A stretch of 64,000 nucleotides of DNA from positions 25,150 through 89,149 of the forward strand of contig PEWV01000025.1 of the NCBI GenBank assembly GCA_002780005.1. Direction: 5' to 3'. Under the pieces are notes generated by a model. That model was given only the letters and a program-made list of their open reading frames with translations, was not told the origin of the DNA and made no database searches. Below, in pieces: positions 1-64,000 of the stretch (positions within the stretch are counted from its first letter, which is position 1; every line of letters starts with the position of its first letter). The stretch comes from Candidatus Aquitaenariimonas noxiae (GTDB lineage Bacteria > Omnitrophota > Gorgyraeia > Aquitaenariimonadales > Aquitaenariimonadaceae). Position numbers and translations under genes: made by a program.

Positions 1-501
1 TGCCGGGGAATTCGCGCCCAATACCCTTGCGGTTTCGAACTCATCGGTTTGGAGCGGCGCTTCTTCTCTTGCCGGTACGGCAAGAGGTCTAAAAATTGGC
101 TTCCCGCCCTCTTGGTAACCTATAATATAGACGCCGCCGCCTAAATCTTCATGCAGTGTAACTCTGAAAGAATATCCCTCACCCGGCACAGCTTCTATGC
201 TTTGCAGCATACCTGTATTCTCTGCGGCATAAGTAGCTAGCTGCTGCAAGGCTTCGGCTTGAGGGATCCCCCTTTCATGCTGAGCCTGTATAAGCCTGCC
301 TATAACGGAAACGCACGCGTATGCGCGCGGATTTTCTCCGAGTTCTTTTACTATTTCATCCGGGCAGAATGTCGTCGGCTGTTTCAGAGAAAAACTTATC
401 CTGTCCCTGGAAATTTCCGCTACACCCGCGCTCTGGCAGAGAAATATCCACGTCATTATAAGTGAAGCTAATCTTATGAGTTTTTTATTCCTCATATGCA
501 T
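1..501 (-). CDS. N-terminal 167 aa of a fourth giant paralog (signal peptide plus conserved N-module); the gene continues beyond the window start
   Basis: ATG at 499-501 (minus), 6 nt downstream of the TAA of the preceding giant gene (508-510). Translation MHMRNKKLIRLASLIMTWIFLCQSAGVAE..KQPTTFCPDEIV..VPGEGYSFRVTLHEDLGGGVYIIGYQEGGKPIFRP parallels the N-terminus of the 508..11595 protein. The DNA 1..470 aligns with 11200..11590 at roughly 75% identity. Confidence 0.6.
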   Translation of the reverse strand, partial: MHMRNKKLIRLASLIMTWIFLCQSAGVAEISRDRISFSLKQPTTFCPDEIVKELGENPRAYACVSVIGRLIQAQHERGIPQAEALQQLATYAAENTGMLQSIEAVPGEGYSFRVTLHEDLGGGVYIIGYQEGGKPIFRPLAVPAREEAPLQTDEFETARVLGANSPA

Positions 502-507
502 CTTCTG

Positions 508-1038
508 TTACGCCTTTCCTATAAATTCAGCCTCTTCGTCATATCTTTGCCTCAATTCATCGCTCGTAAGCGGTTTCGCGCCTTCCTGGACGCTCAGAAT
601 AAGTTTCAAAATACCATTTTCTTCGCTTTCGGCGACGTACGGTATCGGCTCATGCGGCTTATTCAATAATCGCTTTAAAGCTAATTCTATTATTCTGGTA
701 ACAGGTATATATTGATTTAGACTTTCCCCTTCAATCACTTGGCTATCGTCTACAGAAACAATTTGAGCCTTACCGGCCAAAGAATCAAACATATGTTTCC
801 CCCTATTAGACTCTTTTACAACAGAGACGACCCTTACCTTTTTGCCTGCTTTTTCCGCATCTCTTATATAACTATTTACTCGCGCTGATAGTTCGGTGCC
901 ATCGCTTGCAATTACTACTAAATTCGAAAGGCCTTCTTGGTCTTTGAGTTCGGCCAATACTTTTAGCAGATTCGGGGCATAACTACCTAAATTTCCTATT
1001 GTCGTATCTATGCCCACTAATATCTCTTCGCCGTCCTC
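508..1038 (-). other. conserved C-terminal module (~175 aa) shared by the giant paralogs, copy 1
   Basis: EILVGIDTTIGNLGSYAPNLL..NLVVIASDGTELSARVNSY..KKVRVVSVVKESNRGKHMFDSL..QIVSVDD..YIPVTRIIELAL..KPHEPIPYV..ENGILKLILSVQEGAKPL..RYDEEAEFIGKA* is about 60-65% identical to the C-termini of the 11597..24508 and 24511..34656 proteins. Confidence 0.75.
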
Positions 1039-4000
1039 TTGCGCGGGTTTTGCCAGTCCTCTTAAACTGCTGACAAAGCTTCTAGCTTCTGCTGCTAAAG
1101 ACTGACCCTCGAATGCGCGGCACAAGGCATCGTATAAAACAGGTCCGTCCCGATAATGGTATTGGATACCCGATATCCCGGCTGATCTTGCGGTAGTTAC
1201 ATAATCTTCGACATCGTCTATAAAGACCGCGCGGTCAGCGCTCACGCCGGCCCTTTCCAATGCAGTTTCGAATATCCTTTTGTCAGTTTTCATGCAACCG
1301 ACATCGCATGAAGCAATAACGCCGTCGGCTATCCCGAAGATATCTTTGTATTTGGATGGCATATAGTCCCGATGGATCGGGTTTGTATTAGTAATAATAA
1401 ATATCTTATATCCTCTCTCTTTGAGCGCGGCCATCATATCTGCAACGGGCTGGTTCGCTTCGTATATATCTGAGAATATCGGCATAAATTCCTCAAATGT
1501 CATATTGAGGTTAAAAATCTTTTTCAGATTCTGGAAATATGCCTCAGGCGTTACCTGTCCGCTTTCAAATGGAACCAATATCTCATCGGAAAGTATTTTT
1601 TGATAAATAAAATCTTCCGTCTTGTCGGAATATTGCGCGAGAGCCCGCGTCGCTCTGTGGTAATCGACTTTTAATAATATATTACCAGCGTCAAAGAATA
1701 CGGTATTGACAGCTGCCGGAGCAGGAAATTCGTATGCAACCCGTGAACTCTCTGCCTGAGTTGCCAAAGCGCTGAAAGCACTCGTGTCGTTCACCTCGAT
1801 GCCCTGTGACGCCAGAATACGTTCAAAGCGTTTCAAGAATTCCATTCCCATTTCGGCGCGTGTCAGATTTGTATCGTTAGGTTCTCTCGGGTCAAGCTCA
1901 AAATACTTATCGCCGACAAGAAAATCGGCGAGGAACCTGTCGCACCAGGTATGATAATATTCCAATATATAGCGGTATGCATACCATTTCATGAGCCCTC
2001 TATCAATGCGATTAGTCTGGCCCAGTTCTATGTAACCATCTATAATGCAGTCCGCGAGATAATCAACAATACTCATTAAAAGTTGCGGGTCATCATTTAT
2101 ATCGCCATAATTCATCACAACCATATATGTCGTTGTGCGAATTGCGATAGCTAAATCATTAAAAAGTCTGGCCGGTTGAGTACTGTCCGGATCTAGCCAG
2201 GAAGCTACATATAATTCACCCGTATCGGGTTTTCTTTTAAAGATCGCGTTTTTAGGCCTCACATCATTATTATATATGCCGGTACCTATATTTACCTCGT
2301 TATCCGGAAGATAGCGCCTCGCATTAAGATCATCAAGGAGAGGAGATACGCGTTTTTCATATCCGGACATCCTATCTCGCTGCAATTCAACTTTTCGCGA
2401 CGAATCCTGGCTGAGACTTAATGTAACACGTTCGCCGCTTAGGACAGAATTCAGATACGACCAATGGTATTTAAGCGATGTCATGTTAGGCAGGGGCGTC
2501 ATCCATTGATCCGACTCTATTGAATTATACATATTATCTATTACAGCTATGGATCTGCCTATATTGTAAATCGCTGTAAGCAGGTCTCTTTCCGGAATGT
2601 CTTCTAAGGTGAGGTATGTTTCTATTTCACCCGGGATCCCCTTACTCACGCGCCATACAGCCCCATCAGCGTCGCGGTACAGCTTTGTTAAAACCCCGCT
2701 GCGACATGCGCTTTTAACATTAAGAAAATCTAATCGATCCCAGTCTTCCGGCAAGACTGTCTCATTCTGCAATCGTTCCAATAATTGTAAGTTATGATCC
2801 ATTGCCTCAACGTTAAAAACTGAGTTGATTTTCTGAACAAAATACTGATATTCAATGCCTTCCTCTTTAATAACCAGACGGTAGGTACGGTTGATAAGAC
2901 CGAATTCGATTGTTTGACATGTGCAATTTTGAGGTGAAGCCTCATATGTGTTTTCAAATGCGTTAAAAATATCCATTACTTCTTTTGCCTCAAGGGTCGG
3001 TGTAACAGCAGACGACTCAACGCCTGCCCTGCCTTCAACGCTCACTCCGGTTTCGGCATCGCGTTCGGCCTTTATGACCCTGCGCCTTGATTCCATAACT
3101 TTGAAAGCCGCTTCGCAAATATTCGGCAAGCCGGAAGCAGCAACGCCGTAAAACCCGTATTGCTGTATAAGAAGGCGAATAAAATAAGGAATACCCGGTT
3201 GCTGCATGTCTTCCTTTAATGCAGCTGACGAAAGGCCATCTATCGGATTTTGTATAGTTGCAAGTGGAATTACAGACTCTACGCTTTCAAGCCTCTTTTG
3301 CAATTCCTCACGGTGATTTTGCCGCGATATCAATGCGACACCAATGCTATGCGAAGGCGACAATCTTTGCTCCGTCACCAATGGTTCAAATCTCCGCCAT
3401 AATTCATCTCCGTACTCGTCGCCGCCGATGTAATATGCATTAACTCCTATATCAGGATTTACATCCAAAATCTCAGGAATATATTGAACGCTTGTATCGT
3501 CTCTTTTTGAGCCGATGGGTGAAAATTGAACGATCGGCGCAAGACGGCTTGTCATCGCCTCTATAAGGCCAAAACGAACTGATTCGCTAGACAATCCGGA
3601 TTTATATGTCGGGGCGCCTCGCGATATTATAATTAATTTATCCAATTTTAAATCAACTATACTTTGAAGCATGACTGCCAAATGACCCCAGTGCGGCGGG
3701 TCACCCGCGATCGGATAAAATCCCACGCGAAGCGGCCGGTCCGGCAAGGCGCCGGATATTACATTTGTATCAGGGTCAAAACTAATTTCGGGGTGTATTT
3801 CGCCGGATTCTATCAAGCCTTGGATTTGCGTCAATAATGCATTAATCGTTGTTTCTATTTCCGCTAATTTTTGACGGCCGGGCTCTGCAACTATAAGCCC
3901 TTCCAGTTCGAGGTCCAGATCGAAAATACCCGGCGCTAAAATCGAGGGCGCTGTTTTAGCGGCGCCTAAAATCTTACGGATTTCATCCGCCGCTTTACCA

Positions 4001-7000
4001 AGTTTCGCCCTATCGTAGCTCCAGTGCTGTAAAAGGCGGTCATTATCTATTTGTATATTACAAATTCTATTTAGAGTTTCTGCGTCTTGAATTTGAAAGA
4101 ATAATGGCGAGAGGCGATATTGCGTAGACTTGCCTGGCCTGGGCGGCTCGATAAGCTGAAGTATGCCTAGCCGCTCCAAGGCTCTTAATTCATTTGAGAT
4201 TGTGCTCCTAGCGTAAGGTTTACCCGTCTTAGAGTTTTCGCTTCTCCATTTTGGGACATCCGCAGTACCATTTATAGCGCTCGTAATCGTTATTGGTTTA
4301 TCTCTTAGGGTGTCCCTGCTACCAAACAAATCCCGCAGCGCTTCGGCCGGCGAGCCTTCAGGACCTTTCGCTTGCATGAACTTGCTTTGCACCTCGGCAA
4401 AAATCGCATAGGCGTCTTGTCCGCCTTCTAGCGCTAAATATTCATCATGCCGCTCTTCCATAAGGCCGTCTATTATTCTACGCGCCTCATCACTCACGCG
4501 ATTATATTTTTCATGCACTTCTGCGCTGAATTCTTCTTCTCTGCCCTTACTCCTTAAATCCATAAGGTCATTTGTAAATAATACCGGCGTAAAGAACGAC
4601 ATAGCATCCGCATCCCTTAAGACCGCAGAATCTTCTATTAAATGCGCCAGCGTAGCTTCTTGGGCCGGTAAGGGTTCAGGCATAGTGTCTTTTCTTATGC
4701 CTTTCTCGTGGTTTCGTATCAGCAAATCCACGTTCGCTATTAATCTTGGGTCTATTCCTAATAATTCCAATAGCGACCTTGCAAAATCTGCGGCCATACG
4801 GGGATGTTGTATCGGTTTATAATAATTCTGATGCCGCGGGCTATCAACCGGAGGCTCATCCTTGATCGCGACATAATACCCGTCAAAGAACCTGTCAGCG
4901 TCGTGCAGCATTGACGCGATCAATAATTCGGGCGATGGTTCGGCCGCTAGCCTTCTAACAACATCCGGGAGCGCCTGCATGTGAGGCGACATATTTGCCC
5001 TGAATAATGGGTCCGAACAATTGGTGATTTCGCATAATCTTCCCAATAACCATTCGACTTCACTGACAGCTTCATCGCCGGTTACAATTCGTTCTTCCCT
5101 GGCACTAACCTTTTCTTCTATTTCCTCTCTTAATTTCACAAGTTGCGCGTCAGAATCCTCTTTATTCGCGGGATCGGCAAAAGCTTCTTCGTATTTTACG
5201 CCATCTAGTCCAACCCCTATGGTAGACTGCACCGCATAAATACCTTCGATCGTAACTTCTGGCGCACCTTCAGGCACTTCAGCTTCACCTTCGATAGCTG
5301 CAGTTATCGTAGCATCAAGATGGTTCCCTGCCTTATCCTGGACCTCTGAGACCTCTCCGTTCTTTACAATTATGATAATTTCTTCATTTGCGTGCCCCGG
5401 CACTTTTATGCGTGAAGTTTTTCCTCCGGGCCCGACCTTGCCTCCTATATCTTTAGTCGCCATTGCGCCCAGGCGAACTCTTTTAATAATGTGATCTTTA
5501 AGTTCGGCAAGCTTCTCCGGTGAAAGCATCTCCCAAAAAGAATCCACTAATTGGCCTTCGGCATTATAAATGAGCGCAAAATTGCAAGTATCTAAAACCT
5601 CCCTACCGGCTCCTAATATTCTCACCTGAGTCACCACGCCATCGATCAAATCAATCTCGACCTCATGCCCTTTATAATTAGTAAACGCTGCCCAATGCTT
5701 GCCTAAATGCAAACCTCCGGAAACATCGTTCAGCCAGAAATGCTTAATAGTGCATGTCCCGAACTCTTTAAGGTCATCAATTGTATCTACCCGGAAAAAT
5801 GATGCCTTCAAATTACCTTCAGGGTCATAAACTAGACTATACCGCCTATCTTGTCCCTCGACTATATTACCTGCGCCATCGAGCAAAGTCGCCCTGCTCA
5901 CGATACCATTCTCAACGACAGTCAGGGCCCCTCGATGATCCGGATACTTATCTATCGGGTATTGTGAAAACACAACAGCGCCCTGGCCGGCTGGGCCGCC
6001 TAGATTTATTACGCCGGCCTTATTTAGTTTAAATCGTTTTATCGTAACATTTTTCAGGCTTAAATATGTCCCTTCTGCAAGCGTATCCCAGAAAGAATTG
6101 AACAATTCTCCTTTTTCGTCATACATAAGCGCAAACTCATGATCTTCGAGTAAGTTATCTTCCTCATCGTATATCCGCACCCTATCATATTGACCTTGGA
6201 TCACATCCAGCTCAACTTTCTTACTCTTATGTTTTGAGAAATGAGGAATAGGTTTTTTCTTTGCTCCTACCGCAAGATTGCCGAACTTATCCAGGCGTAA
6301 ACCCCTTATTGTAACACCGTCATATTCTTTAAACCTTGTAGAGCTGAGATTGCGAAGGAAGGAATCAACGAGTTTGCCGGACTTCTTATCGTAGACTAAG
6401 CAGAATGGCCGAGGAGTCCTTTCGCCTGTCTCTTCATTCACAAGTGTAACTTCCCAAATTTGGCCTTCTCTAACTTCGATAACCGCCTGGTGATATTTAT
6501 AACCTTCTCCCATCTTTACATTTCGTCCGCCTATGGTTAATGTACCATCTTCTTTAACATAGTGATCCCGGATCTCTACGTTGTTCAATTTAGCAAATTC
6601 CGGTTTTTCGATCTTTCCATGGAACGTCTTCACCAATGTTCCGTCAGGCCTATATATAGTACCCAACTGAATGAATTCCACCAATTTGTCACTATCATCA
6701 AATATCCACACCCTATAAGGATGGCCTTGGAGGACTTCGAACTGAACTTTATGTCCAGGATAGTTGCCGAATCTGAACACGTCTACGCCCCCGATACCCA
6801 ATTCGCCTTGCGGTTTTAAATTATTTCCTGTAATGACTACTCCATCATCCAAAGTCGCTAATTGCTCTATGGTGAATTGATCCGAATTGGCAAAGAGCTT
6901 TTTCCTGCTTGAAAGAAGCGCTTGAGCTAAAACCAATCTTTCTTCCTCAGGTGCGGAAAGTATGCTCTGCACCGTAGGAGCCGTTGCTACTGTGGGAACT

Positions 7001-10000
7001 GTTACCGCATCCATGTACAGAGTCATATCAGGGGCGGCAGTAACCGCTTCCATCTGCGATGTTGTAAATTCAGTATCTATCCAGCCCAGGGTAAGGTTAT
7101 ATTTTGCCTCGAGGTATGGCACGAGGGCATAGAGTTCGCCCGGTTTATTAATATCTAGGCGCCGGGTCATTTCCAGCTGGCCTTGGCGGCCTGTAAAATT
7201 TGCCGGCACTTGAGCCAGCAACGCTTCCAGCCTATCCAGTCTTTCAACAGTACACCTTATATCGTGCCAACCGTATTCGCTTATAAACTCAGGTTCGCCG
7301 AATATTCTATACATGTCAGCTAGATTGCTTACGTGGACAGTTTTCGCGACCTCTATCATCCCGGCAACACCCCTATAAGAAGCAGGGGCTGCCTCGAGCA
7401 TGTCCTTTAAATCCCAGAATTTTATCCAACCGACCTGTTGGATCTGGATACCCAAACGACTGCGTACCTCTCTTGAAAGCCTTTCGCAAATCTTGGGGCT
7501 CGCTAATATCTGTGCCCTTCCAAGCCTTATATAACCGCGCTCCACGGCAAGCTCAATATCTCTGGCCAGATAAAAACCTGACTGGCGGCCGGTATATAGC
7601 TCGAGGTTATTCAAATTTTTCAGATCTATCTGGCCCCATCGTGTATTAAACACCTCTCTACCGTCAGGAACTATCACCCTTTCCCCGTGTTCCATTGCCT
7701 GCATTAATTCGTCCAGGCTGTAAACACGCGCCTTGGCCCGGCGTTCATTTATCGCCTGACTAAGGTCTTGGGTAGCGAAACTATTCTGCCGCAATCCTTG
7801 AATATAATTTCTTGCATGCGCAAGAATTAATTTCTTTTCTCCTGCCCCGAAATTGATCGTTAAAACCCTCTCCTCGCCTTTGCCTTCAACGCTGATTATC
7901 CGCCCTTCGCCGTAATGCAGATGCCATATCTTCTGGCCCGGCAAGAGAAGCGGCGGCAGCCTGTTTCCGTGCCTTTGTGTAAATTCCTCCCATTCCCTAT
8001 CAAGCTTTCCCCGGCCCCGGGTACGGGCCGCATTTTCGACTAGTTCCTGCGCATATCTACCAGGCTCGGGTCCGGAATAGTCTGCCATTGTGCGCAATAT
8101 AGAAGATGCCTGCCACGGGTTAATAATTTGTAAATAAACGAAGCGCTCTAATTCCGCGGCGTAGGCTTCATAATCAAAACGTTCAGGAAAACCTACCTCT
8201 CCACCTGTTGTTTCTTCAAAAACGCTAAATTCTCCGCGAGTCAGCTTTCCCTCATGCGCCGAAAGCTTTAGATTCGCCCTGCGTTCGGCCAAGCCTAACT
8301 GTTGATTTATATAGCTTCTTATGCACTCCCGCAATAGCCCTTCATTTTCGTATGGGCCTTGGTAATTTTCAGGGAAGGCCTTTTTTTGGATCTCGCGGCA
8401 GGCCTCGTGGTCGTAAAACGATTCTAGCGCTTCGTGTAAAAGATATTCGGCAACTAAAGAAGTTTTAGTTTCCCCGGAGCTATAACTTTCCACATGCGAA
8501 AGATATCGCACGAAATCTGCGGCATAGCCTAACATCACCCGCTGGCCGCCTAATCTTTCGCCATTCATTGAAATATTTCTTAAAAGCGGGGCGTGTGAAT
8601 TAAATCCCAATACAAAATTATCTTCCTCTGGCGGGATATCCCTTGAGGTAATAATAACAGACCCGAATTCATACATATTTTTAGGTATAAGAGTCATCAT
8701 AATTCCATTTATCTCGTCTTCGCTCAAAAGTCCTTTGAGGCGCGCCCTTATAAATCTGCGCAGATTGTTTAACGGAATATTGGTGTGCCTAAAATTAAAA
8801 GGTTCTATGTCCCCGTTTTCTATTATGCTTTGCAATTCTTCAAGCGCGATCTCGCCTTTTAAAATATATCCGCCGGCAGTATCAGCAGGGCCTGTTGCCT
8901 GGCCCTCCATACCAAGGAGAGGAACAAACCTGTATTCCATGATCTCCCGCGCTAACATAACCGTCTCCTCGCCTGACTCGTCTTCTTTTGCTCTCTTCTG
9001 TATTAAATTAAGAGTGCCTCTTCCGGTTTTTCCTGTAATGGGTATAACTATAGCCCCACCGTCTTTAAGCTCGTCTCTCAAGGCAGCCGGTAAACGGGGC
9101 GCGCCTGCTGTAACCATTATTCCGTCAAAACTCATTTCTTCTCTGAAAAGCGGAGCGCTTCCGTCCCCTACAATAACGTGCACATTATTCCTGCCGGCCC
9201 TGGTTATATTCTTATGGGCATCCTTAGCAAGGCGCTCCAGGGTCTCAACCGTATAAACCTCTTTCACTAAAGATCCTAAAATAGCTGCCTGCCAACCGCT
9301 GCCGGTCCCAATTTCTAAAATAACCGCATTTCTATAATCAGGAATGTTCTCGATTAAGAGCGCTGTCATTTCTGCAACCATAATAGGGCTGGAAATTGCC
9401 TGCCCTGGTAGCGGAGAACTTTCATAAGCAGAAGCTATAAGCCCCGGAGGAATAAAATTGTGGCGCCTATTCTCCATCATGGCATTAATAACATCTCTCA
9501 CTATATCTTCCCTGTGATTTCTCTTTAAGAGTTCCTCCTTTATGCTTGCATAAAGCATCGCCTCTTTACTTTGAAGTTCTTCTTCAGTCATATCTCGGCT
9601 GGCCATCAGTTTATGGGTCACTGCTTCTGAAACAAGTCCAAAAGCTGGTAAATGCGTAACTGAATCTTGCAAAGAGGTTATATCGCGTGACATACTGTCT
9701 ATTCTTGAGATAAGAGGAAGGGTGTGTTCGCCTCCTCTTCTTACAAGGATCCCCCTTGCAGCATTAAAGCCAACTGTCAGCGTACTCATGCAGGATAAAA
9801 ATGCCTCGCCACTCCAGCGATTTAAGCCCTCAATCTTTATTCCGCGAAGATCTTGCAACACGCGGCTGATTAATGTCAATAATGCCCTTATTTGAGGAAT
9901 CCCGGCATCGCCGATATCAGCTGATAAGGTTTCAATGTTTTGGATTAAATTTCTTACAGCCTCCTCGGCTTTAGCTGCTTCCCCTCCGGGCCCTTTTTCG

Positions 10001-11595
10001 GCAGGCTGGGTTGTCCTGTCAGATGCCGAGACAATCCCGGTATCGGGAAGCTGGGCCTGGCTAGCCTTAAGCATTGCTCGGGCCTGGGCCACCTGGGCAG
10101 TTACAACTTGGGGATCAGCAACAAATCTGGGATTAAGACCAAATGCAGACTGTTTTTCTTCACGCATACCCAAAAATGCGAGGTATCGCCCTATTGCATA
10201 ATAATTTGGCTTTTCTTCATATCTGAGATGTTCCCTGTGAAAATCCCTTACATGGCCTAGGTACGGCCGATCAAAGCTCAGCATATCTCTTTTAAGGAAA
10301 AATCTCATAGCAAGACTATAGGTGCCATCCTGGCTGTCTCGATCCTTTCTATTTACCAGCTCTTCAACGAGAAGCATGGCTGCCTCTAGATGAGTAGCTT
10401 TTATCTTATGTGTCGCCGCATAATCAAGAATAAACTGTTTCAGCGCCTTCCTTGCGATCAAGGTCGCTACCATCTCGCTATTTACTTCAGGAAGAACGGC
10501 TTCGCCCCTTGCCTGCATGATCAAACGCATCTGGTGAAGTTTCAATTCAACCAGTTCGTGTATTATCTCGTGCTCTATAAATAAGGAGGCGGCTGCCTTG
10601 AGAATTTCAGGATCGCTGGCTGCTTCAATTAAATCCGTCGAAAACCAATCATATATCTCTCTAGTCTCTTCGTATCCGCTCGTCCGCATATCATCAAAAT
10701 AGGAAAGCACAGAATCTACTGTATTTGTTGGAATATGTTCGCCTCCTGCTATTCCTGATAATTCATCCAATACATCTTTTAAATGTTTATTCACAATTAT
10801 GCGCTGGCGTGTAATATCGGCATTATTATTTAAAGGGTCTGTAACAGAAACAGCCGTAACATTCATGCCTTCTCCCCAGACTACATCAAGACTAGCTCCA
10901 TCAGCGTAATAATCTGCATATACAGCATTCTCCCCCCGGTCTCTCGATACTAAAATATCCCACATAAGCCCGACCGATGAACGTAAATACATGAAATCCA
11001 GATCTACAGCCAATACCGCATCCAGTTTTCTGTGAATTTCGGCAACTATTTCCTGCTCGACGGGTTCATCGGTTTCTCTAAATCTTAAATTTGCTTTTTC
11101 ACCGCCTGTTTCATAACCTCTTTGAGAACCTGATGCTTCGGCATGACCTGTATCTTCTTCCGCATAGGCCTGAACGGGCCTAAATATATGTTTTCCGTCT
11201 GCGTCATAACCTATAAGGTATACCCCACCGCCTAAATCTGGATGCAGTGTAACTTTGAAACAGTACCCTTCTCCCGGTACTATCTCAATACCCTGCAACT
11301 TATCAGCATTTTCACCTACATAGGCACTAAGCTGCTCTAATGCCTGGGCTTGAGGGACTCCTTTGTCATGCTGAGTCTTTACTATCTCGCAAAGGATAGC
11401 GACCGAACTATACGCAAGAGGCCTGTCTCCTAATGCTTCTACAATTTCGTCAGGGCAGAATGTGGTAGGCTGTTTTAGGCAAAAAGCTGTCTCCGGGTGC
11501 GAAACCCCTGCGAAGCTTATATTCTGGCAAAGGAATATCCAGCTTGTTATTAAAGCTACTATTTGTATAAGTTTTTTCTTTCTCATGCGAATCAT
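508..11595 (-). CDS. giant (3695 aa) secreted multidomain protein with PCMT-like methyltransferase, five beta-rich repeats, HD phosphohydrolase, wHTH-like module, HxGH nucleotidyltransferase, HAD-like hydrolase and the conserved C-terminal module
   Basis: Uninterrupted 11,088-nt ORF with ATG at 11593-11595 and TAA at 508-510. N-terminal Sec-like signal peptide (LIQIVALITSWIFLCQNISFA|GVS). Motifs read directly: HEIIH (aa ~342), VILEIGTGSGWQAAILG (aa ~758-775), LHDADRFF (aa ~2230), GDPPHWGHLAV (aa ~2631-2641), KIFIITNT and VFIDDVEDY (aa ~3397-3465). No obvious TM helix after the signal peptide. Confidence 0.85.
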   Translation of the reverse strand: MIRMRKKKLIQIVALITSWIFLCQNISFAGVSHPETAFCLKQPTTFCPDEIVEALGDRPLAYSSVAILCEIVKTQHDKGVPQAQALEQLSAYVGENADKLQGIEIVPGEGYCFKVTLHPDLGGGVYLIGYDADGKHIFRPVQAYAEEDTGHAEASGSQRGYETGGEKANLRFRETDEPVEQEIVAEIHRKLDAVLAVDLDFMYLRSSVGLMWDILVSRDRGENAVYADYYADGASLDVVWGEGMNVTAVSVTDPLNNNADITRQRIIVNKHLKDVLDELSGIAGGEHIPTNTVDSVLSYFDDMRTSGYEETREIYDWFSTDLIEAASDPEILKAAASLFIEHEIIHELVELKLHQMRLIMQARGEAVLPEVNSEMVATLIARKALKQFILDYAATHKIKATHLEAAMLLVEELVNRKDRDSQDGTYSLAMRFFLKRDMLSFDRPYLGHVRDFHREHLRYEEKPNYYAIGRYLAFLGMREEKQSAFGLNPRFVADPQVVTAQVAQARAMLKASQAQLPDTGIVSASDRTTQPAEKGPGGEAAKAEEAVRNLIQNIETLSADIGDAGIPQIRALLTLISRVLQDLRGIKIEGLNRWSGEAFLSCMSTLTVGFNAARGILVRRGGEHTLPLISRIDSMSRDITSLQDSVTHLPAFGLVSEAVTHKLMASRDMTEEELQSKEAMLYASIKEELLKRNHREDIVRDVINAMMENRRHNFIPPGLIASAYESSPLPGQAISSPIMVAEMTALLIENIPDYRNAVILEIGTGSGWQAAILGSLVKEVYTVETLERLAKDAHKNITRAGRNNVHVIVGDGSAPLFREEMSFDGIMVTAGAPRLPAALRDELKDGGAIVIPITGKTGRGTLNLIQKRAKEDESGEETVMLAREIMEYRFVPLLGMEGQATGPADTAGGYILKGEIALEELQSIIENGDIEPFNFRHTNIPLNNLRRFIRARLKGLLSEDEINGIMMTLIPKNMYEFGSVIITSRDIPPEEDNFVLGFNSHAPLLRNISMNGERLGGQRVMLGYAADFVRYLSHVESYSSGETKTSLVAEYLLHEALESFYDHEACREIQKKAFPENYQGPYENEGLLRECIRSYINQQLGLAERRANLKLSAHEGKLTRGEFSVFEETTGGEVGFPERFDYEAYAAELERFVYLQIINPWQASSILRTMADYSGPEPGRYAQELVENAARTRGRGKLDREWEEFTQRHGNRLPPLLLPGQKIWHLHYGEGRIISVEGKGEERVLTINFGAGEKKLILAHARNYIQGLRQNSFATQDLSQAINERRAKARVYSLDELMQAMEHGERVIVPDGREVFNTRWGQIDLKNLNNLELYTGRQSGFYLARDIELAVERGYIRLGRAQILASPKICERLSREVRSRLGIQIQQVGWIKFWDLKDMLEAAPASYRGVAGMIEVAKTVHVSNLADMYRIFGEPEFISEYGWHDIRCTVERLDRLEALLAQVPANFTGRQGQLEMTRRLDINKPGELYALVPYLEAKYNLTLGWIDTEFTTSQMEAVTAAPDMTLYMDAVTVPTVATAPTVQSILSAPEEERLVLAQALLSSRKKLFANSDQFTIEQLATLDDGVVITGNNLKPQGELGIGGVDVFRFGNYPGHKVQFEVLQGHPYRVWIFDDSDKLVEFIQLGTIYRPDGTLVKTFHGKIEKPEFAKLNNVEIRDHYVKEDGTLTIGGRNVKMGEGYKYHQAVIEVREGQIWEVTLVNEETGERTPRPFCLVYDKKSGKLVDSFLRNLSSTRFKEYDGVTIRGLRLDKFGNLAVGAKKKPIPHFSKHKSKKVELDVIQGQYDRVRIYDEEDNLLEDHEFALMYDEKGELFNSFWDTLAEGTYLSLKNVTIKRFKLNKAGVINLGGPAGQGAVVFSQYPIDKYPDHRGALTVVENGIVSRATLLDGAGNIVEGQDRRYSLVYDPEGNLKASFFRVDTIDDLKEFGTCTIKHFWLNDVSGGLHLGKHWAAFTNYKGHEVEIDLIDGVVTQVRILGAGREVLDTCNFALIYNAEGQLVDSFWEMLSPEKLAELKDHIIKRVRLGAMATKDIGGKVGPGGKTSRIKVPGHANEEIIIIVKNGEVSEVQDKAGNHLDATITAAIEGEAEVPEGAPEVTIEGIYAVQSTIGVGLDGVKYEEAFADPANKEDSDAQLVKLREEIEEKVSAREERIVTGDEAVSEVEWLLGRLCEITNCSDPLFRANMSPHMQALPDVVRRLAAEPSPELLIASMLHDADRFFDGYYVAIKDEPPVDSPRHQNYYKPIQHPRMAADFARSLLELLGIDPRLIANVDLLIRNHEKGIRKDTMPEPLPAQEATLAHLIEDSAVLRDADAMSFFTPVLFTNDLMDLRSKGREEEFSAEVHEKYNRVSDEARRIIDGLMEERHDEYLALEGGQDAYAIFAEVQSKFMQAKGPEGSPAEALRDLFGSRDTLRDKPITITSAINGTADVPKWRSENSKTGKPYARSTISNELRALERLGILQLIEPPRPGKSTQYRLSPLFFQIQDAETLNRICNIQIDNDRLLQHWSYDRAKLGKAADEIRKILGAAKTAPSILAPGIFDLDLELEGLIVAEPGRQKLAEIETTINALLTQIQGLIESGEIHPEISFDPDTNVISGALPDRPLRVGFYPIAGDPPHWGHLAVMLQSIVDLKLDKLIIISRGAPTYKSGLSSESVRFGLIEAMTSRLAPIVQFSPIGSKRDDTSVQYIPEILDVNPDIGVNAYYIGGDEYGDELWRRFEPLVTEQRLSPSHSIGVALISRQNHREELQKRLESVESVIPLATIQNPIDGLSSAALKEDMQQPGIPYFIRLLIQQYGFYGVAASGLPNICEAAFKVMESRRRVIKAERDAETGVSVEGRAGVESSAVTPTLEAKEVMDIFNAFENTYEASPQNCTCQTIEFGLINRTYRLVIKEEGIEYQYFVQKINSVFNVEAMDHNLQLLERLQNETVLPEDWDRLDFLNVKSACRSGVLTKLYRDADGAVWRVSKGIPGEIETYLTLEDIPERDLLTAIYNIGRSIAVIDNMYNSIESDQWMTPLPNMTSLKYHWSYLNSVLSGERVTLSLSQDSSRKVELQRDRMSGYEKRVSPLLDDLNARRYLPDNEVNIGTGIYNNDVRPKNAIFKRKPDTGELYVASWLDPDSTQPARLFNDLAIAIRTTTYMVVMNYGDINDDPQLLMSIVDYLADCIIDGYIELGQTNRIDRGLMKWYAYRYILEYYHTWCDRFLADFLVGDKYFELDPREPNDTNLTRAEMGMEFLKRFERILASQGIEVNDTSAFSALATQAESSRVAYEFPAPAAVNTVFFDAGNILLKVDYHRATRALAQYSDKTEDFIYQKILSDEILVPFESGQVTPEAYFQNLKKIFNLNMTFEEFMPIFSDIYEANQPVADMMAALKERGYKIFIITNTNPIHRDYMPSKYKDIFGIADGVIASCDVGCMKTDKRIFETALERAGVSADRAVFIDDVEDYVTTARSAGISGIQYHYRDGPVLYDALCRAFEGQSLAAEARSFVSSLRGLAKPAQEDGEEILVGIDTTIGNLGSYAPNLLKVLAELKDQEGLSNLVVIASDGTELSARVNSYIRDAEKAGKKVRVVSVVKESNRGKHMFDSLAGKAQIVSVDDSQVIEGESLNQYIPVTRIIELALKRLLNKPHEPIPYVAESEENGILKLILSVQEGAKPLTSDELRQRYDEEAEFIGKA
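1156..1713 (-). other. HAD-superfamily hydrolase-like domain in giant gene 1 (aa ~3295-3480)
   Basis: FFDAGNILLKV (motif I-like), KIFIITNT (motif II), K..IF (motif III Lys) and AVFIDDVEDY (motif IV) in canonical order. Confidence 0.45.
3196..3738 (-). other. cytidylyltransferase-like (HxGH) nucleotidyltransferase domain in giant gene 1 (aa ~2620-2800)
   Basis: VGFYPIAGDPPHWGHLAVM..LIIISRG resembles the NadD/TagD/CoaD G-x-F-x-P-x-H-x-G-H signature. Checked at 3681-3718. Confidence 0.5.
4696..4998 (-). other. HD-domain phosphohydrolase-like region in giant gene 1 (aa ~2200-2300)
   Basis: LIASMLHDADRFF..H..Y..IQHPR..RNHEKG with H...HD...H...H spacing. The HD codons were verified at 4900-4905. 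Confidence 0.5.
5416..6765 (-). repeat. five tandem ~90-aa protein repeats (beta-rich, unknown function) inside giant gene 1 (aa ~1611-2060)
   Basis: Recurring pattern hhxVxhxxG...VxIxD.....h......FxLhYD..GxLhxSFxxxL in segments starting NYPGHKVQFEVLQG, YHQAVIEVREGQ, KKVELDVIQGQY, HRGALTVVENG and GHEVEIDLIDG. Each ends near LVYD..G.L..SF. Confidence 0.6.
8926..9498 (-). other. protein-L-isoaspartate O-methyltransferase (PCMT)-like domain inside giant gene 1 (aa ~700-890)
   Basis: SAM-binding motif I ILEIGTGSGWQAAIL, followed by VHVIVGDG and FDGIMVTAGAP, in the order and spacing typical of Pcm-type class I methyltransferases. Coordinates were checked codon by codon against the DNA at 9361-9405. 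Confidence 0.6.
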
Positions 11596-11596
11596 T

Positions 11597-12136
11597 TTAC
11601 GCGTTTCCTATAAATTCTGCCTCTTCGTCATATCTTCTTCTTAATTCCTCTTCGCTCAAAGGTTGCGCAGGAGGCAGCATAATAAATTTCAATATTCCAT
11701 CCTCTTCCCTTTCTTCAACGTAAGGAATCGGCTCGTAAGGCTTATTTAAAACCCTCATTAAAGCGCATTCAACGATTCTTGTTATCGGAATAAATTGGTT
11801 GAGCGTTTTTCCGTCTTCGCTCATTATTCTCGTATCATCTACCGAGATAATCTGAGATTTGCCTTCTAGCGAATTAAACATGCGCTTGGCCCTATTGTCT
11901 TCCCGCACAATAGCTGCAGCCCTTACCTTCCTGCCTGCCCTTAAAGCATCTTCTAAGTATGCATTTAAATGCGCCGAGAGGACATTTCCTTCACCTGCAA
12001 TCACGGTTAAATTATCCAACCCTTCTTTTTGTCTAAGCTCAGTCAATATTGTAAGTAAATTCTGCGCATAATCCCCAAGATTGCCTATTTCCGTATCAAT
12101 GCCTACCAATAGCTCCTCGCCATTATCTTTAGCTTC
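11597..12136 (-). other. conserved C-terminal module, copy 2
   Basis: EELLVGIDTEIGNLGDYAQNLL..NLTVIAGEGNVLSAHLNAY..KVRAAAIVREDNRAKRMFNSL..QIISVDD..FIPITRIVECAL..KPYEPIPYVEEREEDGILKFIM..RRYDEEAEFIGNA*. Confidence 0.75.
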
Positions 12137-15100
12137 CTTGGCTAGTGCCCGTATATTCTCGACAAAACGTTCGGCTTGAATCCTACCCGGTTCTGCTTTC
12201 CCTTCAACTTGAGGCAATATAATCTTAAATGTAGTTCCTACTCCGGCTTCAGTATCAACATCCATATCTCCTCCGAAACTTAAGGCGAACTGGCGCGATG
12301 TAGCAAGGCCGTGGCCTTTTGATAAGATACCTGTGTCTTCCTTATCGCTGGAACCTCTCACAAAAATAGCTTTTGTTTCAGTTTGGGTCTCAGGATCCAA
12401 AACTTTTTCTAACATCTCGGGTTTTCTTATGCCGCCGGCATCATCTTCCACTTCTATTAAGACCTGGCCATTAGACGGCTTTAGCCTAACAGTGACCTTA
12501 TGCTCGGCTCCGGCTTCGACATACCTGGGTATATTGGTCAAGAGGTTGCTTAAAATACGCCTCAAGCCTCCGCGGCTTGCCTTCACAATAAGCCCTTCCT
12601 GGGGCTTCTCAAAATATATACGAATATTTTTATCGTGAAATTCCTTGCCTCTCGCTTGCAGGAAACCGCCAAGGAAGGCGCCTAGCTCTATATTTTCCAT
12701 TACATAACTATCCAGCATGTCAAGCCCTGATTCGGCAAACTCAAGCGCAGCCGCCGAGAAATCGCCTTCAAAGGATTCTCTGCATATCTCAAGAACAGAA
12801 GGATCTGTAATAGCATCCAGCCTGGTTGGGTTTTCTGTAAAATAAACTTTCACCGCGCCATATGCCTGCCTTAATTCATCGGCAAACGCCTTGCCGTCTT
12901 CTACGACTGCATTCCAATCACCTGTCTCGCGGCCGTGGTAATAAGGCCTTTTTCTCTCCTGCTGTGTAACTTTTATGCTGTCAAGCAGCGTATAAACTGC
13001 CATGAATTTTTCTTTTTCGCTCGCATCTGCATCCGGCCTTAGATTATCTTGCACATAAGCTAACCAGCCATAGAGCTCTGTCATCGGCTGCAGCACATCA
13101 TGAATAAAAGCGACCATCTTCACGGATTCCTCTGTTGGCTCAACAGTTACGGCCGGCTGTCCCAATGGGGCCTTCGCACCTTCTGCAGTTCCTTGAGTGT
13201 GCATAAGCTCGCTCCGTATAGACTGAAACACTGCAAGCGTCTCTACACCTTCCTTACTCTGCCTGAAGGTTTCTTCTCCCGCAGCCACAAAGGCATCTGC
13301 GCGAATCTTGTCTTCCGGAACAAGGCGCGCGTATTTATACCTTATCATAGCGTTGCCTTCGCCTTTTCCTTTGTCACGTTCGAGCAGAATATAGGAATTT
13401 ATTAGAAGTTCGGGTATAAATTGAGAAATAGAATCTGCTCTTTGCAGGAGATTCATATCCGAAGCTGCCTCCTGCTGGAATCCATTTTCCGCAGCCACTT
13501 CTTCTGTAATACCCGTCTCATGACGCAAGATAAGTATTTCAACGTCCCCTAAGACTTTATCGCTCACTCCTGCTTCTCTAAGCCACTTCAAGGCGAAATT
13601 CGCTGACAATCTCGGATGCTGATTTGATTTGTAATGCAAGTATTGAGGGGTACCGCCTTTAAAGCCATCGGACGGGTGCACGTAATAACCCTCAAAAAAT
13701 CTGTCAATATCGTGGAACAATCCGGCAATAAGAGCTGCCGGATCAGCTGAAGGATCAATCTCCCTGATGATCCCTGGTATAGATCTCATGTGTGGCGGCA
13801 TATTCCTAATAAAAAGTTCGTCTCTGCAGTTTTTATTGGCGTCCATCCAATCGAAAAGCCATTGGGCTTTTTCGGGATCTGTCATCTTATTTAAATTTGT
13901 TCGGTTTTCTTCAATAGCCGTTCGTAACCTTCCCAGTATCTCATCGGATTCTTGCCGATGTGTTATATCTATTGGTGCTGTGCACCTCATATGTTCCGTA
14001 ATTTTGTCTCTGGCCATAGCCAGCCTACTTTCACTATACGTACAGTGCTGCATTACATAATCGCCTTCTACGTCTATATCGCAGATTCTATCCACAAGTT
14101 CTTCGTCCTGTATCTGGAAAAATATATTAGTAAGATAATATACGTTTGGTTTCCCGCGAACCGGCTCTCTGGGCTCGCTGTCAGGTGCATCCTTTATTGC
14201 AAGAAAACCTAAGCGGCGAAGAGCTTCGAGCTCATTCGCTATTACAACTCGCGCATAAGGCTTGCCTGTCCTTGTATTTTCCCGTCTCCATTCACCTTGC
14301 GCGCTTCGTACGGTTATTGGGTTAATCCCTATCTGACTCCTGTGAGCGAATAAATCGCACAGGGCTTCTGCAGGCGAGCCCTTAGGCGAAGCTAGGCCGG
14401 AAAATGCTGTAGTTACGCCATGCCACCCTTTCTTCGACTCAGCTGTTATTACGGGTGCCGGTTGGGTTGTAGTAGAAGAATCCGGAAGAGTACTCTGACC
14501 TAAAATTTTGTCAACCATTTGCCGCAAAGCATGCACTTCTTCTGCCTGTAATTTGCTCACCTCATCATAATGTCTCAAAGGCTGACTGCTTAGCCTAGAC
14601 GACCTCTGTAAGGACGGAGCATCGATCCGAATATTACAAAGCCGGTTAACAAGATAACGCGGCATTTTTCCCTTCAACTCTTTCCTCAGACTTATCTTAT
14701 GCGTTGACGAGTTTCTATCTATATTGACTATTCCTGCCTCCTCTAGATTTGCTATTTCAATTCTGACCGTTTCGTAACTGAAAACCCCCTCGCCGAAATT
14801 CTCCTGGTTCTTAAAACGCAATTGTTGCAATTCGCTGATCGTTAAAGCTCCTCCGCTTTTAAACCTGGTTGCCAAAACTTGTAGCTCAGGAGTAGGCCAA
14901 TCTTTGGTCAAAAGAATAGACTTCAAAAATTCAGCCGGCGAACCTTGCGGATACGTACGGTGTGCGGCTGCATAAGGCGGTTTGGATTCAACATTAATAA
15001 TATAAGAGTAAAGATTACCCCAATAGGCTTTGACTACAATATGGTAGATAAGATAGTCTTCGACCTTCATACCTAAAAGATCTTCTAATTCTACCAGACC

Positions 15101-18100
15101 TACTGAGCCGAAGAATATGATCTGTCCGCCTGGTTTTAAAACCCTTAAGACCTCTTGCCATGCGGATACGATAAATTCTTCACTTTGTCCTACAAAAACA
15201 TCGGATAAAAGTAAAATTTTGTCTACGCTACTATCATTTAGCGGAATGCCCCTCAAGGGAATATTTTCTGGGTTGCTCCTAAAATCTCTCTGCAGAAAAC
15301 GAATATTAGATTGTCCCGGAATAGACGCATCTGCATAAGCAATAGCCCTTTTTAAATTCTCAGACCGTGCATCTATCCCGTAAACCATTACTTCGGGATT
15401 ATTCCTTGCGATGTCAACTGAGTCTTCTCCGCCACCGCATCCTAAATCCAGCACCACTTCCCCGCTTCTAAATGCTACTCTCTCCAGAAGAGCTCTTTTC
15501 TTATCGATTATGTTGGCTGCGCGTTCCATTGATGGATCGCTTCTTCGCCACGGATATCCTATTACGACCCCATCTATCTGCGGTACTATATCTTGTTCAT
15601 CTTTTTTCCCATTCTTAAAAGCCTCACTTATTAATCCGACAATATCGCGATGAAGCTGGGCATATTCTTCTCCCATCTCACGTCCGGTCAATGTCAGATA
15701 ACTCCACAATTGCCAGAGTTCTATAGGCGTTAAAACGGCGCTGCTCCGCCAGGATTCAAGTAATCTTTCTGAATCTTCGATCTCCTGCGCCGTAAAGGTG
15801 CCATAATGCTCCAATATCTGCGCAACCTTATCGCCAAACTCCTCGAATCTTTCCTCTAAAAGTCTGGCCTGATTTGCTGATAAATAGGGGTGTAAAGCCC
15901 TCATCATTTCAGCTACCTCTTGTTCCACTTCTTCTGTTTCGCCGTTGGTAAGTTTCTTTTCTCTCGCGTGCCTAGCTTCATGACGAACCATCAAGGCTAT
16001 TACTCGGGTTAAATAGTTATATCTTCCGATATTATCCCGCACCTTCTCGCGTGCCCTATCGACCATAAGCTGCCGCATTAACGCTAAGGGGAGATAACCG
16101 TTTTGCTGCGCGGGAAATTCACCTTCTCTGAAATGGCCGCCCAGGCCTCTTCCGGCATGACCTATCACAAATCTTGCTACAGGATCCGCAACATCTTGCC
16201 ACAGGCAATAACTTCTGGCTTCGGGAGGAGAACGAGCGTCAGGGTCTAAAAGATATATATTTGTATCTTTCAAGTCTTCGGAGGCCTCAGCCTCTTCAGG
16301 AGTATCCTTATAATAATTTAATGTCAGCCCTCGCAAGTCAGCTAAGAGCTTGTTATCTTCCTGGGATTGTCTTGTTTCGCTTCCTTCGGTATCGCTTATA
16401 TAGCAACCCGGTTTTTCTCCGTCAAATATGCGTTCGAGCATAGGATTTGTGATATTATCGTGATCTTCTTCTCTAACGCCGGGTCCGGCTATGGTGGAAT
16501 GAGGTTTTAAAGGCCTGATGGGGCCTCCGAATAATCTATCGATTTGATCCTGGCTAAGGTTCCGCTGGGATCTATCCCTGCGCTCAAGATAAACCCTCCT
16601 GACACCTTCTCTTCTTAGCGCATTCGCATATGCGGTTTCTATGACGAGCCATCCTACCGTTGCTCTTCTTTCAAATTCATCCCAGTAGTGCGGTGTATCG
16701 CTATCCGGCTTCATGTTCGTCACAGGCCAGGCGATATTACCTTGCTCATCAATACGAGCAGGCCCGCAAATATAAAGATTACGATCAAAATAGCGATTTA
16801 ATAAATGGCGCGCTGTCAATCCGTCTCTCCGGTGCACTACCGGACGCAAGGCGCTAAGCCGGCGCAATGTATCTTCCCACAATTCCCTATCCCCTTTTCT
16901 TTGCCGGTCCCTGGCAACATTCTCCGCGTAAGCGGCAAAAGCCATATGTATGTCACGCCATACAATAAGAGCATCCGGCCGCCATTCTATTCTATACATG
17001 ATCGCATCGTGCACGGATGACACTCTTTCTTCAACAAAATCACGTAGCTTTCTATGTGTCTTGCGCCATTTGCCGCTTCTTATATCTCCAATAACATCTG
17101 ACATCAGGAAATAGGTCTCATAATCAATAAAACAATGCGATAAGATGCCGCGCCTTATGCCCCGCACTATGCGAATAGGGTTACTCAAAAACCATACTAG
17201 AAGGATTAGAAACACATCTTTAATAATTGTGGTAAAAATAATCATCATTCTTTGGATGTTGTATGCCTTCTGCACATACTCGAATTTATCAAGGAATGTC
17301 ACATGGTATCCGGCCCTTTCTTTGCCCTCCATCGCGCGGTTAAAGGCGCGTTTCTCAATATCTATCAATTTAAACATGGTTATGTTGTCGAGGATCTTTT
17401 CGCTTATCCAATTATCATAGTAAGGCCATAATTCCCGATAGTGGGCGGTTTCGTGCTCTATAACACTGTAAATGTTGGCCACGCTCGAGGTATCTAGATC
17501 TTCTTCGGTAAGCTCTTGCACTTCTTCTATTGGGATATCAACCTTGCCAGCGCGCACAGCATTCTCTATCGCTTGCCTGCTATACTCGACGGGATTTATG
17601 TTATACCGCACACCAGCCCCTCCTGGAGCGAAAGTATAGGCGTAGCCTCTGTTCATTCTTCCTGTATAACCCGCCACCCATGGAGGAGTTGCCCCGTCCC
17701 GGTAAATCGGAACATCATTCGCTTCCATCCAACTGAACATCTCGGGATCGAGTTCTCTCATAGCCATAAGGGCTGTGCGCAATTTAGGCCCATATAAGAA
17801 TCCTTGGCCATCTCTTTTATCAATATAGCGGCTTCCTGACCTCATCTCATTACCCATTCTATACCAGTCCGGCCTTCTAATTGTCCGACGTGCTTTTGCG
17901 CGGTCGGCATTTTCAGGGATTTTATATCTAATAGCCCTATCATTAGCTGCGCCTAACTCCTGCTGCACTCTTACATACTGAGGAATGAAAATCGTCACTA
18001 ATAAAAGAATAACTAATAAGGCACGCTGAAGGATCGTAATTTCTCTACCGGACCGTAGCTGCTTAAGCATAGCTCCCGCTGAAAAACTGACCATAGCTCC

Positions 18101-21100
18101 TAGAATAGTCAAGGTAGTCGCTCCAGTTACCCAAGCAATTCCAACAGGATGAATCACAAGAATACCCACTGCCAAAAGAATACTCGCTACAAACATCGCA
18201 ATACTTGTCTTATAACTAACTCCTCGCGCCAGAAGCGATATGGAGAGCGCAAGAGGAATAAATAGAACAAGTGCCGGCATAATGTGCATACCTACCAATA
18301 AATTAATAATCATAAAAGAAGCGCCATAAAGAGCGAACGCACCAAAGAACCGGCCTGCGCTATTGGTAGCATTGGATCCCGCTCTTTGGCCTGTAGGCAT
18401 AGCCTTTACAACGAATCCGGAAGGAGTAAATGCATCTTCGGCATAATAACGGCTTGATACAAAAAGGGATATCTGGTAGAAAAGGTGCTCATAATCTTCT
18501 CTTGTAGAGGCGTTCTCTTTCAAGCCGGCCAAATATTCTAATCCTCTTTCATCAAAATAATTGCCTGAAGGGAACGAGGGCTTTTCTTTTGTGAAATATT
18601 CCCGGATTTCATCAAATAGAGGTTTGTTATAAACGCATGAGGTGTAGAGTATTAAATCTCTGAATACCTGGGCTTTTTCTTCGTCTTTTTCTTCAACGGC
18701 CAGGCCTATACTATTATCATGGCCTAGTTCGTGGAACAGGCGTTCTGCTAAAAGCCATTTAGTTGCGGAGCGGTATTCTGAAGGTGCACTTAATAATGTT
18801 TCAACAAATGTTTTATTTAAAAGTATTTCGACATTGCCATTTATATCTATGTAACGTGCGGCATTTACGGTAAAGTTGTCAGACGACACGACGCGTATAA
18901 CAGGGGGCGCCCTGTTCTCTTTAAGATTTCGCGCGATAATATCTTTCAAGATAGCCTCTGCCTCGGTGCCCTGAGTTTCGGTTTCTAGCGCATCAAGGGC
19001 GTCGTACACAAGGCCTTGCAGCTTCTCCCTGTCACCCTGGGCCTCTCCACCGCGAACCGGCCTTTTCGATTTTTCAAGCTGTAGTTCTAATCCGTCATAT
19101 TTTTCATCAAACACCAAATCCTCATATTGTATAGGTCCGGTTCCTTCTCTAGCGGTAAGCATGGTTTTCATGCTCTCCCCGGACGCTTCTTGTTTCGTGC
19201 GCACCAAGGCAAAACGCCTGCTTAATAACGGCAAAAGTAGGCGCGCGACAACATAAGCGACCAGTGATGCGCCGACTAATATCAGAGGTCCCGTGCCAAA
19301 AGTCGGAGGCGTTGCTACCGCTGGAGGAATGTTAGCTACACCTTGTAGATATCCACTTAGTTGTTGGTGATAATTGTTTATAAAATTGCCGGCAAAATAT
19401 AAAGTTGCCCCGGTCGATACAACACCCAGGATCTGATTTAAGAATGTCCCGAACCCTATGCCAACCCAATATTTTGTAAACCTATGGCGGAGTTCCCGCT
19501 CAAAAATACTATACCAAACCATGCTCACAAAACTCATTTCTATCGTATCGATGAAACTCGCCGCAAACAAGAAAACGGTATATGTGAGGGGCATTGTCGC
19601 AGGGTTAAACAGGAATATGAAGATCTGCGGGAATAGTATGGTCTTGAATAAGACTGAAGCCAATCTTATAGTGCATATCCATAACCATGCCTTTCTGAGC
19701 TTTCCTTCAGCCCCTGAAGTATCTCCCTGCAAGGCTTCGTCGGCTTTACGGTAAGACACGTAGCTTGAAATCACCATTACTATTGAACTCGCAATGCCTG
19801 CCAGGAAAGAAGTCATCGCTAACCTGGTGAAAGATTCGCCCATGAAATTGTAAGGAAGGACTACCAACACCCTTATTATGCCTCCGAAAACATTAGTCAG
19901 GAGCCAACCGATCTCGCCTAGGGCAAAAATACGGCTCCGGAAGAAGCTCCTGTAAAGCTGCCATTTTTGGCTGAAGGTGTCAGTATCCTTTTCATAATAC
20001 ACAGCATCGGGCGTCTCGGGCGCGGCGCGCCTAAAACCGACCAAAACTCTATCGGTCTCGGGCGAAACGTCATCTTTGGCGACTCTGATCTTATTTGCAT
20101 TAAATTCTATCACTTCTTCAATAGGCAATTCCCCTATTCCCGGCAATTTGACAGAACGTATATCTACGATCCGTTCGGGCCAGGTTTCGCACACACACGT
20201 GACATTAACCACTGCTGCTGCTACGCTTTGCCCTGTCTCTGCGTCATGATAATATACAAGATAATCTTTTCTGTCCTTTACACTGCCTGCTGTCGAGGCC
20301 TCTTCCTGTAAGCGGCCTGCTTCTTCGGTATTTCCGGACGGCGCAATAGAATCCAAAAGCCCAAGCCTTCTATTTTCCGCGTTTATTTCAACAACTTCAT
20401 ATTTCCTTACTTCCGGCGAATATATAACTACCGGCTCATCGGCCAGATCTTTACGAAAATCTTCCACCTCGAAAATAAACCTATCCTCACCCGGATCATA
20501 ACTCACCGGGAAGCCCCATACATAGATAACGCCTTCTTCTTTAAGCCTAATCTCGGCTTCGGCTCGTTTTGTCTCGAGCGCTTCGCGCACAGCCGGATCA
20601 AATTCAAATTGGACCAATAATCTATCTACCCAATTATTGTTTCCATTTGTTGAATACTCGCTTGTAATTTTAAACTCTCCTGGCCCGACCTCTTCAGCTT
20701 TTAATCCTCTGCGCTGCCAACCATACTGGACGAGCTCTGCCCTGCATGACCCGTTAGACCATCTCCACATATGCCGCCACGGATAGAGCAAATTTCCAGG
20801 GCCTTCTTTATATTTAAATCCCTCGCCAGCGCAGACAACCATATTAAACCGGTCAGGATAGAATATAAACCACTCTCCTTTAGCGTCCTTAACCGGACGT
20901 ATATTGGAATCACCAAGGCATTTGACTTTTAGGCCTCCTCCGAAATCATAATAAGTAACCAAGCCTGATCCCTCATTGAGTTTAGTCACAACATAACTTG
21001 TGCCTGGTGTTGTTATCCTGATATAAGGATTAAAGGGTTGGCGCACAAAGATTGGGAGCAAAGCCTTACTTACGGCATAGATCACTGCAAAAGGTATCGC

Positions 21101-24100
21101 TATCCAGAAAAGGCTCAAAGCCCGCTCTATAAGCATATGCGGGCTTTTCAATTCAACAGTATAGGAAATATACTTTACGATCACGGCAATAACGCCGGCT
21201 CTTAATAATCCGGCAATTACCTGGCCTATACCCAAAAGGCTCCAGAAATTAGTGCGGACATCTTTAGGCACGGTCCTGTCCCAGCGCACTGTCCTTTCTT
21301 GTATGATACGGCTATTTCCGAACTGTATCATATTTCTATATGCGGATACTAAATTGCTAATTATAAGAACGGCCATAACTACGCCCTGCGCCGAGATCCC
21401 AAAAAGCCCTGCCCAATGCGGTTGGGCAAGTAAGGTAGCCAATAGAAAATAGATCATTACGAAAGCGAATCCAACCATAACCTGCCAGAAGGCAACCCAT
21501 TTTCTATCCTGTATTAATTGCTCCCTTAATTTGAATTCGGGCGACATGGCTAAACCGCTGCGGCGTTCTTGATACGGTCTTTCCGCATCTTTTATCTTTT
21601 CGGTACGATTCATGCGGGCATAGACTATCGTTACTGCAAGTATTGCCGAGAATGCTACAAATGATAATTCCATCCACAAAAATGACATGGAAAGGATGCC
21701 GAATTGCATTTCGGCTACGCGGGTTAAAGTTAAAAGAAGCACGGTCTCCAAAACCCCGAAGGAAGGCCAGGCTAAAAGCTCTCCTACTTCGAGCCATAAA
21801 TTCATAGGGCTTGCCGGCAGGTATCGCGTAAAGTACATACGAAGGAGGCCAAGGAAATTTGGACAAGGGGTCGAGACGATTTCCGGGGGATGAACTTCAA
21901 AAGCTACTATTTCGCCCTGATGTTCCGATGAAAATCTGCCACCGTCAAAACCATCTCTGGTGTCATTCCATCGGACTTCAACGCCCCTTACCCATATTGA
22001 TCTTCCCCTGGTAAGATGATCAAGGATCTCGTCTTTTCTTTCTTGCAAAATGCCTATTATGGAATTGCTGCCGAACTTATTAAGAAATCTCTCCCAAATA
22101 TGCTCTGCGCGCTCATCCTGACGAGATGGCTCAGGCGCTTGGGCTACTTCCGCCTGTTCATCACGTAACCTATTTAGGACTATTACAGCTTTGCTCCATA
22201 TAAAAGGTGCTACCACGGCTGTCCAAACATAAGCTATTAAATCGCTTCCTAAAATACTTGGAAGTCTATGAATAGATTCGTGAGATAAGATAAGTCTTTG
22301 GTCCTGCGGCGAGATAGATTCGAGGGCTTCCCGTATTCTCTCTTTTGTTATACTAGAACCTTTTCTGATGCTGAATGCTAAATTTTTGTCTCTGCCTGTA
22401 ACTATTAAGACATCTTCTGTTTGCTTTTCACTCTCTATGAGTTCTCTTTCTAATGCGACTTGTAAAGACGGATGAATGTCAAAAGGTGGTCCTGCCCTCG
22501 TAGGCGCGCTGGTAGATAAATGCGCCAGCATGTTCAGCGGGCCGCGCGACAAATTGAACAATCTCACGGCTGAAACTGAAAAATAAACTCCTAATATAAA
22601 CGGCAAAGCTGCAAATAACCAGTGCGCATTCAAATAAAAAGCTATAGCGACTCCTGCAATCCCGCCTAAAGCAAAAAGGCTGCTTGCGAAACCTGTAACC
22701 ATTGCCGGCTTAGGAGCGATCGGTATTGAAGAAATATCCTCTTCATCAGATAGCGCCAAAGTCGGCTCTAGATCTAAAATGAATTTATTCTCATCCTTTT
22801 CTCTAAATCCGAACCTGTTAGCGATCGAACGCATTTCTTCATTTATACCTGCAATCTCGCAGCTAAACCTTGTATAACCCCGCCCTTCCAGCCGTTCTAT
22901 AAAAATCTCGAATAACTTTGTACCTATGCCTTGTTCTTGAAAATTAGGATCTACCGCCATTTCTCTAAGCTCGAACGTCCTGCCGTGCACAGGCGAACCG
23001 GTTATATATCCTTGGACCTTACCATTTACCCTGCAGACTAAAATATCCGGCTTTATTTCCGCATCGCCCTGCGACATAGCGATGATCGTTCTATAACCGC
23101 TGGAAAAATCATGGCCGCCGGCTTTTTTGGCTTCTTCGGCTCGGTGCGGATAGATTAAAGAACTAAGCTCTGCGATCCTTCCGACATCATTTTCAAGGGC
23201 CAGCGTAATTTCCGCACCCTTGCCTATTTCTGCAATTAAGATATCTTCTTCTCCGAAATCTAACGCATACTGGACAGGCCTTTGGGCTTGAACAGGCTGT
23301 GGCTCATTTAACACATCTTCAACAATTTGAGTAAGCGAGCTGAATTCCCTGTGGCTTATCCGGGAATAACCCGGAGGCGCCCTGGCAGATTCTGATGTAA
23401 CCCAGTCGGCGACATCCAAAAACATATCTCTATCTTCTAAAGACGACCAAACAGGAAGATCCATAACTGTGGAATAGTCACCTATCGGCAGCCTGCCGAA
23501 GAGTTTCCAAAATCTCAAGGGGACTATTACGTGGTAGATCAGGCCCCTTAATTGTTTTTTTGTCGTAAGCGAGCTCAAGTTTGACGGATAAGCGATCCCG
23601 TACAAATCGCAATAATCCCTAACTATTTGTTTAACATCAGCGATCGAGACATCAGATCCTTTAAATTGCCGCCAAAATCTTATTCTTTCCTCTTTTTCAT
23701 AATCAAAAATTGTGCGATCCTGCCATGACGCGCCGTGTCTAAGCGCCCATAGGGCAGGATGTGTTTGTAAAATAGCGCCTTGTTCGGAAAGCTCCTTTAG
23801 TCTATGTGCTGCTATTTTTCTTGTAACTTTATTACTGTCTGTAAGCTTTTTAATTAAAGTTGCGAGCTCAGCCCTGCTTATTTGAGCAGTAACGGCTTCT
23901 GCATTATCGGCGGGTTCTTTTGGTTCATCCCTATCGGCTGTTGCGGGAACTGCGACGGCATCTTCTTCGGCAACCGGCAATGCCTTCATCTTCATTATCT
24001 GCCTGCAGAGATTTCTATTTATTCTTACATCTGTGGCCCCCTCTTCCTGGCCTACTAATTCATTTGTATATGGATGAGTTGTCTGGCTTGGATTGTAATA

Positions 24101-24508
24101 ACGAAGGATATAGCCGTTCATGCAGCTTATCAGTATCTCGCCTCTGCCGGTCGTATGTTGCAGTTCTGCAACCCAGCCTTGGCCGGCTTCTGCTAAGGCC
24201 GCCCTTACGCCATCCAGGGACAAGTTTTCTTTTGTCCGGCCGTTCCCGTTTTCGATCAATTCGATAAGAAGCTTGGCCTTTACGCTGACAAGCGATTTTT
24301 CATTATCAAAAATCGACGGAGGAATTAAGGCGTGCCTTTTTGTTAACCCCGTTAGAAACTTTGTTATATTTCTTTTTTTAGATGATATTTCTAACGGGGT
24401 GAATATATCCGGATCGGCATAGGCAACAGTCTGGTATATAAGGCAAAATACTAGCGTTAGCGCTATTGCCTTTACCCAGGTATAATTTTTCAAATTAATA
24501 ATGCTCAT
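11597..24508 (-). CDS. giant (4303 aa) polytopic membrane multidomain protein with GNAT, about 20 TM helices, HExxH motifs, SAM methyltransferase, two wHTH-like modules, HD domain, HisKA plus HATPase_c core and the conserved C-terminal module
   Basis: Uninterrupted 12,912-nt ORF with ATG at 24506-24508 and TAA at 11597-11599, 1 nt before the next ATG. Signal peptide VKAIALTLVFCLIYQTVAYA|DPD. Motifs: QEQGIGTKLFE (GNAT), HELGH and HETAH, VVLDLGCGGGEDS (methyltransferase motif I), LFHDIDRFF (HD), FIHDVLQPMTEL (H-box-like), then LRRILSNLLTNIPRYV, IEVEDDAGGI and GHGLATSRQF..GVGTTFKI (GHKL N, G1 and G2 boxes). Many hydrophobic 20-25-aa stretches at aa 600-650, 905-1150, 1520-1760 and 2050-2180. Confidence 0.85.
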   Translation of the reverse strand: MSIINLKNYTWVKAIALTLVFCLIYQTVAYADPDIFTPLEISSKKRNITKFLTGLTKRHALIPPSIFDNEKSLVSVKAKLLIELIENGNGRTKENLSLDGVRAALAEAGQGWVAELQHTTGRGEILISCMNGYILRYYNPSQTTHPYTNELVGQEEGATDVRINRNLCRQIMKMKALPVAEEDAVAVPATADRDEPKEPADNAEAVTAQISRAELATLIKKLTDSNKVTRKIAAHRLKELSEQGAILQTHPALWALRHGASWQDRTIFDYEKEERIRFWRQFKGSDVSIADVKQIVRDYCDLYGIAYPSNLSSLTTKKQLRGLIYHVIVPLRFWKLFGRLPIGDYSTVMDLPVWSSLEDRDMFLDVADWVTSESARAPPGYSRISHREFSSLTQIVEDVLNEPQPVQAQRPVQYALDFGEEDILIAEIGKGAEITLALENDVGRIAELSSLIYPHRAEEAKKAGGHDFSSGYRTIIAMSQGDAEIKPDILVCRVNGKVQGYITGSPVHGRTFELREMAVDPNFQEQGIGTKLFEIFIERLEGRGYTRFSCEIAGINEEMRSIANRFGFREKDENKFILDLEPTLALSDEEDISSIPIAPKPAMVTGFASSLFALGGIAGVAIAFYLNAHWLFAALPFILGVYFSVSAVRLFNLSRGPLNMLAHLSTSAPTRAGPPFDIHPSLQVALERELIESEKQTEDVLIVTGRDKNLAFSIRKGSSITKERIREALESISPQDQRLILSHESIHRLPSILGSDLIAYVWTAVVAPFIWSKAVIVLNRLRDEQAEVAQAPEPSRQDERAEHIWERFLNKFGSNSIIGILQERKDEILDHLTRGRSIWVRGVEVRWNDTRDGFDGGRFSSEHQGEIVAFEVHPPEIVSTPCPNFLGLLRMYFTRYLPASPMNLWLEVGELLAWPSFGVLETVLLLTLTRVAEMQFGILSMSFLWMELSFVAFSAILAVTIVYARMNRTEKIKDAERPYQERRSGLAMSPEFKLREQLIQDRKWVAFWQVMVGFAFVMIYFLLATLLAQPHWAGLFGISAQGVVMAVLIISNLVSAYRNMIQFGNSRIIQERTVRWDRTVPKDVRTNFWSLLGIGQVIAGLLRAGVIAVIVKYISYTVELKSPHMLIERALSLFWIAIPFAVIYAVSKALLPIFVRQPFNPYIRITTPGTSYVVTKLNEGSGLVTYYDFGGGLKVKCLGDSNIRPVKDAKGEWFIFYPDRFNMVVCAGEGFKYKEGPGNLLYPWRHMWRWSNGSCRAELVQYGWQRRGLKAEEVGPGEFKITSEYSTNGNNNWVDRLLVQFEFDPAVREALETKRAEAEIRLKEEGVIYVWGFPVSYDPGEDRFIFEVEDFRKDLADEPVVIYSPEVRKYEVVEINAENRRLGLLDSIAPSGNTEEAGRLQEEASTAGSVKDRKDYLVYYHDAETGQSVAAAVVNVTCVCETWPERIVDIRSVKLPGIGELPIEEVIEFNANKIRVAKDDVSPETDRVLVGFRRAAPETPDAVYYEKDTDTFSQKWQLYRSFFRSRIFALGEIGWLLTNVFGGIIRVLVVLPYNFMGESFTRLAMTSFLAGIASSIVMVISSYVSYRKADEALQGDTSGAEGKLRKAWLWICTIRLASVLFKTILFPQIFIFLFNPATMPLTYTVFLFAASFIDTIEMSFVSMVWYSIFERELRHRFTKYWVGIGFGTFLNQILGVVSTGATLYFAGNFINNYHQQLSGYLQGVANIPPAVATPPTFGTGPLILVGASLVAYVVARLLLPLLSRRFALVRTKQEASGESMKTMLTAREGTGPIQYEDLVFDEKYDGLELQLEKSKRPVRGGEAQGDREKLQGLVYDALDALETETQGTEAEAILKDIIARNLKENRAPPVIRVVSSDNFTVNAARYIDINGNVEILLNKTFVETLLSAPSEYRSATKWLLAERLFHELGHDNSIGLAVEEKDEEKAQVFRDLILYTSCVYNKPLFDEIREYFTKEKPSFPSGNYFDERGLEYLAGLKENASTREDYEHLFYQISLFVSSRYYAEDAFTPSGFVVKAMPTGQRAGSNATNSAGRFFGAFALYGASFMIINLLVGMHIMPALVLFIPLALSISLLARGVSYKTSIAMFVASILLAVGILVIHPVGIAWVTGATTLTILGAMVSFSAGAMLKQLRSGREITILQRALLVILLLVTIFIPQYVRVQQELGAANDRAIRYKIPENADRAKARRTIRRPDWYRMGNEMRSGSRYIDKRDGQGFLYGPKLRTALMAMRELDPEMFSWMEANDVPIYRDGATPPWVAGYTGRMNRGYAYTFAPGGAGVRYNINPVEYSRQAIENAVRAGKVDIPIEEVQELTEEDLDTSSVANIYSVIEHETAHYRELWPYYDNWISEKILDNITMFKLIDIEKRAFNRAMEGKERAGYHVTFLDKFEYVQKAYNIQRMMIIFTTIIKDVFLILLVWFLSNPIRIVRGIRRGILSHCFIDYETYFLMSDVIGDIRSGKWRKTHRKLRDFVEERVSSVHDAIMYRIEWRPDALIVWRDIHMAFAAYAENVARDRQRKGDRELWEDTLRRLSALRPVVHRRDGLTARHLLNRYFDRNLYICGPARIDEQGNIAWPVTNMKPDSDTPHYWDEFERRATVGWLVIETAYANALRREGVRRVYLERRDRSQRNLSQDQIDRLFGGPIRPLKPHSTIAGPGVREEDHDNITNPMLERIFDGEKPGCYISDTEGSETRQSQEDNKLLADLRGLTLNYYKDTPEEAEASEDLKDTNIYLLDPDARSPPEARSYCLWQDVADPVARFVIGHAGRGLGGHFREGEFPAQQNGYLPLALMRQLMVDRAREKVRDNIGRYNYLTRVIALMVRHEARHAREKKLTNGETEEVEQEVAEMMRALHPYLSANQARLLEERFEEFGDKVAQILEHYGTFTAQEIEDSERLLESWRSSAVLTPIELWQLWSYLTLTGREMGEEYAQLHRDIVGLISEAFKNGKKDEQDIVPQIDGVVIGYPWRRSDPSMERAANIIDKKRALLERVAFRSGEVVLDLGCGGGEDSVDIARNNPEVMVYGIDARSENLKRAIAYADASIPGQSNIRFLQRDFRSNPENIPLRGIPLNDSSVDKILLLSDVFVGQSEEFIVSAWQEVLRVLKPGGQIIFFGSVGLVELEDLLGMKVEDYLIYHIVVKAYWGNLYSYIINVESKPPYAAAHRTYPQGSPAEFLKSILLTKDWPTPELQVLATRFKSGGALTISELQQLRFKNQENFGEGVFSYETVRIEIANLEEAGIVNIDRNSSTHKISLRKELKGKMPRYLVNRLCNIRIDAPSLQRSSRLSSQPLRHYDEVSKLQAEEVHALRQMVDKILGQSTLPDSSTTTQPAPVITAESKKGWHGVTTAFSGLASPKGSPAEALCDLFAHRSQIGINPITVRSAQGEWRRENTRTGKPYARVVIANELEALRRLGFLAIKDAPDSEPREPVRGKPNVYYLTNIFFQIQDEELVDRICDIDVEGDYVMQHCTYSESRLAMARDKITEHMRCTAPIDITHRQESDEILGRLRTAIEENRTNLNKMTDPEKAQWLFDWMDANKNCRDELFIRNMPPHMRSIPGIIREIDPSADPAALIAGLFHDIDRFFEGYYVHPSDGFKGGTPQYLHYKSNQHPRLSANFALKWLREAGVSDKVLGDVEILILRHETGITEEVAAENGFQQEAASDMNLLQRADSISQFIPELLINSYILLERDKGKGEGNAMIRYKYARLVPEDKIRADAFVAAGEETFRQSKEGVETLAVFQSIRSELMHTQGTAEGAKAPLGQPAVTVEPTEESVKMVAFIHDVLQPMTELYGWLAYVQDNLRPDADASEKEKFMAVYTLLDSIKVTQQERKRPYYHGRETGDWNAVVEDGKAFADELRQAYGAVKVYFTENPTRLDAITDPSVLEICRESFEGDFSAAALEFAESGLDMLDSYVMENIELGAFLGGFLQARGKEFHDKNIRIYFEKPQEGLIVKASRGGLRRILSNLLTNIPRYVEAGAEHKVTVRLKPSNGQVLIEVEDDAGGIRKPEMLEKVLDPETQTETKAIFVRGSSDKEDTGILSKGHGLATSRQFALSFGGDMDVDTEAGVGTTFKIILPQVEGKAEPGRIQAERFVENIRALAKEAKDNGEELLVGIDTEIGNLGDYAQNLLTILTELRQKEGLDNLTVIAGEGNVLSAHLNAYLEDALRAGRKVRAAAIVREDNRAKRMFNSLEGKSQIISVDDTRIMSEDGKTLNQFIPITRIVECALMRVLNKPYEPIPYVEEREEDGILKFIMLPPAQPLSEEELRRRYDEEAEFIGNA
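12209..13126 (-). other. histidine-kinase core (HisKA-like H-box plus HATPase_c) embedded in giant gene 2 (aa ~3795-4100)
   Basis: H-box-like FIHDVLQPMTELYGWL, then N-box RRILSNLLTNIPRYV, G1 VLIEVEDDAGGI and G2 KGHGLATSRQFALSFGGDMDVDTEAGVGTTFKI. Confidence 0.55.
13499..13831 (-). other. HD-domain-like region in giant gene 2 (aa ~3560-3670), paralogous to the one in giant gene 1
   Basis: NMPPHMRSIPGIIREIDPSADPAALIAGLFHDIDRFFEGYYV..NQHPRLSANFAL..ILRHETG aligns residue for residue with the MSPHMQALPDVV..LHDADRFFDGYYV..IQHPRMAADFAR..IRNHEKG segment of gene 1. Confidence 0.5.
15059..15541 (-). other. class I SAM-dependent methyltransferase domain in giant gene 2 (aa ~2990-3150)
   Basis: GEVVLDLGCGGGEDS (motif I), MVYGIDARSEN (motif II) and LKPGGQIIFF (post-II). 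Checked at 15421-15448. Confidence 0.65.
22799..23191 (-). other. GNAT N-acetyltransferase-like domain in giant gene 2 (aa ~440-570)
   Basis: ELREMAVDPNFQEQGIGTKLFEIFIERLEGRGYTRFSCEIAGINEEMRSIANRFGF matches the acetyl-CoA-binding motif A (Q/R-x-x-G-x-G/A). Checked at 22860-22951. Confidence 0.55.
23993..24335 (-). repeat. N-module DNA repeat, copy A (5' end of giant gene 2), ~88% identical to 34000..34342
   Basis: Direct read-off alignment: cattatctgcctgcagagatttctatttattcttacatctgtggccccctcttcctggcctactaattcatttgtatatgg.. against cattatctgcctgcatagatttctatttattcttacatctatgacgccctcttcctggcccactaattcatttgtatacgg.. It encodes the near-identical segment LIPPSIFD..VKAKLLIEL.ENGNGRT.ENLSLDGV.AALAEAGQGWVAELQ..GEILIS.MNGY.LRYYNPSQTTHPYTNELVGQEEG..DVRINRNLCRQIMKMKALP. 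Confidence 0.8.
24347..24399. repeat. small palindromic (MITE/REP-like) element inserted in-frame in giant gene 2
   Basis: CCCCGTTAGAAA (24347-24358) and TTTCTAACGGGG (24388-24399) form a perfect 12-bp inverted repeat around a 29-bp AT-rich core. The element encodes ~18 extra residues (TPLEISSKKRNITKFLTGLT) that giant gene 3 lacks at the homologous position between the signal-peptide cleavage site and HTLIPPSIFD. Confidence 0.6.
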
Positions 24509-24510
24509 GT

Positions 24511-25059
24511 TTAGGCTTTTCCTATGAATTCCGATTCTTCCATATACCTTCTTTCAAGCTCTTCTCTTTCAAGCGGTTTTGCATCTTCCTGCACACTAAG
24601 TATAAGTTTTAAAATACCGTCTTCCTCAACCTCTTCAACGTATGGAATCGGTTCATGAGGCTTGCTTAGTATTTTCGTCAAGGCGCGCTCTATTATTTTA
24701 GCGATTGGAATATAGTAATTCAGGCTGCCTGTAAAGTTATCTATAACACGACTATCATCAACTGAAACAACTTGAGCTTTATCGACTAATGATTTAAACA
24801 TCCTTTTCTGCCTATTGTCCTCTTTCACTATAACTACTGCCCTAACCGTCTTACTGTCCCTTTGCGCATCTGAAAGATATGTATTTAATTGGGCCGACAG
24901 AATAGTTCCCTCACCGGTAATGACCCTTAAGTTTTCCAATCCCTCTCGGTCTTTAAGATTAACCAATGTCTCAAGCAGGCCTGGCGCATAATCTTTCAGA
25001 TTTCCGATTGTCGTGTCTATGCCCACTACTAATTCTTCGCCTTTATCTTTTGCTTCTTT
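24511..25059 (-). other. conserved C-terminal module, copy 3
   Basis: EELVVGIDTTIGNLKDYAPGLL..NLRVITGEGTILSAQLNTY..TVRAVVIVKEDNRQKRMFKSL..QVVSVDD..YIPIAKIIERAL..KPHEPIPYVEEVEEDGILKLILSVQEDAKPL..RYMEESEFIGKA*. Confidence 0.75.
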
Positions 25060-28000
25060 GGCTAAAGATCTCAAGCTAGCCACTAAGCGCACAGCTTCTT
25101 CTTGAGACGGTTCCATGCTTAGCGTAGGCATTCCTGCTATCATATCTTCTTCTTTTGGCAGAATGACTTGCGCTTCTTGCTCTACCGTCTTTACCTTTCC
25201 AATAATATGATCTACTTTAGCCCGTAATAGTTCTCTCTCCTGGTCGGTTAGCTTGCTTACTTCATCATAGTGCCTTAATGGTTGGTCTGTGAGACGCGCA
25301 GAACGCTGTAGGGACGAGGCTTCGATCCTGATATTGCAGATGGCTTCAACAATTTCCCTGGGCGGAGCCCTTGCTAATTCCGGCCTAAGCGTTACTTTGT
25401 GCACTTTATCTGCCCTGTCGATGCTTACTATACCAGCTTGTTCGAGGTTTGATATTTCAACTCTCACTGTTTCGTAACTGTAGGTCCCTTCGCTAATATT
25501 ACTTGGGTTCTTAAGTCTTAGTTGCTGCAATTCAGCTATTGTCAGGGCCTCGCCATTCTTGAACCTCGTAGCCAGCTCTGTCAGTTCCGGCGTTGGCCAG
25601 TCCTTGGTCAGAAGCAAAGAATGCAAGAATACGGCCGGCGAGCCGTCGGGCGTAAACGGAATATGCTCTATTCGCAAGAAATCTTCTGCAATTCTTTCGA
25701 TCGCAGACATTTTATCTTCTATATTTTCTTGGCACATTAGAGGGTCTTTCGCATCTATGATATCTTGCGGCACCTCTATTAAAAGCGCCCACTCTGAACT
25801 GAATCTGCTTCCATCATATTCACTCGTCCTGACCACTTCAACGCCATCTAATCCATTTAACTCATCTATAAAACGTGTAAAATTAGGGTTCGATTCGTCG
25901 GCTTTAAAAGAAACATATAGTTTATTATTGCTCGGAATGTCCGCGCTGCTGGTCTGCTTGTCACTTTGAAGTTTCCTAAAATACAAATCAATTCTTTCTT
26001 GCGGTGCTTCGCCAGAATATGAATACAGTTCTAAATAAGCTCTAGGGGTCGGGGCATCGGCCCATGTAGTATAAATAAATGGCAAAGCATTAAGCCTTCC
26101 CACAACACCATTAATATCTCGATCCTCTCCCTGGAGAGCGTCGTCTGACCACCCGTTTGTAACCATCAAGGCACTATTAACATCTCCGGGATTAAAAATT
26201 ATACCATATCTATCCTGTTCTTTTCGTTCCGCAAAATTTCTAGGGCCGTCTATATATACTCTTATTCTATCCCTTAACAGGCCCTCCGGCTTGCCTTCAG
26301 GGTAGTTGGCCGGAAAGAAAACGATCTGTAATGCCCTTGCAGCTTGATGCCCAAAATGACGGCAAAGGATTTCATGTAAGATATATTCTCCTTTTAATGG
26401 CCATGGTAGTGTTCCTAGAAAATCACGTGAATAGTAAATTGCTGGGTTTTCTGCATCATCTAACTTATTTTGCCCAAGCGCAAAATCCTGACTGTTCTCA
26501 ATTTGCGAAACGACTTCTCTTAAAGTAGCGTTTGGTAAATCATATAATAACGCTAGAGATAATTTATTATTATCAGGCGCAATAAGATCACCCCAAATTC
26601 TTGCAAACAATCCTGGCGCTTCCTCTTGAGATATAGGAGGTGTGGCGCCTTCCTCGTAATATTCGGGGTTTGACAACCTATCGATCGCGCTTCTCAATGA
26701 CACATCGGAAATCTCAGAATTGTTAATTTCTTCAATTACAAATTCCTTTAAACCATCTTCTAGTGGTCTATATTTTCTTTCTGCAATATCTTGATTCATT
26801 CTCTCAAGAGCTATATGCCCCTGCGCTATGTAACCATCGGGTGTGGTCTTAGGCGCAGCAGGCAATGTCGGGGTCGCGCCGGGCATTCTACCCGGAGTTT
26901 TCTCTTGCCCCAGAGGTGTAGGCGTCACTGTCGCTGCAGTCGCCCCCGATGGCTCTGAAAGCACCTCTAAAATATCATAAAATCTTGTCACAACGTCATC
27001 ATAGTCTGATACGACTGCTTCGCCATAACCCCATGTATATCTGCTCTTGTACGTTTTACGCACTAACATCACATCTCTTATAACGTCAAAGTTCCACCAT
27101 TCTGCGTTTGGATCATCTGATTGCATCAATCTTATATTGTAAGCCGGAGTTCCTCCTCCGCCTACATATGCTGCATAGCTGAATCTTGTGACATTCCGCG
27201 CGCCGCCCTTTGCTGATATTCCCCCCATATAAGGAGCAAGATCCTCACTATCCCTTACCATTTTCATCTTTCTTGTGACAACACAAATACTCTGAATAGG
27301 ATCATAAGGATCATATTCTCCGCTCAAAACGCCTTCAGCCTTAAGCCCATCAAATATCTTTCTATAATGATCCGCTTCTTCATCCCCGTCTAATAATTGA
27401 GCGATACCCCTGGCGTATTTTCCTGAAGAATCCAACGTTGTGGCTTTCGGGCCGCTAGAGTTAAAGCTATCGGTTTCATAGAATAATAATCCAAGAACCC
27501 TATTAAAGGGAATATTATCCTTTTCCTGGCCTGCTAAGAATTTAAATTTGTTCAAAAATCTTGCCATTAGCTCGTTCCTTTGCGCTTCTGTCATGTTGCT
27601 GAATTTAGGATCGGCAAATACTTTTCGTGCAACTGCATTCAATACAGCATCCCGGTCCATGTGCGCCAAATACACGTATCTGAGCGTCCTATAAAGGCGT
27701 TCTTCTGATCTCAATGTAATACGTATTTTTCTGTCCTCAGGTTCTGCTATATCAAACTTGTCTGAATATTTACGCGCCGCAAGATCTAAGAGATTTGCGC
27801 GCAATTTATCGGAAGTCCACCCCATATACTCAGGCCTTGAAAATCTTACGATATCCATGAGTAAGTCAAGATCCTCCTGTTCAATATAAGCCTCTATGTA
27901 AGGATCGACAAATGTTCCGTATATCCTGTTTCTAAAGTCATCGCTTCTCATGCCGATCAATAGCGGTTTTATCCTATTTATTTTAACGCTTATAGCCTGA

Positions 28001-31000
28001 GCCTTCTCTTCTCTCGCCTTCCTTCCGGCTTCAGCATTGGCTAAAGCCTGCCTTAACAACTCTTTCTTTTCCTTACGATCCCGCCATTTGATATATTCTT
28101 CGCGGGACATTAGGCCGGCTTTGATCAAGAGAACAATAGCTGTGCCGACAAGCAGGCCTTCCACAGCCATTCTTCTTGCATAACTCCTAGGGCCTTCTGA
28201 AGGATAATTTCTCTCAAATCTCATTAAGTTAAGGGCTCCTGCGAACGCAAACAGAGCGCCTATATATCCGATTAGAATAACCAAGGCTGGATGAAGGTGC
28301 AGGCTTAAAAACCATATTATTCCTGCAACCGACCCTCCGCCGAATACGAGCCCTGCCCAAAGTTTCCACTTGCCTGGGGCTATAACCCTTCTTTCATAAA
28401 GAATCTTCCTAAGGTCCTGTTTATCAAATTTATCAAACACCCTTATCAGCAATTCTCTTTGCTGGCTGTTATGAGTGGCTAGTATAAAATCCAGGGTCGC
28501 ATTCGTAGCTTCACTCTCACCGCACTCGCGCGCCATATGATACAATTCATGATGGACATTGAGCAGCACGAATATCTGCGTCAATTCTTTGGCTAGATTC
28601 TCTAATTGCCAAGGAGTCATATTTAAATTCATTTCCTGCGCTACTGCGGATAATCTATAGTAAGTATCTATAAATAAATCATAATCTAAGATCATTAAAT
28701 TGTTCTGTCTCTGCGAAACGTGCCCCAATTGCGGAAAACCCCATCCTATGCGTATAGCTATGCAAGGATTATCTGTCCCTGTCTGTCTCTGTTTTTCGAA
28801 TATATCCCTTAGAAGTTGCCGCATAGCCGGGATATTAAAGGCATTTTGTAAATTAATCCTGTATTCATCGGGAATAAATTCGCCTGGCGCTGTATCCTGG
28901 CGCTGATAGACAACAATCTGCCCCCTTCTGTCCGGAACAGCAAAAAGGACCGCTATTTTATCAGTTGTCATTTCATTAATACTTGGGGGATAAGGTTCGA
29001 CTCTTTCAAAAAACGAAAACATGTTAGCGCCTCGACCTGTTTTTGGCAAAACAGCCAGCTTTAATCGGGCGCTAATCCTGGCAAAAGTCCTCGAGACAAC
29101 GCTCCTGACGCTGCCGGCCGCGAACCGATTATCGCGCTCGATCAAACCTCTAAGGGCTTCGGGTTTTAACGCGCCTCTATAAGAGATGCCCAGCCTCTCT
29201 ATATTAGTTAAGACATGGCTGTAAGATGCTGCCGCATCGCCAAAAGCGCCTCTGGCTTCACATTGTAAAGCTGCCGTCAGATCGGCATTGACCTCACCCT
29301 GCAAAACTTCAGCTTGCTCGAGCGCGATTTCCTCAAGCCTAGCCGTCGCCGCTTCCATACGAGACGTAAAACAATCAAAACGCCTTATCAAATAGCCAAG
29401 CCAATTATAAGCATGCTCCACCTGGACCGGATAAATATTATTCGATGCCACCAAGTCACTTATATGCTGGTCTTCCAGCTCTCCCGTTTCAGCAAGGTAT
29501 AATATATCTACTATACCGGCATAGGTAAGATCTATATCCGGACTAAAAACTGTTCCTAGAATTTTCAAGAGTAGAACAGGATTGCCTCTAACAGCGGCTC
29601 TATATTTTATGCCGCTCAAAACTTGGTTTAGAGGGCTCACCAGCATGCCTACGTAGCGCAGCTCGCCTTCTACGCGATCCCTCGATAGGCGCATGTCGAG
29701 ATCTGAAACAACTCCGTTAATAATCACCTCTCTCATGGCCCGCTTGAATATATCTCGATCAGCGATTTCATCGGCGACACTTGCTTGAGATAGCTTTGCC
29801 AAAACATTTTCTAGCACCATAAAAGGATCCGCATCCGCTGTCATAGAGATGTGCCAAATAGTATCAGCAAGCATTTCCGCCCTATCTTTTCTGACAGCAA
29901 TCCTACCTCTACCAACGCCTGCAACAACCTGATTTGCCACGGTTTCAACAATTAAAGCCGCAGTTCCCGCACTTCTCGCGCCCGCATCAGGCGGAATTGT
30001 GGCAAATACGCCTCCGGCTTCCCAAACATATTTATTATAGAAATGGTGTAAGGCCACTGTTAAAACAAAAACCGGTATAATGCTTGGGGCGAGACCCAAA
30101 CTAAACATCAATGCCATCGGCACAACGCTGAATAGGAGCCCTGGCACTAGGAAGAATAAACCTAATCTAAAATCCTCCTGCTTCCTAAACCCAAAAAGAC
30201 TTCCGGTATGTTCAAAAATCCATCTTTTTTCTATCAGGTTATCGCCGATCCTGGGACTGCGCACGTAAACTCTTAAATGGCCTAATAAGAAAGTTGTAAA
30301 TGTCATTACAGCTGCTATTGATCCGGCTATAAACAAGGGCTGATGCAATATAGACAAAAGAAGGAAGGTTGAGCCGTAGTATATAGATAACCTGATAATA
30401 TTTTCTATTACCGGAGCCACGTAAAGCGAATATCCCCTCAATCCCTCTTTGCCCTCTTTCGAAGTAGATGCCGCAGTTCTCAGGAGATCAACCTTAGAGG
30501 CCCATTGCCATATGTCTTTTCCTGTGAATAATTTCACTATCCATCTTATAGAAGCTATAAGCGCAACAGAAGTTGCCGGGGGTAAAGAGTCTTCACCTTC
30601 TTGCGTTCCTCTCTCAACAATAGTTTTAGCATCCGATCTTGCAATAATATCATGCGCTAATACGCATTTTAGATAAGGATCCGGGTTTTCTTTATAAATT
30701 CTTAATGTTCTATCTGCACCTTCTTTTGCATTATCGACAATCCTTATCAACTCCTCTACCGTTAGGTCAACGGTTAACCCTCCTGTAAGCTGCTCAAACA
30801 CTAAGGCACTATCAAATGTTAATTGAAATGGCGGTTGTGCATAGTGGTGCATAAATTGCCGCGCAGACTCTACGAGTCTACGGATATCAACAGGGGATAT
30901 GTGCCGCTCTCTCGCGGCATCTATAAGTTGCGTTACTTCCGGATGTTTCTCCTGATATTTAGTGAGATACGTTTCGGCCCTCTCGGTTTCCGCGCTTAAC

Positions 31001-34000
31001 TCTTGCGTCTCAGGAGACGTCAGGGCTTCCGGACCCCGCCTTCTTGCTATAATATCAATTTCCGGATTATCCTCTATAAATTCACTTAAAAAACTCCTGG
31101 CTGCAGAATCTCCTTTTCTTGAAATTTCTAAAATAATACCGGCCCCGCCTTCAGCATTAAGCAGCCCCCTGGCCGCAGCAGTTCTTACTTCAAGGCTCGG
31201 GTCATTCTGCAATGCCCCCCTCAATACGGTAAGGCCGCGCTCGCCGGCCCTGCTGAGCGCTAATGCCGCGGCTAATTTCGAATCCGTATCCACATTCGTT
31301 CCCAGCACTGCCTGCAAATTCCTTATTCCGGAATTACCTGGTAAACTTGCCAACCCCAAAGCCGCAGCATATTTAGCATCCATATCAGACGGCTTTTCTG
31401 TTCTGCTTGATAATATGCCATTCAAAACATCTGTCCCTCGACTCATCGTACCGAGCGCTATAGCGGCGCAGTACTTAGCAGCCAAATTATCATTATTGCG
31501 TATAACGCCGTTGAATACCCTTACAACATCATCCCCAAAGTGAGTTAACGCTATTGCCGCGCCTTTTTTAGCGCCAAAACTCGGATTTGTGGACAAAATA
31601 CCGGCAAGTTTTCTTTGGGGCTTGCTTTTATCAGTGGCGGCCATTCTCATAAGATGCTCGCGCGTTTCAGCAAAATTTGGGTCTTCAAACAACCCCAATC
31701 TCTGGCCTCGGGCACCTGTCAAAACTTCGTCAATATGCCTGACCGCTGCCAGCCTACTGCGATCTGTTGTTAATACCTCCCTGCGGTGCAAAAGCGTTGA
31801 TTCCACGCGATGGCTTTGCGTTTCCTTTAAAATCCTGATCATTACAGGTTCTATATGAGTCTGGATATAGATTTCGTCTTCATCGTTTAAAGCCAAAGAT
31901 AGATTGTTCATTACTGCTTCAGGCTGTTCTTCTGCAAACGACACGAGAAAATCATCGATAAATGCGCTTACAACCGGGTCTTCTGCCTTATACATGCCAG
32001 ACAAGATTCGCACTGATTCGTCAGGGTAGGCATGGGCGATATTCCTTATAGTATCGATTGCAAATTGTATAACTGGTTGTGGAAAATCGTGCAAAAGACC
32101 CAAATATTGGCGCAAAACTTCACCCATATTCGCACTCAAGGCCTGCGCCAATCTATCTTGAGATTCTAGTTGGGCTTGACGCAAGGGCATCAAATCACTT
32201 CCCTCTAGGGTTTTAACATCTCCTTGCTGCATGCCGCTGACTGTAACAGGTCCGATCGCTATTCTTTCCATCCTAATAACGGGATTCCCAACAGCATCCA
32301 TCATTCCTTTGACCTGACGGTATTTTCCCTCACTTATAAAGAGATCTAGCGTCGTAGTACCGTGACCTCGCTCGATTATCGCAATTCTGGCCGGAGCCGT
32401 ATCATATTCAATTAAGCTTCCTTCCATAATTTCTACTTCAACGTGCACTCCTTCTTCGAGCGCCATCTTCTTGTCATCTGTAACCTCACCGCTGGCAACA
32501 ACTCTATACTGCTTCTCTATATGGCCGGCCGGCAGTATAAGATTACCTATCATGCTGGGATCATCAGTGAGGATCATAACGCCAGGAACATCATAATCCA
32601 GGCGGCCTACCGGATAGAGGCCTGTTGTATCTATATGGTGATCTTCGGAAAGGATGTCATATATAGTCCTTCTGTTAAGCCCTTCGGCGTCTTCGCGAGT
32701 GGATAAAACATCAGCCGGTTTATATAATAGATAATATCTAAATTTGACCGGCACGCGCACAACATTGCCAAACTGATCCAATAACTCTACTTCGCCTTCG
32801 CGAGCCAATCGATATAACTCGTCAAAAAGCACTCGTCTAAAATGGGGGGCGAGCATTATCGCATCTTGAGTTAAGCCTATGTCATGCGTCGCCTGCATGA
32901 GTTCTATATTGTCGGGTCGGGCAAGATATTCGACAGTATCTTTTATAGCATTCCCTTCGTCTGTTATGCCTTTTATTCCATGCGCGCCTATATCATGCGA
33001 CCACAAGCCCATGAGAAATAGGATGCGCTGGTCCTGCAGTTCCGGAGGAGCCCTTAAAAGCGGCCAGTTTATTATGACCCTGCCGGGCATATGCGTTGCC
33101 GCCTCATCAATATCATATCTCAGGCTTAAAGTTATTTTGAAACCTTCGGCCGGGATCCTATCCGCTAGTTCGGCCTGCTGTGTTCTAAACCACCGTTTTA
33201 GAGAAATATCAAGGATCCCTATTTCCGGATATTTTGCGAGTAGTTCTTCCTCTTTCATGCTGCCATTCATAATAGGCTCTATATCATTTTCCTGAACTCC
33301 TGACATGCGCAAAAATCTTTCATCCATAGCCAGATTGATTTCGCCGGACTTAGTAATGCTGATATCGGCAGTAAGCGGCGTTTCACGCGCGATACCTAGC
33401 ATTTCTTCTGCGGCTTCCTCGGAAGGTCTTCCGTCTTCCATGGGTTGAGCGCGGGCAACTACAGCCGGATAAGCCTTTGCTGCATCCTGAGGCACAAGGC
33501 AGGCATTCAAGAAAGCTCTTTCAGCGCCGTACCAAATATACCTGTCTGAAAGATCAATAGCCCTCTGCCTCAGTTCCTCGGTAGAGGCAGCCCCATATTG
33601 CTCAATATTGGCAATAATATGTCTGACAATTGTTTCAAACTCAGCGGTACCGCTTTGACCAGCTACTATAGTATAATTTTGCTCTCCCCTTGCGTATCTT
33701 CTTAAAATTTCTATTCTATCAGCAAGGGTAGCTCCCGTTAATATTCTTTGCAATAACTGTCCAAATGCATCCGCGTCGGCACGATCACGCGCTTCAAACC
33801 CTGCTATTAAACTGCTCCAGCTCTGGTCTTCTTTTATAGCGTAATAATGAGTAGCCCAATATTCGTTTGAGCGCACCCCTCCGCCTGGCTCAACAATCCT
33901 GTCATTTGGCCTGCCGGCCATAGCCATAGGCTCTCGCAGCCCCAACTCTGCCCTAGTAGGAATTGGAGGCAATCCTGGCTCAGGCAGGGCTTTCATTTTC

Positions 34001-34656
34001 ATTATCTGCCTGCATAGATTTCTATTTATTCTTACATCTATGACGCCCTCTTCCTGGCCCACTAATTCATTTGTATACGGATGAGTCGTCTGGCTTGGAT
34101 TGTAATACCGAAGGACATAGCCGTTCATGAAGCTTATGAGTATCTCGCCTTTGCTGGTTGTATATTGCAGCTCCGCGACCCAGCCTTGGCCGGCTTCGGC
34201 TAAAGCCGCCTTTACGCCATCCAGGGACAGGTTCTCTCTTGTCCGGCCATTCCCGTTCTCGACCAATTCGATCAGAAGTTTGGCCTTTACGCCGGCCAGG
34301 TAATTTTCATCGTCAAAAATTGATGGCGGGATCAATGTATGCTTATTTTGATCTAATATATCGGGATTAGCATATAATATATTTTGGAACGTAAATGATA
34401 TTATAAGCAGAAATGAAATAATCTTAATAATGGGCTTTTTGTGGAAATACGAAGGATGGAATAGAAAGAAGCTTTCGATAAACCCCGTTAGAGAACTTCG
34501 TTCTCTAACGGTTTGTGCTGACAGTGGCTTTAAACTGCCGTCAGCTTTAAGCGGTAATGACCGCCGATTAAAATCGGCGGTTTTCTCTAACGGGGTAAAC
34601 CGTTTGAAATGAGATGGTATATCTCTTTTTTGTTCTATATTAAACCCGCAGTTCAA
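24511..34656 (-). CDS. giant (up to 3381 aa) membrane multidomain protein with the conserved N-module, RsuA/RluB-type pseudouridine synthase, HEAT/PBS-lyase-like repeats, TM segments, HExxH motif, lytic-transglycosylase-like region, wHTH module and the conserved C-terminal module; true start codon uncertain
   Basis: Uninterrupted ORF with TAA at 24511-24513. The longest ORF starts at TTG 34654-34656, but the signal-peptide-like segment KIISFLLIISFTFQNILYA|NPD, homologous to the N-terminus of gene 2, begins only ~75 codons later, and no ATG, GTG or TTG lies near it. Motifs: VGRLDYDVPGVMILTDD and EKQYRVV..GKYRQVKGMMDAVGNPV (pseudouridine synthase), HEAT-like AAIALG / AALGLASL / AALALSRAG repeats, HELYH, and ETDSFNSSGPKATTLDSSGKYARGIAQLL (SLT-like). 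Confidence 0.8.
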   Translation of the reverse strand: MNCGFNIEQKRDIPSHFKRFTPLEKTADFNRRSLPLKADGSLKPLSAQTVRERSSLTGFIESFFLFHPSYFHKKPIIKIISFLLIISFTFQNILYANPDILDQNKHTLIPPSIFDDENYLAGVKAKLLIELVENGNGRTRENLSLDGVKAALAEAGQGWVAELQYTTSKGEILISFMNGYVLRYYNPSQTTHPYTNELVGQEEGVIDVRINRNLCRQIMKMKALPEPGLPPIPTRAELGLREPMAMAGRPNDRIVEPGGGVRSNEYWATHYYAIKEDQSWSSLIAGFEARDRADADAFGQLLQRILTGATLADRIEILRRYARGEQNYTIVAGQSGTAEFETIVRHIIANIEQYGAASTEELRQRAIDLSDRYIWYGAERAFLNACLVPQDAAKAYPAVVARAQPMEDGRPSEEAAEEMLGIARETPLTADISITKSGEINLAMDERFLRMSGVQENDIEPIMNGSMKEEELLAKYPEIGILDISLKRWFRTQQAELADRIPAEGFKITLSLRYDIDEAATHMPGRVIINWPLLRAPPELQDQRILFLMGLWSHDIGAHGIKGITDEGNAIKDTVEYLARPDNIELMQATHDIGLTQDAIMLAPHFRRVLFDELYRLAREGEVELLDQFGNVVRVPVKFRYYLLYKPADVLSTREDAEGLNRRTIYDILSEDHHIDTTGLYPVGRLDYDVPGVMILTDDPSMIGNLILPAGHIEKQYRVVASGEVTDDKKMALEEGVHVEVEIMEGSLIEYDTAPARIAIIERGHGTTTLDLFISEGKYRQVKGMMDAVGNPVIRMERIAIGPVTVSGMQQGDVKTLEGSDLMPLRQAQLESQDRLAQALSANMGEVLRQYLGLLHDFPQPVIQFAIDTIRNIAHAYPDESVRILSGMYKAEDPVVSAFIDDFLVSFAEEQPEAVMNNLSLALNDEDEIYIQTHIEPVMIRILKETQSHRVESTLLHRREVLTTDRSRLAAVRHIDEVLTGARGQRLGLFEDPNFAETREHLMRMAATDKSKPQRKLAGILSTNPSFGAKKGAAIALTHFGDDVVRVFNGVIRNNDNLAAKYCAAIALGTMSRGTDVLNGILSSRTEKPSDMDAKYAAALGLASLPGNSGIRNLQAVLGTNVDTDSKLAAALALSRAGERGLTVLRGALQNDPSLEVRTAAARGLLNAEGGAGIILEISRKGDSAARSFLSEFIEDNPEIDIIARRRGPEALTSPETQELSAETERAETYLTKYQEKHPEVTQLIDAARERHISPVDIRRLVESARQFMHHYAQPPFQLTFDSALVFEQLTGGLTVDLTVEELIRIVDNAKEGADRTLRIYKENPDPYLKCVLAHDIIARSDAKTIVERGTQEGEDSLPPATSVALIASIRWIVKLFTGKDIWQWASKVDLLRTAASTSKEGKEGLRGYSLYVAPVIENIIRLSIYYGSTFLLLSILHQPLFIAGSIAAVMTFTTFLLGHLRVYVRSPRIGDNLIEKRWIFEHTGSLFGFRKQEDFRLGLFFLVPGLLFSVVPMALMFSLGLAPSIIPVFVLTVALHHFYNKYVWEAGGVFATIPPDAGARSAGTAALIVETVANQVVAGVGRGRIAVRKDRAEMLADTIWHISMTADADPFMVLENVLAKLSQASVADEIADRDIFKRAMREVIINGVVSDLDMRLSRDRVEGELRYVGMLVSPLNQVLSGIKYRAAVRGNPVLLLKILGTVFSPDIDLTYAGIVDILYLAETGELEDQHISDLVASNNIYPVQVEHAYNWLGYLIRRFDCFTSRMEAATARLEEIALEQAEVLQGEVNADLTAALQCEARGAFGDAAASYSHVLTNIERLGISYRGALKPEALRGLIERDNRFAAGSVRSVVSRTFARISARLKLAVLPKTGRGANMFSFFERVEPYPPSINEMTTDKIAVLFAVPDRRGQIVVYQRQDTAPGEFIPDEYRINLQNAFNIPAMRQLLRDIFEKQRQTGTDNPCIAIRIGWGFPQLGHVSQRQNNLMILDYDLFIDTYYRLSAVAQEMNLNMTPWQLENLAKELTQIFVLLNVHHELYHMARECGESEATNATLDFILATHNSQQRELLIRVFDKFDKQDLRKILYERRVIAPGKWKLWAGLVFGGGSVAGIIWFLSLHLHPALVILIGYIGALFAFAGALNLMRFERNYPSEGPRSYARRMAVEGLLVGTAIVLLIKAGLMSREEYIKWRDRKEKKELLRQALANAEAGRKAREEKAQAISVKINRIKPLLIGMRSDDFRNRIYGTFVDPYIEAYIEQEDLDLLMDIVRFSRPEYMGWTSDKLRANLLDLAARKYSDKFDIAEPEDRKIRITLRSEERLYRTLRYVYLAHMDRDAVLNAVARKVFADPKFSNMTEAQRNELMARFLNKFKFLAGQEKDNIPFNRVLGLLFYETDSFNSSGPKATTLDSSGKYARGIAQLLDGDEEADHYRKIFDGLKAEGVLSGEYDPYDPIQSICVVTRKMKMVRDSEDLAPYMGGISAKGGARNVTRFSYAAYVGGGGTPAYNIRLMQSDDPNAEWWNFDVIRDVMLVRKTYKSRYTWGYGEAVVSDYDDVVTRFYDILEVLSEPSGATAATVTPTPLGQEKTPGRMPGATPTLPAAPKTTPDGYIAQGHIALERMNQDIAERKYRPLEDGLKEFVIEEINNSEISDVSLRSAIDRLSNPEYYEEGATPPISQEEAPGLFARIWGDLIAPDNNKLSLALLYDLPNATLREVVSQIENSQDFALGQNKLDDAENPAIYYSRDFLGTLPWPLKGEYILHEILCRHFGHQAARALQIVFFPANYPEGKPEGLLRDRIRVYIDGPRNFAERKEQDRYGIIFNPGDVNSALMVTNGWSDDALQGEDRDINGVVGRLNALPFIYTTWADAPTPRAYLELYSYSGEAPQERIDLYFRKLQSDKQTSSADIPSNNKLYVSFKADESNPNFTRFIDELNGLDGVEVVRTSEYDGSRFSSEWALLIEVPQDIIDAKDPLMCQENIEDKMSAIERIAEDFLRIEHIPFTPDGSPAVFLHSLLLTKDWPTPELTELATRFKNGEALTIAELQQLRLKNPSNISEGTYSYETVRVEISNLEQAGIVSIDRADKVHKVTLRPELARAPPREIVEAICNIRIEASSLQRSARLTDQPLRHYDEVSKLTDQERELLRAKVDHIIGKVKTVEQEAQVILPKEEDMIAGMPTLSMEPSQEEAVRLVASLRSLAKEAKDKGEELVVGIDTTIGNLKDYAPGLLETLVNLKDREGLENLRVITGEGTILSAQLNTYLSDAQRDSKTVRAVVIVKEDNRQKRMFKSLVDKAQVVSVDDSRVIDNFTGSLNYYIPIAKIIERALTKILSKPHEPIPYVEEVEEDGILKLILSVQEDAKPLEREELERRYMEESEFIGKA
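27127..27519 (-). other. possible family-1 lytic transglycosylase (SLT)-like region in giant gene 3 (aa ~2380-2510)
   Basis: FYETDSFNSSGPKATTLDSSGKYARGIAQLL resembles the E-S-x-F-x-P-x-A-x-S-x-x-G-A-x-G-L-M-Q signature, with AAYVGGGG further on (AYNAG-like). The match is imperfect. Confidence 0.3.
31102..31599 (-). other. HEAT / PBS-lyase-like alpha-helical repeats in giant gene 3 (aa ~1020-1185)
   Basis: Four or five ~30-aa units, each with an A-A-I-A-L-G / A-A-L-G-L-A-S / A-A-L-A-L-S-R-A-G / V-R-T-A-A-A-R-G-L core. Confidence 0.45.
32227..32754 (-). other. pseudouridine synthase (RsuA/RluB/RluE family) catalytic domain in giant gene 3 (aa ~635-810)
   Basis: YYLLYKPADVLST..LYPVGRLDYDVPGVMILTDD (motif II with catalytic Asp), HIEKQYRVV, and EGKYRQVKGMMDAVGNPVIRMERIAIG (motif III, K/R-x-H-Q-I-R-like). 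Verified at 32581-32610. Confidence 0.65.
34000..34342 (-). repeat. N-module DNA repeat, copy B (5' end of giant gene 3)
   Basis: See copy A. The two copies are offset by about 10.0 kb in direct orientation. Confidence 0.8.
34483..34595. repeat. nested palindromic element sharing the CCCCGTTAGAGAA arms, in the 5' region of giant gene 3
   Basis: CCCCGTTAGAGAA at 34483-34495 and TTCTCTAACGGGG at 34583-34595 form an outer inverted repeat. The local hairpin CCGTTAGAGAAC-ttc-GTTCTCTAACGG lies at 34485-34511, and a perfect 20-bp palindrome CCGCCGATTAAAATCGGCGG at 34561-34580. The left arm can pair either locally or long-range, which are mutually exclusive RNA structures. Confidence 0.6.
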
Positions 34657-34755
34657 AATTTTACCCCCCGCAGTTTTTAACTTTTTATTGTATTATCATA
34701 TAACTTGATATGTTATACTATAAATATAATCTTACTTTTTATATGATTTACCTAA

Positions 34756-34784
34756 AGTATAACATAAATGAGAGGGTTTGTAAA
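34756..34784 (-). promoter_or_regulatory. putative sigma70-type promoter for the giant-gene operon
   Basis: On the minus strand: TTTACA (34784-34779), a 17-nt spacer, then TATACT (34761-34756), inside the AT-rich 194-bp gap between the recJ stop and giant gene 3. This is sequence resemblance only. Confidence 0.3.
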
Positions 34785-34850
34785 GGCAAATAACAAGCTT
34801 TTTTAATGGTTAACTACACACTTATTGTGGTTATGCTTATTATGCAGGTT

Positions 34851-36560
34851 TTATGAGGAACTACTATTTCTGATATCTTGAAGGGTAAGTTGAATGGAAC
34901 TCATGCCTCTCCAATTATTCATCTCAGGCGAATAGACTATATCTACCCTGCCGGAGTTTATTTTGTGAAGGCAACTACCTGCCATCCTGAAGCCAACAGC
35001 CTCGCAGGTAAGTTTATTATCTGTGACCCAAATTTTGAAATGGTCTTTTCCCATGCGCGTAGGAGACCTCTTCAGACCAAGATTGCGCGAGCTTAAAATA
35101 GGCTTAGGATTCCATGGCCCAAACGGAGAAAGGCCTTCTATCTCGCAGATCAGCTTACTGGAAATGATGTTCAAAGGCACTTCCATATCAATTTCTATCC
35201 TTGGCTTAACAACTTCTGCGGAGAGCAATTTGCCGGCGACTTCGTTTAGTTTGCGTTTAAAAGGTCCTATTTCTTTCTTTTCTATTGTCAGGCCGCAAGC
35301 GCCTTCATGGCCGCCAAAATTAACCAAATATTCTTTGCACTCGCCTACTGCCTCAACTAAATTAAAATGGGCAATACTTCTGCCCGAGCCTCTGCCCATA
35401 CCTTTAGACACAGCTATTAAAACAGTTGGCTTATAGAACTTCTCGCTGATTCTGGATGCAACGATCCCTATGACGCCCTTGTGCCAATCGTCGCTTGATA
35501 AGACTATGACATCCTCGCCTACCAGGTCTATTTCGCTTTCTACCTTACTTAACGCTTCCTGCAACATCTTACTTTCCAAGTTTTGGCGGCGGCGGTTCTC
35601 CTTATCCAAAATCTGAGCAAGCTCTTTGGCTTCATTGGCATCTTTAGTAAGAAGAAGCTTTACCGACATCTCGGGAGAGCCTAACCTGCCTGACGCGTTG
35701 ATCCGCGGTCCAAGAATATAGCCGATATGCCCGCTTAAGATCTGCTTTCCGGATAACCCGGATACATCCATAAGCGCCTTCAGGCCTGCCTTATCTGTCT
35801 TGTTCAATTCGACCAAGCCATAACGGGTCAATATTCTATTTTCGCCTATTTGCGGCACGACATCGGCGACATTACCAAGCGCCACAAAATCAAGATATTC
35901 AGCCATTCGTATGGGCTTATCTTCAACTAAACATTCTGCCAACTTATACGCCAAGCCGACACCTGCTAAATGTTTAAAAGGATACGCGCAATCAGACTGC
36001 AGAGGGTTTATTATTGCCAATGCCTTCGGTAATTTGCCGACGATCTCATGGTGATCTGTAATTATAATATCTATGCCTAGCTTATTCGCATACTTAACTT
36101 CCTCATTAGCCCCGACACCACAATCCACAGTTATTATGAGAGAGACCTTTTTCTTTTTAGCTGCCATCACGGCCGGTTTATTTACGCCATACCCTTCTTC
36201 CAGCCTGTTGGGAATATGATACGAAACATCTAATCCCAATTTTGCGAATACAGAGACAAGCAATGCCACGCTGCATATGCCGTCTACGTCATAATCGCCG
36301 TATATCATTACTCTTTCTTTTTGTGCTATCGCTTGTTTTATGCGGAAAACCGCTTTATCCATATCCTTTAAGAGGCGCGGATTATGCAGGGAGGAAAGGC
36401 TGCACCCTAAAAACATGCGGGCGTCGGTCAGGCTGGTTACATTTCTATTTATAAGTATCTGGGCTGTTACAGGGGAGATCCCGAATTCTTTCGTGAAAAG
36501 ATCTCTAAGGTTTTTATCCTCTTCACTCTCTCTTCTTAATATCCATAGCTTCTCGTTCAT
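34851..36560 (-). CDS. recJ: single-stranded-DNA-specific exonuclease RecJ
   Basis: 569 aa with DHH and DHHA1 motifs (IYGDYDVDGICS, ITDHHE, GGHEGACG), typical RecJ length and order. Confidence 0.85.
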   Translation of the reverse strand: MNEKLWILRRESEEDKNLRDLFTKEFGISPVTAQILINRNVTSLTDARMFLGCSLSSLHNPRLLKDMDKAVFRIKQAIAQKERVMIYGDYDVDGICSVALLVSVFAKLGLDVSYHIPNRLEEGYGVNKPAVMAAKKKKVSLIITVDCGVGANEEVKYANKLGIDIIITDHHEIVGKLPKALAIINPLQSDCAYPFKHLAGVGLAYKLAECLVEDKPIRMAEYLDFVALGNVADVVPQIGENRILTRYGLVELNKTDKAGLKALMDVSGLSGKQILSGHIGYILGPRINASGRLGSPEMSVKLLLTKDANEAKELAQILDKENRRRQNLESKMLQEALSKVESEIDLVGEDVIVLSSDDWHKGVIGIVASRISEKFYKPTVLIAVSKGMGRGSGRSIAHFNLVEAVGECKEYLVNFGGHEGACGLTIEKKEIGPFKRKLNEVAGKLLSAEVVKPRIEIDMEVPLNIISSKLICEIEGLSPFGPWNPKPILSSRNLGLKRSPTRMGKDHFKIWVTDNKLTCEAVGFRMAGSCLHKINSGRVDIVYSPEMNNWRGMSSIQLTLQDIRNSSSS

Positions 36561-36597
36561 TTTCCTCTTGCGTCCCCGGGCGCATATTAATAAAACT

Positions 36598-36873
36598 TTA
36601 CGCGGAGGCCTTTTTCAAAGTCGCGATAGAGTTCTTCTCTATCTCTATTTTTACTGCGCCATCTATCTTCAAAGTAACGGTGTTATCTTTTACATTCATA
36701 ATTACGCCATGAATACCGCCGCCGGTTATGACTTCGTCGTTTTTCTTCAATAATTTTAGCATTTTCTCGTGTTCAACCTGTCTTTTTTGCTGTGGTCTTA
36801 TAAGCAAAAAATAAAATATAACGAATATTAACGCTATCGGCACTAGGTTTAACAAACTTGCGTTCTGCTGCAT
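36598..36873 (-). CDS. yajC: preprotein translocase subunit YajC
   Basis: 91 aa with one N-terminal TM segment, then LIRPQQKR..DEVITGGGIHG, the YajC signature. Confidence 0.8.
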   Translation of the reverse strand: MQQNASLLNLVPIALIFVIFYFLLIRPQQKRQVEHEKMLKLLKKNDEVITGGGIHGVIMNVKDNTVTLKIDGAVKIEIEKNSIATLKKASA

Positions 36874-36895
36874 TTCTTTCCTCCTTTTAGATGAT

Positions 36896-38050
<1,155 letters not shown>

Positions 38051-38053
38051 TTA

Positions 38054-38113
38054 GTGGTCAAGTGATTAGTGATCGAGGGCACTTGACCACTCGGCCACTT
38101 GGCCACCTTGCAC
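38054..38113. repeat. intergenic repeat array (queA-tgt gap): 12-bp inverted repeat AGTGGTCAAGTG / CACTTGACCACT followed by CGGCCACT-TGGCCACC units
   Basis: Read from sequence at 38054-38065 and 38080-38091 (16-nt loop). Related GGCCAC(T/C) units continue up to the queA stop. Confidence 0.6.
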
Positions 38114-39136
38114 TTACAATATCAACATCGCATCTCCATAACTGTAAAATCTATACTTTTCCTCTATCGCATGATTATAAGCTTCAAATAGAAAATCCCT
38201 GCCCGTAAACGCAGAAACTAATAATAAAAGCGTTGACTTAGGCAGGTGAAAATTAGTTATCAGACAGTCGACAACATTAAATTTATAGCCCGGATATATG
38301 AATAGATCCGTATATCCATTTATATCACGGTCTATATCGTCAGTGTCAAGACTGCCAAAACAGTGTTCCAGCGTTCTTACGGAAGTTGTACCTACGGCGA
38401 ATACCTTTCCGCCTTCTTCTTTTACCTCTTTGACGGATCTTATAGTTTCTTTCGGCATATTAAAATATTCATTATGCATCCTATGGTCTTCAACTTCCTC
38501 GCCCTTCACGGGCGCAAACGTCCCATAGCTTGTATGAAGTGTGACATAACTGATCTTGACACCTTTATTCCGTATTTTTTCGAGTAATTCGTCGGTAAAA
38601 TGAAGGCCTGCCGTCGGGCTTGCTGTCGCTCCGGAATTCTTTGCGTATATTGTTTGATAATCCTCTTTATCCGACTTTTCATCTTCTCTTTTAATATACG
38701 GTGGAAGCGGCGTGTGCCCATATGAATCCAGTATCTCATCTATTGAACGGCTGAATTTGACGAAAGTGCCGATTTCGCCCCGCTCCAAGATCTCGGCTTC
38801 ATCGCCGGACTCTAAAACCACCTTTTCGCCTTTTTTTAATCTATTTCCCGGCCTTAGCAGGGCTTCAGATATGGGATCCATTTTCTCTAATAGAAATATC
38901 TCTACCCGGCCGCCTGTCATCCTCTTTCCAAAAAGCCTTGCGGGCATAACCTTTGTATCGTTTAAGATAAGGGCGTCCCCTTTTTGCATGTATTCTGTTA
39001 TATCGCTAAAAACCTTATCATAGATTTTGCGCGCTTTCCTATCCAATACCATAAGCCTTGCATGCTCCCTGTTTTTGGCAGGGTGCTGCGCAACCAGTTC
39101 GCCTGGTAACTTATAATCAAAATCTTTCAATTTCAT
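38114..39136 (-). CDS. queA: S-adenosylmethionine:tRNA ribosyltransferase-isomerase
   Basis: 340 aa, N-terminus MKLKDFDYKLPGELVAQHPAKNREHARLMVLDR.. is characteristic of QueA. Confidence 0.9.
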   Translation of the reverse strand: MKLKDFDYKLPGELVAQHPAKNREHARLMVLDRKARKIYDKVFSDITEYMQKGDALILNDTKVMPARLFGKRMTGGRVEIFLLEKMDPISEALLRPGNRLKKGEKVVLESGDEAEILERGEIGTFVKFSRSIDEILDSYGHTPLPPYIKREDEKSDKEDYQTIYAKNSGATASPTAGLHFTDELLEKIRNKGVKISYVTLHTSYGTFAPVKGEEVEDHRMHNEYFNMPKETIRSVKEVKEEGGKVFAVGTTSVRTLEHCFGSLDTDDIDRDINGYTDLFIYPGYKFNVVDCLITNFHLPKSTLLLLVSAFTGRDFLFEAYNHAIEEKYRFYSYGDAMLIL

Positions 39137-39168
39137 ATCGGATTAATGATGTCCAAGAATAATCTTTG

Positions 39169-39399
39169 TCACTTGCGGTTTATTAAGAAGAGTATAAGCG
39201 TAAAAATAATGCTTACAATGATCGAGGTGGCAAGCGGAAAATAAAAAGTAAAATTCTTCTTCTGAACATATATATCACCCGGCAATTTGCCGACCCATGG
39301 GATTTTCACTCCCAATACAAATATTATGCCGATAACTACCAAAATCATCCCGAATAAAATAAATGTCCTTCCGAGCATGCCCATTCTTAGACCTTGCAC
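39169..39399 (-). CDS. DUF2905-family small membrane protein
   Basis: 76 aa with two TM segments and a GKLPGDI motif. Confidence 0.6.
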   Translation of the reverse strand: MQGLRMGMLGRTFILFGMILVVIGIIFVLGVKIPWVGKLPGDIYVQKKNFTFYFPLATSIIVSIIFTLILFLINRK

Positions 39400-39935
39400 C
39401 TCTCCTTATTCTCGTATCGCTCCTTCTCGGAATAAATGCATCCGCAGTATTTCTGGCTATAAAGTTCTTCTTTTTTTAAAGTATCTAAAGATTCATTGAA
39501 CCCTATTCTGAAATCTTCGTAATAAAAAGGCAATCCGACTTCCTTGGAGATATCCTCCCCGATCGTCTTTACGACGAAGTGTTCCTGGTAAGGGCTTATC
39601 AGAAGCGTCGTGGTGAACGAATCGTACCCGTTATCCTTTGCAAATACGGCGGCTTTATGAAGGCGTATGCGCCAACATATCGGGCATCTCTCACCCTTAT
39701 TCTCTTTGTAATTTATCTCGTGGAAGAATTCCTGGGGATGGTACTCGGCGAATATTATTTCTTTGTCATATTTTAACGCGTATCTTTCCAGCGCTTGCCT
39801 GCGGCTCTTGAATTCCGTATATGAATGTATATTCGGGTTGAAAAAGAACCCTGTAACCCTATCGAATTTCTTTTCCAAAGTCTTGATGGTGTATATCGCG
39901 CATCCCGCGCAGCAGGTATGAAGTAAGATCTTCAA
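39387..39935 (-). CDS. queH: epoxyqueuosine reductase QueH (DUF208)
   Basis: 182 aa with HTCCAGC, ..FFNPNIHS.., ..CPICWRIRL.., ..YCGCIYSE, the QueH cysteine pattern. It overlaps the DUF2905 gene by 13 nt. Confidence 0.75.
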   Translation of the reverse strand: MKILLHTCCAGCAIYTIKTLEKKFDRVTGFFFNPNIHSYTEFKSRRQALERYALKYDKEIIFAEYHPQEFFHEINYKENKGERCPICWRIRLHKAAVFAKDNGYDSFTTTLLISPYQEHFVVKTIGEDISKEVGLPFYYEDFRIGFNESLDTLKKEELYSQKYCGCIYSEKERYENKERCKV

Positions 39936-39963
39936 TGTCTTTTTCCTATGCTTCGGCTCATCT

Positions 39964-39998
39964 CACTTGACCACTAACCACTCGACCACTCGACCACT
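39964..39998. repeat. intergenic repeat array (ruvB-queH gap): CACTTGACCACT followed by AACCACT-CGACCACT-CGACCACT
   Basis: Read from sequence. It has the same 12-mer and orientation as the 38054-38113 array and lies immediately 3' of the ruvB stop codon. Confidence 0.6.
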
Positions 39999-40002
39999 TC
40001 TT

Positions 40003-41037
40003 TTAAAACATCTCTTTTTGCGCTTTTTCTTTCGCCGCAAGCCCTAAATGTTTATAAGCCTCTTTCGTGGCTTCTCTGCCGCGAGGCGTACGCTTTAAGA
40101 AACCTATTTTAAGTAAAAAAGGTTCGACTATATCTATGATCGTATCTTTTTCTTCGTTTAGGCTAGCTGCCAACGATTCTATCCCTACAGGGCCGCCTCC
40201 GTACGCAGAGATAATAACATCTAATACTTTTCGATCTATATTATCAAGCCCCATATTGTCTATGCCATGGGCGCTCAATGCCTCGTTTACCAACTCCCAG
40301 GTCACTTTTCCGTCGGTCTTCACCTCGGCCCAGTCGCGGACCCTTCGCAGTAACCTATTAGCTATACGCGGCGTCCCTCTTGATCTCTTTGCAACTTCCA
40401 ACGCGGCTTTGCTGTTAATCTGGATATTTAAAAGTTTCGCCGATCTTTCCAGGATTTGTACCAAGTCTTCTGGCTGATAAAAATCTAGGTGATAAAACAT
40501 GCCGAACCTGCCCCGCAGCGGCGCCGTAAGGAGGCCGGCCCTCGTCGTAGCGCCTACAAGGGTGAAGCGTTTAAGATTGAATTTTATAGTCTTGGCGTAC
40601 GGGCCTTTATCTATCACAAAATCTATATTAAAACTCTCCATGGCCGGATATAAAAATTCCTCGACAGTCGCGGCAAGCCTATGTATCTCGTCTATAAATA
40701 AAATATCGCCTTCGTCCAAATTGGTGAGTATCCCTATTAGGTCGCCGGCACGCTCTATAGCCGGGCCGCTTGTCGCTGTAATTTTTGTGCCCATCTCATG
40801 CGCTATTATGTGAGCGAGCGTTGTTTTGCCCAATCCGGGAGGTCCGGAAAAGAGAACATGCTCTAACGGCTCATTCCTTTTTTTGGCCGCTTTTAGAGCC
40901 ACTATTACATTTTCTATTATATCTTTTTGGCCGACGAAATCTTTTAGAGACGCTGGCCTTAGGGAGAGGTTCAATACCGCATCTTCTTCTGTCTCGGTGC
41001 TACCGAGTATTTTTTTTCTGACTTCCTCTTCTGCCAT
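40003..41037 (-). CDS. ruvB: Holliday junction branch-migration helicase RuvB
   Basis: 344 aa with Walker A GPPGLGKTT, Walker B ILFIDEIHRL, and the RuvB N-terminal LRPASLKDFVGQ. Confidence 0.9.
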   Translation of the reverse strand: MAEEEVRKKILGSTETEEDAVLNLSLRPASLKDFVGQKDIIENVIVALKAAKKRNEPLEHVLFSGPPGLGKTTLAHIIAHEMGTKITATSGPAIERAGDLIGILTNLDEGDILFIDEIHRLAATVEEFLYPAMESFNIDFVIDKGPYAKTIKFNLKRFTLVGATTRAGLLTAPLRGRFGMFYHLDFYQPEDLVQILERSAKLLNIQINSKAALEVAKRSRGTPRIANRLLRRVRDWAEVKTDGKVTWELVNEALSAHGIDNMGLDNIDRKVLDVIISAYGGGPVGIESLAASLNEEKDTIIDIVEPFLLKIGFLKRTPRGREATKEAYKHLGLAAKEKAQKEMF

Positions 41038-41039
41038 AG

Positions 41040-41666
41040 CTAAATAAGTTTTCTTTGTTTATAAATCTCGTTTAATAATTCTTCTGATGTTTTTATATCG
41101 GGATTCCTAGAAATAGCCTTTGATACCATCTCTTTGGCTTCGTTTCTTTTGTATTGAAGCTGCAACAGAACATCAAGCGCCTCATTTTGAATATCATCTT
41201 TGGGCTTTGGTAGTTCGGATATATGCCCATCTTGCATCAGGCCGAATTTTCCGACCTTGCCCTGCAATTTGGCAACGATTTCTCTTGCTTTTCGCTCGCC
41301 TACTCCAGGCAGGCTCTTCAGCAAAGATAAATTATTTTCGTCTATTGCCTTCGCGATAACGGATATTGGGAGCGCGAGCGCCCTTATAGCTGCCTTCGGG
41401 CCTACACCTGATACGGTGATGAATTTTTCAAAAAACTCTTTTTCAACCTCATTGAGAAAACCCACCAAAAACGGAACACCTCTTGACGGGTCCATCTGAA
41501 GATAATGGTATGTCACAAGCTCTATTTTCCCGTCGGCACCAATACTCCCATCTAAGACCTTCATTATCACGTCGGGGATAAAGACTTCGTATGATATGCC
41601 GCTTACATTTATAATAACGGAGTTTTCTCTTTTTTCCCGTAAGGTGCCTGAGATTCTCGAGATCAT
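41040..41666 (-). CDS. ruvA: Holliday junction DNA helicase RuvA
   Basis: 208 aa starting MISRISGTL..VIINVSGISYEVFIP (RuvA domain I), with HhH motifs LPGVGERKAREIV. Confidence 0.85.
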   Translation of the reverse strand: MISRISGTLREKRENSVIINVSGISYEVFIPDVIMKVLDGSIGADGKIELVTYHYLQMDPSRGVPFLVGFLNEVEKEFFEKFITVSGVGPKAAIRALALPISVIAKAIDENNLSLLKSLPGVGERKAREIVAKLQGKVGKFGLMQDGHISELPKPKDDIQNEALDVLLQLQYKRNEAKEMVSKAISRNPDIKTSEELLNEIYKQRKLI

Positions 41667-42142
41667 ATTTTCTTTTCCATGTACACGTGCGCTATGGCAA
41701 GCGCCAAAGCATCCGAGACGTCGGTATATTTGATAGGGGTATTAAGCTTTAAAAGGTCTTGAACTATTCTTTGAATCTGGTATTTTGATGCATTTCCGTT
41801 GCCGGCAATCGCCTTTCTCACTCTTTTAGGCGGATAGCTCACGACCGGTATATTGCATTCTCCTGCGGTAAGGCAAATCACCCCTCTTGCGTGACCCATC
41901 AAAATAGCGGTAACAGGGTGTTTATAATGGGAATAAAGTTTTTCTAATATTAATACTTTAGGCTTGTGTTCTTTTACAATCTCTGCCAGCGCTCTTCGAA
42001 TCTTTTCAAGCCTTATCTCTATTTTATCTTTGTGCGAAGTCTTTAATACCCCGGCTTCTATTAATTTGAATGACCTACCCTTATTTTCTACTAGACCATA
42101 GCCGGTGACCTGTAAACCAGGATCAACACCTAATATGGACAT
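41663..42142 (-). CDS. ruvC: crossover junction endodeoxyribonuclease RuvC
   Basis: 159 aa starting MSILGVDPGLQVTGYGL, with catalytic D...E...D/H spacing. It overlaps ruvA by 4 nt. Confidence 0.85.
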   Translation of the reverse strand: MSILGVDPGLQVTGYGLVENKGRSFKLIEAGVLKTSHKDKIEIRLEKIRRALAEIVKEHKPKVLILEKLYSHYKHPVTAILMGHARGVICLTAGECNIPVVSYPPKRVRKAIAGNGNASKYQIQRIVQDLLKLNTPIKYTDVSDALALAIAHVYMEKKI

Positions 42143-42888
42143 TACTTCTCCTCTGGCAATAAATCGTCGGGTATATCAAAGTTAGCATATACATTTTGTA
42201 TATCATCGTGCTCTTCGAGCGTTTCTATCAGAGTTAAAACTTGTTCGGCGGCGCCTTTGTCTGTTATCCTGATATTGCTCTTGGGAAGTTTTGTTATTTC
42301 GGACGTATCGATTTTTATACCTTTCTGCTCCAAAGTGCTTTTTACTTTCTCAAAATCCTGAGGCTGTGTTTTTATAGCGAACCCATCGCCCTCGTCGATA
42401 AGATCCTCCGCCCCGGCTTCAAGCGCTATTCCCATTAACTTATCTTCGTCAATCGTTCCTTTTTTAATTAAAAAATACCCTTTCTTTTCGAACATCCAGC
42501 TCACAGAACCGCTTCCGGCCATATTTCCGCCTCTTTTCGCAAAAATATTTCTGATCTCGCTGCCGGTCCTGTTCTTATTATCGGTTAAAACATCGATTAT
42601 AATCGCCACGCCATTAGGGCCATAGCCTTCATATGTAATTTCTTCATAAACAACACCCGGAAGCTCTCCGGTACCCTTCTTTATGGCCCGATCTATGTTG
42701 TCCTGAGGCATGTTTGATTCTTTCGCCCGCTGAATAGCTACGCGCAATCGCGGGTTCGCTTCCGGCTTGCCGCCGTCCCGGGCAGCAACCGTGATTTCTT
42801 TTATAAGCTTTGTGAAAAGCTGGCCTCGCTTCGCGTCTGCCAAGCCTTTTGAGTGTTTAATACTAGCCCATTTGGAATGTCCTGACAT
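42142..42888 (-). CDS. yebC: YebC/PmpR-family DNA-binding transcriptional regulator
   Basis: 248 aa starting MSGHSKWASIKHSKG..AKRGQLFTKL, the canonical YebC N-terminus. Confidence 0.85.
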   Translation of the reverse strand: MSGHSKWASIKHSKGLADAKRGQLFTKLIKEITVAARDGGKPEANPRLRVAIQRAKESNMPQDNIDRAIKKGTGELPGVVYEEITYEGYGPNGVAIIIDVLTDNKNRTGSEIRNIFAKRGGNMAGSGSVSWMFEKKGYFLIKKGTIDEDKLMGIALEAGAEDLIDEGDGFAIKTQPQDFEKVKSTLEQKGIKIDTSEITKLPKSNIRITDKGAAEQVLTLIETLEEHDDIQNVYANFDIPDDLLPEEK

Positions 42889-43065
42889 TTATGCTCTCCT
42901 TTTTTAACTTTTACTTAAATTCTCGCGTCCTGGATCTTAATATCATTTGAACCAAAACGGTAGGAATTCTACAATGTTCTTGCCATATTATACTAAAAAA
43001 AAATAGTGTTGTAAAGAGAATATATAACCCTTTATTTTACAAGAACATATATAAATCAAAATTTG

Positions 43066-44394
43066 CTAACCGCGAAGTTCTTTAATCAGATCTCTAGCCT
43101 CTTCAAGATCAGGCTTAAGATCCAGCGCCTTATTCAATAACTCTATGGCTTTGGCCTTATCCTTTTTTTCTTTATATAACAGCGCGAGCTGGAAGTATAT
43201 AACCGGCAAGTCCGATTGTTTGCTGAGTATGAATTGAAATTCTTCTATGGCTTTATCGATATGGCCCATTTCCTTATATGAAAAGGCTAAACTTATACGC
43301 GCATGCAGGTAATCCGGATTTATCTCTGAAGCCTTTGCAAACTCCGCTATTGCTTCTTCTTGCATATGTAAATTGTCATATACCTGCCCAAGCTTGTGAT
43401 GAAAATCTGCATATGTCGGATGTTCGTCTAAGATGCTTTTGTATATTCGTATTAAAGTATTATATAGCCCTATATCCTTTGCCTCCGATTCTAGCGGAGT
43501 CAATATAGAAGTAAAAGTGGCATTTATCATAATCGCTTTCGAGAATTCTTCTCTAGCTATTTCAAGCAATATACGCCTGCTATTCTCTTTAGACTCCAAT
43601 TCCTTCGATTCGGTTTTCAAGCCTAAGCTTGTTGCATTTTCAAATTCTGCAAGCGCTGCGGTAGGATCGCCAAGAATATTATAAGTCAAGGCAAGGCAAT
43701 AATGAGAGAATACGTCGTGGGGCACTACTCTCGTCAGCCGCTGCAACAGGCCTTTTGCTTCATCATACTTCTCAATAATTATATAAGCCAAGCCTAATTT
43801 GCGCAATGCCTCGACGTAGACAGGGTTTATATCTATAGATTTATTAAACTCATCTATGCCGGCCTTATAATCATTTATATTGCAGTATACTAATCCTAAA
43901 ATATGGTGCAGATCCGCGTGTTTCGGCTTAAAGACTATTGCTCCTTGTAGCCTCTTAACAGCATTATGGTGGTCTCCCTTGTTGTAATAGGCAAGGGCTA
44001 TTCTCACGTTTAGGGTGATGTCGTCTTTTTTCTCTGTCAGCACCTTTTCAAATTCGGCAATGGCCTGATCGTAAAGCCCGATGTTATTGTAGCATATCCC
44101 GAGATAGTTGGAGAGCATGATAGATTGAGGTAGGATCTTAAGCGATTTTTCGAAATACCTTATTGCATCTTGAAACTTTGTTTCGTGCATAGCTATTATT
44201 CCCATGTTCCTATAGCATTGGCTTGTGTAAAATTCCGCTAATCTGGAATGGAGGCTTTCCGCGTATTGCGTATCGGCTAACATGTCCTCGAACTCTTTTA
44301 CTGCCTTCTCGTATTCGCAGTTATTGTAATAATTAATACCTTTTTGATATCGATCGTCTTTCCCGAATGTGAAAATTTTTTTAAAATCGATCAT
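43066..44394 (-). CDS. tetratricopeptide-repeat protein
   Basis: 442 aa made of about ten 34-aa units with W-LG-Y / A-F-P consensus positions. Confidence 0.7.
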   Translation of the reverse strand: MIDFKKIFTFGKDDRYQKGINYYNNCEYEKAVKEFEDMLADTQYAESLHSRLAEFYTSQCYRNMGIIAMHETKFQDAIRYFEKSLKILPQSIMLSNYLGICYNNIGLYDQAIAEFEKVLTEKKDDITLNVRIALAYYNKGDHHNAVKRLQGAIVFKPKHADLHHILGLVYCNINDYKAGIDEFNKSIDINPVYVEALRKLGLAYIIIEKYDEAKGLLQRLTRVVPHDVFSHYCLALTYNILGDPTAALAEFENATSLGLKTESKELESKENSRRILLEIAREEFSKAIMINATFTSILTPLESEAKDIGLYNTLIRIYKSILDEHPTYADFHHKLGQVYDNLHMQEEAIAEFAKASEINPDYLHARISLAFSYKEMGHIDKAIEEFQFILSKQSDLPVIYFQLALLYKEKKDKAKAIELLNKALDLKPDLEEARDLIKELRG

Positions 44395-44410
44395 TTTCCG
44401 CCTCCTGCGT

Positions 44411-45040
44411 TTAATAAGCGCCTTTGCCGATAATTACAACAGGTATGGTTCGTATTAAAATTTTTAAATCCAGCATGAATGACCTATGCTGAATATAGTA
44501 AATATCCAATTCTATCCATTCATAAAATGAAATATTGCTCCTGCCGCTAATCTGCCAAAGGCAGGTCAGGCCGGGGATAACAGAAAGCCTCTTCATCTGA
44601 TGTAGCGTATATTCTTTCACCTCGCTCGGTAACGGCGGCCTTGGTCCAACAATCGACATGTCACCTTTTAGGACATTGAAAAATTGGGGTAATTCATCCA
44701 TGCTTGTCCGCCGTAAAATCCTGCCCACCCTTGTGATACGCGGGTCGCGTTTTATTTTAAAAATAGGCCCGTCAGTCTCGTTCAGATGCTTGAGGTCGCC
44801 CTTAAGCCTTTCTGCTTCTTTTACCATGGACCTAAATTTATATAGCATAAATTCCTTGCCATCTTTTCCGACACGCTTACTTGTAAATATAATAGGCCCT
44901 CGTGAATCAAATTTTATCATTATTGCAATTATAACAAACAATGGGAAAAGCATGATTAACGCTAAAAATGAAAGCGTCATATCTAGCGCTCTCTTGCATA
45001 TAAGATACTTTTCTAATTTGTAAGTTTTAGTATTTTTCAT
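44411..45040 (-). CDS. undecaprenyl-phosphate sugar phosphotransferase (small bacterial sugar transferase, PglC/WbaP C-domain type)
   Basis: 209 aa with an N-terminal TM segment, KRALD, PIIF.Q.RVG and DELPQFFNVLKGDMSIVGPRP motifs. Confidence 0.8.
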   Translation of the reverse strand: MKNTKTYKLEKYLICKRALDMTLSFLALIMLFPLFVIIAIMIKFDSRGPIIFTSKRVGKDGKEFMLYKFRSMVKEAERLKGDLKHLNETDGPIFKIKRDPRITRVGRILRRTSMDELPQFFNVLKGDMSIVGPRPPLPSEVKEYTLHQMKRLSVIPGLTCLWQISGRSNISFYEWIELDIYYIQHRSFMLDLKILIRTIPVVIIGKGAY

Positions 45041-45053
45041 TTTATATATAATC

Positions 45054-47114
45054 TCAATGTTCCTCTAAGAATATCGGGCTTTCTGTCAGGTCAAGCCTTA
45101 CCCTCAACTTTTTTGGCTCGGCTTTTTTAGAATTCCCCATAAGATCAACAATCTCTACTGTTTTGCTTTTTACAGGCAGGCCTAAACTTCTCTTCCCCTC
45201 TAAAGACCATAAAATAAAAACACGTTTATTTTCATTTTCGAAAATATAGCCTCTTAATGGGTCTCTTAAATCTAGCCGGCCGCTATACCGCAGGCCTTCT
45301 ATCCGGTCAATCATATTTGCATAAGCAATGGCTGCCGGTCTAGGCGTAAAATCATTGTTTATAATACCAAAATTCTGCTCGAAAGCCTCGGGATCAGATC
45401 CTTGGTTTTTAAAGCAATGCAAGAACACTTTATCCACTGCAGCGTTTGATAAAGCGATCACATACCCCCTCACCAAGAAATTAGCCTGATTCTTGAGGCT
45501 TAGGAATGAATTCTTATTTTCCTCATAAGTAGACCATCCTATTTCCGTAATGAATATTTTCTTACCCGACCCGCCGTTCTTATTCATCCTCTCTACCGCA
45601 TCATTGATCTTTCTCTCTAAGGTATTATTTTTTTCCGGATAGTCGGATTCGGTATAGGGATGTATCGCTGCAATATCGAAATAATTCCCGCCGCCTTCCT
45701 TATAGATATGGTCAAGAAACCAAAATCTATTATTTTTTCCGCCGCCCAAACCTCCGATTATTACCTTAGACGGTTCGTTTATCGCCTTTATTGCTTCGTA
45801 GGACGCCTTGAGAAGTTTAGTATAATTTGCGGCATTAGGGCCGCTCGGCCAGAATCCCCACAGGTCCGGTTCGTTCCAAATTTCCCAGTATTTTATCTTA
45901 TCTTTATATCTATAAGCAACATGTGATATAAAGCCTCTGAAACCCTTTATGGCTTCCCCGGAACCGGTTGTCACGCCTGAGGTGTTATCCTCCAGAAATG
46001 TGCCGCATATATTTATGCCATTCCTATAGCATTCACTGACAAACAGATCACACTTTTCCCAATTAAACTTGCCTGACTGTGTTTGGGCATACGACGGCCG
46101 AAAATCATGCCTAACCCAGCTTATTCCGAGCCGTTTTAATGTTTTTATCAGGCGGCGCGAGTCTTCTTCCAAGAAAAAGGCCGTAATGCCGAAACGGGAC
46201 TCGAAAGATGTCTCGTGATTATATTCCGGGCAGATTGCAAAACTAGTCCGATTATCCTCAATAAGTTTGCCCTTTTTATAAAGCCCAATATAAGCGAAGA
46301 AGACGCCGTTTTTGGCGATTTTTGTCTTTATCTCATACGGTTGGATCGTGTTTTTGGAAACATTTATTTGGTACTCGCCGGTCGAAACCGTTTCTCCGTC
46401 CAGATCGGTTATTTTATACATTAATTTATACAAAATATCATTGTCTTCGCGATTATATATATTCAAAACAATAGGTATATTTTCCTTTTGGCTAAAAATA
46501 TTGCAGGAATTGTTTTCTGCGATCGTCATGAAAGGAACGGAAACGGAAACATAACTGACATACTCATCTCCGTCGCTTCTATTGTTTATCCTAAAATCTC
46601 CTCCGCCGCTGTTCAGGAGAGCTTGCTGGGCAGGCCCGCACCCTTGCCGGTTAGCAAATTTGACACTACGAACCCTGGTTGTATAAGTTTTCCATGTCCT
46701 TGTATCCTGTTTTTTTATTATTCTGCCGGCACGCTTGAACGCGCCGTCATTAGGCCAGAGATATCCTGAATCATACTGTATCGCAAAGGTATCCGTTCCT
46801 ATGTCAAAATATTCAATTGTCAATATAACCTCATTGAAGCTTTTATTGAATATAAACGAATCATCTACATCAAAAACTATAAAATTATTCCCTTTTCCGG
46901 AGTCTGTAGCGACGCATTTCTTGCCGGCAATTTCTTTTTTTATCATAATGTCGTTATAAAGAAGTTTTATGCCGGCGGATTCATCATATCCGGGTTTTAA
47001 CCATACGCCGCGGGCCTGGCTGTAATTAGAAACGCCTTCAGCCGTTTTATTAAAAATAAAACAACCTGCCAGAATCAGTAAAATGCATGCTATTATTTTT
47101 AACTTTTGCGTCAT
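45054..47114 (-). CDS. lipoprotein glycoside hydrolase (GH-A clan TIM barrel)
   Basis: 686 aa with signal peptide and lipobox LILAGC. WEIWNEPD (NEP acid/base motif) and a downstream ITEIGW (nucleophile region) indicate a clan GH-A barrel. Confidence 0.55.
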   Translation of the reverse strand: MTQKLKIIACILLILAGCFIFNKTAEGVSNYSQARGVWLKPGYDESAGIKLLYNDIMIKKEIAGKKCVATDSGKGNNFIVFDVDDSFIFNKSFNEVILTIEYFDIGTDTFAIQYDSGYLWPNDGAFKRAGRIIKKQDTRTWKTYTTRVRSVKFANRQGCGPAQQALLNSGGGDFRINNRSDGDEYVSYVSVSVPFMTIAENNSCNIFSQKENIPIVLNIYNREDNDILYKLMYKITDLDGETVSTGEYQINVSKNTIQPYEIKTKIAKNGVFFAYIGLYKKGKLIEDNRTSFAICPEYNHETSFESRFGITAFFLEEDSRRLIKTLKRLGISWVRHDFRPSYAQTQSGKFNWEKCDLFVSECYRNGINICGTFLEDNTSGVTTGSGEAIKGFRGFISHVAYRYKDKIKYWEIWNEPDLWGFWPSGPNAANYTKLLKASYEAIKAINEPSKVIIGGLGGGKNNRFWFLDHIYKEGGGNYFDIAAIHPYTESDYPEKNNTLERKINDAVERMNKNGGSGKKIFITEIGWSTYEENKNSFLSLKNQANFLVRGYVIALSNAAVDKVFLHCFKNQGSDPEAFEQNFGIINNDFTPRPAAIAYANMIDRIEGLRYSGRLDLRDPLRGYIFENENKRVFILWSLEGKRSLGLPVKSKTVEIVDLMGNSKKAEPKKLRVRLDLTESPIFLEEH

Positions 47115-47116
47115 TT

Positions 47117-48241
47117 TTATAATGTTAGGCGCTTTTTTTCCAACTCTTTTTTTGCCTTCTCGAACAAATCTTTGGATTTTTGCGTTTTAACCCACTTTAT
47201 GAGGTCTTCTGTTCCGTCTTCAAACCTTACCTTCGGCGTAAATCCCAATCTTTCTTTTATTTTTGTTATATCCGCGTAACAATGCCTGATATCTCCGGCC
47301 CTGAATTTCTTTGTCACTACGGCTTCTTTATCGAACTCTAGTTTTTTGATAAGGATATTTACCAGATCCAAAATAGTAAGCATGCGGCCGGTCCCTACAT
47401 TAAAAGCTTCGTAGTCCGCCTCCCTTTTCTCCATGGCCAACATATTAGCCTGGACTATATCTGACACATGAACGAAATCTCGCGATTGATAACCATCCTC
47501 AAATATAACCGGGGGCTTGTTGTTCAATATCCGCGACGAAAAGATAGCGGCCGCGCCCGTATAGGGATTGGAAAGGGCTTGCCTGGGCCCGTATGTATTA
47601 AAATACCTCAAGGCAACAACCGGAATCTTATAAGCCCTGCCGACGACTAAACTCATCTCTTCCTGGTCGCGTTTGGAGATCGCGTAGATAGAGGTAGGAA
47701 ATAAAGGTTTCCCCTCTTTGGTCGGGATCGGCTTTGCCGTTTTATTGCATTCCGGGCATTTCATTTCCCATTCTCTCGATTCGAGTTGTTTATCCGATCT
47801 TAAAGACGGATATACAATACCGCATTTATCGCAAACGTAAGAGCCTTCTCCGTATATCGACATCGAAGAGGCAACCAACAGCTTCTTCACTTTATTTGAT
47901 TCGTTTATCAGTATATCGAGCAGCGTTGCCGTTCCGGCCGTATTAACATACATGTACTTTTCTATTTCATACATGGACTGGCCTATGCCGACACATGCGC
48001 CTTGATGAAAAATCACATCGATTCCTTTTACGGCTTTCTTTAATTTTTCTCTGTTTCTCACGTCGCCTTTTATAAATTTTGCCTCTTTGTTTACATAAGA
48101 AGGGATCCTACCTCCTCTACCGTGAACCTGGGGGTCTAAATTATCAAATATCGTTACATCGTGGCCTTTTTTTAACAAGGCATCCACTAAGTGAGAACCT
48201 ATAAAGCCCGCGCCGCCTGTAACTAAGATCTTCGCACCCAT
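47117..48241 (-). CDS. NAD-dependent epimerase/dehydratase (SDR family) with a zinc-ribbon insertion
   Basis: ILVTGGAGFIGSHL Rossmann motif and YxxxK (YAISK). A CxxC...CxxC insert (CDKCG..CPECN) lies at aa ~131-175. Confidence 0.75.
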   Translation of the reverse strand: MGAKILVTGGAGFIGSHLVDALLKKGHDVTIFDNLDPQVHGRGGRIPSYVNKEAKFIKGDVRNREKLKKAVKGIDVIFHQGACVGIGQSMYEIEKYMYVNTAGTATLLDILINESNKVKKLLVASSMSIYGEGSYVCDKCGIVYPSLRSDKQLESREWEMKCPECNKTAKPIPTKEGKPLFPTSIYAISKRDQEEMSLVVGRAYKIPVVALRYFNTYGPRQALSNPYTGAAAIFSSRILNNKPPVIFEDGYQSRDFVHVSDIVQANMLAMEKREADYEAFNVGTGRMLTILDLVNILIKKLEFDKEAVVTKKFRAGDIRHCYADITKIKERLGFTPKVRFEDGTEDLIKWVKTQKSKDLFEKAKKELEKKRLTL

Positions 48242-49188
48242 TATATACTCCTTTTTATTGATACAAACTGATCTAATCGCCCTTCGCCGAAATTACCTGA
48301 TAAAAAATCAACGAATCCTAAAAATATCGCTTTTGCATATTCCGCCTTACCGGTCATGATAAATTTAAGGGAATAAACAAAATTTTTAATGATATAAAAT
48401 AAGAAAAATGAAGGCACGAACACTTTCGGGCAATCTTTAGCCATAAAAAGCAAAATATTTCTTGTGTATAAATAGTATTCTTTAACCGATTTTTCGCCAA
48501 AGGTTATACTTATCTTGTGCCAAATCTTTGCCTTAGGAACATAAAGAACTCTGAATCCTGCCTTTCTCGCCCGAACACACCAGTCCGTATCCTCATAATA
48601 GATGAAAAAGCGTTCATCAAGCATGCCTATTCTTTCAATAACTTCCCTTTTTATTAAAAGAGAGCTACCAGTAACGCCGTGAACTTCCTGAGGTTCGCTG
48701 ATAATTCCTTTTGAAATAGCCTCGAGCGGTTCCTTCTTTGTAAAACCTGTAAACCAGTTAAACGAGGTGCACACAGTTATGGCTTTATCGGGATATTCGA
48801 AAGAATAATTTACCGCTCCGACCACGCCTATTTTCGCATCGGGTTCCGCCACGTTTATCAGTTCGCGCAAGACACCACTGTCCACCTTTGTATCATTATT
48901 TAAAAGAAAGATATAATCCGTTCCGCGGCTAAGGGCGTATCGGATTCCCACATTGTTCCCTCCGGCAAAACCCAAATTTTCCTTATTTCTCATCAGCATT
49001 ACATTTGGAAATTTCGCCGCTATTCTATCCGGCGAACCGTCTATTGAACCGTTATCCACGAGAATAATTTCATAGTTTTTATAATCGAGCGCCTTTAGCG
49101 ACTCAAGGCATTTGGTTGTGTCTTCCCCTTGATTCCAATTGATCGTGATTATATATATTTTTGGCTCCCTTGCGCTATCGGTTCCCAT
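48241..49188 (-). CDS. glycosyltransferase family 2
   Basis: IITINWNQ, ILVDNGSIDGS and the DxD region fit the GT-A fold. Confidence 0.75.
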   Translation of the reverse strand: MGTDSAREPKIYIITINWNQGEDTTKCLESLKALDYKNYEIILVDNGSIDGSPDRIAAKFPNVMLMRNKENLGFAGGNNVGIRYALSRGTDYIFLLNNDTKVDSGVLRELINVAEPDAKIGVVGAVNYSFEYPDKAITVCTSFNWFTGFTKKEPLEAISKGIISEPQEVHGVTGSSLLIKREVIERIGMLDERFFIYYEDTDWCVRARKAGFRVLYVPKAKIWHKISITFGEKSVKEYYLYTRNILLFMAKDCPKVFVPSFFLFYIIKNFVYSLKFIMTGKAEYAKAIFLGFVDFLSGNFGEGRLDQFVSIKRSI

Positions 49189-50398
49189 TTTTTTTCTTTT
49201 CTTTCAAGGCCTTTTCATATTCCACTTCGATCGAGCTAACCATCTTGTCCCAGGCATACTTGGTCTGGGCTTTAAATTTTGCTGCTTTTCCTAAGTGGTT
49301 TCTTAATTCTTCATTTTTTAAAAGTTCAACCACTTTTTTTGCAAAATCTTTTGGTTCATCGGCGATTAGAATGTCTTTTCCGTCGCTGAAATCCAGGCCC
49401 GTTGCTCCAACGGTTGTAGAGACAATGGCCTTCCCCATGGCCCACGATTCCATTATTTTGAGCCTGATCCCTCCACCCACCCTCAAAGGAACAATAACAA
49501 CGCTTGAACGCGCTATGAGAGATTTCATGTCGTCAACATACCCTGTCACGGTAACGCAGGGATCACTAACGAGGGCCTTTATATCAGGAGGCGGAGACCC
49601 TCCGGCTATTATAAGTTCGACTTTCGGAATTGATTTCTTTATTAGCGGAAATATTTCATTATAAAAATATTTTATCCCGTCGTAATTAGCGAAAAAACTC
49701 ATCGTTCCGAAGAATATTATAGAGTTTTCTTTCGACTTCATAGCATAAGAGCCGCATGCCTCAATATCCACGCCCATGGGTTGCAGCACAACATTCGCCT
49801 TTGGCGCCATAAGCTTTATCCTATCTATATCGCCCTGAGACAGCGCGAGGCACATATCAAAGTGTTCCAGTACGAATTTTTCATATTTTTTCATTCTGCT
49901 TAATTCAAAAAACATTAAAATTTTCAATAGCGGATCCCTTACATTTACATAATATTCCTTATACATGAAGTACTCTACATTATGCGTATCCAAAAAGGTC
50001 GCCGTAGAAGGCGGGATCAGCGGCTTTAATTTAAGCACGTACTGCGCCATATAGTAGAATTCAGCTTGTATTACATCGAATTTCTCTTCCTTAAGTAATT
50101 TCCTAAGCCTCTCCATAAGCAGGGGTGAATAATATTTAATAGAGGTGTAAGGATCTGTTTTATATATAGCCATAATGAAATTTTTCATTGACCACTTGGG
50201 CCTCATTCTTACCGTTTCGACCCTATGGCAGTACTTTTTCAATTCGTCGACGTATTTTAGGCTTTCGTCGTTCGGAATTAAAGAAAAAAGCGTTATCTTA
50301 TGTTTCTTTGAAAGAAATTTAATAAAATTGAATATTACGATTTTGTTGCCCTGATCCGGCGGGTACGGTAATCTTGGTGTAATGAATAATATGTTCAT
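49175..50398 (-). CDS. glycosyltransferase family 4 (GT-B)
   Basis: N-terminal ILFITPRLPYPPDQGNKI and a C-terminal E-x7-E-type region (PLRVGGGIRLKIMESWAMGKAIVST). Confidence 0.7.
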   Translation of the reverse strand: MNILFITPRLPYPPDQGNKIVIFNFIKFLSKKHKITLFSLIPNDESLKYVDELKKYCHRVETVRMRPKWSMKNFIMAIYKTDPYTSIKYYSPLLMERLRKLLKEEKFDVIQAEFYYMAQYVLKLKPLIPPSTATFLDTHNVEYFMYKEYYVNVRDPLLKILMFFELSRMKKYEKFVLEHFDMCLALSQGDIDRIKLMAPKANVVLQPMGVDIEACGSYAMKSKENSIIFFGTMSFFANYDGIKYFYNEIFPLIKKSIPKVELIIAGGSPPPDIKALVSDPCVTVTGYVDDMKSLIARSSVVIVPLRVGGGIRLKIMESWAMGKAIVSTTVGATGLDFSDGKDILIADEPKDFAKKVVELLKNEELRNHLGKAAKFKAQTKYAWDKMVSSIEVEYEKALKEKKKNGNR

Positions 50399-50400
50399 AT

Positions 50401-51552
50401 TTAACCTGCTTTCTTTAATAATGACAAATACAAATTTTCGTATTCAGCGGCCATCTTTTTTGCAGTGAAACGTTCTTCGACTGTCTTGCGGGCAGCAAGC
50501 CCTATACCTCTCACCCTTCCTTCGTCTGTCAAAAGCTCCGAAATAATGTTTTTCATGGAATTTATATCCCCGATCGGAACTATAAATCCGTTGCGGCCGT
50601 TTTCTATCACTTCTTTAATACCTCTGACTTCTGTTACAAGAAGCGGCTTTTTAAAATACATCGATTGCAGCGCTACCAACGGAAGCCCTTCGTGCAAAGA
50701 CGTCAAAACGGATATATCCAGCAAGCTCAGGTACGCATTAAGCTCTTTTTTAATATCGCACTCGCCGGATATAATCAATCTATTGCCAAGCCCGAACTGT
50801 AATTTTAACCTCTCAGCTTCCGCTTTTAACGGCCCATCGCCCACTAAAATAAAGGTAACGTTTGGGATTTCTCTCGTTACCTCGCATGCCAACCTAACAA
50901 ACGCAGAGGGGTCTTTCTGCGGAACCAACCTGGCTATCATGCCGACTATTTTATTTCCCGCCGGGATATTATACCTATCTCTAATAAATGCAGGGTTTTC
51001 TTCTTTCAATACGCTTGTATCTATACAGTCATATATAGTAACTACCTTCTCGGGCGGCGATATCTTTCTTCTTATGATTTCCCTTCGCTCTTCCTCTGTC
51101 ACAGTCACTAGCATATTTCCGAAATAGCACGCGAATCGTTCAAGGGCTATATAGAAGTCCTTTTTCAAGGGCGGCAGAGGCTCGTCAAAATACCAATTAT
51201 TCGGCGTATGAATAATCGGGCTTATTCCAAGAAGCCTTCCGGCTATTCTGGCAAGAAACCCGGCCTTCGAACAATGCGTGTGCAATATATCGCATTTTTC
51301 TTTCTTAAGCATCGCAAATATAGAAAAAAAGCTTTTTACGTCAGCACCGAAATTTATGTCCCGCTCCATCCCGAGAGGGATTACGCGCACGCCAAGATCG
51401 CGCAAATCATCTAATAAAGGTCCCCGTTCCGGCCCGGCGAATGTAATTTCGAATTTGTTTTTGTCGGTATAATGCATCAAATCCATCAAAAACCTATAGA
51501 TGCCAAATTCCGTCGCTCTTGAAATGTGTAATAATTTTATTTTTTCAGACAT
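50401..51552 (-). CDS. glycosyltransferase family 4 (GT-B)
   Basis: C-terminal SLHEGLPLVALQSMYFKKPLLVTEVRGIKEV matches the GT4 EX7E region. Confidence 0.7.
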   Translation of the reverse strand: MSEKIKLLHISRATEFGIYRFLMDLMHYTDKNKFEITFAGPERGPLLDDLRDLGVRVIPLGMERDINFGADVKSFFSIFAMLKKEKCDILHTHCSKAGFLARIAGRLLGISPIIHTPNNWYFDEPLPPLKKDFYIALERFACYFGNMLVTVTEEERREIIRRKISPPEKVVTIYDCIDTSVLKEENPAFIRDRYNIPAGNKIVGMIARLVPQKDPSAFVRLACEVTREIPNVTFILVGDGPLKAEAERLKLQFGLGNRLIISGECDIKKELNAYLSLLDISVLTSLHEGLPLVALQSMYFKKPLLVTEVRGIKEVIENGRNGFIVPIGDINSMKNIISELLTDEGRVRGIGLAARKTVEERFTAKKMAAEYENLYLSLLKKAG

Positions 51553-51565
51553 TGCAAAAAGTGCA

Positions 51566-53002
51566 CTACGCCCCTTCCCTTGCCGAAGTAATCAAATCAA
51601 CTAATTTTCTAAAACCGACATTTTCCCTGAAGGCCCTCTCAATAAAAGGTATCGTGTAAAGATACGCAAATATATACGCCAGGGGGCCGTACCTTTTTAA
51701 TTTTCTCCTGACGGATCTTTTTAATATGCCTTTCCTCACCATATCCGAATGTTTAAATGTTTTGATTCTTTCTTTGACCGAAAAATCTTTTGTTTCGTAA
51801 ACAGGCTTAAATATGAAACTCGTAAAATCATTAAGATATTTTTCTGGTTTGATTAAAAAAAGTTTATTACTTTCCGCCCACCTGAACAACTCTGTTTTTG
51901 GATAAGGTATAGGATTAAAAAACTTGGCTTCCAGCACGGGATATTTTAAAGCGACCTCGAAGCTATCTTGGACCGTATCTATAGTTTCTCCGGGCAAACC
52001 GATAATAAAGAACAAAGTAACATCTAATCCGGCTTGGCAACCTATATTTATAGCCTTCTCCAGTATTTCCCTCGTTTCACCCTTCTTCATGGCTTGTAAC
52101 ACAATATCGTTCCCACTCTCTACACCAAAAGCTATGTGGCAAAAACCCGCATCTTTCATATGTTTTAATAACGCGATATCGACTTTATCCGCACGCAATC
52201 CGTTTCCGCACCGGAGCTTTAGATTTTCGAGTTTTCGCCTAATGATCTCGTCGCAAATCATGTGGACGCGCTCTTTATCATACGAAAAATTATCATCCGC
52301 CATTTCTAACCTTCTACATCCACGCTTATACCAGTATTCTATTTCATCAGCCACATGAGCCGGACTACGCATTCTCACTCTTGCTCCGCTCGCCAACCTT
52401 ACCGTACAATAAATGCACCCGTAGGGGCAACCTCTGCTTGTAATTAAATCGATTTCACGCAGCATATATTTATCAAGCTCAAATTTGAAATAAGTAGGAA
52501 AATTTATTGAGTCTAAATCAGTCTCGAAGGCTCTGTCGCCATTGTATTTTACGGCATAGCCATCTCTGTACAGAAGGCCTTTTATTCCGGCAACATCTAC
52601 GCCTCTGCATAGCTCTGGAACTGTTTTTTCGCCCTCACACACAATGCCATAATCAATAGCTTCGCATTCTTTAAGCGCGGCCTCTCGCATAGTAGAAACA
52701 TGTGCCCCGCCCAAAACAACTTTTATATCCGGAAACTTATTTTTTATAGAGGCCAATATGCCATATGTATTTTTATACATATATGTCATCATGCTTACGG
52801 CTATTAAATCCGGGATATAACTTTCTATTTTTTTGAAAAGAGCTTTGGCATTATAGCCTAGAGCCATATCGAATACGTCGTACTCGATATTCTCTCTTTT
52901 TAACGCTTCGGCTACATAACCTAAACCGGTAGGAGGGCGAAATGCACCAAATCTTGTATGCGGATAATATGGATTTACGAAGAGAACTTTTTTATACTTC
53001 AT
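51566..53002 (-). CDS. B12-binding-domain radical SAM protein
   Basis: N-terminal cobalamin-binding-like Rossmann segment (KVLFVNPYYP..), then the radical SAM CxxxCxxC motif (SRGCPYGCIYC). Confidence 0.75.
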   Translation of the reverse strand: MKYKKVLFVNPYYPHTRFGAFRPPTGLGYVAEALKRENIEYDVFDMALGYNAKALFKKIESYIPDLIAVSMMTYMYKNTYGILASIKNKFPDIKVVLGGAHVSTMREAALKECEAIDYGIVCEGEKTVPELCRGVDVAGIKGLLYRDGYAVKYNGDRAFETDLDSINFPTYFKFELDKYMLREIDLITSRGCPYGCIYCTVRLASGARVRMRSPAHVADEIEYWYKRGCRRLEMADDNFSYDKERVHMICDEIIRRKLENLKLRCGNGLRADKVDIALLKHMKDAGFCHIAFGVESGNDIVLQAMKKGETREILEKAINIGCQAGLDVTLFFIIGLPGETIDTVQDSFEVALKYPVLEAKFFNPIPYPKTELFRWAESNKLFLIKPEKYLNDFTSFIFKPVYETKDFSVKERIKTFKHSDMVRKGILKRSVRRKLKRYGPLAYIFAYLYTIPFIERAFRENVGFRKLVDLITSAREGA

Positions 53003-53011
53003 TATACAATT

Positions 53012-54400
53012 CTAGGTCTTATGTTTATCGATCAGGGCGACCGCCCCTACCAGGAAGCCTATTACAATCGTTCTTCCCGGAAAGCTTAACTCGGGCCCGG
53101 TAAAAGAAGCTGCTGATAACGCCACAAAAGCGACTACGCAACTTAAAGCAAATATACTATAGTATTCATTTTTTGTAGCCTTACACACTTTCAAACCATA
53201 AAAAATAAATGCTACGGAAAACCATAAGATAGCGATAAGACCAAAAAGCCCTGTATTCAAATAATAAAACAGGTAAGAATTATGAATATAGACTGAGGTG
53301 TCGATCGGCATTTTCGCCCTATCATATCTAATATAAGAGACCTGAGTACCTAACCCATTGCCCATAATTGGGTGTTGGCGTATCTTTTCTATTGCAGCCT
53401 TCCATTCGGAAAATCTAGTCACGGCAGTCGGCTCCTCGGACGGTCTTAAAATAGTGGAAAAACGTTCGCTTATCAAATATGGAAGCCTGAACAATAAATT
53501 TTCATAAGGAAAAAAGGAGCTTGCTTCTATATATATGCATACTAAAAGCAAAACAATCAAGATATACTTCAGAAAACGCATTTTTCTCATAGGCGTTAAT
53601 ACCAAAAATAGGAATATTATGCCTGCGATGCTTCCCAACCAGCGGCTTCGGACGAAAGCGACTACTTGTTGAATACCAAAAAATAGCGTTGATAGCACAT
53701 AAAAAATTTTAACCTTATTATCCTTTGACAAAACCGCGAACGGGATACTCATCATAAAAATAACCAATCCCGCGGAACTCGCACGCGCTATTCTTGGAAT
53801 TGCTGAACCGCCTATGTATACAGTTTTAGGGTCTACGGCTAAATTATAAAAAACACCCCTTACCACAGCAATTAAGGTAAAAATAAACAAGACTATAAAG
53901 ATTCGATTCAGATCTTTCAAAGAACGCAGATAGCCTGCAATTACAAAACATATGGCATAGAATGAAATAAGATTAAGATGGCTTCCCCACGCTAAAAGAG
54001 GCCTATCTTTACTAATAGCTATAAATACAGAATATAAAGTTACTACAAAAAACAGCGCTAAAGGAAAAAGTGTCGCAGAACCCAATTTAGGCAATTCATC
54101 TTTAATGGCAAGGTCGGAAATACTCTTGATCATCCAGCATGTAAGCAATAACACAAATATGCCGCTATAAACCACTTCCAGGAAGGCAATACCGCTGCTA
54201 TTGAACCACAAGATCTGAAAAGGCGTAAAGGCTAGCAACATACTCACCAGAATCCATGGTGCCAAGACTGCAAGCATAAGAACTATAATACCCCCTGCTA
54301 TCATAAGCCCTGAGAACGGATCCATAAGGATCACGTAACCAATACTCACAGCTATAGCAATAAGAAAAAATGTGGTTAATAAATTATTTTTTCTTTCCAT
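53012..54400 (-). CDS. O-antigen ligase / polymerase-like (Wzy/WaaL family) integral membrane protein
   Basis: 462 aa with about 10-12 TM helices and a larger loop in the C-terminal third. Confidence 0.5.
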   Translation of the reverse strand: MERKNNLLTTFFLIAIAVSIGYVILMDPFSGLMIAGGIIVLMLAVLAPWILVSMLLAFTPFQILWFNSSGIAFLEVVYSGIFVLLLTCWMIKSISDLAIKDELPKLGSATLFPLALFFVVTLYSVFIAISKDRPLLAWGSHLNLISFYAICFVIAGYLRSLKDLNRIFIVLFIFTLIAVVRGVFYNLAVDPKTVYIGGSAIPRIARASSAGLVIFMMSIPFAVLSKDNKVKIFYVLSTLFFGIQQVVAFVRSRWLGSIAGIIFLFLVLTPMRKMRFLKYILIVLLLVCIYIEASSFFPYENLLFRLPYLISERFSTILRPSEEPTAVTRFSEWKAAIEKIRQHPIMGNGLGTQVSYIRYDRAKMPIDTSVYIHNSYLFYYLNTGLFGLIAILWFSVAFIFYGLKVCKATKNEYYSIFALSCVVAFVALSAASFTGPELSFPGRTIVIGFLVGAVALIDKHKT

Positions 54401-54409
54401 AAATATACC

Positions 54410-55330
54410 TCAGGCATTCTTCTTCGCAAAAGACGCTGTAATGGAAGCCCCGCCAGGGCTCAGTTCTTCAAGACAACTCAATATCATCACGGGCGCTACT
54501 ATTATACTCTTAATAATAAAAGATATAAGCCATTTTTTATCTTTAAGCTTTTCGGTAAACGCCGCCCTATTCACGATATTAAAGTTCAATAAATTCAATA
54601 TGCTCATCATCCACCCAAAATAAGTATCCACGAATAAATGGTAATTTATGTCTTTAACGAGAAACCCTGATCTATTAAACATGTATTCAAGGCTATATTT
54701 TGAAAAATGGTAGAGATGGCGAGGAACATCTAGATGATACCATTTATCCTTAAAAATCCTGGCTTGGATGCTGTCAATATTCGGAACACATACAATAAGT
54801 GTACCGTCTTTTTTTAATAATCCCCCAATTCTAGATAAAACCGCCTTAATGTCGGGAATGTGTTCCAATGAGTGCCAAAATGTAATTACGTCGAAATAGT
54901 TCTCGGGATAGGAAATATCCGTTATGGCTTCCGTGTCGATCTTCATCCCAAAGTCTTCTAGAGCAAACCGCGCTACATTTTCTGATAAATCGAGCCCTTT
55001 CACTTCCCAGCCCTCTTTTTTCAAGCTATTCAAAAAAAGAGGATAACCGCAACCCACGTCAAGGATCCTGCCTTTTCCGCGCGCGCTCGTAAATTTTTTA
55101 AGTATATTCAGTTTATTCCCAAGCCTTAGGTCAGTCTTGTCAAAATAAACATTGCTTGGATAAAAATCTTTTATCTTGTTGGCATCGGGTAAGAAATTGA
55201 GAAAAATAAAATTGCATTCCTTGCACTTTGAAATTTCATATTTATCGCCTACTTTCATATTATAATCTTTTGCGATATACAATACGTCATGATTATCCGC
55301 TCCGCATATAGGGCAATTAAGATATTTCAT
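54410..55330 (-). CDS. class I SAM-dependent methyltransferase with N-terminal zinc ribbon
   Basis: CPICG...CKECNF, then ILDVGCGYPLF (motif I) and LKKDGTLIV. Confidence 0.7.
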   Translation of the reverse strand: MKYLNCPICGADNHDVLYIAKDYNMKVGDKYEISKCKECNFIFLNFLPDANKIKDFYPSNVYFDKTDLRLGNKLNILKKFTSARGKGRILDVGCGYPLFLNSLKKEGWEVKGLDLSENVARFALEDFGMKIDTEAITDISYPENYFDVITFWHSLEHIPDIKAVLSRIGGLLKKDGTLIVCVPNIDSIQARIFKDKWYHLDVPRHLYHFSKYSLEYMFNRSGFLVKDINYHLFVDTYFGWMMSILNLLNFNIVNRAAFTEKLKDKKWLISFIIKSIIVAPVMILSCLEELSPGGASITASFAKKNA

Positions 55331-55347
55331 TTTTTATAAGGCCTCAC

Positions 55348-56376
55348 TTATATACATGCAACTCTATATTTAACAGAGCCACACAACCTGCCAACATCGA
55401 ATATAAATCTTTCCAGGGTCCAATATAATAAAATACCGATATACGAAAATAAATTAACCCGTACCCCTGACTTCGCTGTAATATTCAATACTTTGAGAGC
55501 TATACCAAGGATCGAAGAAGCCAATATGAGCATAGCTAACCATTTATTAAAAAAACTCACTATAGCTGAAACTAATAATATATTTATAACGGAGAAAAAA
55601 TACAACTGCGTTCTAATGGGAGAATTAAAATGTATCACTTTGCCGCCAAAAAAAAATATATTAAACCCGGTGCAATAGTATTTCTTGAGAAATCTGGCTT
55701 CCAGTAACCCTGAGGAAAAAGTTTTTTGAAAACGGCATTTGAACTCTTCTCTGTGATCATGAACAACCGTTAATTCAGGATTGTAAATGGCCCTTTTCCC
55801 TATCTTATATATTCTCTTGCACAAATCCGCGTCCTCGCCCAACCTCATCTCTTCATCAAATTTTCCGGCCTTAAAAAATAAGCTCTTCGATACGGCAAAA
55901 GTTCCGCCCAATAGAAATCTATTATCCTCGACACGCGCCCCGATAGCTTCTCTTTTGCCGAAGCTCGCCTTCCCTATGATATTTAGATAACTTCCAATAA
56001 AATTTGTCATATCGAGTCCTTCATATGTGCCGCCGGCTATTTCGCAGCCGCCAGAGAATTCATTATCAATGATCTCTATCCAATTCACCGGAGGAATGCA
56101 ATCTGCGTCTAAAAAAGCTATTGTATTATTGCTTGCGAGCGAAGCGCCTTTATTTCTGGCTGCGGAAGGGCCTTTTTTAATTTCTTTATCCAGGATTATG
56201 TTTAAAGAAGGGTTAGTCTTCGCGAATTCTTTTACTTTTTCCGCTGTCTTATCGGAGGAGCCGTTGTCTACCACTATGATCTCTCTTGGAATTTTTTTCT
56301 GATGCAAAAGGGCGTTAAGGGTTTCGCTGATCGTGCCTTCTGCATTGTATGCCGGGATAACAACGGATATGTTCAA
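55348..56376 (-). CDS. glycosyltransferase family 2 with C-terminal TM segments
   Basis: ISVVIPAYNAEGTI, IVVDNGSSD and FLDADC (DxD). Confidence 0.7.
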   Translation of the reverse strand: MNISVVIPAYNAEGTISETLNALLHQKKIPREIIVVDNGSSDKTAEKVKEFAKTNPSLNIILDKEIKKGPSAARNKGASLASNNTIAFLDADCIPPVNWIEIIDNEFSGGCEIAGGTYEGLDMTNFIGSYLNIIGKASFGKREAIGARVEDNRFLLGGTFAVSKSLFFKAGKFDEEMRLGEDADLCKRIYKIGKRAIYNPELTVVHDHREEFKCRFQKTFSSGLLEARFLKKYYCTGFNIFFFGGKVIHFNSPIRTQLYFFSVINILLVSAIVSFFNKWLAMLILASSILGIALKVLNITAKSGVRVNLFSYIGILLYWTLERFIFDVGRLCGSVKYRVACI

Positions 56377-56396
56377 GGCCGCTCCTTGTGGTAAAT

Positions 56397-57836
56397 TTAA
56401 GACGCCGAGAGAATTCGCTTGAGATATCCTCTTTCTCTAAATATAAAGCCTTTTAAAAAATACGTAACTGCAAGGTATAACAAAATGGCCAAACCTACTA
56501 CCACAAAAATATTGGCATGCCTAAATGAATATACAAATACCCCTGTTACAAATGCCGCTATAATTGTTTTCAAGAAAACGCGCGCGAGCGAGAAGCCGCC
56601 TAAACATTTTATAACCACGAACATAAGCGTAGAAAACATGATAAATTCGGTCAATATGCTGGATATCGCCGCACCTATGTAGTTTAAACGCGGTATCAGG
56701 CTTAAGTTTAAAGCTACATTTAATAATACGCCAAACCCGCAGATAAAAGGTAGTACCTTTTGTTTATCCAAAGTCACCATAACATAGGTATTCAATGATC
56801 CGAAAACTACTAAAAATGCCGTACATGATAAAAACCTCATAACAAGCGCTGTGCTTTCAAATCCCGGACCGTAAAGTAATAATGCGATCCTGTTCGATAA
56901 AAGCGCTATTAAAACTGCGGCCGGTAAAAACAAAAACACTACCAAGCTAAGACTTTTCTCATAAACTGCTTTAAAATCATTCTCCGAAGATCTGTGTAGG
57001 CGGGAAAATAAAGGGAAAAAGGCGGTCGCGATAGCGCCCGATAGAACAATAAACCCATCTACGATAACATAGGCGGCATTATATATACCTACTGCCTCAT
57101 CGCCATTTATCCTGTATAAAAACAATGTCGCGATCTTTAAATAGAGAACAGCAAAAAGCTGGGTAAGCCAAAGGGGTATAGTCTTTATTATATATTCTCG
57201 CAAAGCATCAATCTCTAAGGAGGGATATTTGAAACCTATCATTTTCATACAGAAAAAACCCATAATTGCCAAGGTAAGCGCGTTTGCAATAAAGAAAATA
57301 CAAAATAGCCCTATTAATCCTCCCCCGTTATATAAATACCAGATACCTAAAGAAATGAAAATAATGTTTTTGAATAAGTTCCCAAATAATTGATATTCCA
57401 TCTTTTCGAAGGCTTGGAAGACAGACTCAAAAAGAACGATCAATCTGACGAGAAAATAAGAAAACGCGCATAGGTATATTACTAATGCCACTTCCTTGGG
57501 GCAATTTAAAACAACAACAACTAGGCCAGCCAGGACTAATGTAAGACTACTTAATATGAAGTTTATAACGCCGAAATTGAACAAATACTTGGAGGCATTA
57601 GATTTATCTTTGGATACTTCTCTTATCAAAAGTATGTTAAGGCCTAAATCCGTGGCTAAAAATAATATTTGGGATATTACGAGGGCAAGGGTATACTGGC
57701 CCAGCTGGGCCTTGCCCAAGAGCCTTCCTATAAAAAAAAGCATAATCAACAAAGCGCCTTTATTGATGAATTCCCTCATCAATAATGACATTGTATTTTT
57801 TAGTAAGATACGTATATCCGCAATCGTGCTTCTCAT
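56397..57836 (-). CDS. wzx: polysaccharide flippase (Wzx / MOP-family polysaccharide biosynthesis protein)
   Basis: 479 aa with about 12-14 TM helices, matching the MOP flippase architecture. Confidence 0.6.
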   Translation of the reverse strand: MRSTIADIRILLKNTMSLLMREFINKGALLIMLFFIGRLLGKAQLGQYTLALVISQILFLATDLGLNILLIREVSKDKSNASKYLFNFGVINFILSSLTLVLAGLVVVVLNCPKEVALVIYLCAFSYFLVRLIVLFESVFQAFEKMEYQLFGNLFKNIIFISLGIWYLYNGGGLIGLFCIFFIANALTLAIMGFFCMKMIGFKYPSLEIDALREYIIKTIPLWLTQLFAVLYLKIATLFLYRINGDEAVGIYNAAYVIVDGFIVLSGAIATAFFPLFSRLHRSSENDFKAVYEKSLSLVVFLFLPAAVLIALLSNRIALLLYGPGFESTALVMRFLSCTAFLVVFGSLNTYVMVTLDKQKVLPFICGFGVLLNVALNLSLIPRLNYIGAAISSILTEFIMFSTLMFVVIKCLGGFSLARVFLKTIIAAFVTGVFVYSFRHANIFVVVGLAILLYLAVTYFLKGFIFRERGYLKRILSAS

Positions 57837-57874
57837 CTCAAGTTTTGTTTATGATGTTTTTGTCATATACTAAT

Positions 57875-58600
57875 TTAAGATAGCTTCCTGCCCTCAAAAA
57901 TCAAGGTCTCTGCTCTATTAATATAATCCGGTACACTTTGACTGTGACTTTCAATATTCTGCATGTTTACGTCGTCACTTTTTCCTACGTCATACTTTAC
58001 GATATTATCAAAACCGGCTTCTTTCATTGCCTTCTGTAGTGTTTTAAAATCATAAATAAATTTATGTCCATAGTTTTGAAAGCAATTGTTAATAACAAAG
58101 ACGCTTTCATAAATCCCAATATCAGATAAATAGGTATCCACAATCCAAGAAATATATTTCTCTTGTAACGCAGTTTTCTCTGAATTATAAAGTTTGATAA
58201 AAAAGCTAAGGTCGGGTGTAGCTATGCGTATTCTACCGCCACGTTTCAGGATACGGAAACATTCGCGCAGGAAATGCATACCCTTCTGATATTCTAAATG
58301 TTCGATCATGTGCTCACTATAGATATAATTAAACGTGCAATCATCAAAAGGGAATTTTTTTTTGGCATCAAGGAACATTACATCCTTGATAGGTTCGATA
58401 TCGGCATTAAGCCAACCTTGCAATATATTTGCTCCTGCACCAATCTGTAACTTGTGAATTTGATGTATCTTCAGGTATATATTGAGCTTTGAGTGGCGGG
58501 TTAACCTACTCAAACAAATTCTCCATATATTACGTATTTTTACAAAAATGCGACGTAAACCTACTTTTTCCAAATATTGTTTAAATCCTCGATACGCCAT
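57875..58600 (-). CDS. class I SAM-dependent methyltransferase
   Basis: LQIGAGANIL (motif I-like) and LKRGGRIRIATPD (post-II). Confidence 0.55.
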   Translation of the reverse strand: MAYRGFKQYLEKVGLRRIFVKIRNIWRICLSRLTRHSKLNIYLKIHQIHKLQIGAGANILQGWLNADIEPIKDVMFLDAKKKFPFDDCTFNYIYSEHMIEHLEYQKGMHFLRECFRILKRGGRIRIATPDLSFFIKLYNSEKTALQEKYISWIVDTYLSDIGIYESVFVINNCFQNYGHKFIYDFKTLQKAMKEAGFDNIVKYDVGKSDDVNMQNIESHSQSVPDYINRAETLIFEGRKLS

Positions 58601-58658
58601 CGGAATAATACCTTTTCCGTATTTCTGCTTTGTACCATTTCACCAGTTTCTAATATTT

Positions 58659-58687
58659 AAAAAGGCCTCGTTAATAAAGGCCTTTTT
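58659..58687 (-). terminator. putative rho-independent terminator downstream of the tyrosine-autokinase gene
   Basis: AAAAAGGCCT-cgttaataa-AGGCCTTTTT is a perfect 10-bp inverted repeat flanked by A/T runs on both sides, so it could act bidirectionally. It lies in the 133-bp gap between the two CDSs. Confidence 0.45.
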
Positions 58688-58733
58688 AAATTTTCTATCT
58701 TTATTCTAATAAATAAAATATGGCTGGATATAT

Positions 58734-60773
58734 TTATAGGTGCCTGTATAATTTTTCCGGAATAACGTATTCTACATTATTTAATACTGCCCCTAAAATT
58801 TTCCTTCGTGATTTATCTAAAAGCGATTTTGCCCGTTCAACGGCTTCGCGGTTTGTGTCGCCGAACTTGATTACCATTATTATCCCTTCTGACTCAAACC
58901 CTAAAATTGATGCGTCCGGATAAGATATTAAGGCGGGTGAATCAATGATAACATAATCATACTGCGCCTTTACCCTATTAATAAATTCTTTCATGGCGTC
59001 TGACGCCAACAATCTGGAAGGCTCCGAAATCTCTTCAGCTGCGGATATTAAATGTAAATTGTTGATGTCGGTAGAATCCACCCTGATCGCCTTTCCCTGA
59101 GATAACATTTCCACAAGATTGTTTCTGACTTTTAATTCAAAGAATTTATGCATGCTGGGCTGCCTTAGATTAGCGTCCACTATAAGAACTTTTTTGTCCT
59201 TTATCGAGGCTAAAGACATGGCCAAATTAGCGCACACTACGCTTTTGCCCTCATGGCGGCTGGCGCTCGTTATGAGAAGAGTGTTTATTCCGTTTTCCTT
59301 GCATAACTGCTGTATGCTGGTGCTCAAGGTATGAAATTTTTCGGAAATGGGAGATCCCGGAGTATATAAGGTAAAGACCTTTCCCTTCGCTTTAGGAATT
59401 GACGTAAAAACTGGAAGCTCTAAATGACGCCTTATCTCATCCACTGTCTTTAGGGAATGATCCCAATATTCTTTTAAAAAAGCCCCTCCTACGCCGCACA
59501 TTAAGCCTATTACGCATCCCAGAATAGTGTTGAGCACTTTTTTAGGCTTTGAAGGCACTAGCGGTTCTTTGGCTGGATCTACTATCTTTATATTTATCAG
59601 CAGATTGCTTTTTATCGACTCGGTAAGGGCTGCCTCTTCCTGCCTTCCCAATAGGTTGAGATATAGTTCGTTTTTGCTTTTGATTTGACGTTCTAACCTA
59701 TCATATTCTAAATCTATATTGGAAAGTTCTTCCAATCTTTTGCTATATTTATCCTTCACTTCCTCCAAAGTCTTTTTTCTTGACTCATACGCAGTAAGAT
59801 CCGATTCCATTGAATTTACAACATTCATTATCTCTTTATTTAATTCTGCCTTGGTTTGATCGATCTCTTTATTGACGCCTTCGACGGGGATGCTCTCTTT
59901 GTTGTATCTGTTCAAAAGATCCGTGCGTTTTAATTCCGAATCCAATAATTTCATCTTAAGCGAATCCACAACCGGATTCGCTATCATCTGAGAAGCAACG
60001 ATAAGACCATTTTCTTGTTTTAGACTGTTTTTCAGCCCTTCGAGCCTCATATAATTTTCTTTTATATCTGCTAATACATTTTCATATTCGGCTTTAAAAT
60101 CCGCCAATCTGTCTGTCGTGGCCTCGATCTCTCTCTTTATAGAAGCTACATCCCCTTTTTTCTTTAATTCACTCAGTTTATCTTCGACTTCTCGAAGTTC
60201 CTTATCTAAAATTTCGACCCGTTCTGTCAAAACCCCGGAAACGCTTTTTGTTCTATTCTGCTTCAGCTCAGACATCCATTTCACGTAATCATCGGCAATC
60301 GCATTCGTTATTCTTGCTGACATCTCGGCGTTACCGTCTTCCACGCTAAGCTTTATAATATCAGTGTCTTCTTTTTGCTCTACCTTCACTCTTTCTTTTA
60401 GTGAATTTACGGCTTTCTCGACCTGATTGGGCGCTTCGAAATATTTATCAAGACCAAACTCCAAAACCACCCTTTCCAATATCTGGCGGCTTTTTATAAT
60501 TTCGCTTTGCGTTTTAGTCAGCGCAGACCTCTCGTCTGCTACCGAAAGTTGGTATGGCACGCTCGCAATGTCATAATCTTTATGTATAAGAGGCGCCCTT
60601 GGCTCGCGCTCAACTACAATAAGGGTAAACGCTTCGTAGGTTGGCGGCATAAGAAAGGTCCCTATTACCGTAGTAAGCGAAATGACCAGAAAAAGGACTA
60701 TGGCTGTGCTTTTCCAATAATATAAGATCCTGAAATAATCTCTCAGACTTGTTTTTATATCTTGACTTTCCAC
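58734..60773 (-). CDS. wzc: polysaccharide co-polymerase / tyrosine autokinase (Wzc-like: Wzz periplasmic domain plus BY-kinase)
   Basis: 679 aa with an N-terminal TM segment, a long coiled-coil periplasmic region and a second TM. The C-terminal P-loop domain has Walker A SASRHEGKS, A' VLIVDANLRQP and B YDYVIIDSPAL. Confidence 0.75.
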   Translation of the reverse strand: MESQDIKTSLRDYFRILYYWKSTAIVLFLVISLTTVIGTFLMPPTYEAFTLIVVEREPRAPLIHKDYDIASVPYQLSVADERSALTKTQSEIIKSRQILERVVLEFGLDKYFEAPNQVEKAVNSLKERVKVEQKEDTDIIKLSVEDGNAEMSARITNAIADDYVKWMSELKQNRTKSVSGVLTERVEILDKELREVEDKLSELKKKGDVASIKREIEATTDRLADFKAEYENVLADIKENYMRLEGLKNSLKQENGLIVASQMIANPVVDSLKMKLLDSELKRTDLLNRYNKESIPVEGVNKEIDQTKAELNKEIMNVVNSMESDLTAYESRKKTLEEVKDKYSKRLEELSNIDLEYDRLERQIKSKNELYLNLLGRQEEAALTESIKSNLLINIKIVDPAKEPLVPSKPKKVLNTILGCVIGLMCGVGGAFLKEYWDHSLKTVDEIRRHLELPVFTSIPKAKGKVFTLYTPGSPISEKFHTLSTSIQQLCKENGINTLLITSASRHEGKSVVCANLAMSLASIKDKKVLIVDANLRQPSMHKFFELKVRNNLVEMLSQGKAIRVDSTDINNLHLISAAEEISEPSRLLASDAMKEFINRVKAQYDYVIIDSPALISYPDASILGFESEGIIMVIKFGDTNREAVERAKSLLDKSRRKILGAVLNNVEYVIPEKLYRHL

Positions 60774-60803
60774 GTTAGCGGGCCCCCCTTGTTTTTAGTA
60801 TCA

Positions 60804-61943
60804 TTATTGATTGAGATCGAAGCTGGCGCTGGTGCCAAAACCTATCCTAAGCGCGGTTAAGAACTCGTTTAAATTCCCGATAAAAGTTTTTGGAACATAC
60901 ACTATATCGCCGGTTTGAAGCTCTATATCGTTTTTGAGCTTTCCGTTCTGCACGATATCCAAAAGGTTAATTCTAATGACCTCTGCGTTTTCATTATTAA
61001 AAAATCGTTTCACGACTAAAACATTTTTTAGATAGGCATAATTCTGCCAGCTGCCTGCCAGGCTTACGGCCTTTAAAATCGTCATCCTAGTTTCATACGG
61101 ATATAGGCCGGGCTTATTAACCGCCCCCAATACAAAGATGCCTTTACTTGCCGAGCCGGTTATTATAACGCTAACCTCTGGCTTTCTCAATGTCCTGGAG
61201 AGTCTAAGCGAAACTTCCTGTGCTAATTTTTCTGTGGTAGAACCTTCAGCCTTTATGTCGCCTGCTAAAGGAAATGAAATGAAGCCGTCGGGTCTCACAA
61301 CAAGCGTTCGCAATAAATCCGGATGCTGCCATACTGATATTTCCAATTGGTCGCCGCGGTCAATCCTATACCGCTCTCCTACTGGAAATTTGCTTTCGTC
61401 AAAAAACTCCTGCCCTACGCTTTCATCCTTTTTTACATCGGCAATCTTTACCGCTGGCAATTCAACCGCTTCTGTTCTTTGAATAGCAGACTCGGGCGAT
61501 GAAACTGGCGCTGCCCGTAAGACTTCTCTGCCTAATCTAACCACTAATTTCTCCTCGCGCAGTATATCGTAACTAACAGGATTTTTCAGTTCAATAACTA
61601 TAAAATCCAAGGGATAGTACGACCTGTCCAATTCTGCCGGAATTTCCCCTTTGGCCTTAATTATAGAAACTGTTTTAACACTATTGTCTCCTGAAAAAAC
61701 TTTTTCATTTAGATTGGTATATACAACGCCTAGGGGGTCTATCACGATTCTTGAAGGCTTATCGAGCGCGTAGTCTAGGTATTCTACGGCTATATTCGCC
61801 GATATTCTGATCTCAGGAGATTCTTTATTAAAATCGATTTTGATGTCTTCTATTATGGGAATTCTTTCTTGAGCCATGAGGGTTGGAAATGATGAAAAAA
61901 AGCTAAGAAATAAAAACGCTATAATATAATATAATTTTCTCAT
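60804..61943 (-). CDS. wza: polysaccharide export outer-membrane/periplasmic protein (Wza-like: Poly_export plus SLBB domains)
   Basis: Signal peptide, then YRIDRGDQLEISVW.., ..VRPDGFISFPLAGDIKAEGSTTEKLAQEVSLRLS.. and a C-terminal SLBB-like GDIVYVP. Confidence 0.75.
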   Translation of the reverse strand: MRKLYYIIAFLFLSFFSSFPTLMAQERIPIIEDIKIDFNKESPEIRISANIAVEYLDYALDKPSRIVIDPLGVVYTNLNEKVFSGDNSVKTVSIIKAKGEIPAELDRSYYPLDFIVIELKNPVSYDILREEKLVVRLGREVLRAAPVSSPESAIQRTEAVELPAVKIADVKKDESVGQEFFDESKFPVGERYRIDRGDQLEISVWQHPDLLRTLVVRPDGFISFPLAGDIKAEGSTTEKLAQEVSLRLSRTLRKPEVSVIITGSASKGIFVLGAVNKPGLYPYETRMTILKAVSLAGSWQNYAYLKNVLVVKRFFNNENAEVIRINLLDIVQNGKLKNDIELQTGDIVYVPKTFIGNLNEFLTALRIGFGTSASFDLNQ

Positions 61944-62107
61944 AAGTATATTTTCCTTTTTTAGTTAAGAATCTACCTTTTTATAAAATTACAGAAAAAG
62001 TATACACCATAAGAGGGGTTTTGTCAAGAAGGTAGAATTAAAATGAAAGGATTGGTTAGCTTGTGGCTAAGTTAAAAAAAATTATGTTTTTTTATTACAA
62101 AATATAC

Positions 62108-64000
62108 TTATTTAGATTCTTCCTCTTTTTTAGCTACTTGGGCCTGCGCTATTATTGTACCTGCAATTTTAGCTGGCACTTCTTCATAATGCGAGAATTT
62201 CATTGTATAAGAACCCCGCCCCCCTGTCATAGAACGAAGTTCGGTGGCATATTTGAACATTTCAACAAGCGGTACCTGGGCCTGCACAGTTCCTGCACCC
62301 ATTCCCATTATTCTGCCTCTTCTGGCATTTATATTTCCCGTAACATCGCCCATATACTCTTCGGGAACTGTAATTTCAACGTCCATAATAGGCTCGAGCA
62401 AAACAGGGCCGGCTTCTAAGGTCGCTTTTCTGAATGCCATAGCACCCGCTATTTGAAATGCCATATCAGAAGAATCAACTTCGTGATACGAACCGTCGTA
62501 GAGAGTTACCCTAATGTCTGAAACGGGATAACCGGCTATAATACCTTCGCTCATAGCCTGAACTACGCCCTTTTCGACAGATGGTATATAGTTTCTGGGT
62601 ATAGCACCTCCGACTATATTATCAACAAATTCGAACCCTCCTCCTTTTGGCAAGGGCTCTACCTCCAGCCAAACATCGCCATATTGGCCGTGACCGCCTG
62701 TTTGTCTTTTATATTTTCCTTGGACTTTAGCGGTTTTCTTGATCGTTTCTTTATAAGCTACCTTTGGAGTTCCAAGCTCGACACCCACATTAAACCTGTC
62801 CTTAATACGATTGATCATAATTTCTATGTGCAGATCTCCGACCCCCGCCGCGATAAGCTCTTTTGTCTGAGCGTCTCTAGATATTCTAAATGTCGGATCT
62901 TCACTCGACATCTTATGAAGGGTAACTGAGATCTTATCCTCATCGCCTTTTGACTTGGGCTTTACCGAACGAGATATCGCCGGTTCAGGAAAAACTATCG
63001 GGTCAAAATTTATCTGTGCCTTCTCATCACAAATAGAGTCTCCCGTCTCTGTGGTCTTTAATTTTGTTACAGCAGCTATATCGCCGGCCTGGACAGACTC
63101 GACCCCTCGTTGTTCTTTACCATGAATAAAATATATTTGACCGATTCTTTCTTTAGTGGATTTGGAAGCATTATAGAATGATGTGTTTGAGGTAAGGTTT
63201 CCGGAAAAAACCCTGAATATGGTAAGCTGCCCTACATACGGATCCAGTATGGTCTTGAACACTTGAGCGCAAAACGGTTCGCTTACGCTTGGTTTTCTGG
63301 AAATTTCTTTGCCTTCAGCATCCTTGCCGACCTTAGGCTGACAGGCGGCCGGCGAAGGCATGTATTTTATAAGTGCCTCTGCAAGCTCTTTTACGCCGAT
63401 ATTGTTAGTAGCAGACCCGCAGCATACGGGAACTATATCGCCTCGCATGATCGAACCCATTAAACCCTTTTCAACTTCATCGGTAGTAAGCTCCCCACCT
63501 TCCAAATATTTTTCTATTAATTTATCATCACCCTCGGCTACGGTTTCCAGTAAGGCGTCCTTGTATTTTTTTGCATTCTCTTTATCTTCGCCGCTTAAAC
63601 TATTAATACCATCCGACGGTAAAAGGCTTACTACGCTCTTGAAAGAAGCCTCCTTACCTACGGGGAACGTCATGGCGACGCATTTCTTGCCGAATCTGTT
63701 CCTGATGGATTCTATTGTTTTAAAAAAGTCCGCATTTTCCTTATCTAGTTTATTTATAAATATAGCCCTTGGGGTATTTTTTTCGTTTAAAAGATTCCAT
63801 GCCTTGTCTGTCCCGACTTCGATACCGCCTATCGCGTCAACTACAATGATAGCGCTATCCGCGGCCTTAAGCCCGCTTATCAAATCTCCTATGAAATCGG
63901 CGTAACCGGGAATATCTATTAAATTTATCAGCTTATTATTAATCCGAGCCTGCAAGACGGATAAGCTGATAGAAACTTTTCTGTCTATTTCATCTTTACT
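62108..64000 (-). CDS. elongation factor G-family translational GTPase (C-terminal ~630 aa; N-terminus with G1 motif lies beyond the window end)
   Basis: TAA at 62108-62110. The ORF is open to the window edge, so the TTG at 63953 is only a longest-ORF boundary. G3 region NLIDIPGYADF, G4 FINKLD, G5 CCGSAT, and EF-G domains III-V (..LEPIMDVEITVPEEYMGDVTGNINARRGRI..). The conserved switch-II His is replaced by Tyr (DIPGY instead of DTPGH). Confidence 0.8.
   Translation of the reverse strand, partial: SKDEIDRKVSISLSVLQARINNKLINLIDIPGYADFIGDLISGLKAADSAIIVVDAIGGIEVGTDKAWNLLNEKNTPRAIFINKLDKENADFFKTIESIRNRFGKKCVAMTFPVGKEASFKSVVSLLPSDGINSLSGEDKENAKKYKDALLETVAEGDDKLIEKYLEGGELTTDEVEKGLMGSIMRGDIVPVCCGSATNNIGVKELAEALIKYMPSPAACQPKVGKDAEGKEISRKPSVSEPFCAQVFKTILDPYVGQLTIFRVFSGNLTSNTSFYNASKSTKERIGQIYFIHGKEQRGVESVQAGDIAAVTKLKTTETGDSICDEKAQINFDPIVFPEPAISRSVKPKSKGDEDKISVTLHKMSSEDPTFRISRDAQTKELIAAGVGDLHIEIMINRIKDRFNVGVELGTPKVAYKETIKKTAKVQGKYKRQTGGHGQYGDVWLEVEPLPKGGGFEFVDNIVGGAIPRNYIPSVEKGVVQAMSEGIIAGYPVSDIRVTLYDGSYHEVDSSDMAFQIAGAMAFRKATLEAGPVLLEPIMDVEITVPEEYMGDVTGNINARRGRIMGMGAGTVQAQVPLVEMFKYATELRSMTGGRGSYTMKFSHYEEVPAKIAGTIIAQAQVAKKEEESK

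Follow-up and report, generated by a model that had tools for sequence, protein, structure and literature searches.

Giant multi-enzyme membrane proteins, known as archaeovorins, have been described in the Omnitrophota, in which HEAT_2 repeats, methyltransferases, HATPase_c, HAD and occasionally SLT domains are combined (10.1101/2023.11.21.568195; 10.64898/2026.06.07.730766). A published hypothesis regards them as surface-exposed attachment and cell-wall-degrading proteins, and their topology was left unsettled in the same paper (10.1101/2023.11.21.568195). A set comprising methyltransferase, HATPase, GNAT and HAD domains has been referred to as 'Module 1' (10.64898/2026.06.07.730766). In addition, the polyvalent proteins of phages and plasmids fuse lysozyme/transglycosylase domains, zincin peptidases and nucleic-acid enzymes in one chain (Iyer, Burroughs, Anand, de Souza, Aravind 2017, PMC5512222).

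Proteins comparable to these systems are encoded in the stretch of 64,000 nucleotides analyzed here (the window), which belongs to Candidatus Aquitaenariimonas noxiae (Omnitrophota). The protein under study, G3 (NCBI PIU41965.1), comes from the same phylum as the archaeovorins and the long proteins of Nielsen & Lui; it likewise has an N-terminal signal, transmembrane segments and a Pfam-free N-terminal region, and the recurring HEAT_2, methyltransferase, HATPase_c, GNAT and HAD domains are common to its locus. The paradox is common to both as well, since cytoplasm-type enzymes are predicted to lie outside. On the other hand, G3 is 10-40 times smaller than archaeovorins (3.4 kaa versus >30 kaa, with a threshold of at least 10 kaa in Nielsen & Lui), belongs to an array of paralogues instead of being a single gene, and lacks a SecA_DEAD, glycosyltransferase or glycoside hydrolase domain. 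The G3 family is best read as small relatives of the archaeovorin giants.

The G3 reading frame lies exactly where the first-pass annotation had placed it, and public gene callers give identical boundaries (Table 1). It heads a row of four or five translationally coupled tandem paralogues (G1, G2, G3 and G4/G5), which have in common only the N-terminal signal and head domain and the C-terminal domain of ~195 aa; the start of G2 lies 2 nt past the G3 stop. G4 (1097 aa) and G5 (1103 aa) jointly bear the family N- and C-termini and have the appearance of one gene split by a frameshift.

Table 1. Features of the G3 locus, with positions in the window.
Feature	Position	Strand	Remarks
G4 start, rest beyond the window	1..501	-	paralogue
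G1 giant, 3695 aa	508..11595	-	PCMT, tudor, cytidylyltransferase-like, HAD, one HExxC-type module
G2 giant, 4303 aa	11597..24508	-	GNAT, SAM-methyltransferase, HATPase_c, many transmembrane segments
G3 giant ORF	24511..34656	-	3381 aa, TTG start as annotated
First 75 codons of annotated G3	34432..34656	-	three near-perfect RNA hairpins
Signal-peptide-like segment, aa 73-97	34366..34440	-	HKKPIIKIISFLLIISFTFQNILYA followed by NPD; hydropathy and inspection
Conserved N-terminal head domain, aa 98-225	33982..34365	-	68% identity to G2
RsuA/RluB-type pseudouridine synthase, aa 616-830	32167..32811	-	Pfam, NCBIfam, structure match
HEAT_2 repeats, about aa 1040-1200	31057..31539	-	Pfam
Transmembrane cluster 1, aa 1416-1545	30022..30411	-	3-4 hydrophobic helices; hydropathy
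HELYH motif, aa 2036-2040	28537..28551	-	bare motif, without profile support
Transmembrane cluster 2, aa 2097-2183	28108..28368	-	~3 helices; hydropathy
Orphan ("SLT-like") region, aa 2226-2565	26962..27981	-	without homologue in searches
Repeated family module (HExxC...H), aa 2606-2818	26203..26841	-	zincin (minigluzincin-like) fold
Shared module, aa 3003-3178	25123..25650	-	59% identity to G2 aa 3187-3367
Family-defining C-terminal domain, aa 3187-3381	24514..25098	-	ends near C-terminus across family

The RsuA/RluB-type pseudouridine synthase core recognized in the first-pass annotation was confirmed by Pfam PF00849 (aa 641-787, E 2.6e-14, 54.2 bits versus a cut-off of 26.8), TIGR00093 (E 1.2e-30) and the RsuA structure 1vio (E 4.4e-15, with GRLD aligned with GRLD), and all catalytic residues are present. 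Similar to the RsuA/RluB/RluE/RluF family (PF00849, TIGR00093; 1vio, 1ksk, 4lab), the core has motif II GRLD, the KxY tyrosine and the EGK..RQV motif. The catalytic Asp is conserved in the alignment as expected, and its residue is Asp687 (codon 32596-32598), the earlier D688 being off by one. Moreover, 20 of the 20 columns that are invariant among G3 and its 24 nearest relatives are retained. The synthase differs from that family in being embedded in a chain of 3381 residues behind an export signal, and its S4 RNA-binding domain is truncated to a remnant. Judged by its residues, the core is predicted to be catalytically intact, with the S4 domain truncated. Its closest relatives are ordinary S4+PUS proteins of 200-400 aa with at most 41% identity (30-41% for RluB-type enzymes), and no giant proteins were found among these nearest relatives. 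Because the synthase falls under all equivalog cut-offs, a target position is unassignable. It is best read as lineage-specific cargo of G3; the word 'pseudouridine' is absent from the main texts of 10.1101/2023.11.21.568195 and 10.64898/2026.06.07.730766, and pseudouridine synthase is absent from PMC5512222.

HEAT-like repeats also held up (PF13646, E 1.4e-8, over the cut-off), as did the signal-peptide-like N-terminus and transmembrane helices, which were located by hydropathy and inspection (signal-like aa 76-94; clusters at ~1416-1545 and ~2097-2183). In G3, HEAT repeats, membrane segments and an N-terminus of export type thus accompany an intact RNA-modifying core. The HELYH motif exists as noted before and precedes the second cluster by 60 residues, but a single HExxH in G3 is within chance (0.077 expected, P = 0.07); the three giants combined have six versus 0.31 expected.

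The lytic module proposed in the same annotation did not survive. Its strings are real (E2394-T, G-I-A-Q at 2417 and AAYVGGGG at 2495), but every profile test failed: the isolated segment had no Pfam match at E <= 5, NCBIfam and PHROGs gave nothing for the region, no transglycosylase was retrieved by phmmer from the PDB at E <= 10, and no match to aa 2185-2585 was found by HMMER among 1.84 billion proteins. Comparison with the Slt70 profile by hhalign gave a probability of 0.19%, and the AlphaFold2 model of the region (pLDDT 35) is unusable. Only BLASTP gave any signal, with one Slt70 alignment at E 0.035 in a single comparison. Homology of aa 2226-2565 to lytic transglycosylases is unsupported by any profile method, and a lytic transglycosylase cannot be demonstrated there from the sequence. 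The unprecedented fusion that had been claimed therefore loses half its basis, and the description of archaeovorins and polyvalent proteins had already supplied precedents for such fusions.

These results bear on the possibility that G3 serves for surface attachment and cell-wall degradation, with the HEAT and SLT-like regions acting on the envelope of a neighbour and the synthase being incidental. Archaeovorins contain HEAT_2 more often than any other domain and in some cases SLT, and the signal-like N-terminus, the membrane clusters and the four collinear SLT-like strings with their Slt70 alignment would fit such a role. However, besides the failed SLT searches, neither glycoside hydrolases nor dockerin, adhesin or carbohydrate-binding domains are present in G1-G3, genes for type II secretion or sugar uptake are missing beside the locus, and the dominance of intracellular-type enzymes in the cargo is left unexplained, which makes this role improbable.

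A HMMER search with G3 against 1.84 billion proteins found 43 proteins, and apart from the G3 cluster representative their similarity is confined to the C-terminal domain, the HExxC module or aa 3003-3178. Neither the synthase nor the SLT-like region is retained in any homologue, and the comparative test proposed in the first-pass annotation is therefore negative. In 30 of 31 proteins, 3 residues follow the C-terminal domain (~195 aa), and the module at aa 3003-3178 is also present in G2 and three other large proteins. The HExxC module occurs in 34 copies in 20 proteins (at most five per protein) with the pattern GYIxQG ... DFALG ... EYILHEILCxxxGH ... FPxNYP, in which H161, H170 and Y185 are invariant and E162 and C165 nearly so. 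Its fold is that of a zincin (minigluzincin-like), and HExxC...H replaces HExxH. Compared with minigluzincins (selecase, proabylysin, projannalysin) and M48/M56 peptidases (HtpX, ZMPSTE24, BlaR1), to which it shows no sequence-level similarity, the module has a near-invariant Cys in place of the second zinc-binding His, its next invariant His follows at a distance of 5 residues (up to 9 on occasion), and a conserved helical N-terminal half of ~100 aa starting with GYIxQG is added. Because of this Cys, the module may be inactive or have another role. The cargo of the family includes Sigma70_r2 (E 5e-13), protein kinase, PP2C, HD_4 and radical SAM domains, all of which need cytoplasm.

The same arrangement of recJ, giants and rpmB-recG was observed in three related genomes, with one or two giants in each. 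While housekeeping proteins of these genomes are 66-76% identical to their orthologues in Ca. Aquitaenariimonas noxiae, the slot giants have conserved termini and unrelated interiors, which contain SecA_DEAD and HTH; PHP, GNAT and PP2C; PHP, GNAT and Fic; or TPR, B12-binding and radical SAM domains. The SecA_DEAD of the syntenic homologue P0013 is the divergent form found in archaeovorins. The giants are a partly described, mix-and-match class in one fast-changing chromosomal slot. Such turnover might reflect accretion without present function, in which a fast-evolving locus captures gene fragments, the synthase and other domains are leftovers, and the termini alone are selected. Large orphan stretches of the giants without homologue, the truncated S4 domain and the apparent frameshift in G4/G5 are consistent with this idea, but there are three unbroken reading frames of 3.4-4.3 kaa, and the sequence is identical across several independent metagenomes. 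All invariant catalytic residues are kept although identity to relatives is only ~35-40%, which argues for purifying selection on the synthase. Accretion alone appears very improbable.

With regard to topology, the signal-then-head layout of G3 is repeated in G1, G2, G4 and other family members on inspection, with a basic n-region, a hydrophobic core of 12-15 residues and small residues at -3/-1. In G1 and many other members, the N-terminal segment is the only strongly hydrophobic one. The loop 1461-1496 in the first transmembrane cluster of G3 is rich in Lys/Arg, so that, depending on helix count, the N-terminal 1300 residues could lie inside. G3 might be an inner-membrane-anchored cytoplasmic scaffold with a tethered bulk, a fused housekeeping/regulatory 'megacomplex' directed at the cell's own RNA and proteins. 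All recognizable domains of the giants (pseudouridine synthase, HTH, GNAT, SAM-methyltransferase, HATPase_c, PCMT and HAD) are of cytoplasmic type, as are sigma-70 region 2 and radical SAM in relatives, and the positive loop agrees with this arrangement. Nielsen & Lui prefer the same reading for transmembrane-only long proteins with 'Module 1' (10.64898/2026.06.07.730766), and West-Roberts et al. find some predicted outside locations implausible (10.1101/2023.11.21.568195). However, N-termini resemble cleavable Sec signals family-wide, the positive-inside rule predicts that downstream sequence is translocated, and proteins such as G1 have no second segment to return the chain inside. Cargo swapped wholesale at one locus, between genomes whose housekeeping proteins stay ~70% identical, is also unlike housekeeping enzymes, and the synthase is without any orthologue above 41% identity. 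A scaffold of this kind is considered unlikely, albeit worth weighing.

Our tentative preference is that G3 represents a lineage-restricted, modular, Sec-exported family of large proteins of Omnitrophota, a multi-enzyme effector polyprotein in which the synthase is cargo for foreign RNA. By analogy with the polyvalent proteins of phages and plasmids, it would best be read as a polymorphic, archaeovorin-like effector polyprotein. The family frame would consist of the signal-peptide-like N-terminus with its ~130-aa head and the ~195-aa C-terminal domain, with swappable cargo between them, which in G3 would comprise the synthase, HEAT repeats, two membrane-spanning clusters, the orphan region and the HExxC...H module. 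Sec would export G3, which may be retained in the envelope or pass beyond it; the cytoplasm-type modules would then work in the cytoplasm of the host or prey cell that the producer, a presumed episymbiont, has as its partner, and the interspersed zincin-like modules may cleave the polyprotein into working units. The synthase would be a recently recruited, fast-evolving cargo aimed at foreign RNA rather than a housekeeping rRNA enzyme. Action outside the producer's cytoplasm, as suggested by the first-pass annotation, is compatible with signals preceding cytoplasm-needing enzymes across the family. No lifestyle evidence for Ca. Aquitaenariimonas noxiae was found in the searched literature.

MARTX toxins have constant N- and C-terminal regions around variable effectors, which an internal protease frees in the target cell. 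Their likeness to the G3 family is one of logic only: no RTX repeats or cysteine protease domain (CPD) were found in G3 by Pfam, the signal is of N-terminal Sec type instead of C-terminal type I, and no secretion or injection apparatus adjoins the giant locus, which also weighs against the preferred effector reading. Polyvalent proteins are likewise large chains joining many unrelated effector enzymes, with methylases, RelA/SpoT-type and lysozyme/transglycosylase domains overlapping the family repertoire, and their zincin-like peptidases, often several and interspersed, have been proposed to play the same releasing role after delivery (PMC5512222). They differ in being carried by phages and plasmids rather than at a constant chromosomal site flanked by housekeeping genes, in packaging or conjugative transfer rather than a Sec-type signal, and in the peptidase motif (HExxH...E versus HExxC...H).

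The annotated start of G3 leaves 75 residues ahead of the hydrophobic segment, a point against the export reading, and no canonical start codon occurs between codon 1 and codon 108. The RNA of these first 75 codons folds into three near-perfect hairpins (MFE z = -6.4), and this part may therefore be a structured 5' leader instead of coding sequence.

All large genes of the window lie on the minus strand, and three of them, the paralogous giants G1, G2 and G3, stand back to back with only 1-2 nt between each stop codon and the next start. The protein under study, G3, corresponds by exact-match look-up to NCBI PIU41965.1 ('hypothetical protein COS99_02525'), and its UniRef name is 'Pseudouridine synthase RsuA/RluA-like domain-containing protein' of Candidatus Aquitaenariimonas noxiae, Omnitrophota. 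The same sequence recurs on contigs from several metagenomes, with at most one substitution (R2157M) between conspecific copies. A fourth gene, G4, starts at position 501 and extends beyond the window; on a conspecific contig, G1 is followed by G4, G5, rpmB, recG, rsmD and coaD. G4 (1097 aa) has the N-terminus of the family, a GNAT-like region and HTH-like repeats, which continue in G5 (1103 aa) together with a weak HATPase_c_2 match and the family C-terminus. The overlap between the two genes is 4 nt, and they are probably a single gene split by a frameshift. A phage origin for three consecutive giant genes was ruled out by the housekeeping gene context: no phage or plasmid genes were found in the window or its flanks, and recJ and rpmB/recG flank this locus in each of four genomes. 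The idea that G1-G3 are pieces of one broken gene was also rejected, because a signal and a C-terminal domain are present in every one of them.

Giant genes, their surroundings and the corresponding slots of related genomes (positions in the window unless a contig is named)
Feature	Position	Strand	Content or source
Polysaccharide-synthesis cluster	45-64 kb		
yebC-ruvCAB-queH-queA-tgt-yajC-recJ	34.8-42.9 kb		
G3	24511-34656	minus	3381 aa
Family C-terminal domain of G3	24514-25098	minus	alignment A3
G2	11597-24508	minus	4303 aa
G1	508-11595	minus	3695 aa
G4 + G5	1-501 (G4 start) and L007 21095-27696	minus (1-501)	conspecific contig L007
Slot on L011 (related genome)			two giants: 3370 aa (SecA_DEAD, HTH_8, HTH_31) and 2789 aa (HTH)
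Slot on L013 (related genome)			one giant: 2966 aa (PHP, GNAT, PP2C)
Slot on L014 (related genome)			at least two giants: 3312 aa (PHP, GNAT, weak Fic) and 4315 aa (TPR, B12-binding, radical SAM, weak DOT1)

An all-against-all comparison of the giants identified them as paralogues whose common parts are chiefly the ends. A C-terminal domain of approximately 195 aa is common to G1, G2 and G3 (56-64% identity), the signal and a head domain of approximately 150 aa are common to G2 and G3 (68% identity), and two internal modules are also shared among the giants. When the C-terminal 1197 residues of G3 were searched with HMMER against 1.84 billion representative proteins, only 43 proteins were recovered; besides P0007, which is the cluster representative of G3 itself, they matched the C-terminal domain, a module at aa 2606-2818 or a module at aa 3003-3178. 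The proteins with the C-terminal domain range from 128 to 6375 aa, of which the short ones are perhaps fragments, and in 30 of 31 proteins exactly three residues follow the domain. This family was found by HMMER without a word index; a word-index search of the C-terminal domain returned a self fragment only, and one with aa 226-1420 of G3 gave no matches. No match to the C-terminal domain was found in PDB, Pfam or PHROGs, nor by pattern scan in GTDB genomes or JGI metagenome contigs. In its alignment, predicted strand-like and helix-like stretches alternate, with an invariant Asp in an IDT motif and an invariant Val in a VDD motif, the first Asp of the latter being conserved in most cases. The extreme C-terminus of the family is conserved as well (...F/L-x-x-S/N/K-A).

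The module at aa 2606-2818 carries the signature GYIxQG ... DFALG ... EYILHEILCxxxGH ... FPENYP. The HExxH zinc-binding motif with a third ligand is not present in it; in its place are H2761-E-x-x-C2765 and then H2770, a pattern conserved across 24 copies. This repeated protease-like module could be modeled with confidence, and the predicted structure has the beta-sheet and active-site helix of a zincin fold. Profiles of the HExxC module and of the C-terminal domain had no match among PDB sequences.

The same slot is kept in three related genomes, in which RecJ, Tgt, QueA, QueH and RecG are 66-76% identical to those of A. noxiae. When the giants were aligned between genomes, the N-terminal 40-200 residues (28-44% identity), the C-terminal ~190 residues (33-44%) and one short region at an HExxH motif could be aligned, and the remaining interiors were unrelated. 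G3 is a mosaic on a conserved frame, and at a fixed locus the contents turn over wholly while the neighboring genes remain approximately 70% identical. Such a combination of the same slot, the same termini and differing interiors in four related genomes is a pattern known from polymorphic toxins and effectors. Further cargo in other family members includes protein kinase, PPDK_N, HPr-kinase, HD_4, HEAT_2 and Sigma70_r2 (E 5e-13) domains. The enzyme types that make up the cargo depend on substrates or cofactors of the cytoplasm (RNA, SAM, ATP, acetyl-CoA and the RNA polymerase core), and the zincin-fold module is interspersed among the cargo.

Two further observations concern individual family members. 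In P0032 (6375 aa), the Sigma70_r2 match is accompanied by a weak Sigma70_r4 match (aa ~3215-3450). The N-terminus of this protein is signal-like, and it also contains three HExxC zincin-fold modules as well as the C-terminal domain of the family. On contig L014 (10-9948), the weak Fic (AMPylation) match lies in the first giant and the weak DOT1 match in its neighbor. Both kinds of domain are typically found in effectors with targets among the proteins of another cell.

The cargo of G3 includes a pseudouridine synthase, and the RsuA/RluB-type core recognized in the first-pass annotation was upheld by several searches. PF00849 matched aa 641-787 (E 2.6e-14; 54.2 bits, cut-off 26.8), TIGR00093 matched at E 1.2e-30 with a score just below its cut-off (106.4 against 109.3 bits), and the RsuA structures 1vio and 1ksk matched at E ~4e-15, with D687 aligned to the Asp of GRLD. 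In an alignment of G3 with its 24 nearest relatives (A4), G3 retains all 20 invariant columns, including K646, P647, PVGRLD and Y717; besides motif II (GRLD), the Tyr of KxY and motif III are also present. The expected conservation of the catalytic Asp was therefore seen in the alignment, at D687 and not at D688 as first numbered. Membership of the RsuA/RluB superfamily holds at the domain level only. No S4 domain (PF01479) was matched by Pfam in G3, and in the alignment the S4 beta-hairpin lacks approximately 20 residues, leaving a remnant of the domain that most of the 116 nearest relatives possess. None of the RsuA, RluB, RluE and RluF equivalogs could be assigned (44-72 bits against cut-offs of 275-318). 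The best relatives are ordinary RluB-type proteins of 200-400 aa with at most 41% identity, and no large protein with an embedded synthase occurs among the nearest relatives. Because no orthologue exceeds 41% identity and the S4 domain is truncated, the synthase looks like a recently recruited cargo rather than a housekeeping enzyme.

The other modules ascribed to G3 fared differently. The HEAT-like repeats are present, since PF13646 (HEAT_2) matched two stretches above threshold (E 1.4e-8; 35.4 against 27.7 bits). The HELYH motif exists at aa 2036 and is weak: shuffling gave P = 0.07 for one HExxH in a protein of 3381 residues, and the surrounding region has no profile match in Pfam or PHROGs and no fold support. 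In G1-G3 together, six HExxH motifs were counted against 0.31 expected. By hhalign, the HExxC-module profile was unrelated to the HELYH and SHDIGAH regions. The proposed lytic transglycosylase (SLT) region rests on the strings E2394-T, G-I-A-Q (2417) and AAYVGGGG (2495), which follow the SLT order (E-S, GLMQ, AYNxG) with spacings 8 and ~35 residues longer than in Slt70; four collinear blocks could be seen by eye against the Slt70 sequence confirmed from PDB 1qsa. No SLT match was found for the isolated segment in Pfam (0 matches at E <= 5), nor in NCBIfam, in PHROGs (noise only) or by phmmer against PDB at E <= 10, and Pfam on ten sub-segments of G3 returned noise only. HMMER recovered zero relatives of aa 2185-2585 among 1.84 billion proteins, hhalign against a small Slt70 profile gave a probability of 0.19%, and BLASTP against Slt70 gave E 0.035 in one comparison, which is not significant once protein length is counted. 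AlphaFold2 without an alignment yielded an unusable model of this region (pLDDT 34.7, pTM 0.24). Failure in profile searches, which the first-pass annotation had set as a refutation, was therefore seen for the SLT-like region and not for the HEAT repeats. Sequence comparison does not make G3 a demonstrable SLT. Moreover, the homologues keep neither module: the pseudouridine synthase and the SLT-like region occur in none of the other family members.

In G2, HExxH occurs four times (0.10 expected), and more than 20 hydrophobic segments form several clusters. The region around HELGH in this protein (aa ~1880-1960) shares 37% identity with the HELCH region of an L011 giant, which suggests a second conserved type of peptidase-like module; an iterative search from the HELGH region recovered just one homologue.

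By hydropathy, the signal-peptide-like N-terminus and transmembrane helices noticed at first reading could be located in G3: the signal-like segment spans aa 76-94 (...ILYA|NPD), and hydrophobic helices are clustered in groups of 3-4 at two places, ~1416-1545 and ~2097-2183. Family N-termini look like cleavable Sec signals, with a basic n-region, a hydrophobic core and small residues at -3/-1, and in many family members, G1 among them, the N-terminal segment is the only strongly hydrophobic one. The RNA of the first ~75 codons of the annotated G3 ORF (34420-34656, minus strand) can form three near-perfect hairpins, for example CCGTTAGAGAAC-GAA-GTTCTCTAACGG, and its minimum free energy is -82.6 kcal/mol compared with -52.4 for shuffles (z = -6.4). 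No ATG, GTG or TTG occurs between codons 1 and 108, the homologous G2 begins ~10 residues ahead of its hydrophobic core, and Rfam had no match for the hairpin region or anywhere in the window. This segment is a candidate for a structured regulatory leader, or the true start may be another one.

Taking together the conserved frame, the turnover of cargo, the cytoplasm-type enzymes, the Sec-like signals and the interspersed zincin-fold modules, the simplest reading would be that the giants are exported effector polyproteins, whose modules, separated by zincin-like modules, act in the cytoplasm of another cell. The proposed target would thereby move from the wall of a prey cell to its interior. 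This reading agrees with published proposals that the giant proteins of Omnitrophota are used in a predatory or episymbiotic lifestyle. Action of G3 outside the producer, as the first-pass annotation had suggested, is plausible, and the unprecedented fusion with a lytic module that it had also claimed is unsupported. As the main alternative, G3 may be a cytoplasmic scaffold tethered to the inner membrane. Nielsen & Lui favored a scaffold for those transmembrane-only long proteins that share this domain set (10.64898/2026.06.07.730766), and West-Roberts et al. noted that predictions of an outside location are sometimes implausible (10.1101/2023.11.21.568195). Such a scaffold would be compatible with two features of G3, the Lys/Arg-rich loop at aa 1461-1496 and the 75-residue extension ahead of its hydrophobic segment.

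In its most specific form, the exported-effector reading is a speculative proposal that we consider rather unlikely as a whole: in one lineage of Omnitrophota, the region from recJ to rpmB/recG would be a hypervariable chromosomal 'effector slot' exporting polyvalent effector polyproteins into the cytoplasm of a host or prey, in which an N-terminal export head and the C-terminal domain frame swappable intracellular-type enzymes, freed by a previously undescribed HExxC zincin-fold autoprotease, and the synthase of G3 would be an effector on the RNA of the victim. The enzymes observed differ by genome: the one here is a pseudouridine synthase, and those elsewhere are PCMT, GNAT, Fic, PP2C, kinases, radical SAM and even a sigma-70 module. 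If this is true, G3 would contain the first pseudouridine synthase acting as an inter-cellular effector that rewrites the RNA of its victim.

Several known systems resemble this arrangement in part. The archaeovorins, giant proteins of Omnitrophota described by West-Roberts et al., share with the giants of this locus their phylum, an N-terminal signal, many transmembrane segments and HEAT_2, methyltransferase, HATPase_c and HAD domains. However, their genes exceed 90 kb (>30,000 aa, compared with 3381 aa for G3), and most contain a divergent SecA_DEAD domain, which is absent from G1-G3 and present in the syntenic homologue P0013. G3 may work like archaeovorins and 'multi-enzyme' giants, with which it has its phylum and domain vocabulary in common. 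Polyvalent proteins likewise combine many unrelated effector domains with zincin peptidases, which are their commonest, often repeated, interspersed domain, and fusions with lysozymes or transglycosylases occur; release of effectors by these peptidases has been proposed for those of phages and plasmids (PMC5512222). Such proteins are encoded by phages or conjugative elements and delivered with the DNA of the element, whereas G3 is chromosomal and apparently Sec-targeted. Identity with MARTX/RTX toxins was rejected, as no RTX (HemolysinCabind) repeats or cysteine protease domain (CPD) were found among the Pfam matches of G1-G3. The word 'pseudouridine' is not mentioned in the main text of either West-Roberts et al. 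or Nielsen & Lui, and a full-text search for Omnitrophota and pseudouridine synthase returned only an unrelated ribosome-biogenesis survey.

At tens of thousands of residues, Omnitrophota giants are almost impossible to handle. The present locus offers a small and tractable version of an archaeovorin-type architecture (3-4 kaa, a clear frame, a repeated module and a cargo, pseudouridine formation, that is easily assayed) and may serve as a model for how these proteins are built and possibly processed. The slot pattern also narrows the question of function to whether the modules are separated by cleavage and delivered into another cell. Action of the synthase on foreign RNA would represent a new kind of effector chemistry, and action on the producer's own rRNA would mean that housekeeping enzymes are absorbed into membrane megaproteins in reduced genomes.

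Additional features were noticed upstream of the giant genes. Between yajC and recJ, two related genomes have secDF and a cation-efflux gene (L011 4907-8116 and L013 4884-7977). In the A. noxiae window recJ directly follows yajC (34657-36900), so secDF is either elsewhere or lost in this genome. Moreover, glycosyltransferases at 49175-51552 match the PEP-CTERM/XrtA-associated families TIGR03087 and TIGR03088, so that an exosortase-linked exopolysaccharide system may lie upstream of the giant locus.

Follow-up and report, generated by a model that had tools for sequence, protein, structure and literature searches.

The gene 3 locus

The window, by which we mean the whole 64,000-nt stretch of DNA analysed here, contains the giant gene 3 and its three paralogs, genes 2, 1 and 0. 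As originally predicted, the longest open reading frame (ORF) of gene 3 opens at a TTG, and the public annotation (PIU41965.1) places the start at the same codon. Genes 2, 1 and 0 were expected to start at ATG codons directly after the upstream stop, and all three do so, at a spacing of 2–6 nt. The TTG is preceded by a Shine-Dalgarno-like run, and elsewhere in the window GGAGG- or GGGGGG-type sites stand before other genes. A match to a sigma-70-like promoter lies in the spacer between recJ and gene 3. The coordinates of all features are collected in Table 1.

Alignment with gene 2 places the homologous, predicted Sec-type signal peptide at approximately codons 72–96 of gene 3 (K73 = 34440), consistent with the expectation that it should begin near codon 75. 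Cleavage is predicted at LYA|NPD, after A96 (34369), on the basis of an AxA-like motif and the paralog alignment, in which KK-PIIKIISFLLIISFTF-QNILYA|NPD of gene 3 aligns with the predicted signal peptide of gene 2. No ATG, GTG or TTG occurs near this point, as had been noted, and our search found none in frame from codon 1 to codon 108 (TTG 34335), the next canonical start, which lies beyond the cleavage site. A sequencing error that conceals a canonical start is excluded by four separate assemblies that are identical over 34860..34300, and the 3381-aa ORF is intact in all four.

Table 1 Positions of the features in and around the gene 3 leader, in window coordinates.
Feature	Position	Strand	Description
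Giant gene 3	24511..34656	−	3381 aa; longest ORF; TTG start
TTG	34654..34656	−	Proposed true start; no other canonical in-frame start precedes the signal peptide
GGGGGG Shine-Dalgarno-like run	34664..34669	−	7 nt upstream of the TTG
Sigma-70-like promoter match	34756..34784	−	TTTACA-17-TATACT with TG extension; consensus match only
MITE-like palindromic element	34479..34599	−	121 nt, including both TTTA target-site copies
Left terminal inverted repeat	34583..34596	−	ACCCCGTTAGAGAA
Right terminal inverted repeat	34482..34495	−	TTCTCTAACGGGGT
Hairpin H1	34560..34581	−	The palindrome first described as 20 bp; covaries among family members
Hairpin H2	34517..34545	−	Partly decayed here (2 mismatches, 1 G.T); strong covariation across the family
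Hairpin H3	34485..34511	−	12 bp; internal extra terminal-repeat copy with the right terminal repeat
Predicted Sec-type signal peptide, gene 3	34369..34440	−	KKPIIKIISFLLIISFTFQNILYA; codons 73–96; homologous to that of gene 2
Short family member in gene 2	24343..24403	−	53 bp, CCCCGTTAGAAA...TTTCTAACGGGG (24399-24347); flanks TTCA/TTAA

Structure of the element in gene 3

Between the TTG and the signal peptide lies a nested palindrome with well-defined ends. Copies of TTTA at 34599-34596 and 34482-34479 form a 4-bp target duplication around an element with 13–14-bp terminal inverted repeats (CCCCGTTAGAGAA) and three hairpins, which spans codons 20–60 and lengthens the gene by a net 117 nt (39 codons). 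The palindrome originally described as a perfect 20-bp sequence is hairpin H1 (ACCGCCGATT/AATCGGCGGT); its arms are indeed perfect (10+10 bp), interrupted by a 2-nt spacer. The motif CCGTTAGAGAA had been credited with three sense copies and one antisense copy. The antisense copy stands (34485-34495), but the exact sense copies number two (34583-34593 and 34501-34511) rather than three. With at most one mismatch allowed, the motif has seven matches against 1.27 expected, a number not reached in any of 100 shuffles, and the leader folds with a z-score of −6.28 relative to shuffled sequences. The antisense arm (34482-34495) does have two mutually exclusive partners as proposed, its neighbour (12 bp, 34485-34511) and the distal copy (14 bp, 34583-34596), and in the gene 3 element H3 competes with the outer terminal-repeat stem. 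Apart from the motif count, the sequence features first reported are real, and the structure goes beyond chance.

A dispersed repeat family

In a protein search, the N-terminal 400 aa of gene 3 matched solely unrelated proteins, all of them through the 41-aa translation of the element. Orthologs of the gene 3 N-terminal domain were found neither in a word search of 5.8 billion proteins nor on metagenome contigs. At the DNA level, six copies displayed 83–88% identity; their ends are sharp (TTTA|CCCC...GGGG|TTTA) and their flanking sequences unrelated. Copies in frame were found within unrelated genes, including those for GluRS, RluD-like and ProB-like proteins and other giant ORFs; the GluRS copy forms an extra block (residues ~361–408) relative to the solved enzyme 2o5r. 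An 18-mer from the end of the element was present in at least 120 genome stretches, with labels that include Omnitrophota, Nitrospirota, Patescibacteria, Planctomycetota, Elusimicrobia and Deltaproteobacteria, and the same repeat ends were found under at least eight phylum labels. Several metagenome-assembled genomes hold 7–11 or more repeat loci apiece, and the window itself holds two family members of its source genome, one each in genes 3 and 2.

Family members range from 40 to 225 nt in size, have no transposase ORF, and occur in both orientations within and between unrelated genes. About two thirds of the copies are intergenic, and ~31 of the 95 copies in our DNA scan fall within long ORFs or at their ends, giant ORFs among them. 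Copies other than that in gene 3 are unlikely to be assembly artefacts because they occur in frame in closed genomes and in independent assemblies. The element was absent from the plasmid, phage and IMG/VR collections searched, and its peptides had no NCBIfam or Pfam match at E values up to 10, the domain models for Rickettsia palindromic elements (RPE) included. A 110-nt indel between two loci (L001 and L002) was considered as a presence/absence polymorphism of the element and rejected, its sequence being unrelated. With no mention found in the literature searched, including papers on Omnitrophota giant genes, the family is apparently undescribed.

Evidence for transposition

Nested insertions of the repeat are flanked by identical 4-mers (TCAA, CTGA, CTAA, TTAA and, twice, TTAG). 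When copies were scanned with a search pattern that demanded TTTA on the left only, the right flank was nearly always TTTA too. The terminal repeats are near-invariant and paired in 98.6% of cells across 42 copies. For the 53-bp member, comparison of the paralogs offers a filled site in gene 2 and an empty one in gene 3, the member adding 57 nt in frame compared with gene 3, right past the gene 2 signal-peptide cleavage site. An empty allele of the gene 3 site, with its flanks joined through a single TTTA, had no match in metagenomes. A search of ~0.94 Mb of loci for an autonomous partner (inverted end pairs 0.4–6 kb apart with a large ORF) returned none, and between such end pairs we found just ordinary genes separating distinct small elements; the plasmid, phage and IMG/VR collections likewise yielded no autonomous element with the same ends. 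The family shows three attributes of a MITE, namely small size without a transposase ORF, terminal inverted repeats and a target-site duplication, and the nested palindrome is most likely one copy of a small non-autonomous MITE-like mobile element, not a gene-specific switch.

The 14-bp inverted repeats, which are perfect and 87 bp apart, could also be taken for DNA invertase sites at which flipping of the 87-bp segment would give phase variation of gene 3; as we read the sequence, the reversed element meets a stop codon in the same frame. However, all four assemblies have a single orientation, a screen of the ORFs between end pairs in the loci revealed no recombinase or transposase, and the target-site duplications and nested insertions indicate transposition, not inversion. 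We assign inversion a nearly negligible probability.

Hairpins, strand and the proposed RNA switch

Hairpins H1 and H2 covary across the family, with 111 cells altered on both sides compared to 39.5 in shuffles, none of which (0/500) reached 111. Mismatches in the stems comprise 81 G.T and 66 A.C, showing no strand asymmetry, and a strand-specific RNA function of the element was rejected on these counts. This bears on the original suggestion that the leader could act as a riboswitch or attenuator specific to gene 3. In its general form, the idea is of a cis-regulatory RNA (riboswitch, attenuator or thermometer) whose toggling from one stem to the other would govern how the giant-gene operon is translated. 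The two exclusive stems are of similar energy in the isolated element (−54.0 versus −47.9 kcal/mol), the leader folds far beyond shuffles (z-score above), and structure prediction pairs the Shine-Dalgarno run with 34457-34448. Such pairing was as low in 22 of 100 shuffled controls, however, and sequestration by this CU-rich segment was rejected as not significant, being predicted without the element too. A scan of 34200-35000 against Rfam gave sub-threshold noise only, the best hit (E 0.09, 25 bits against a gathering threshold of 60 bits) falling on the opposite strand.

The distribution of the structure also argues against a switch. Copies of the palindrome, with clear-cut ends and target-site duplications, turn up inside unrelated genes and in intergenic DNA, in both orientations and across many phyla, and conservation peaks at the terminal repeats at both ends rather than at an internal pocket. 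Stem competition is common to the repeat family as a whole, and the two mutually exclusive stems follow from element architecture (terminal repeats plus one internal extra copy), not from regulation of gene 3. We consider an RNA switch very improbable. The original interpretation thus holds for the unusual start and the extension over a nested palindrome, but not for gene-specific RNA control.

Reading frames and cleaved leaders

The net length of the insertion is divisible by three in 36 of 42 copies, and usually one frame is open in each orientation (26/42 and 30/42 copies). Copies lie in frame inside ORFs and leave the host protein colinear, as the GluRS copy shows and as in RPE. Conservation of the element at the peptide level was rejected, since covariation in the hairpin regions acts on nucleotides and leaves the residues that they encode free to vary.

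The insertion points of many copies are exactly the G-F-T codons in type IV pilin genes, or positions immediately ahead of Sec signal peptides. Among 101 representative proteins with the element peptide (gene 3 being one), which are gene-caller predictions and in some cases have possible internal starts, 21–22 are pilin-like with the element joined directly before FTLIE, and a further ten, gene 3 included, have a signal peptide or membrane segment at most 35 aa after the element. At the pilin loci, all in-frame starts lie upstream of the element in 7 of 13. The left junction, F-T-P-L-E, resembles the pilin motif, and the right junction (…CTAACGGGG|TTTAC…) restores the G|FTLIE site, so that the host's own peptidase would cut off the element-encoded peptide. 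Many other hosts of the element carry a class III prepilin signal peptide, defined here by G at −1, F at +1, E at +5 and then ~15 hydrophobic residues. Gene 3 does not; the sequence SLTG|FIESFFLFHPSYF at its right junction puts E at +3 and lacks a continuous hydrophobic run.

We judge it slightly more probable than the contrary that these repeats are a coding-compatible MITE family, spread under many phylum labels, whose 3n net length, single stop-free frame per orientation and TTTA(C) target allow it to survive in those leaders of secreted proteins that are cleaved off, the G|F-T codons of prepilins being the clearest case. This concentration in cleaved leader peptides suggests a "safe-harbour" strategy of selfish DNA within genes.

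Translation of gene 3

Among the three start options first put forward, a translated N-terminal extension from the TTG is the best supported. Many of the element-bearing pilin and signal-peptide genes have their only start codon upstream of the element, and on this ground gene 3 translation most likely starts at TTG 34656, with the element forming codons 20–60 of a long leader. Our analysis supports the annotated start. According to the proposed sequence of events, the target was a TTTA in the 5' coding region, downstream of the start codon of gene 3 and ahead of its Sec signal peptide, and the element would have landed in one of the family's two stop-free frames. Gene 3 stays open because of this frame and the 117-nt net insertion. 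Ribosomes would initiate at the TTG behind the GGGGGG run, read through the element and enter the signal peptide, and signal peptidase would then cut after LYA, so that the ~96-residue leader is probably discarded together with the element-encoded peptide. We place the probability of this whole account, from MITE-like insertion at TTTA through translation from the TTG to cleavage of the leader, at about 70%. The 72-residue stretch that precedes the Sec hydrophobic core is unusually long, and competence for export is our assumption.

An unlikely alternative is that the element sits in a 5' untranslated leader and that a non-canonical start is used just before the hydrophobic core, at ATT 34431, 34428 or 34422, ATC 34479 or CTG 34410. 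Homology with gene 2 needs just ~23 residues ahead of the cleavage site, the majority of family copies are intergenic, and several such codons are available in frame. Non-canonical starts of this kind are very rare in bacteria, and these candidates lack the purine-rich Shine-Dalgarno-like sequence that the TTG has upstream. Moreover, the 72 upstream codons remain open in AT-rich DNA, many pilin and signal-peptide genes have their sole start upstream of the element, and a non-canonical start near 34430 is not needed for gene 3.

Decidedly less probable is that the insertion disabled the N-terminus, leaving either expression from TTG 34335 without a signal peptide or a decaying pseudogene. That codon is the next canonical start in frame, and the partial decay of H2 would fit. 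On the other hand, the signal peptide and its AxA-like site are intact and conserved with gene 2, the 107 upstream codons are stop-free, the ORF is unbroken in all four assemblies, and TTG 34335 has no Shine-Dalgarno-like sequence ahead of it.

Comparison with known repeats

The closest likeness is to RPE, reportedly described by Ogata et al. in 2000. Both are short palindromes (~100–150 bp in RPE) that lie in frame in genes, essential ones included, and are translated without destroying the host protein. The gene 3 family differs in that it is unrelated in sequence, has well-marked terminal inverted repeats, duplicates 4 bp of its target, occurs under many phylum labels whereas RPE occur in one genus, and is concentrated in N-terminal leaders that are cleaved, ahead of signal peptides and at the G-F-T codons of pilins.

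Correia/NEMIS elements of Neisseria and ERIC elements of enterobacteria are co-transcribed with their neighbours, and their long RNA hairpins can affect mRNA processing and expression. They share small size, lack of autonomy, terminal inverted repeats and short target duplications with the gene 3 family, but lie essentially between genes, are confined to particular lineages and lack both open reading frames and a 3n length constraint; Correia elements duplicate TA rather than 4 bp. REP/BIME palindromes, mobilised by RAYT (IS200/IS605-like) transposases, are likewise abundant and short, have conserved hairpins and carry no transposase gene themselves; unlike the gene 3 family, with its 4-bp duplications at nested insertions, they are extragenic and species-specific and make no target-site duplication. 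Riboswitches and attenuators resemble the gene 3 leader in their structured 5' region with alternative exclusive stems, whereas the element has no conserved gene-family association, Rfam match or strand specificity, and has copies inside ORFs.

DDE transposons with 4-bp TTAA-like duplications and CCC ends include IS1380/piggyBac-like elements and the IS5 group with YTAR targets. They are candidate mobilisers of the gene 3 family, which duplicates TTAA-like sites (the nested-insertion 4-mers and TTTA) and has terminal repeats that begin with CCCC, although the ~0.94 Mb of loci searched contained no autonomous copy with matching ends.

Implications

For gene 3, these results remove a supposed regulatory RNA. 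They also imply that the N-termini of repeat-bearing proteins in Omnitrophota, CPR, Planctomycetota and Nitrospirota, giant proteins and pilins alike, will mislead gene callers and programs that predict domains or topology. For the biology of mobile elements, ends of a few dozen nucleotides occur under at least eight phylum labels, with the autonomous partner not found. The hairpins of the element are kept by compensatory change, its length and frames suit translation, and its copies are concentrated in leaders that are cleaved; a safe-harbour strategy of this kind would extend the case known from Rickettsia.

An inserted repeat in the leader of gene 3

Gene 3 leads a tandem row of four giant genes. 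When its N-terminal 400 residues were used as a protein query, nothing related to the giant protein itself came back; the only hits were six unrelated proteins (including a glutamyl-tRNA synthetase, an RluD-like pseudouridine synthase, and glutamate-kinase-like, transglutaminase-like and primase-like proteins). All six align through a single stretch of 41 residues, FTPLEKAADFNRRSLPLKADGGLKPPSAQTVRERSSLTGFT, encoded by the palindromic segment in the gene 3 leader. DNA copies in those genes are 83–88% identical to the window copy and have common sharp edges (TTTA/CCCCGTTAGAGAAA ... GTTCTCTAACGGGG/TTTA), with wholly unrelated flanks. In the synthetase (P0002), apparently an essential host, the copy lies within the C-terminal anticodon-binding region; compared with the solved Thermotoga enzyme (PDB 2o5r), it adds a block of ~48 residues between neighbouring positions. 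The sharp edges, unrelated flanks and extra block in the synthetase indicate that the segment is a discrete inserted element, with a net insertion in gene 3 of 117 nt, or 39 codons. We regard the window feature as an ordinary consequence of repeat insertion.

Coordinates of the repeat, its copies and associated features (window positions unless a locus, L, is named)
Feature	Position	Strand	Details
Gene 3 ORF	24511..34656	-	3381 aa; TTG start 34656-34654
Element in gene 3	34599..34479	-	121 nt including both TTTA copies; codons 20-60
Gene 3 signal peptide KKPIIKIISFLLIISFTFQNILYA	34440..34369	-	codons 73-96; from gene 2 alignment; NPD next
Hairpin H1	34560-34581	-	two perfect 10-bp arms, 2-nt spacer; T-rich run follows on + strand
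Hairpin H3	34485-34511	-	T-rich run follows on + strand
Direct repeat AACTGCGGG	34645-34684		two copies, 22 nt apart
Gene 2	11597-24508		neighbouring giant paralog
Short member in gene 2, CCCCGTTAGAAA...TTTCTAACGGGG	24399-24347 (region 24343-24403)	-	53-bp hairpin element; flanks TTCA/TTAA
Copy in glutamyl-tRNA synthetase	L001:11120-11240
Copies in very long Omnitrophota ORFs	L035:2762-2882; L052:2883-3003; L070:4631-4685 and ~6470-6615		in frame
Tandem array inside element	L070 ~4700-4830		units like CTGTCTGCGTGCGACGCACAGGC(A/T)GGC
40-nt hairpin form	L022:350-390		Methanosarcinales archaeon MAG
Copies at pilin G-F-T codons	L009, L012, L013, L018, L067, L069, L080, L086, L089 (x2), L090, L092 (x2), L098, L107

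Translation start of gene 3

The original prediction held that the longest ORF opens at a TTG and that the signal peptide lies far inside it with no canonical start beside it, and both observations are correct. Gene 3 aligns with gene 2 at 66% identity over the N-terminal domain, and the only canonical in-frame starts in the region are codon 1 and codon 108 (TTG 34335), the latter downstream of the predicted signal-peptide cleavage site. The frame is open over the 107 codons ahead of it. Later giant genes do begin, as claimed, at ATGs 2–6 nt past the preceding stop. A GGGGGG run sits 7 nt upstream of the TTG at codon 1; GGAGG- or GGGGGG-type sites occur at similar spacing before other genes of the window, and none accompanies the in-frame ATT, ATC or CTG codons closer to the signal peptide. 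The public annotation, too, begins the protein at the codon 1 TTG (PIU41965.1; Candidatus Omnitrophica bacterium, also named ‘Ca. Aquitaenariimonas noxiae’). A canonical start masked by sequencing error is contradicted by four separate assemblies that are base-for-base identical across 34860..34300.

From the Shine-Dalgarno-like run, the lack of such a site at the alternatives, the open frame and the matching annotation, we infer that translation most likely initiates at TTG 34656. The element would then be translated as part of the leader, the hydrophobic core would still direct the protein to Sec, and the whole leader would be removed by cleavage after LYA. Without the element, the stretch before the hydrophobic core would still span ~33 residues, so the TTG start is independent of the insertion.

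The direct repeat flanks the Shine-Dalgarno run and TTG (…AAAAACTGCGGGGGGTAAAATTTTGAACTGCGGGTTT…). Among the Pfam matches are PseudoU_synth_2 in gene 3 and, in gene 2, acetyltransferase, methyltransferase and HATPase_c; the giants look like secreted or anchored multi-enzyme proteins. The genes recJ, tgt, queA, queH and ruvB lie upstream of them.

Conserved structure and the switch hypothesis

The gene 3 leader region has a much more stable predicted fold than its shuffled versions (z = -6.28), and its repeats had been read as a possible switch. That inventory was partly right: CCGTTAGAGAA has one antisense copy, as described, and two sense copies rather than three, and the ‘20-bp palindrome’ is a pair of perfect arms split by a spacer. 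The antisense arm does have two pairing options, local (12 bp) or distal (14 bp); folding of the isolated window copy gives -54.0 kcal/mol for the outer-stem form and -47.9 kcal/mol for the local-hairpin form. Mutually exclusive stems of this kind occur in essentially every long copy because the family has terminal repeats plus one internal extra repeat copy.

In an alignment of 42 copies of 113–123 nt, terminal repeats are near-invariant and 98.6% paired. In the two internal hairpins both pairing sides have changed in 111 cells, where shuffles give 39.5 (0 of 500 as high), and slid-partner controls collapse; these hairpins are maintained by compensatory change. Stem mismatches are about equally often G.T (81; wobble on this strand) and A.C (66; wobble on the other), and the residues encoded in hairpin regions vary freely. 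The absence of strand bias, together with free residue change, implies that the conserved object is a palindrome at the DNA level, or a structure that can be used on either strand, and we reject a strand-specific RNA or peptide in that role.

A dedicated switch is likewise not supported. An Rfam scan of the gene 3 leader gave no match above noise, and no gene context or orientation is conserved across the family. Predicted pairing of the Shine-Dalgarno run with CU-rich 34457-34448 persists without the element, and shuffles do equally well in 22 of 100 cases. Other bacterial MITEs are co-transcribed with genes; by analogy, the element hairpins could influence mRNA stability or ribosome progress as a generic side effect.

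On the opposite strand, a terminator scan found H3 and H1 to be intrinsic-terminator-like, and the same region weakly resembles the rimP leader and psRNA14. Antisense-oriented family copies could act as terminators.

Coding compatibility and giant ORFs

Net length is divisible by three in 36 of the 42 aligned copies. One stop-free frame per orientation is usual (26/42 and 30/42), and the other four frames are almost never open. A DNA pattern by itself yielded ~95 copies. Of these, ~31 fall inside or at the margin of ORFs no shorter than 150 aa, for the most part read in the FTPLEK frame, and three of the ~31 are in giant ORFs; the remainder are intergenic or in short ORFs. The very long Omnitrophota ORFs at L035, L052 and L070 stay open for >2400 codons inside 8-kb loci. 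The L070 ORF holds one sense and one antisense copy. The tandem array expanded inside one L070 element, translated as VCVRRTGRP repeats, suggests that elements can seed repeat expansion within giant genes.

Family spread and mobility

The left-end 18-mer TTTACCCCGTTAGAGAAA has exact matches in at least 120 stretches of a species-representative genome collection, a lower bound. Among the matches listed, at least 47 stretches bear an Omnitrophota label (the closed Ca. Velamenicoccus archaeovorus genome among them), 17 carry a Nitrospirota-type, 13 a Deltaproteobacteria-type, 11 a Planctomycetota and 7 an Elusimicrobia label, 11 belong to one Doudnabacteria MAG, 3 to other Patescibacteria, 1 each to Bacteroidota, Actinomycetota, Auribacterota and Methanosarcinales, and 7 are unclassified, each count being a minimum; MAG labels may be wrong, yet several MAGs each have 7–11 loci, located on long contigs.

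Size classes of 40, 55, 68, 118, 121 and 154 nt have common ends. The right flank is almost always TTTA, and the scan pattern imposed only the left TTTA. Small members nested in larger ones are bordered by identical 4-mers (TCAA, CTGA, CTAA, TTAG twice, TTAA); because these break the known consensus, they show transposition with a 4-bp target-site duplication. The short member in gene 2 is a 57-nt in-frame insertion, absent from gene 3, that adds 19 codons (…FTPLEISSKKRNITKFLTGL…) seven residues past the signal-peptide cleavage site; gene 3 represents the empty site. A search of ~0.94 Mb of loci found no autonomous element whose ends match, and the plasmid, phage and IMG/VR collections yielded no family copies.

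The hairpin form at L022 comes from a contig assigned to a methanogen bin. A decayed long copy (L122) is present in the closed Ca. Velamenicoccus archaeovorus genome, from an Omnitrophota bacterium that preys on methanogens. These copies could reflect mis-binning or predator–prey transfer.

Insertion in pilin and other cleaved leaders

In type IV pilin-like genes, at least 13 copies in the loci lie exactly at the G-F-T codons (GGN-TTT-ACN). Each host has a short original leader (e.g. MNKKG-FT) followed by the element, which lengthens leaders by ~20–50 residues, and the right junction (...SLTG/FTLIELLVV...) restores the prepilin cleavage site. The left junction, F-T-P-L-E (TTTACCCCGTTAGAG), is 1–2 bases off the pilin consensus coding sequence. 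By a stricter count requiring exact right ends, the element occupies that position in 12 of 28 pilin-like N-termini of the loci. Of the 13 pilin loci, 7 have all their in-frame ATG, GTG and TTG codons upstream of the element.

An independent profile search with the element peptide (1.84 billion representative proteins, E up to 1e-3) gave 101 hits, 21–22 of them pilin-like with the element fused before FTLIE. In ten more, gene 3 included, a signal peptide or membrane segment follows the element within 35 residues; the gene 3 architecture thus recurs elsewhere.

Relation to known repeats

Rickettsia palindromic elements (RPEs) are palindromic repeats translated in-frame within genes, and theirs is the closest known behaviour. 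Correia and ERIC-type MITEs are likewise similar: they are co-transcribed hairpin repeats that end in inverted repeats and have duplicated targets. The family is no sequence member of the RPE models, and neither full-text literature searches nor Omnitrophota giant-gene papers gave any mention of it. The 4-bp TTAA-like duplications and ends that begin with CCCC, which recall IS1380/piggyBac or IS5-type enzymes, set it apart from RPE, Correia and ERIC repeats. So do the covariation within its internal hairpins, its apparent spread over phyla and its concentration in cleaved leaders, especially at exact prepilin cleavage codons.
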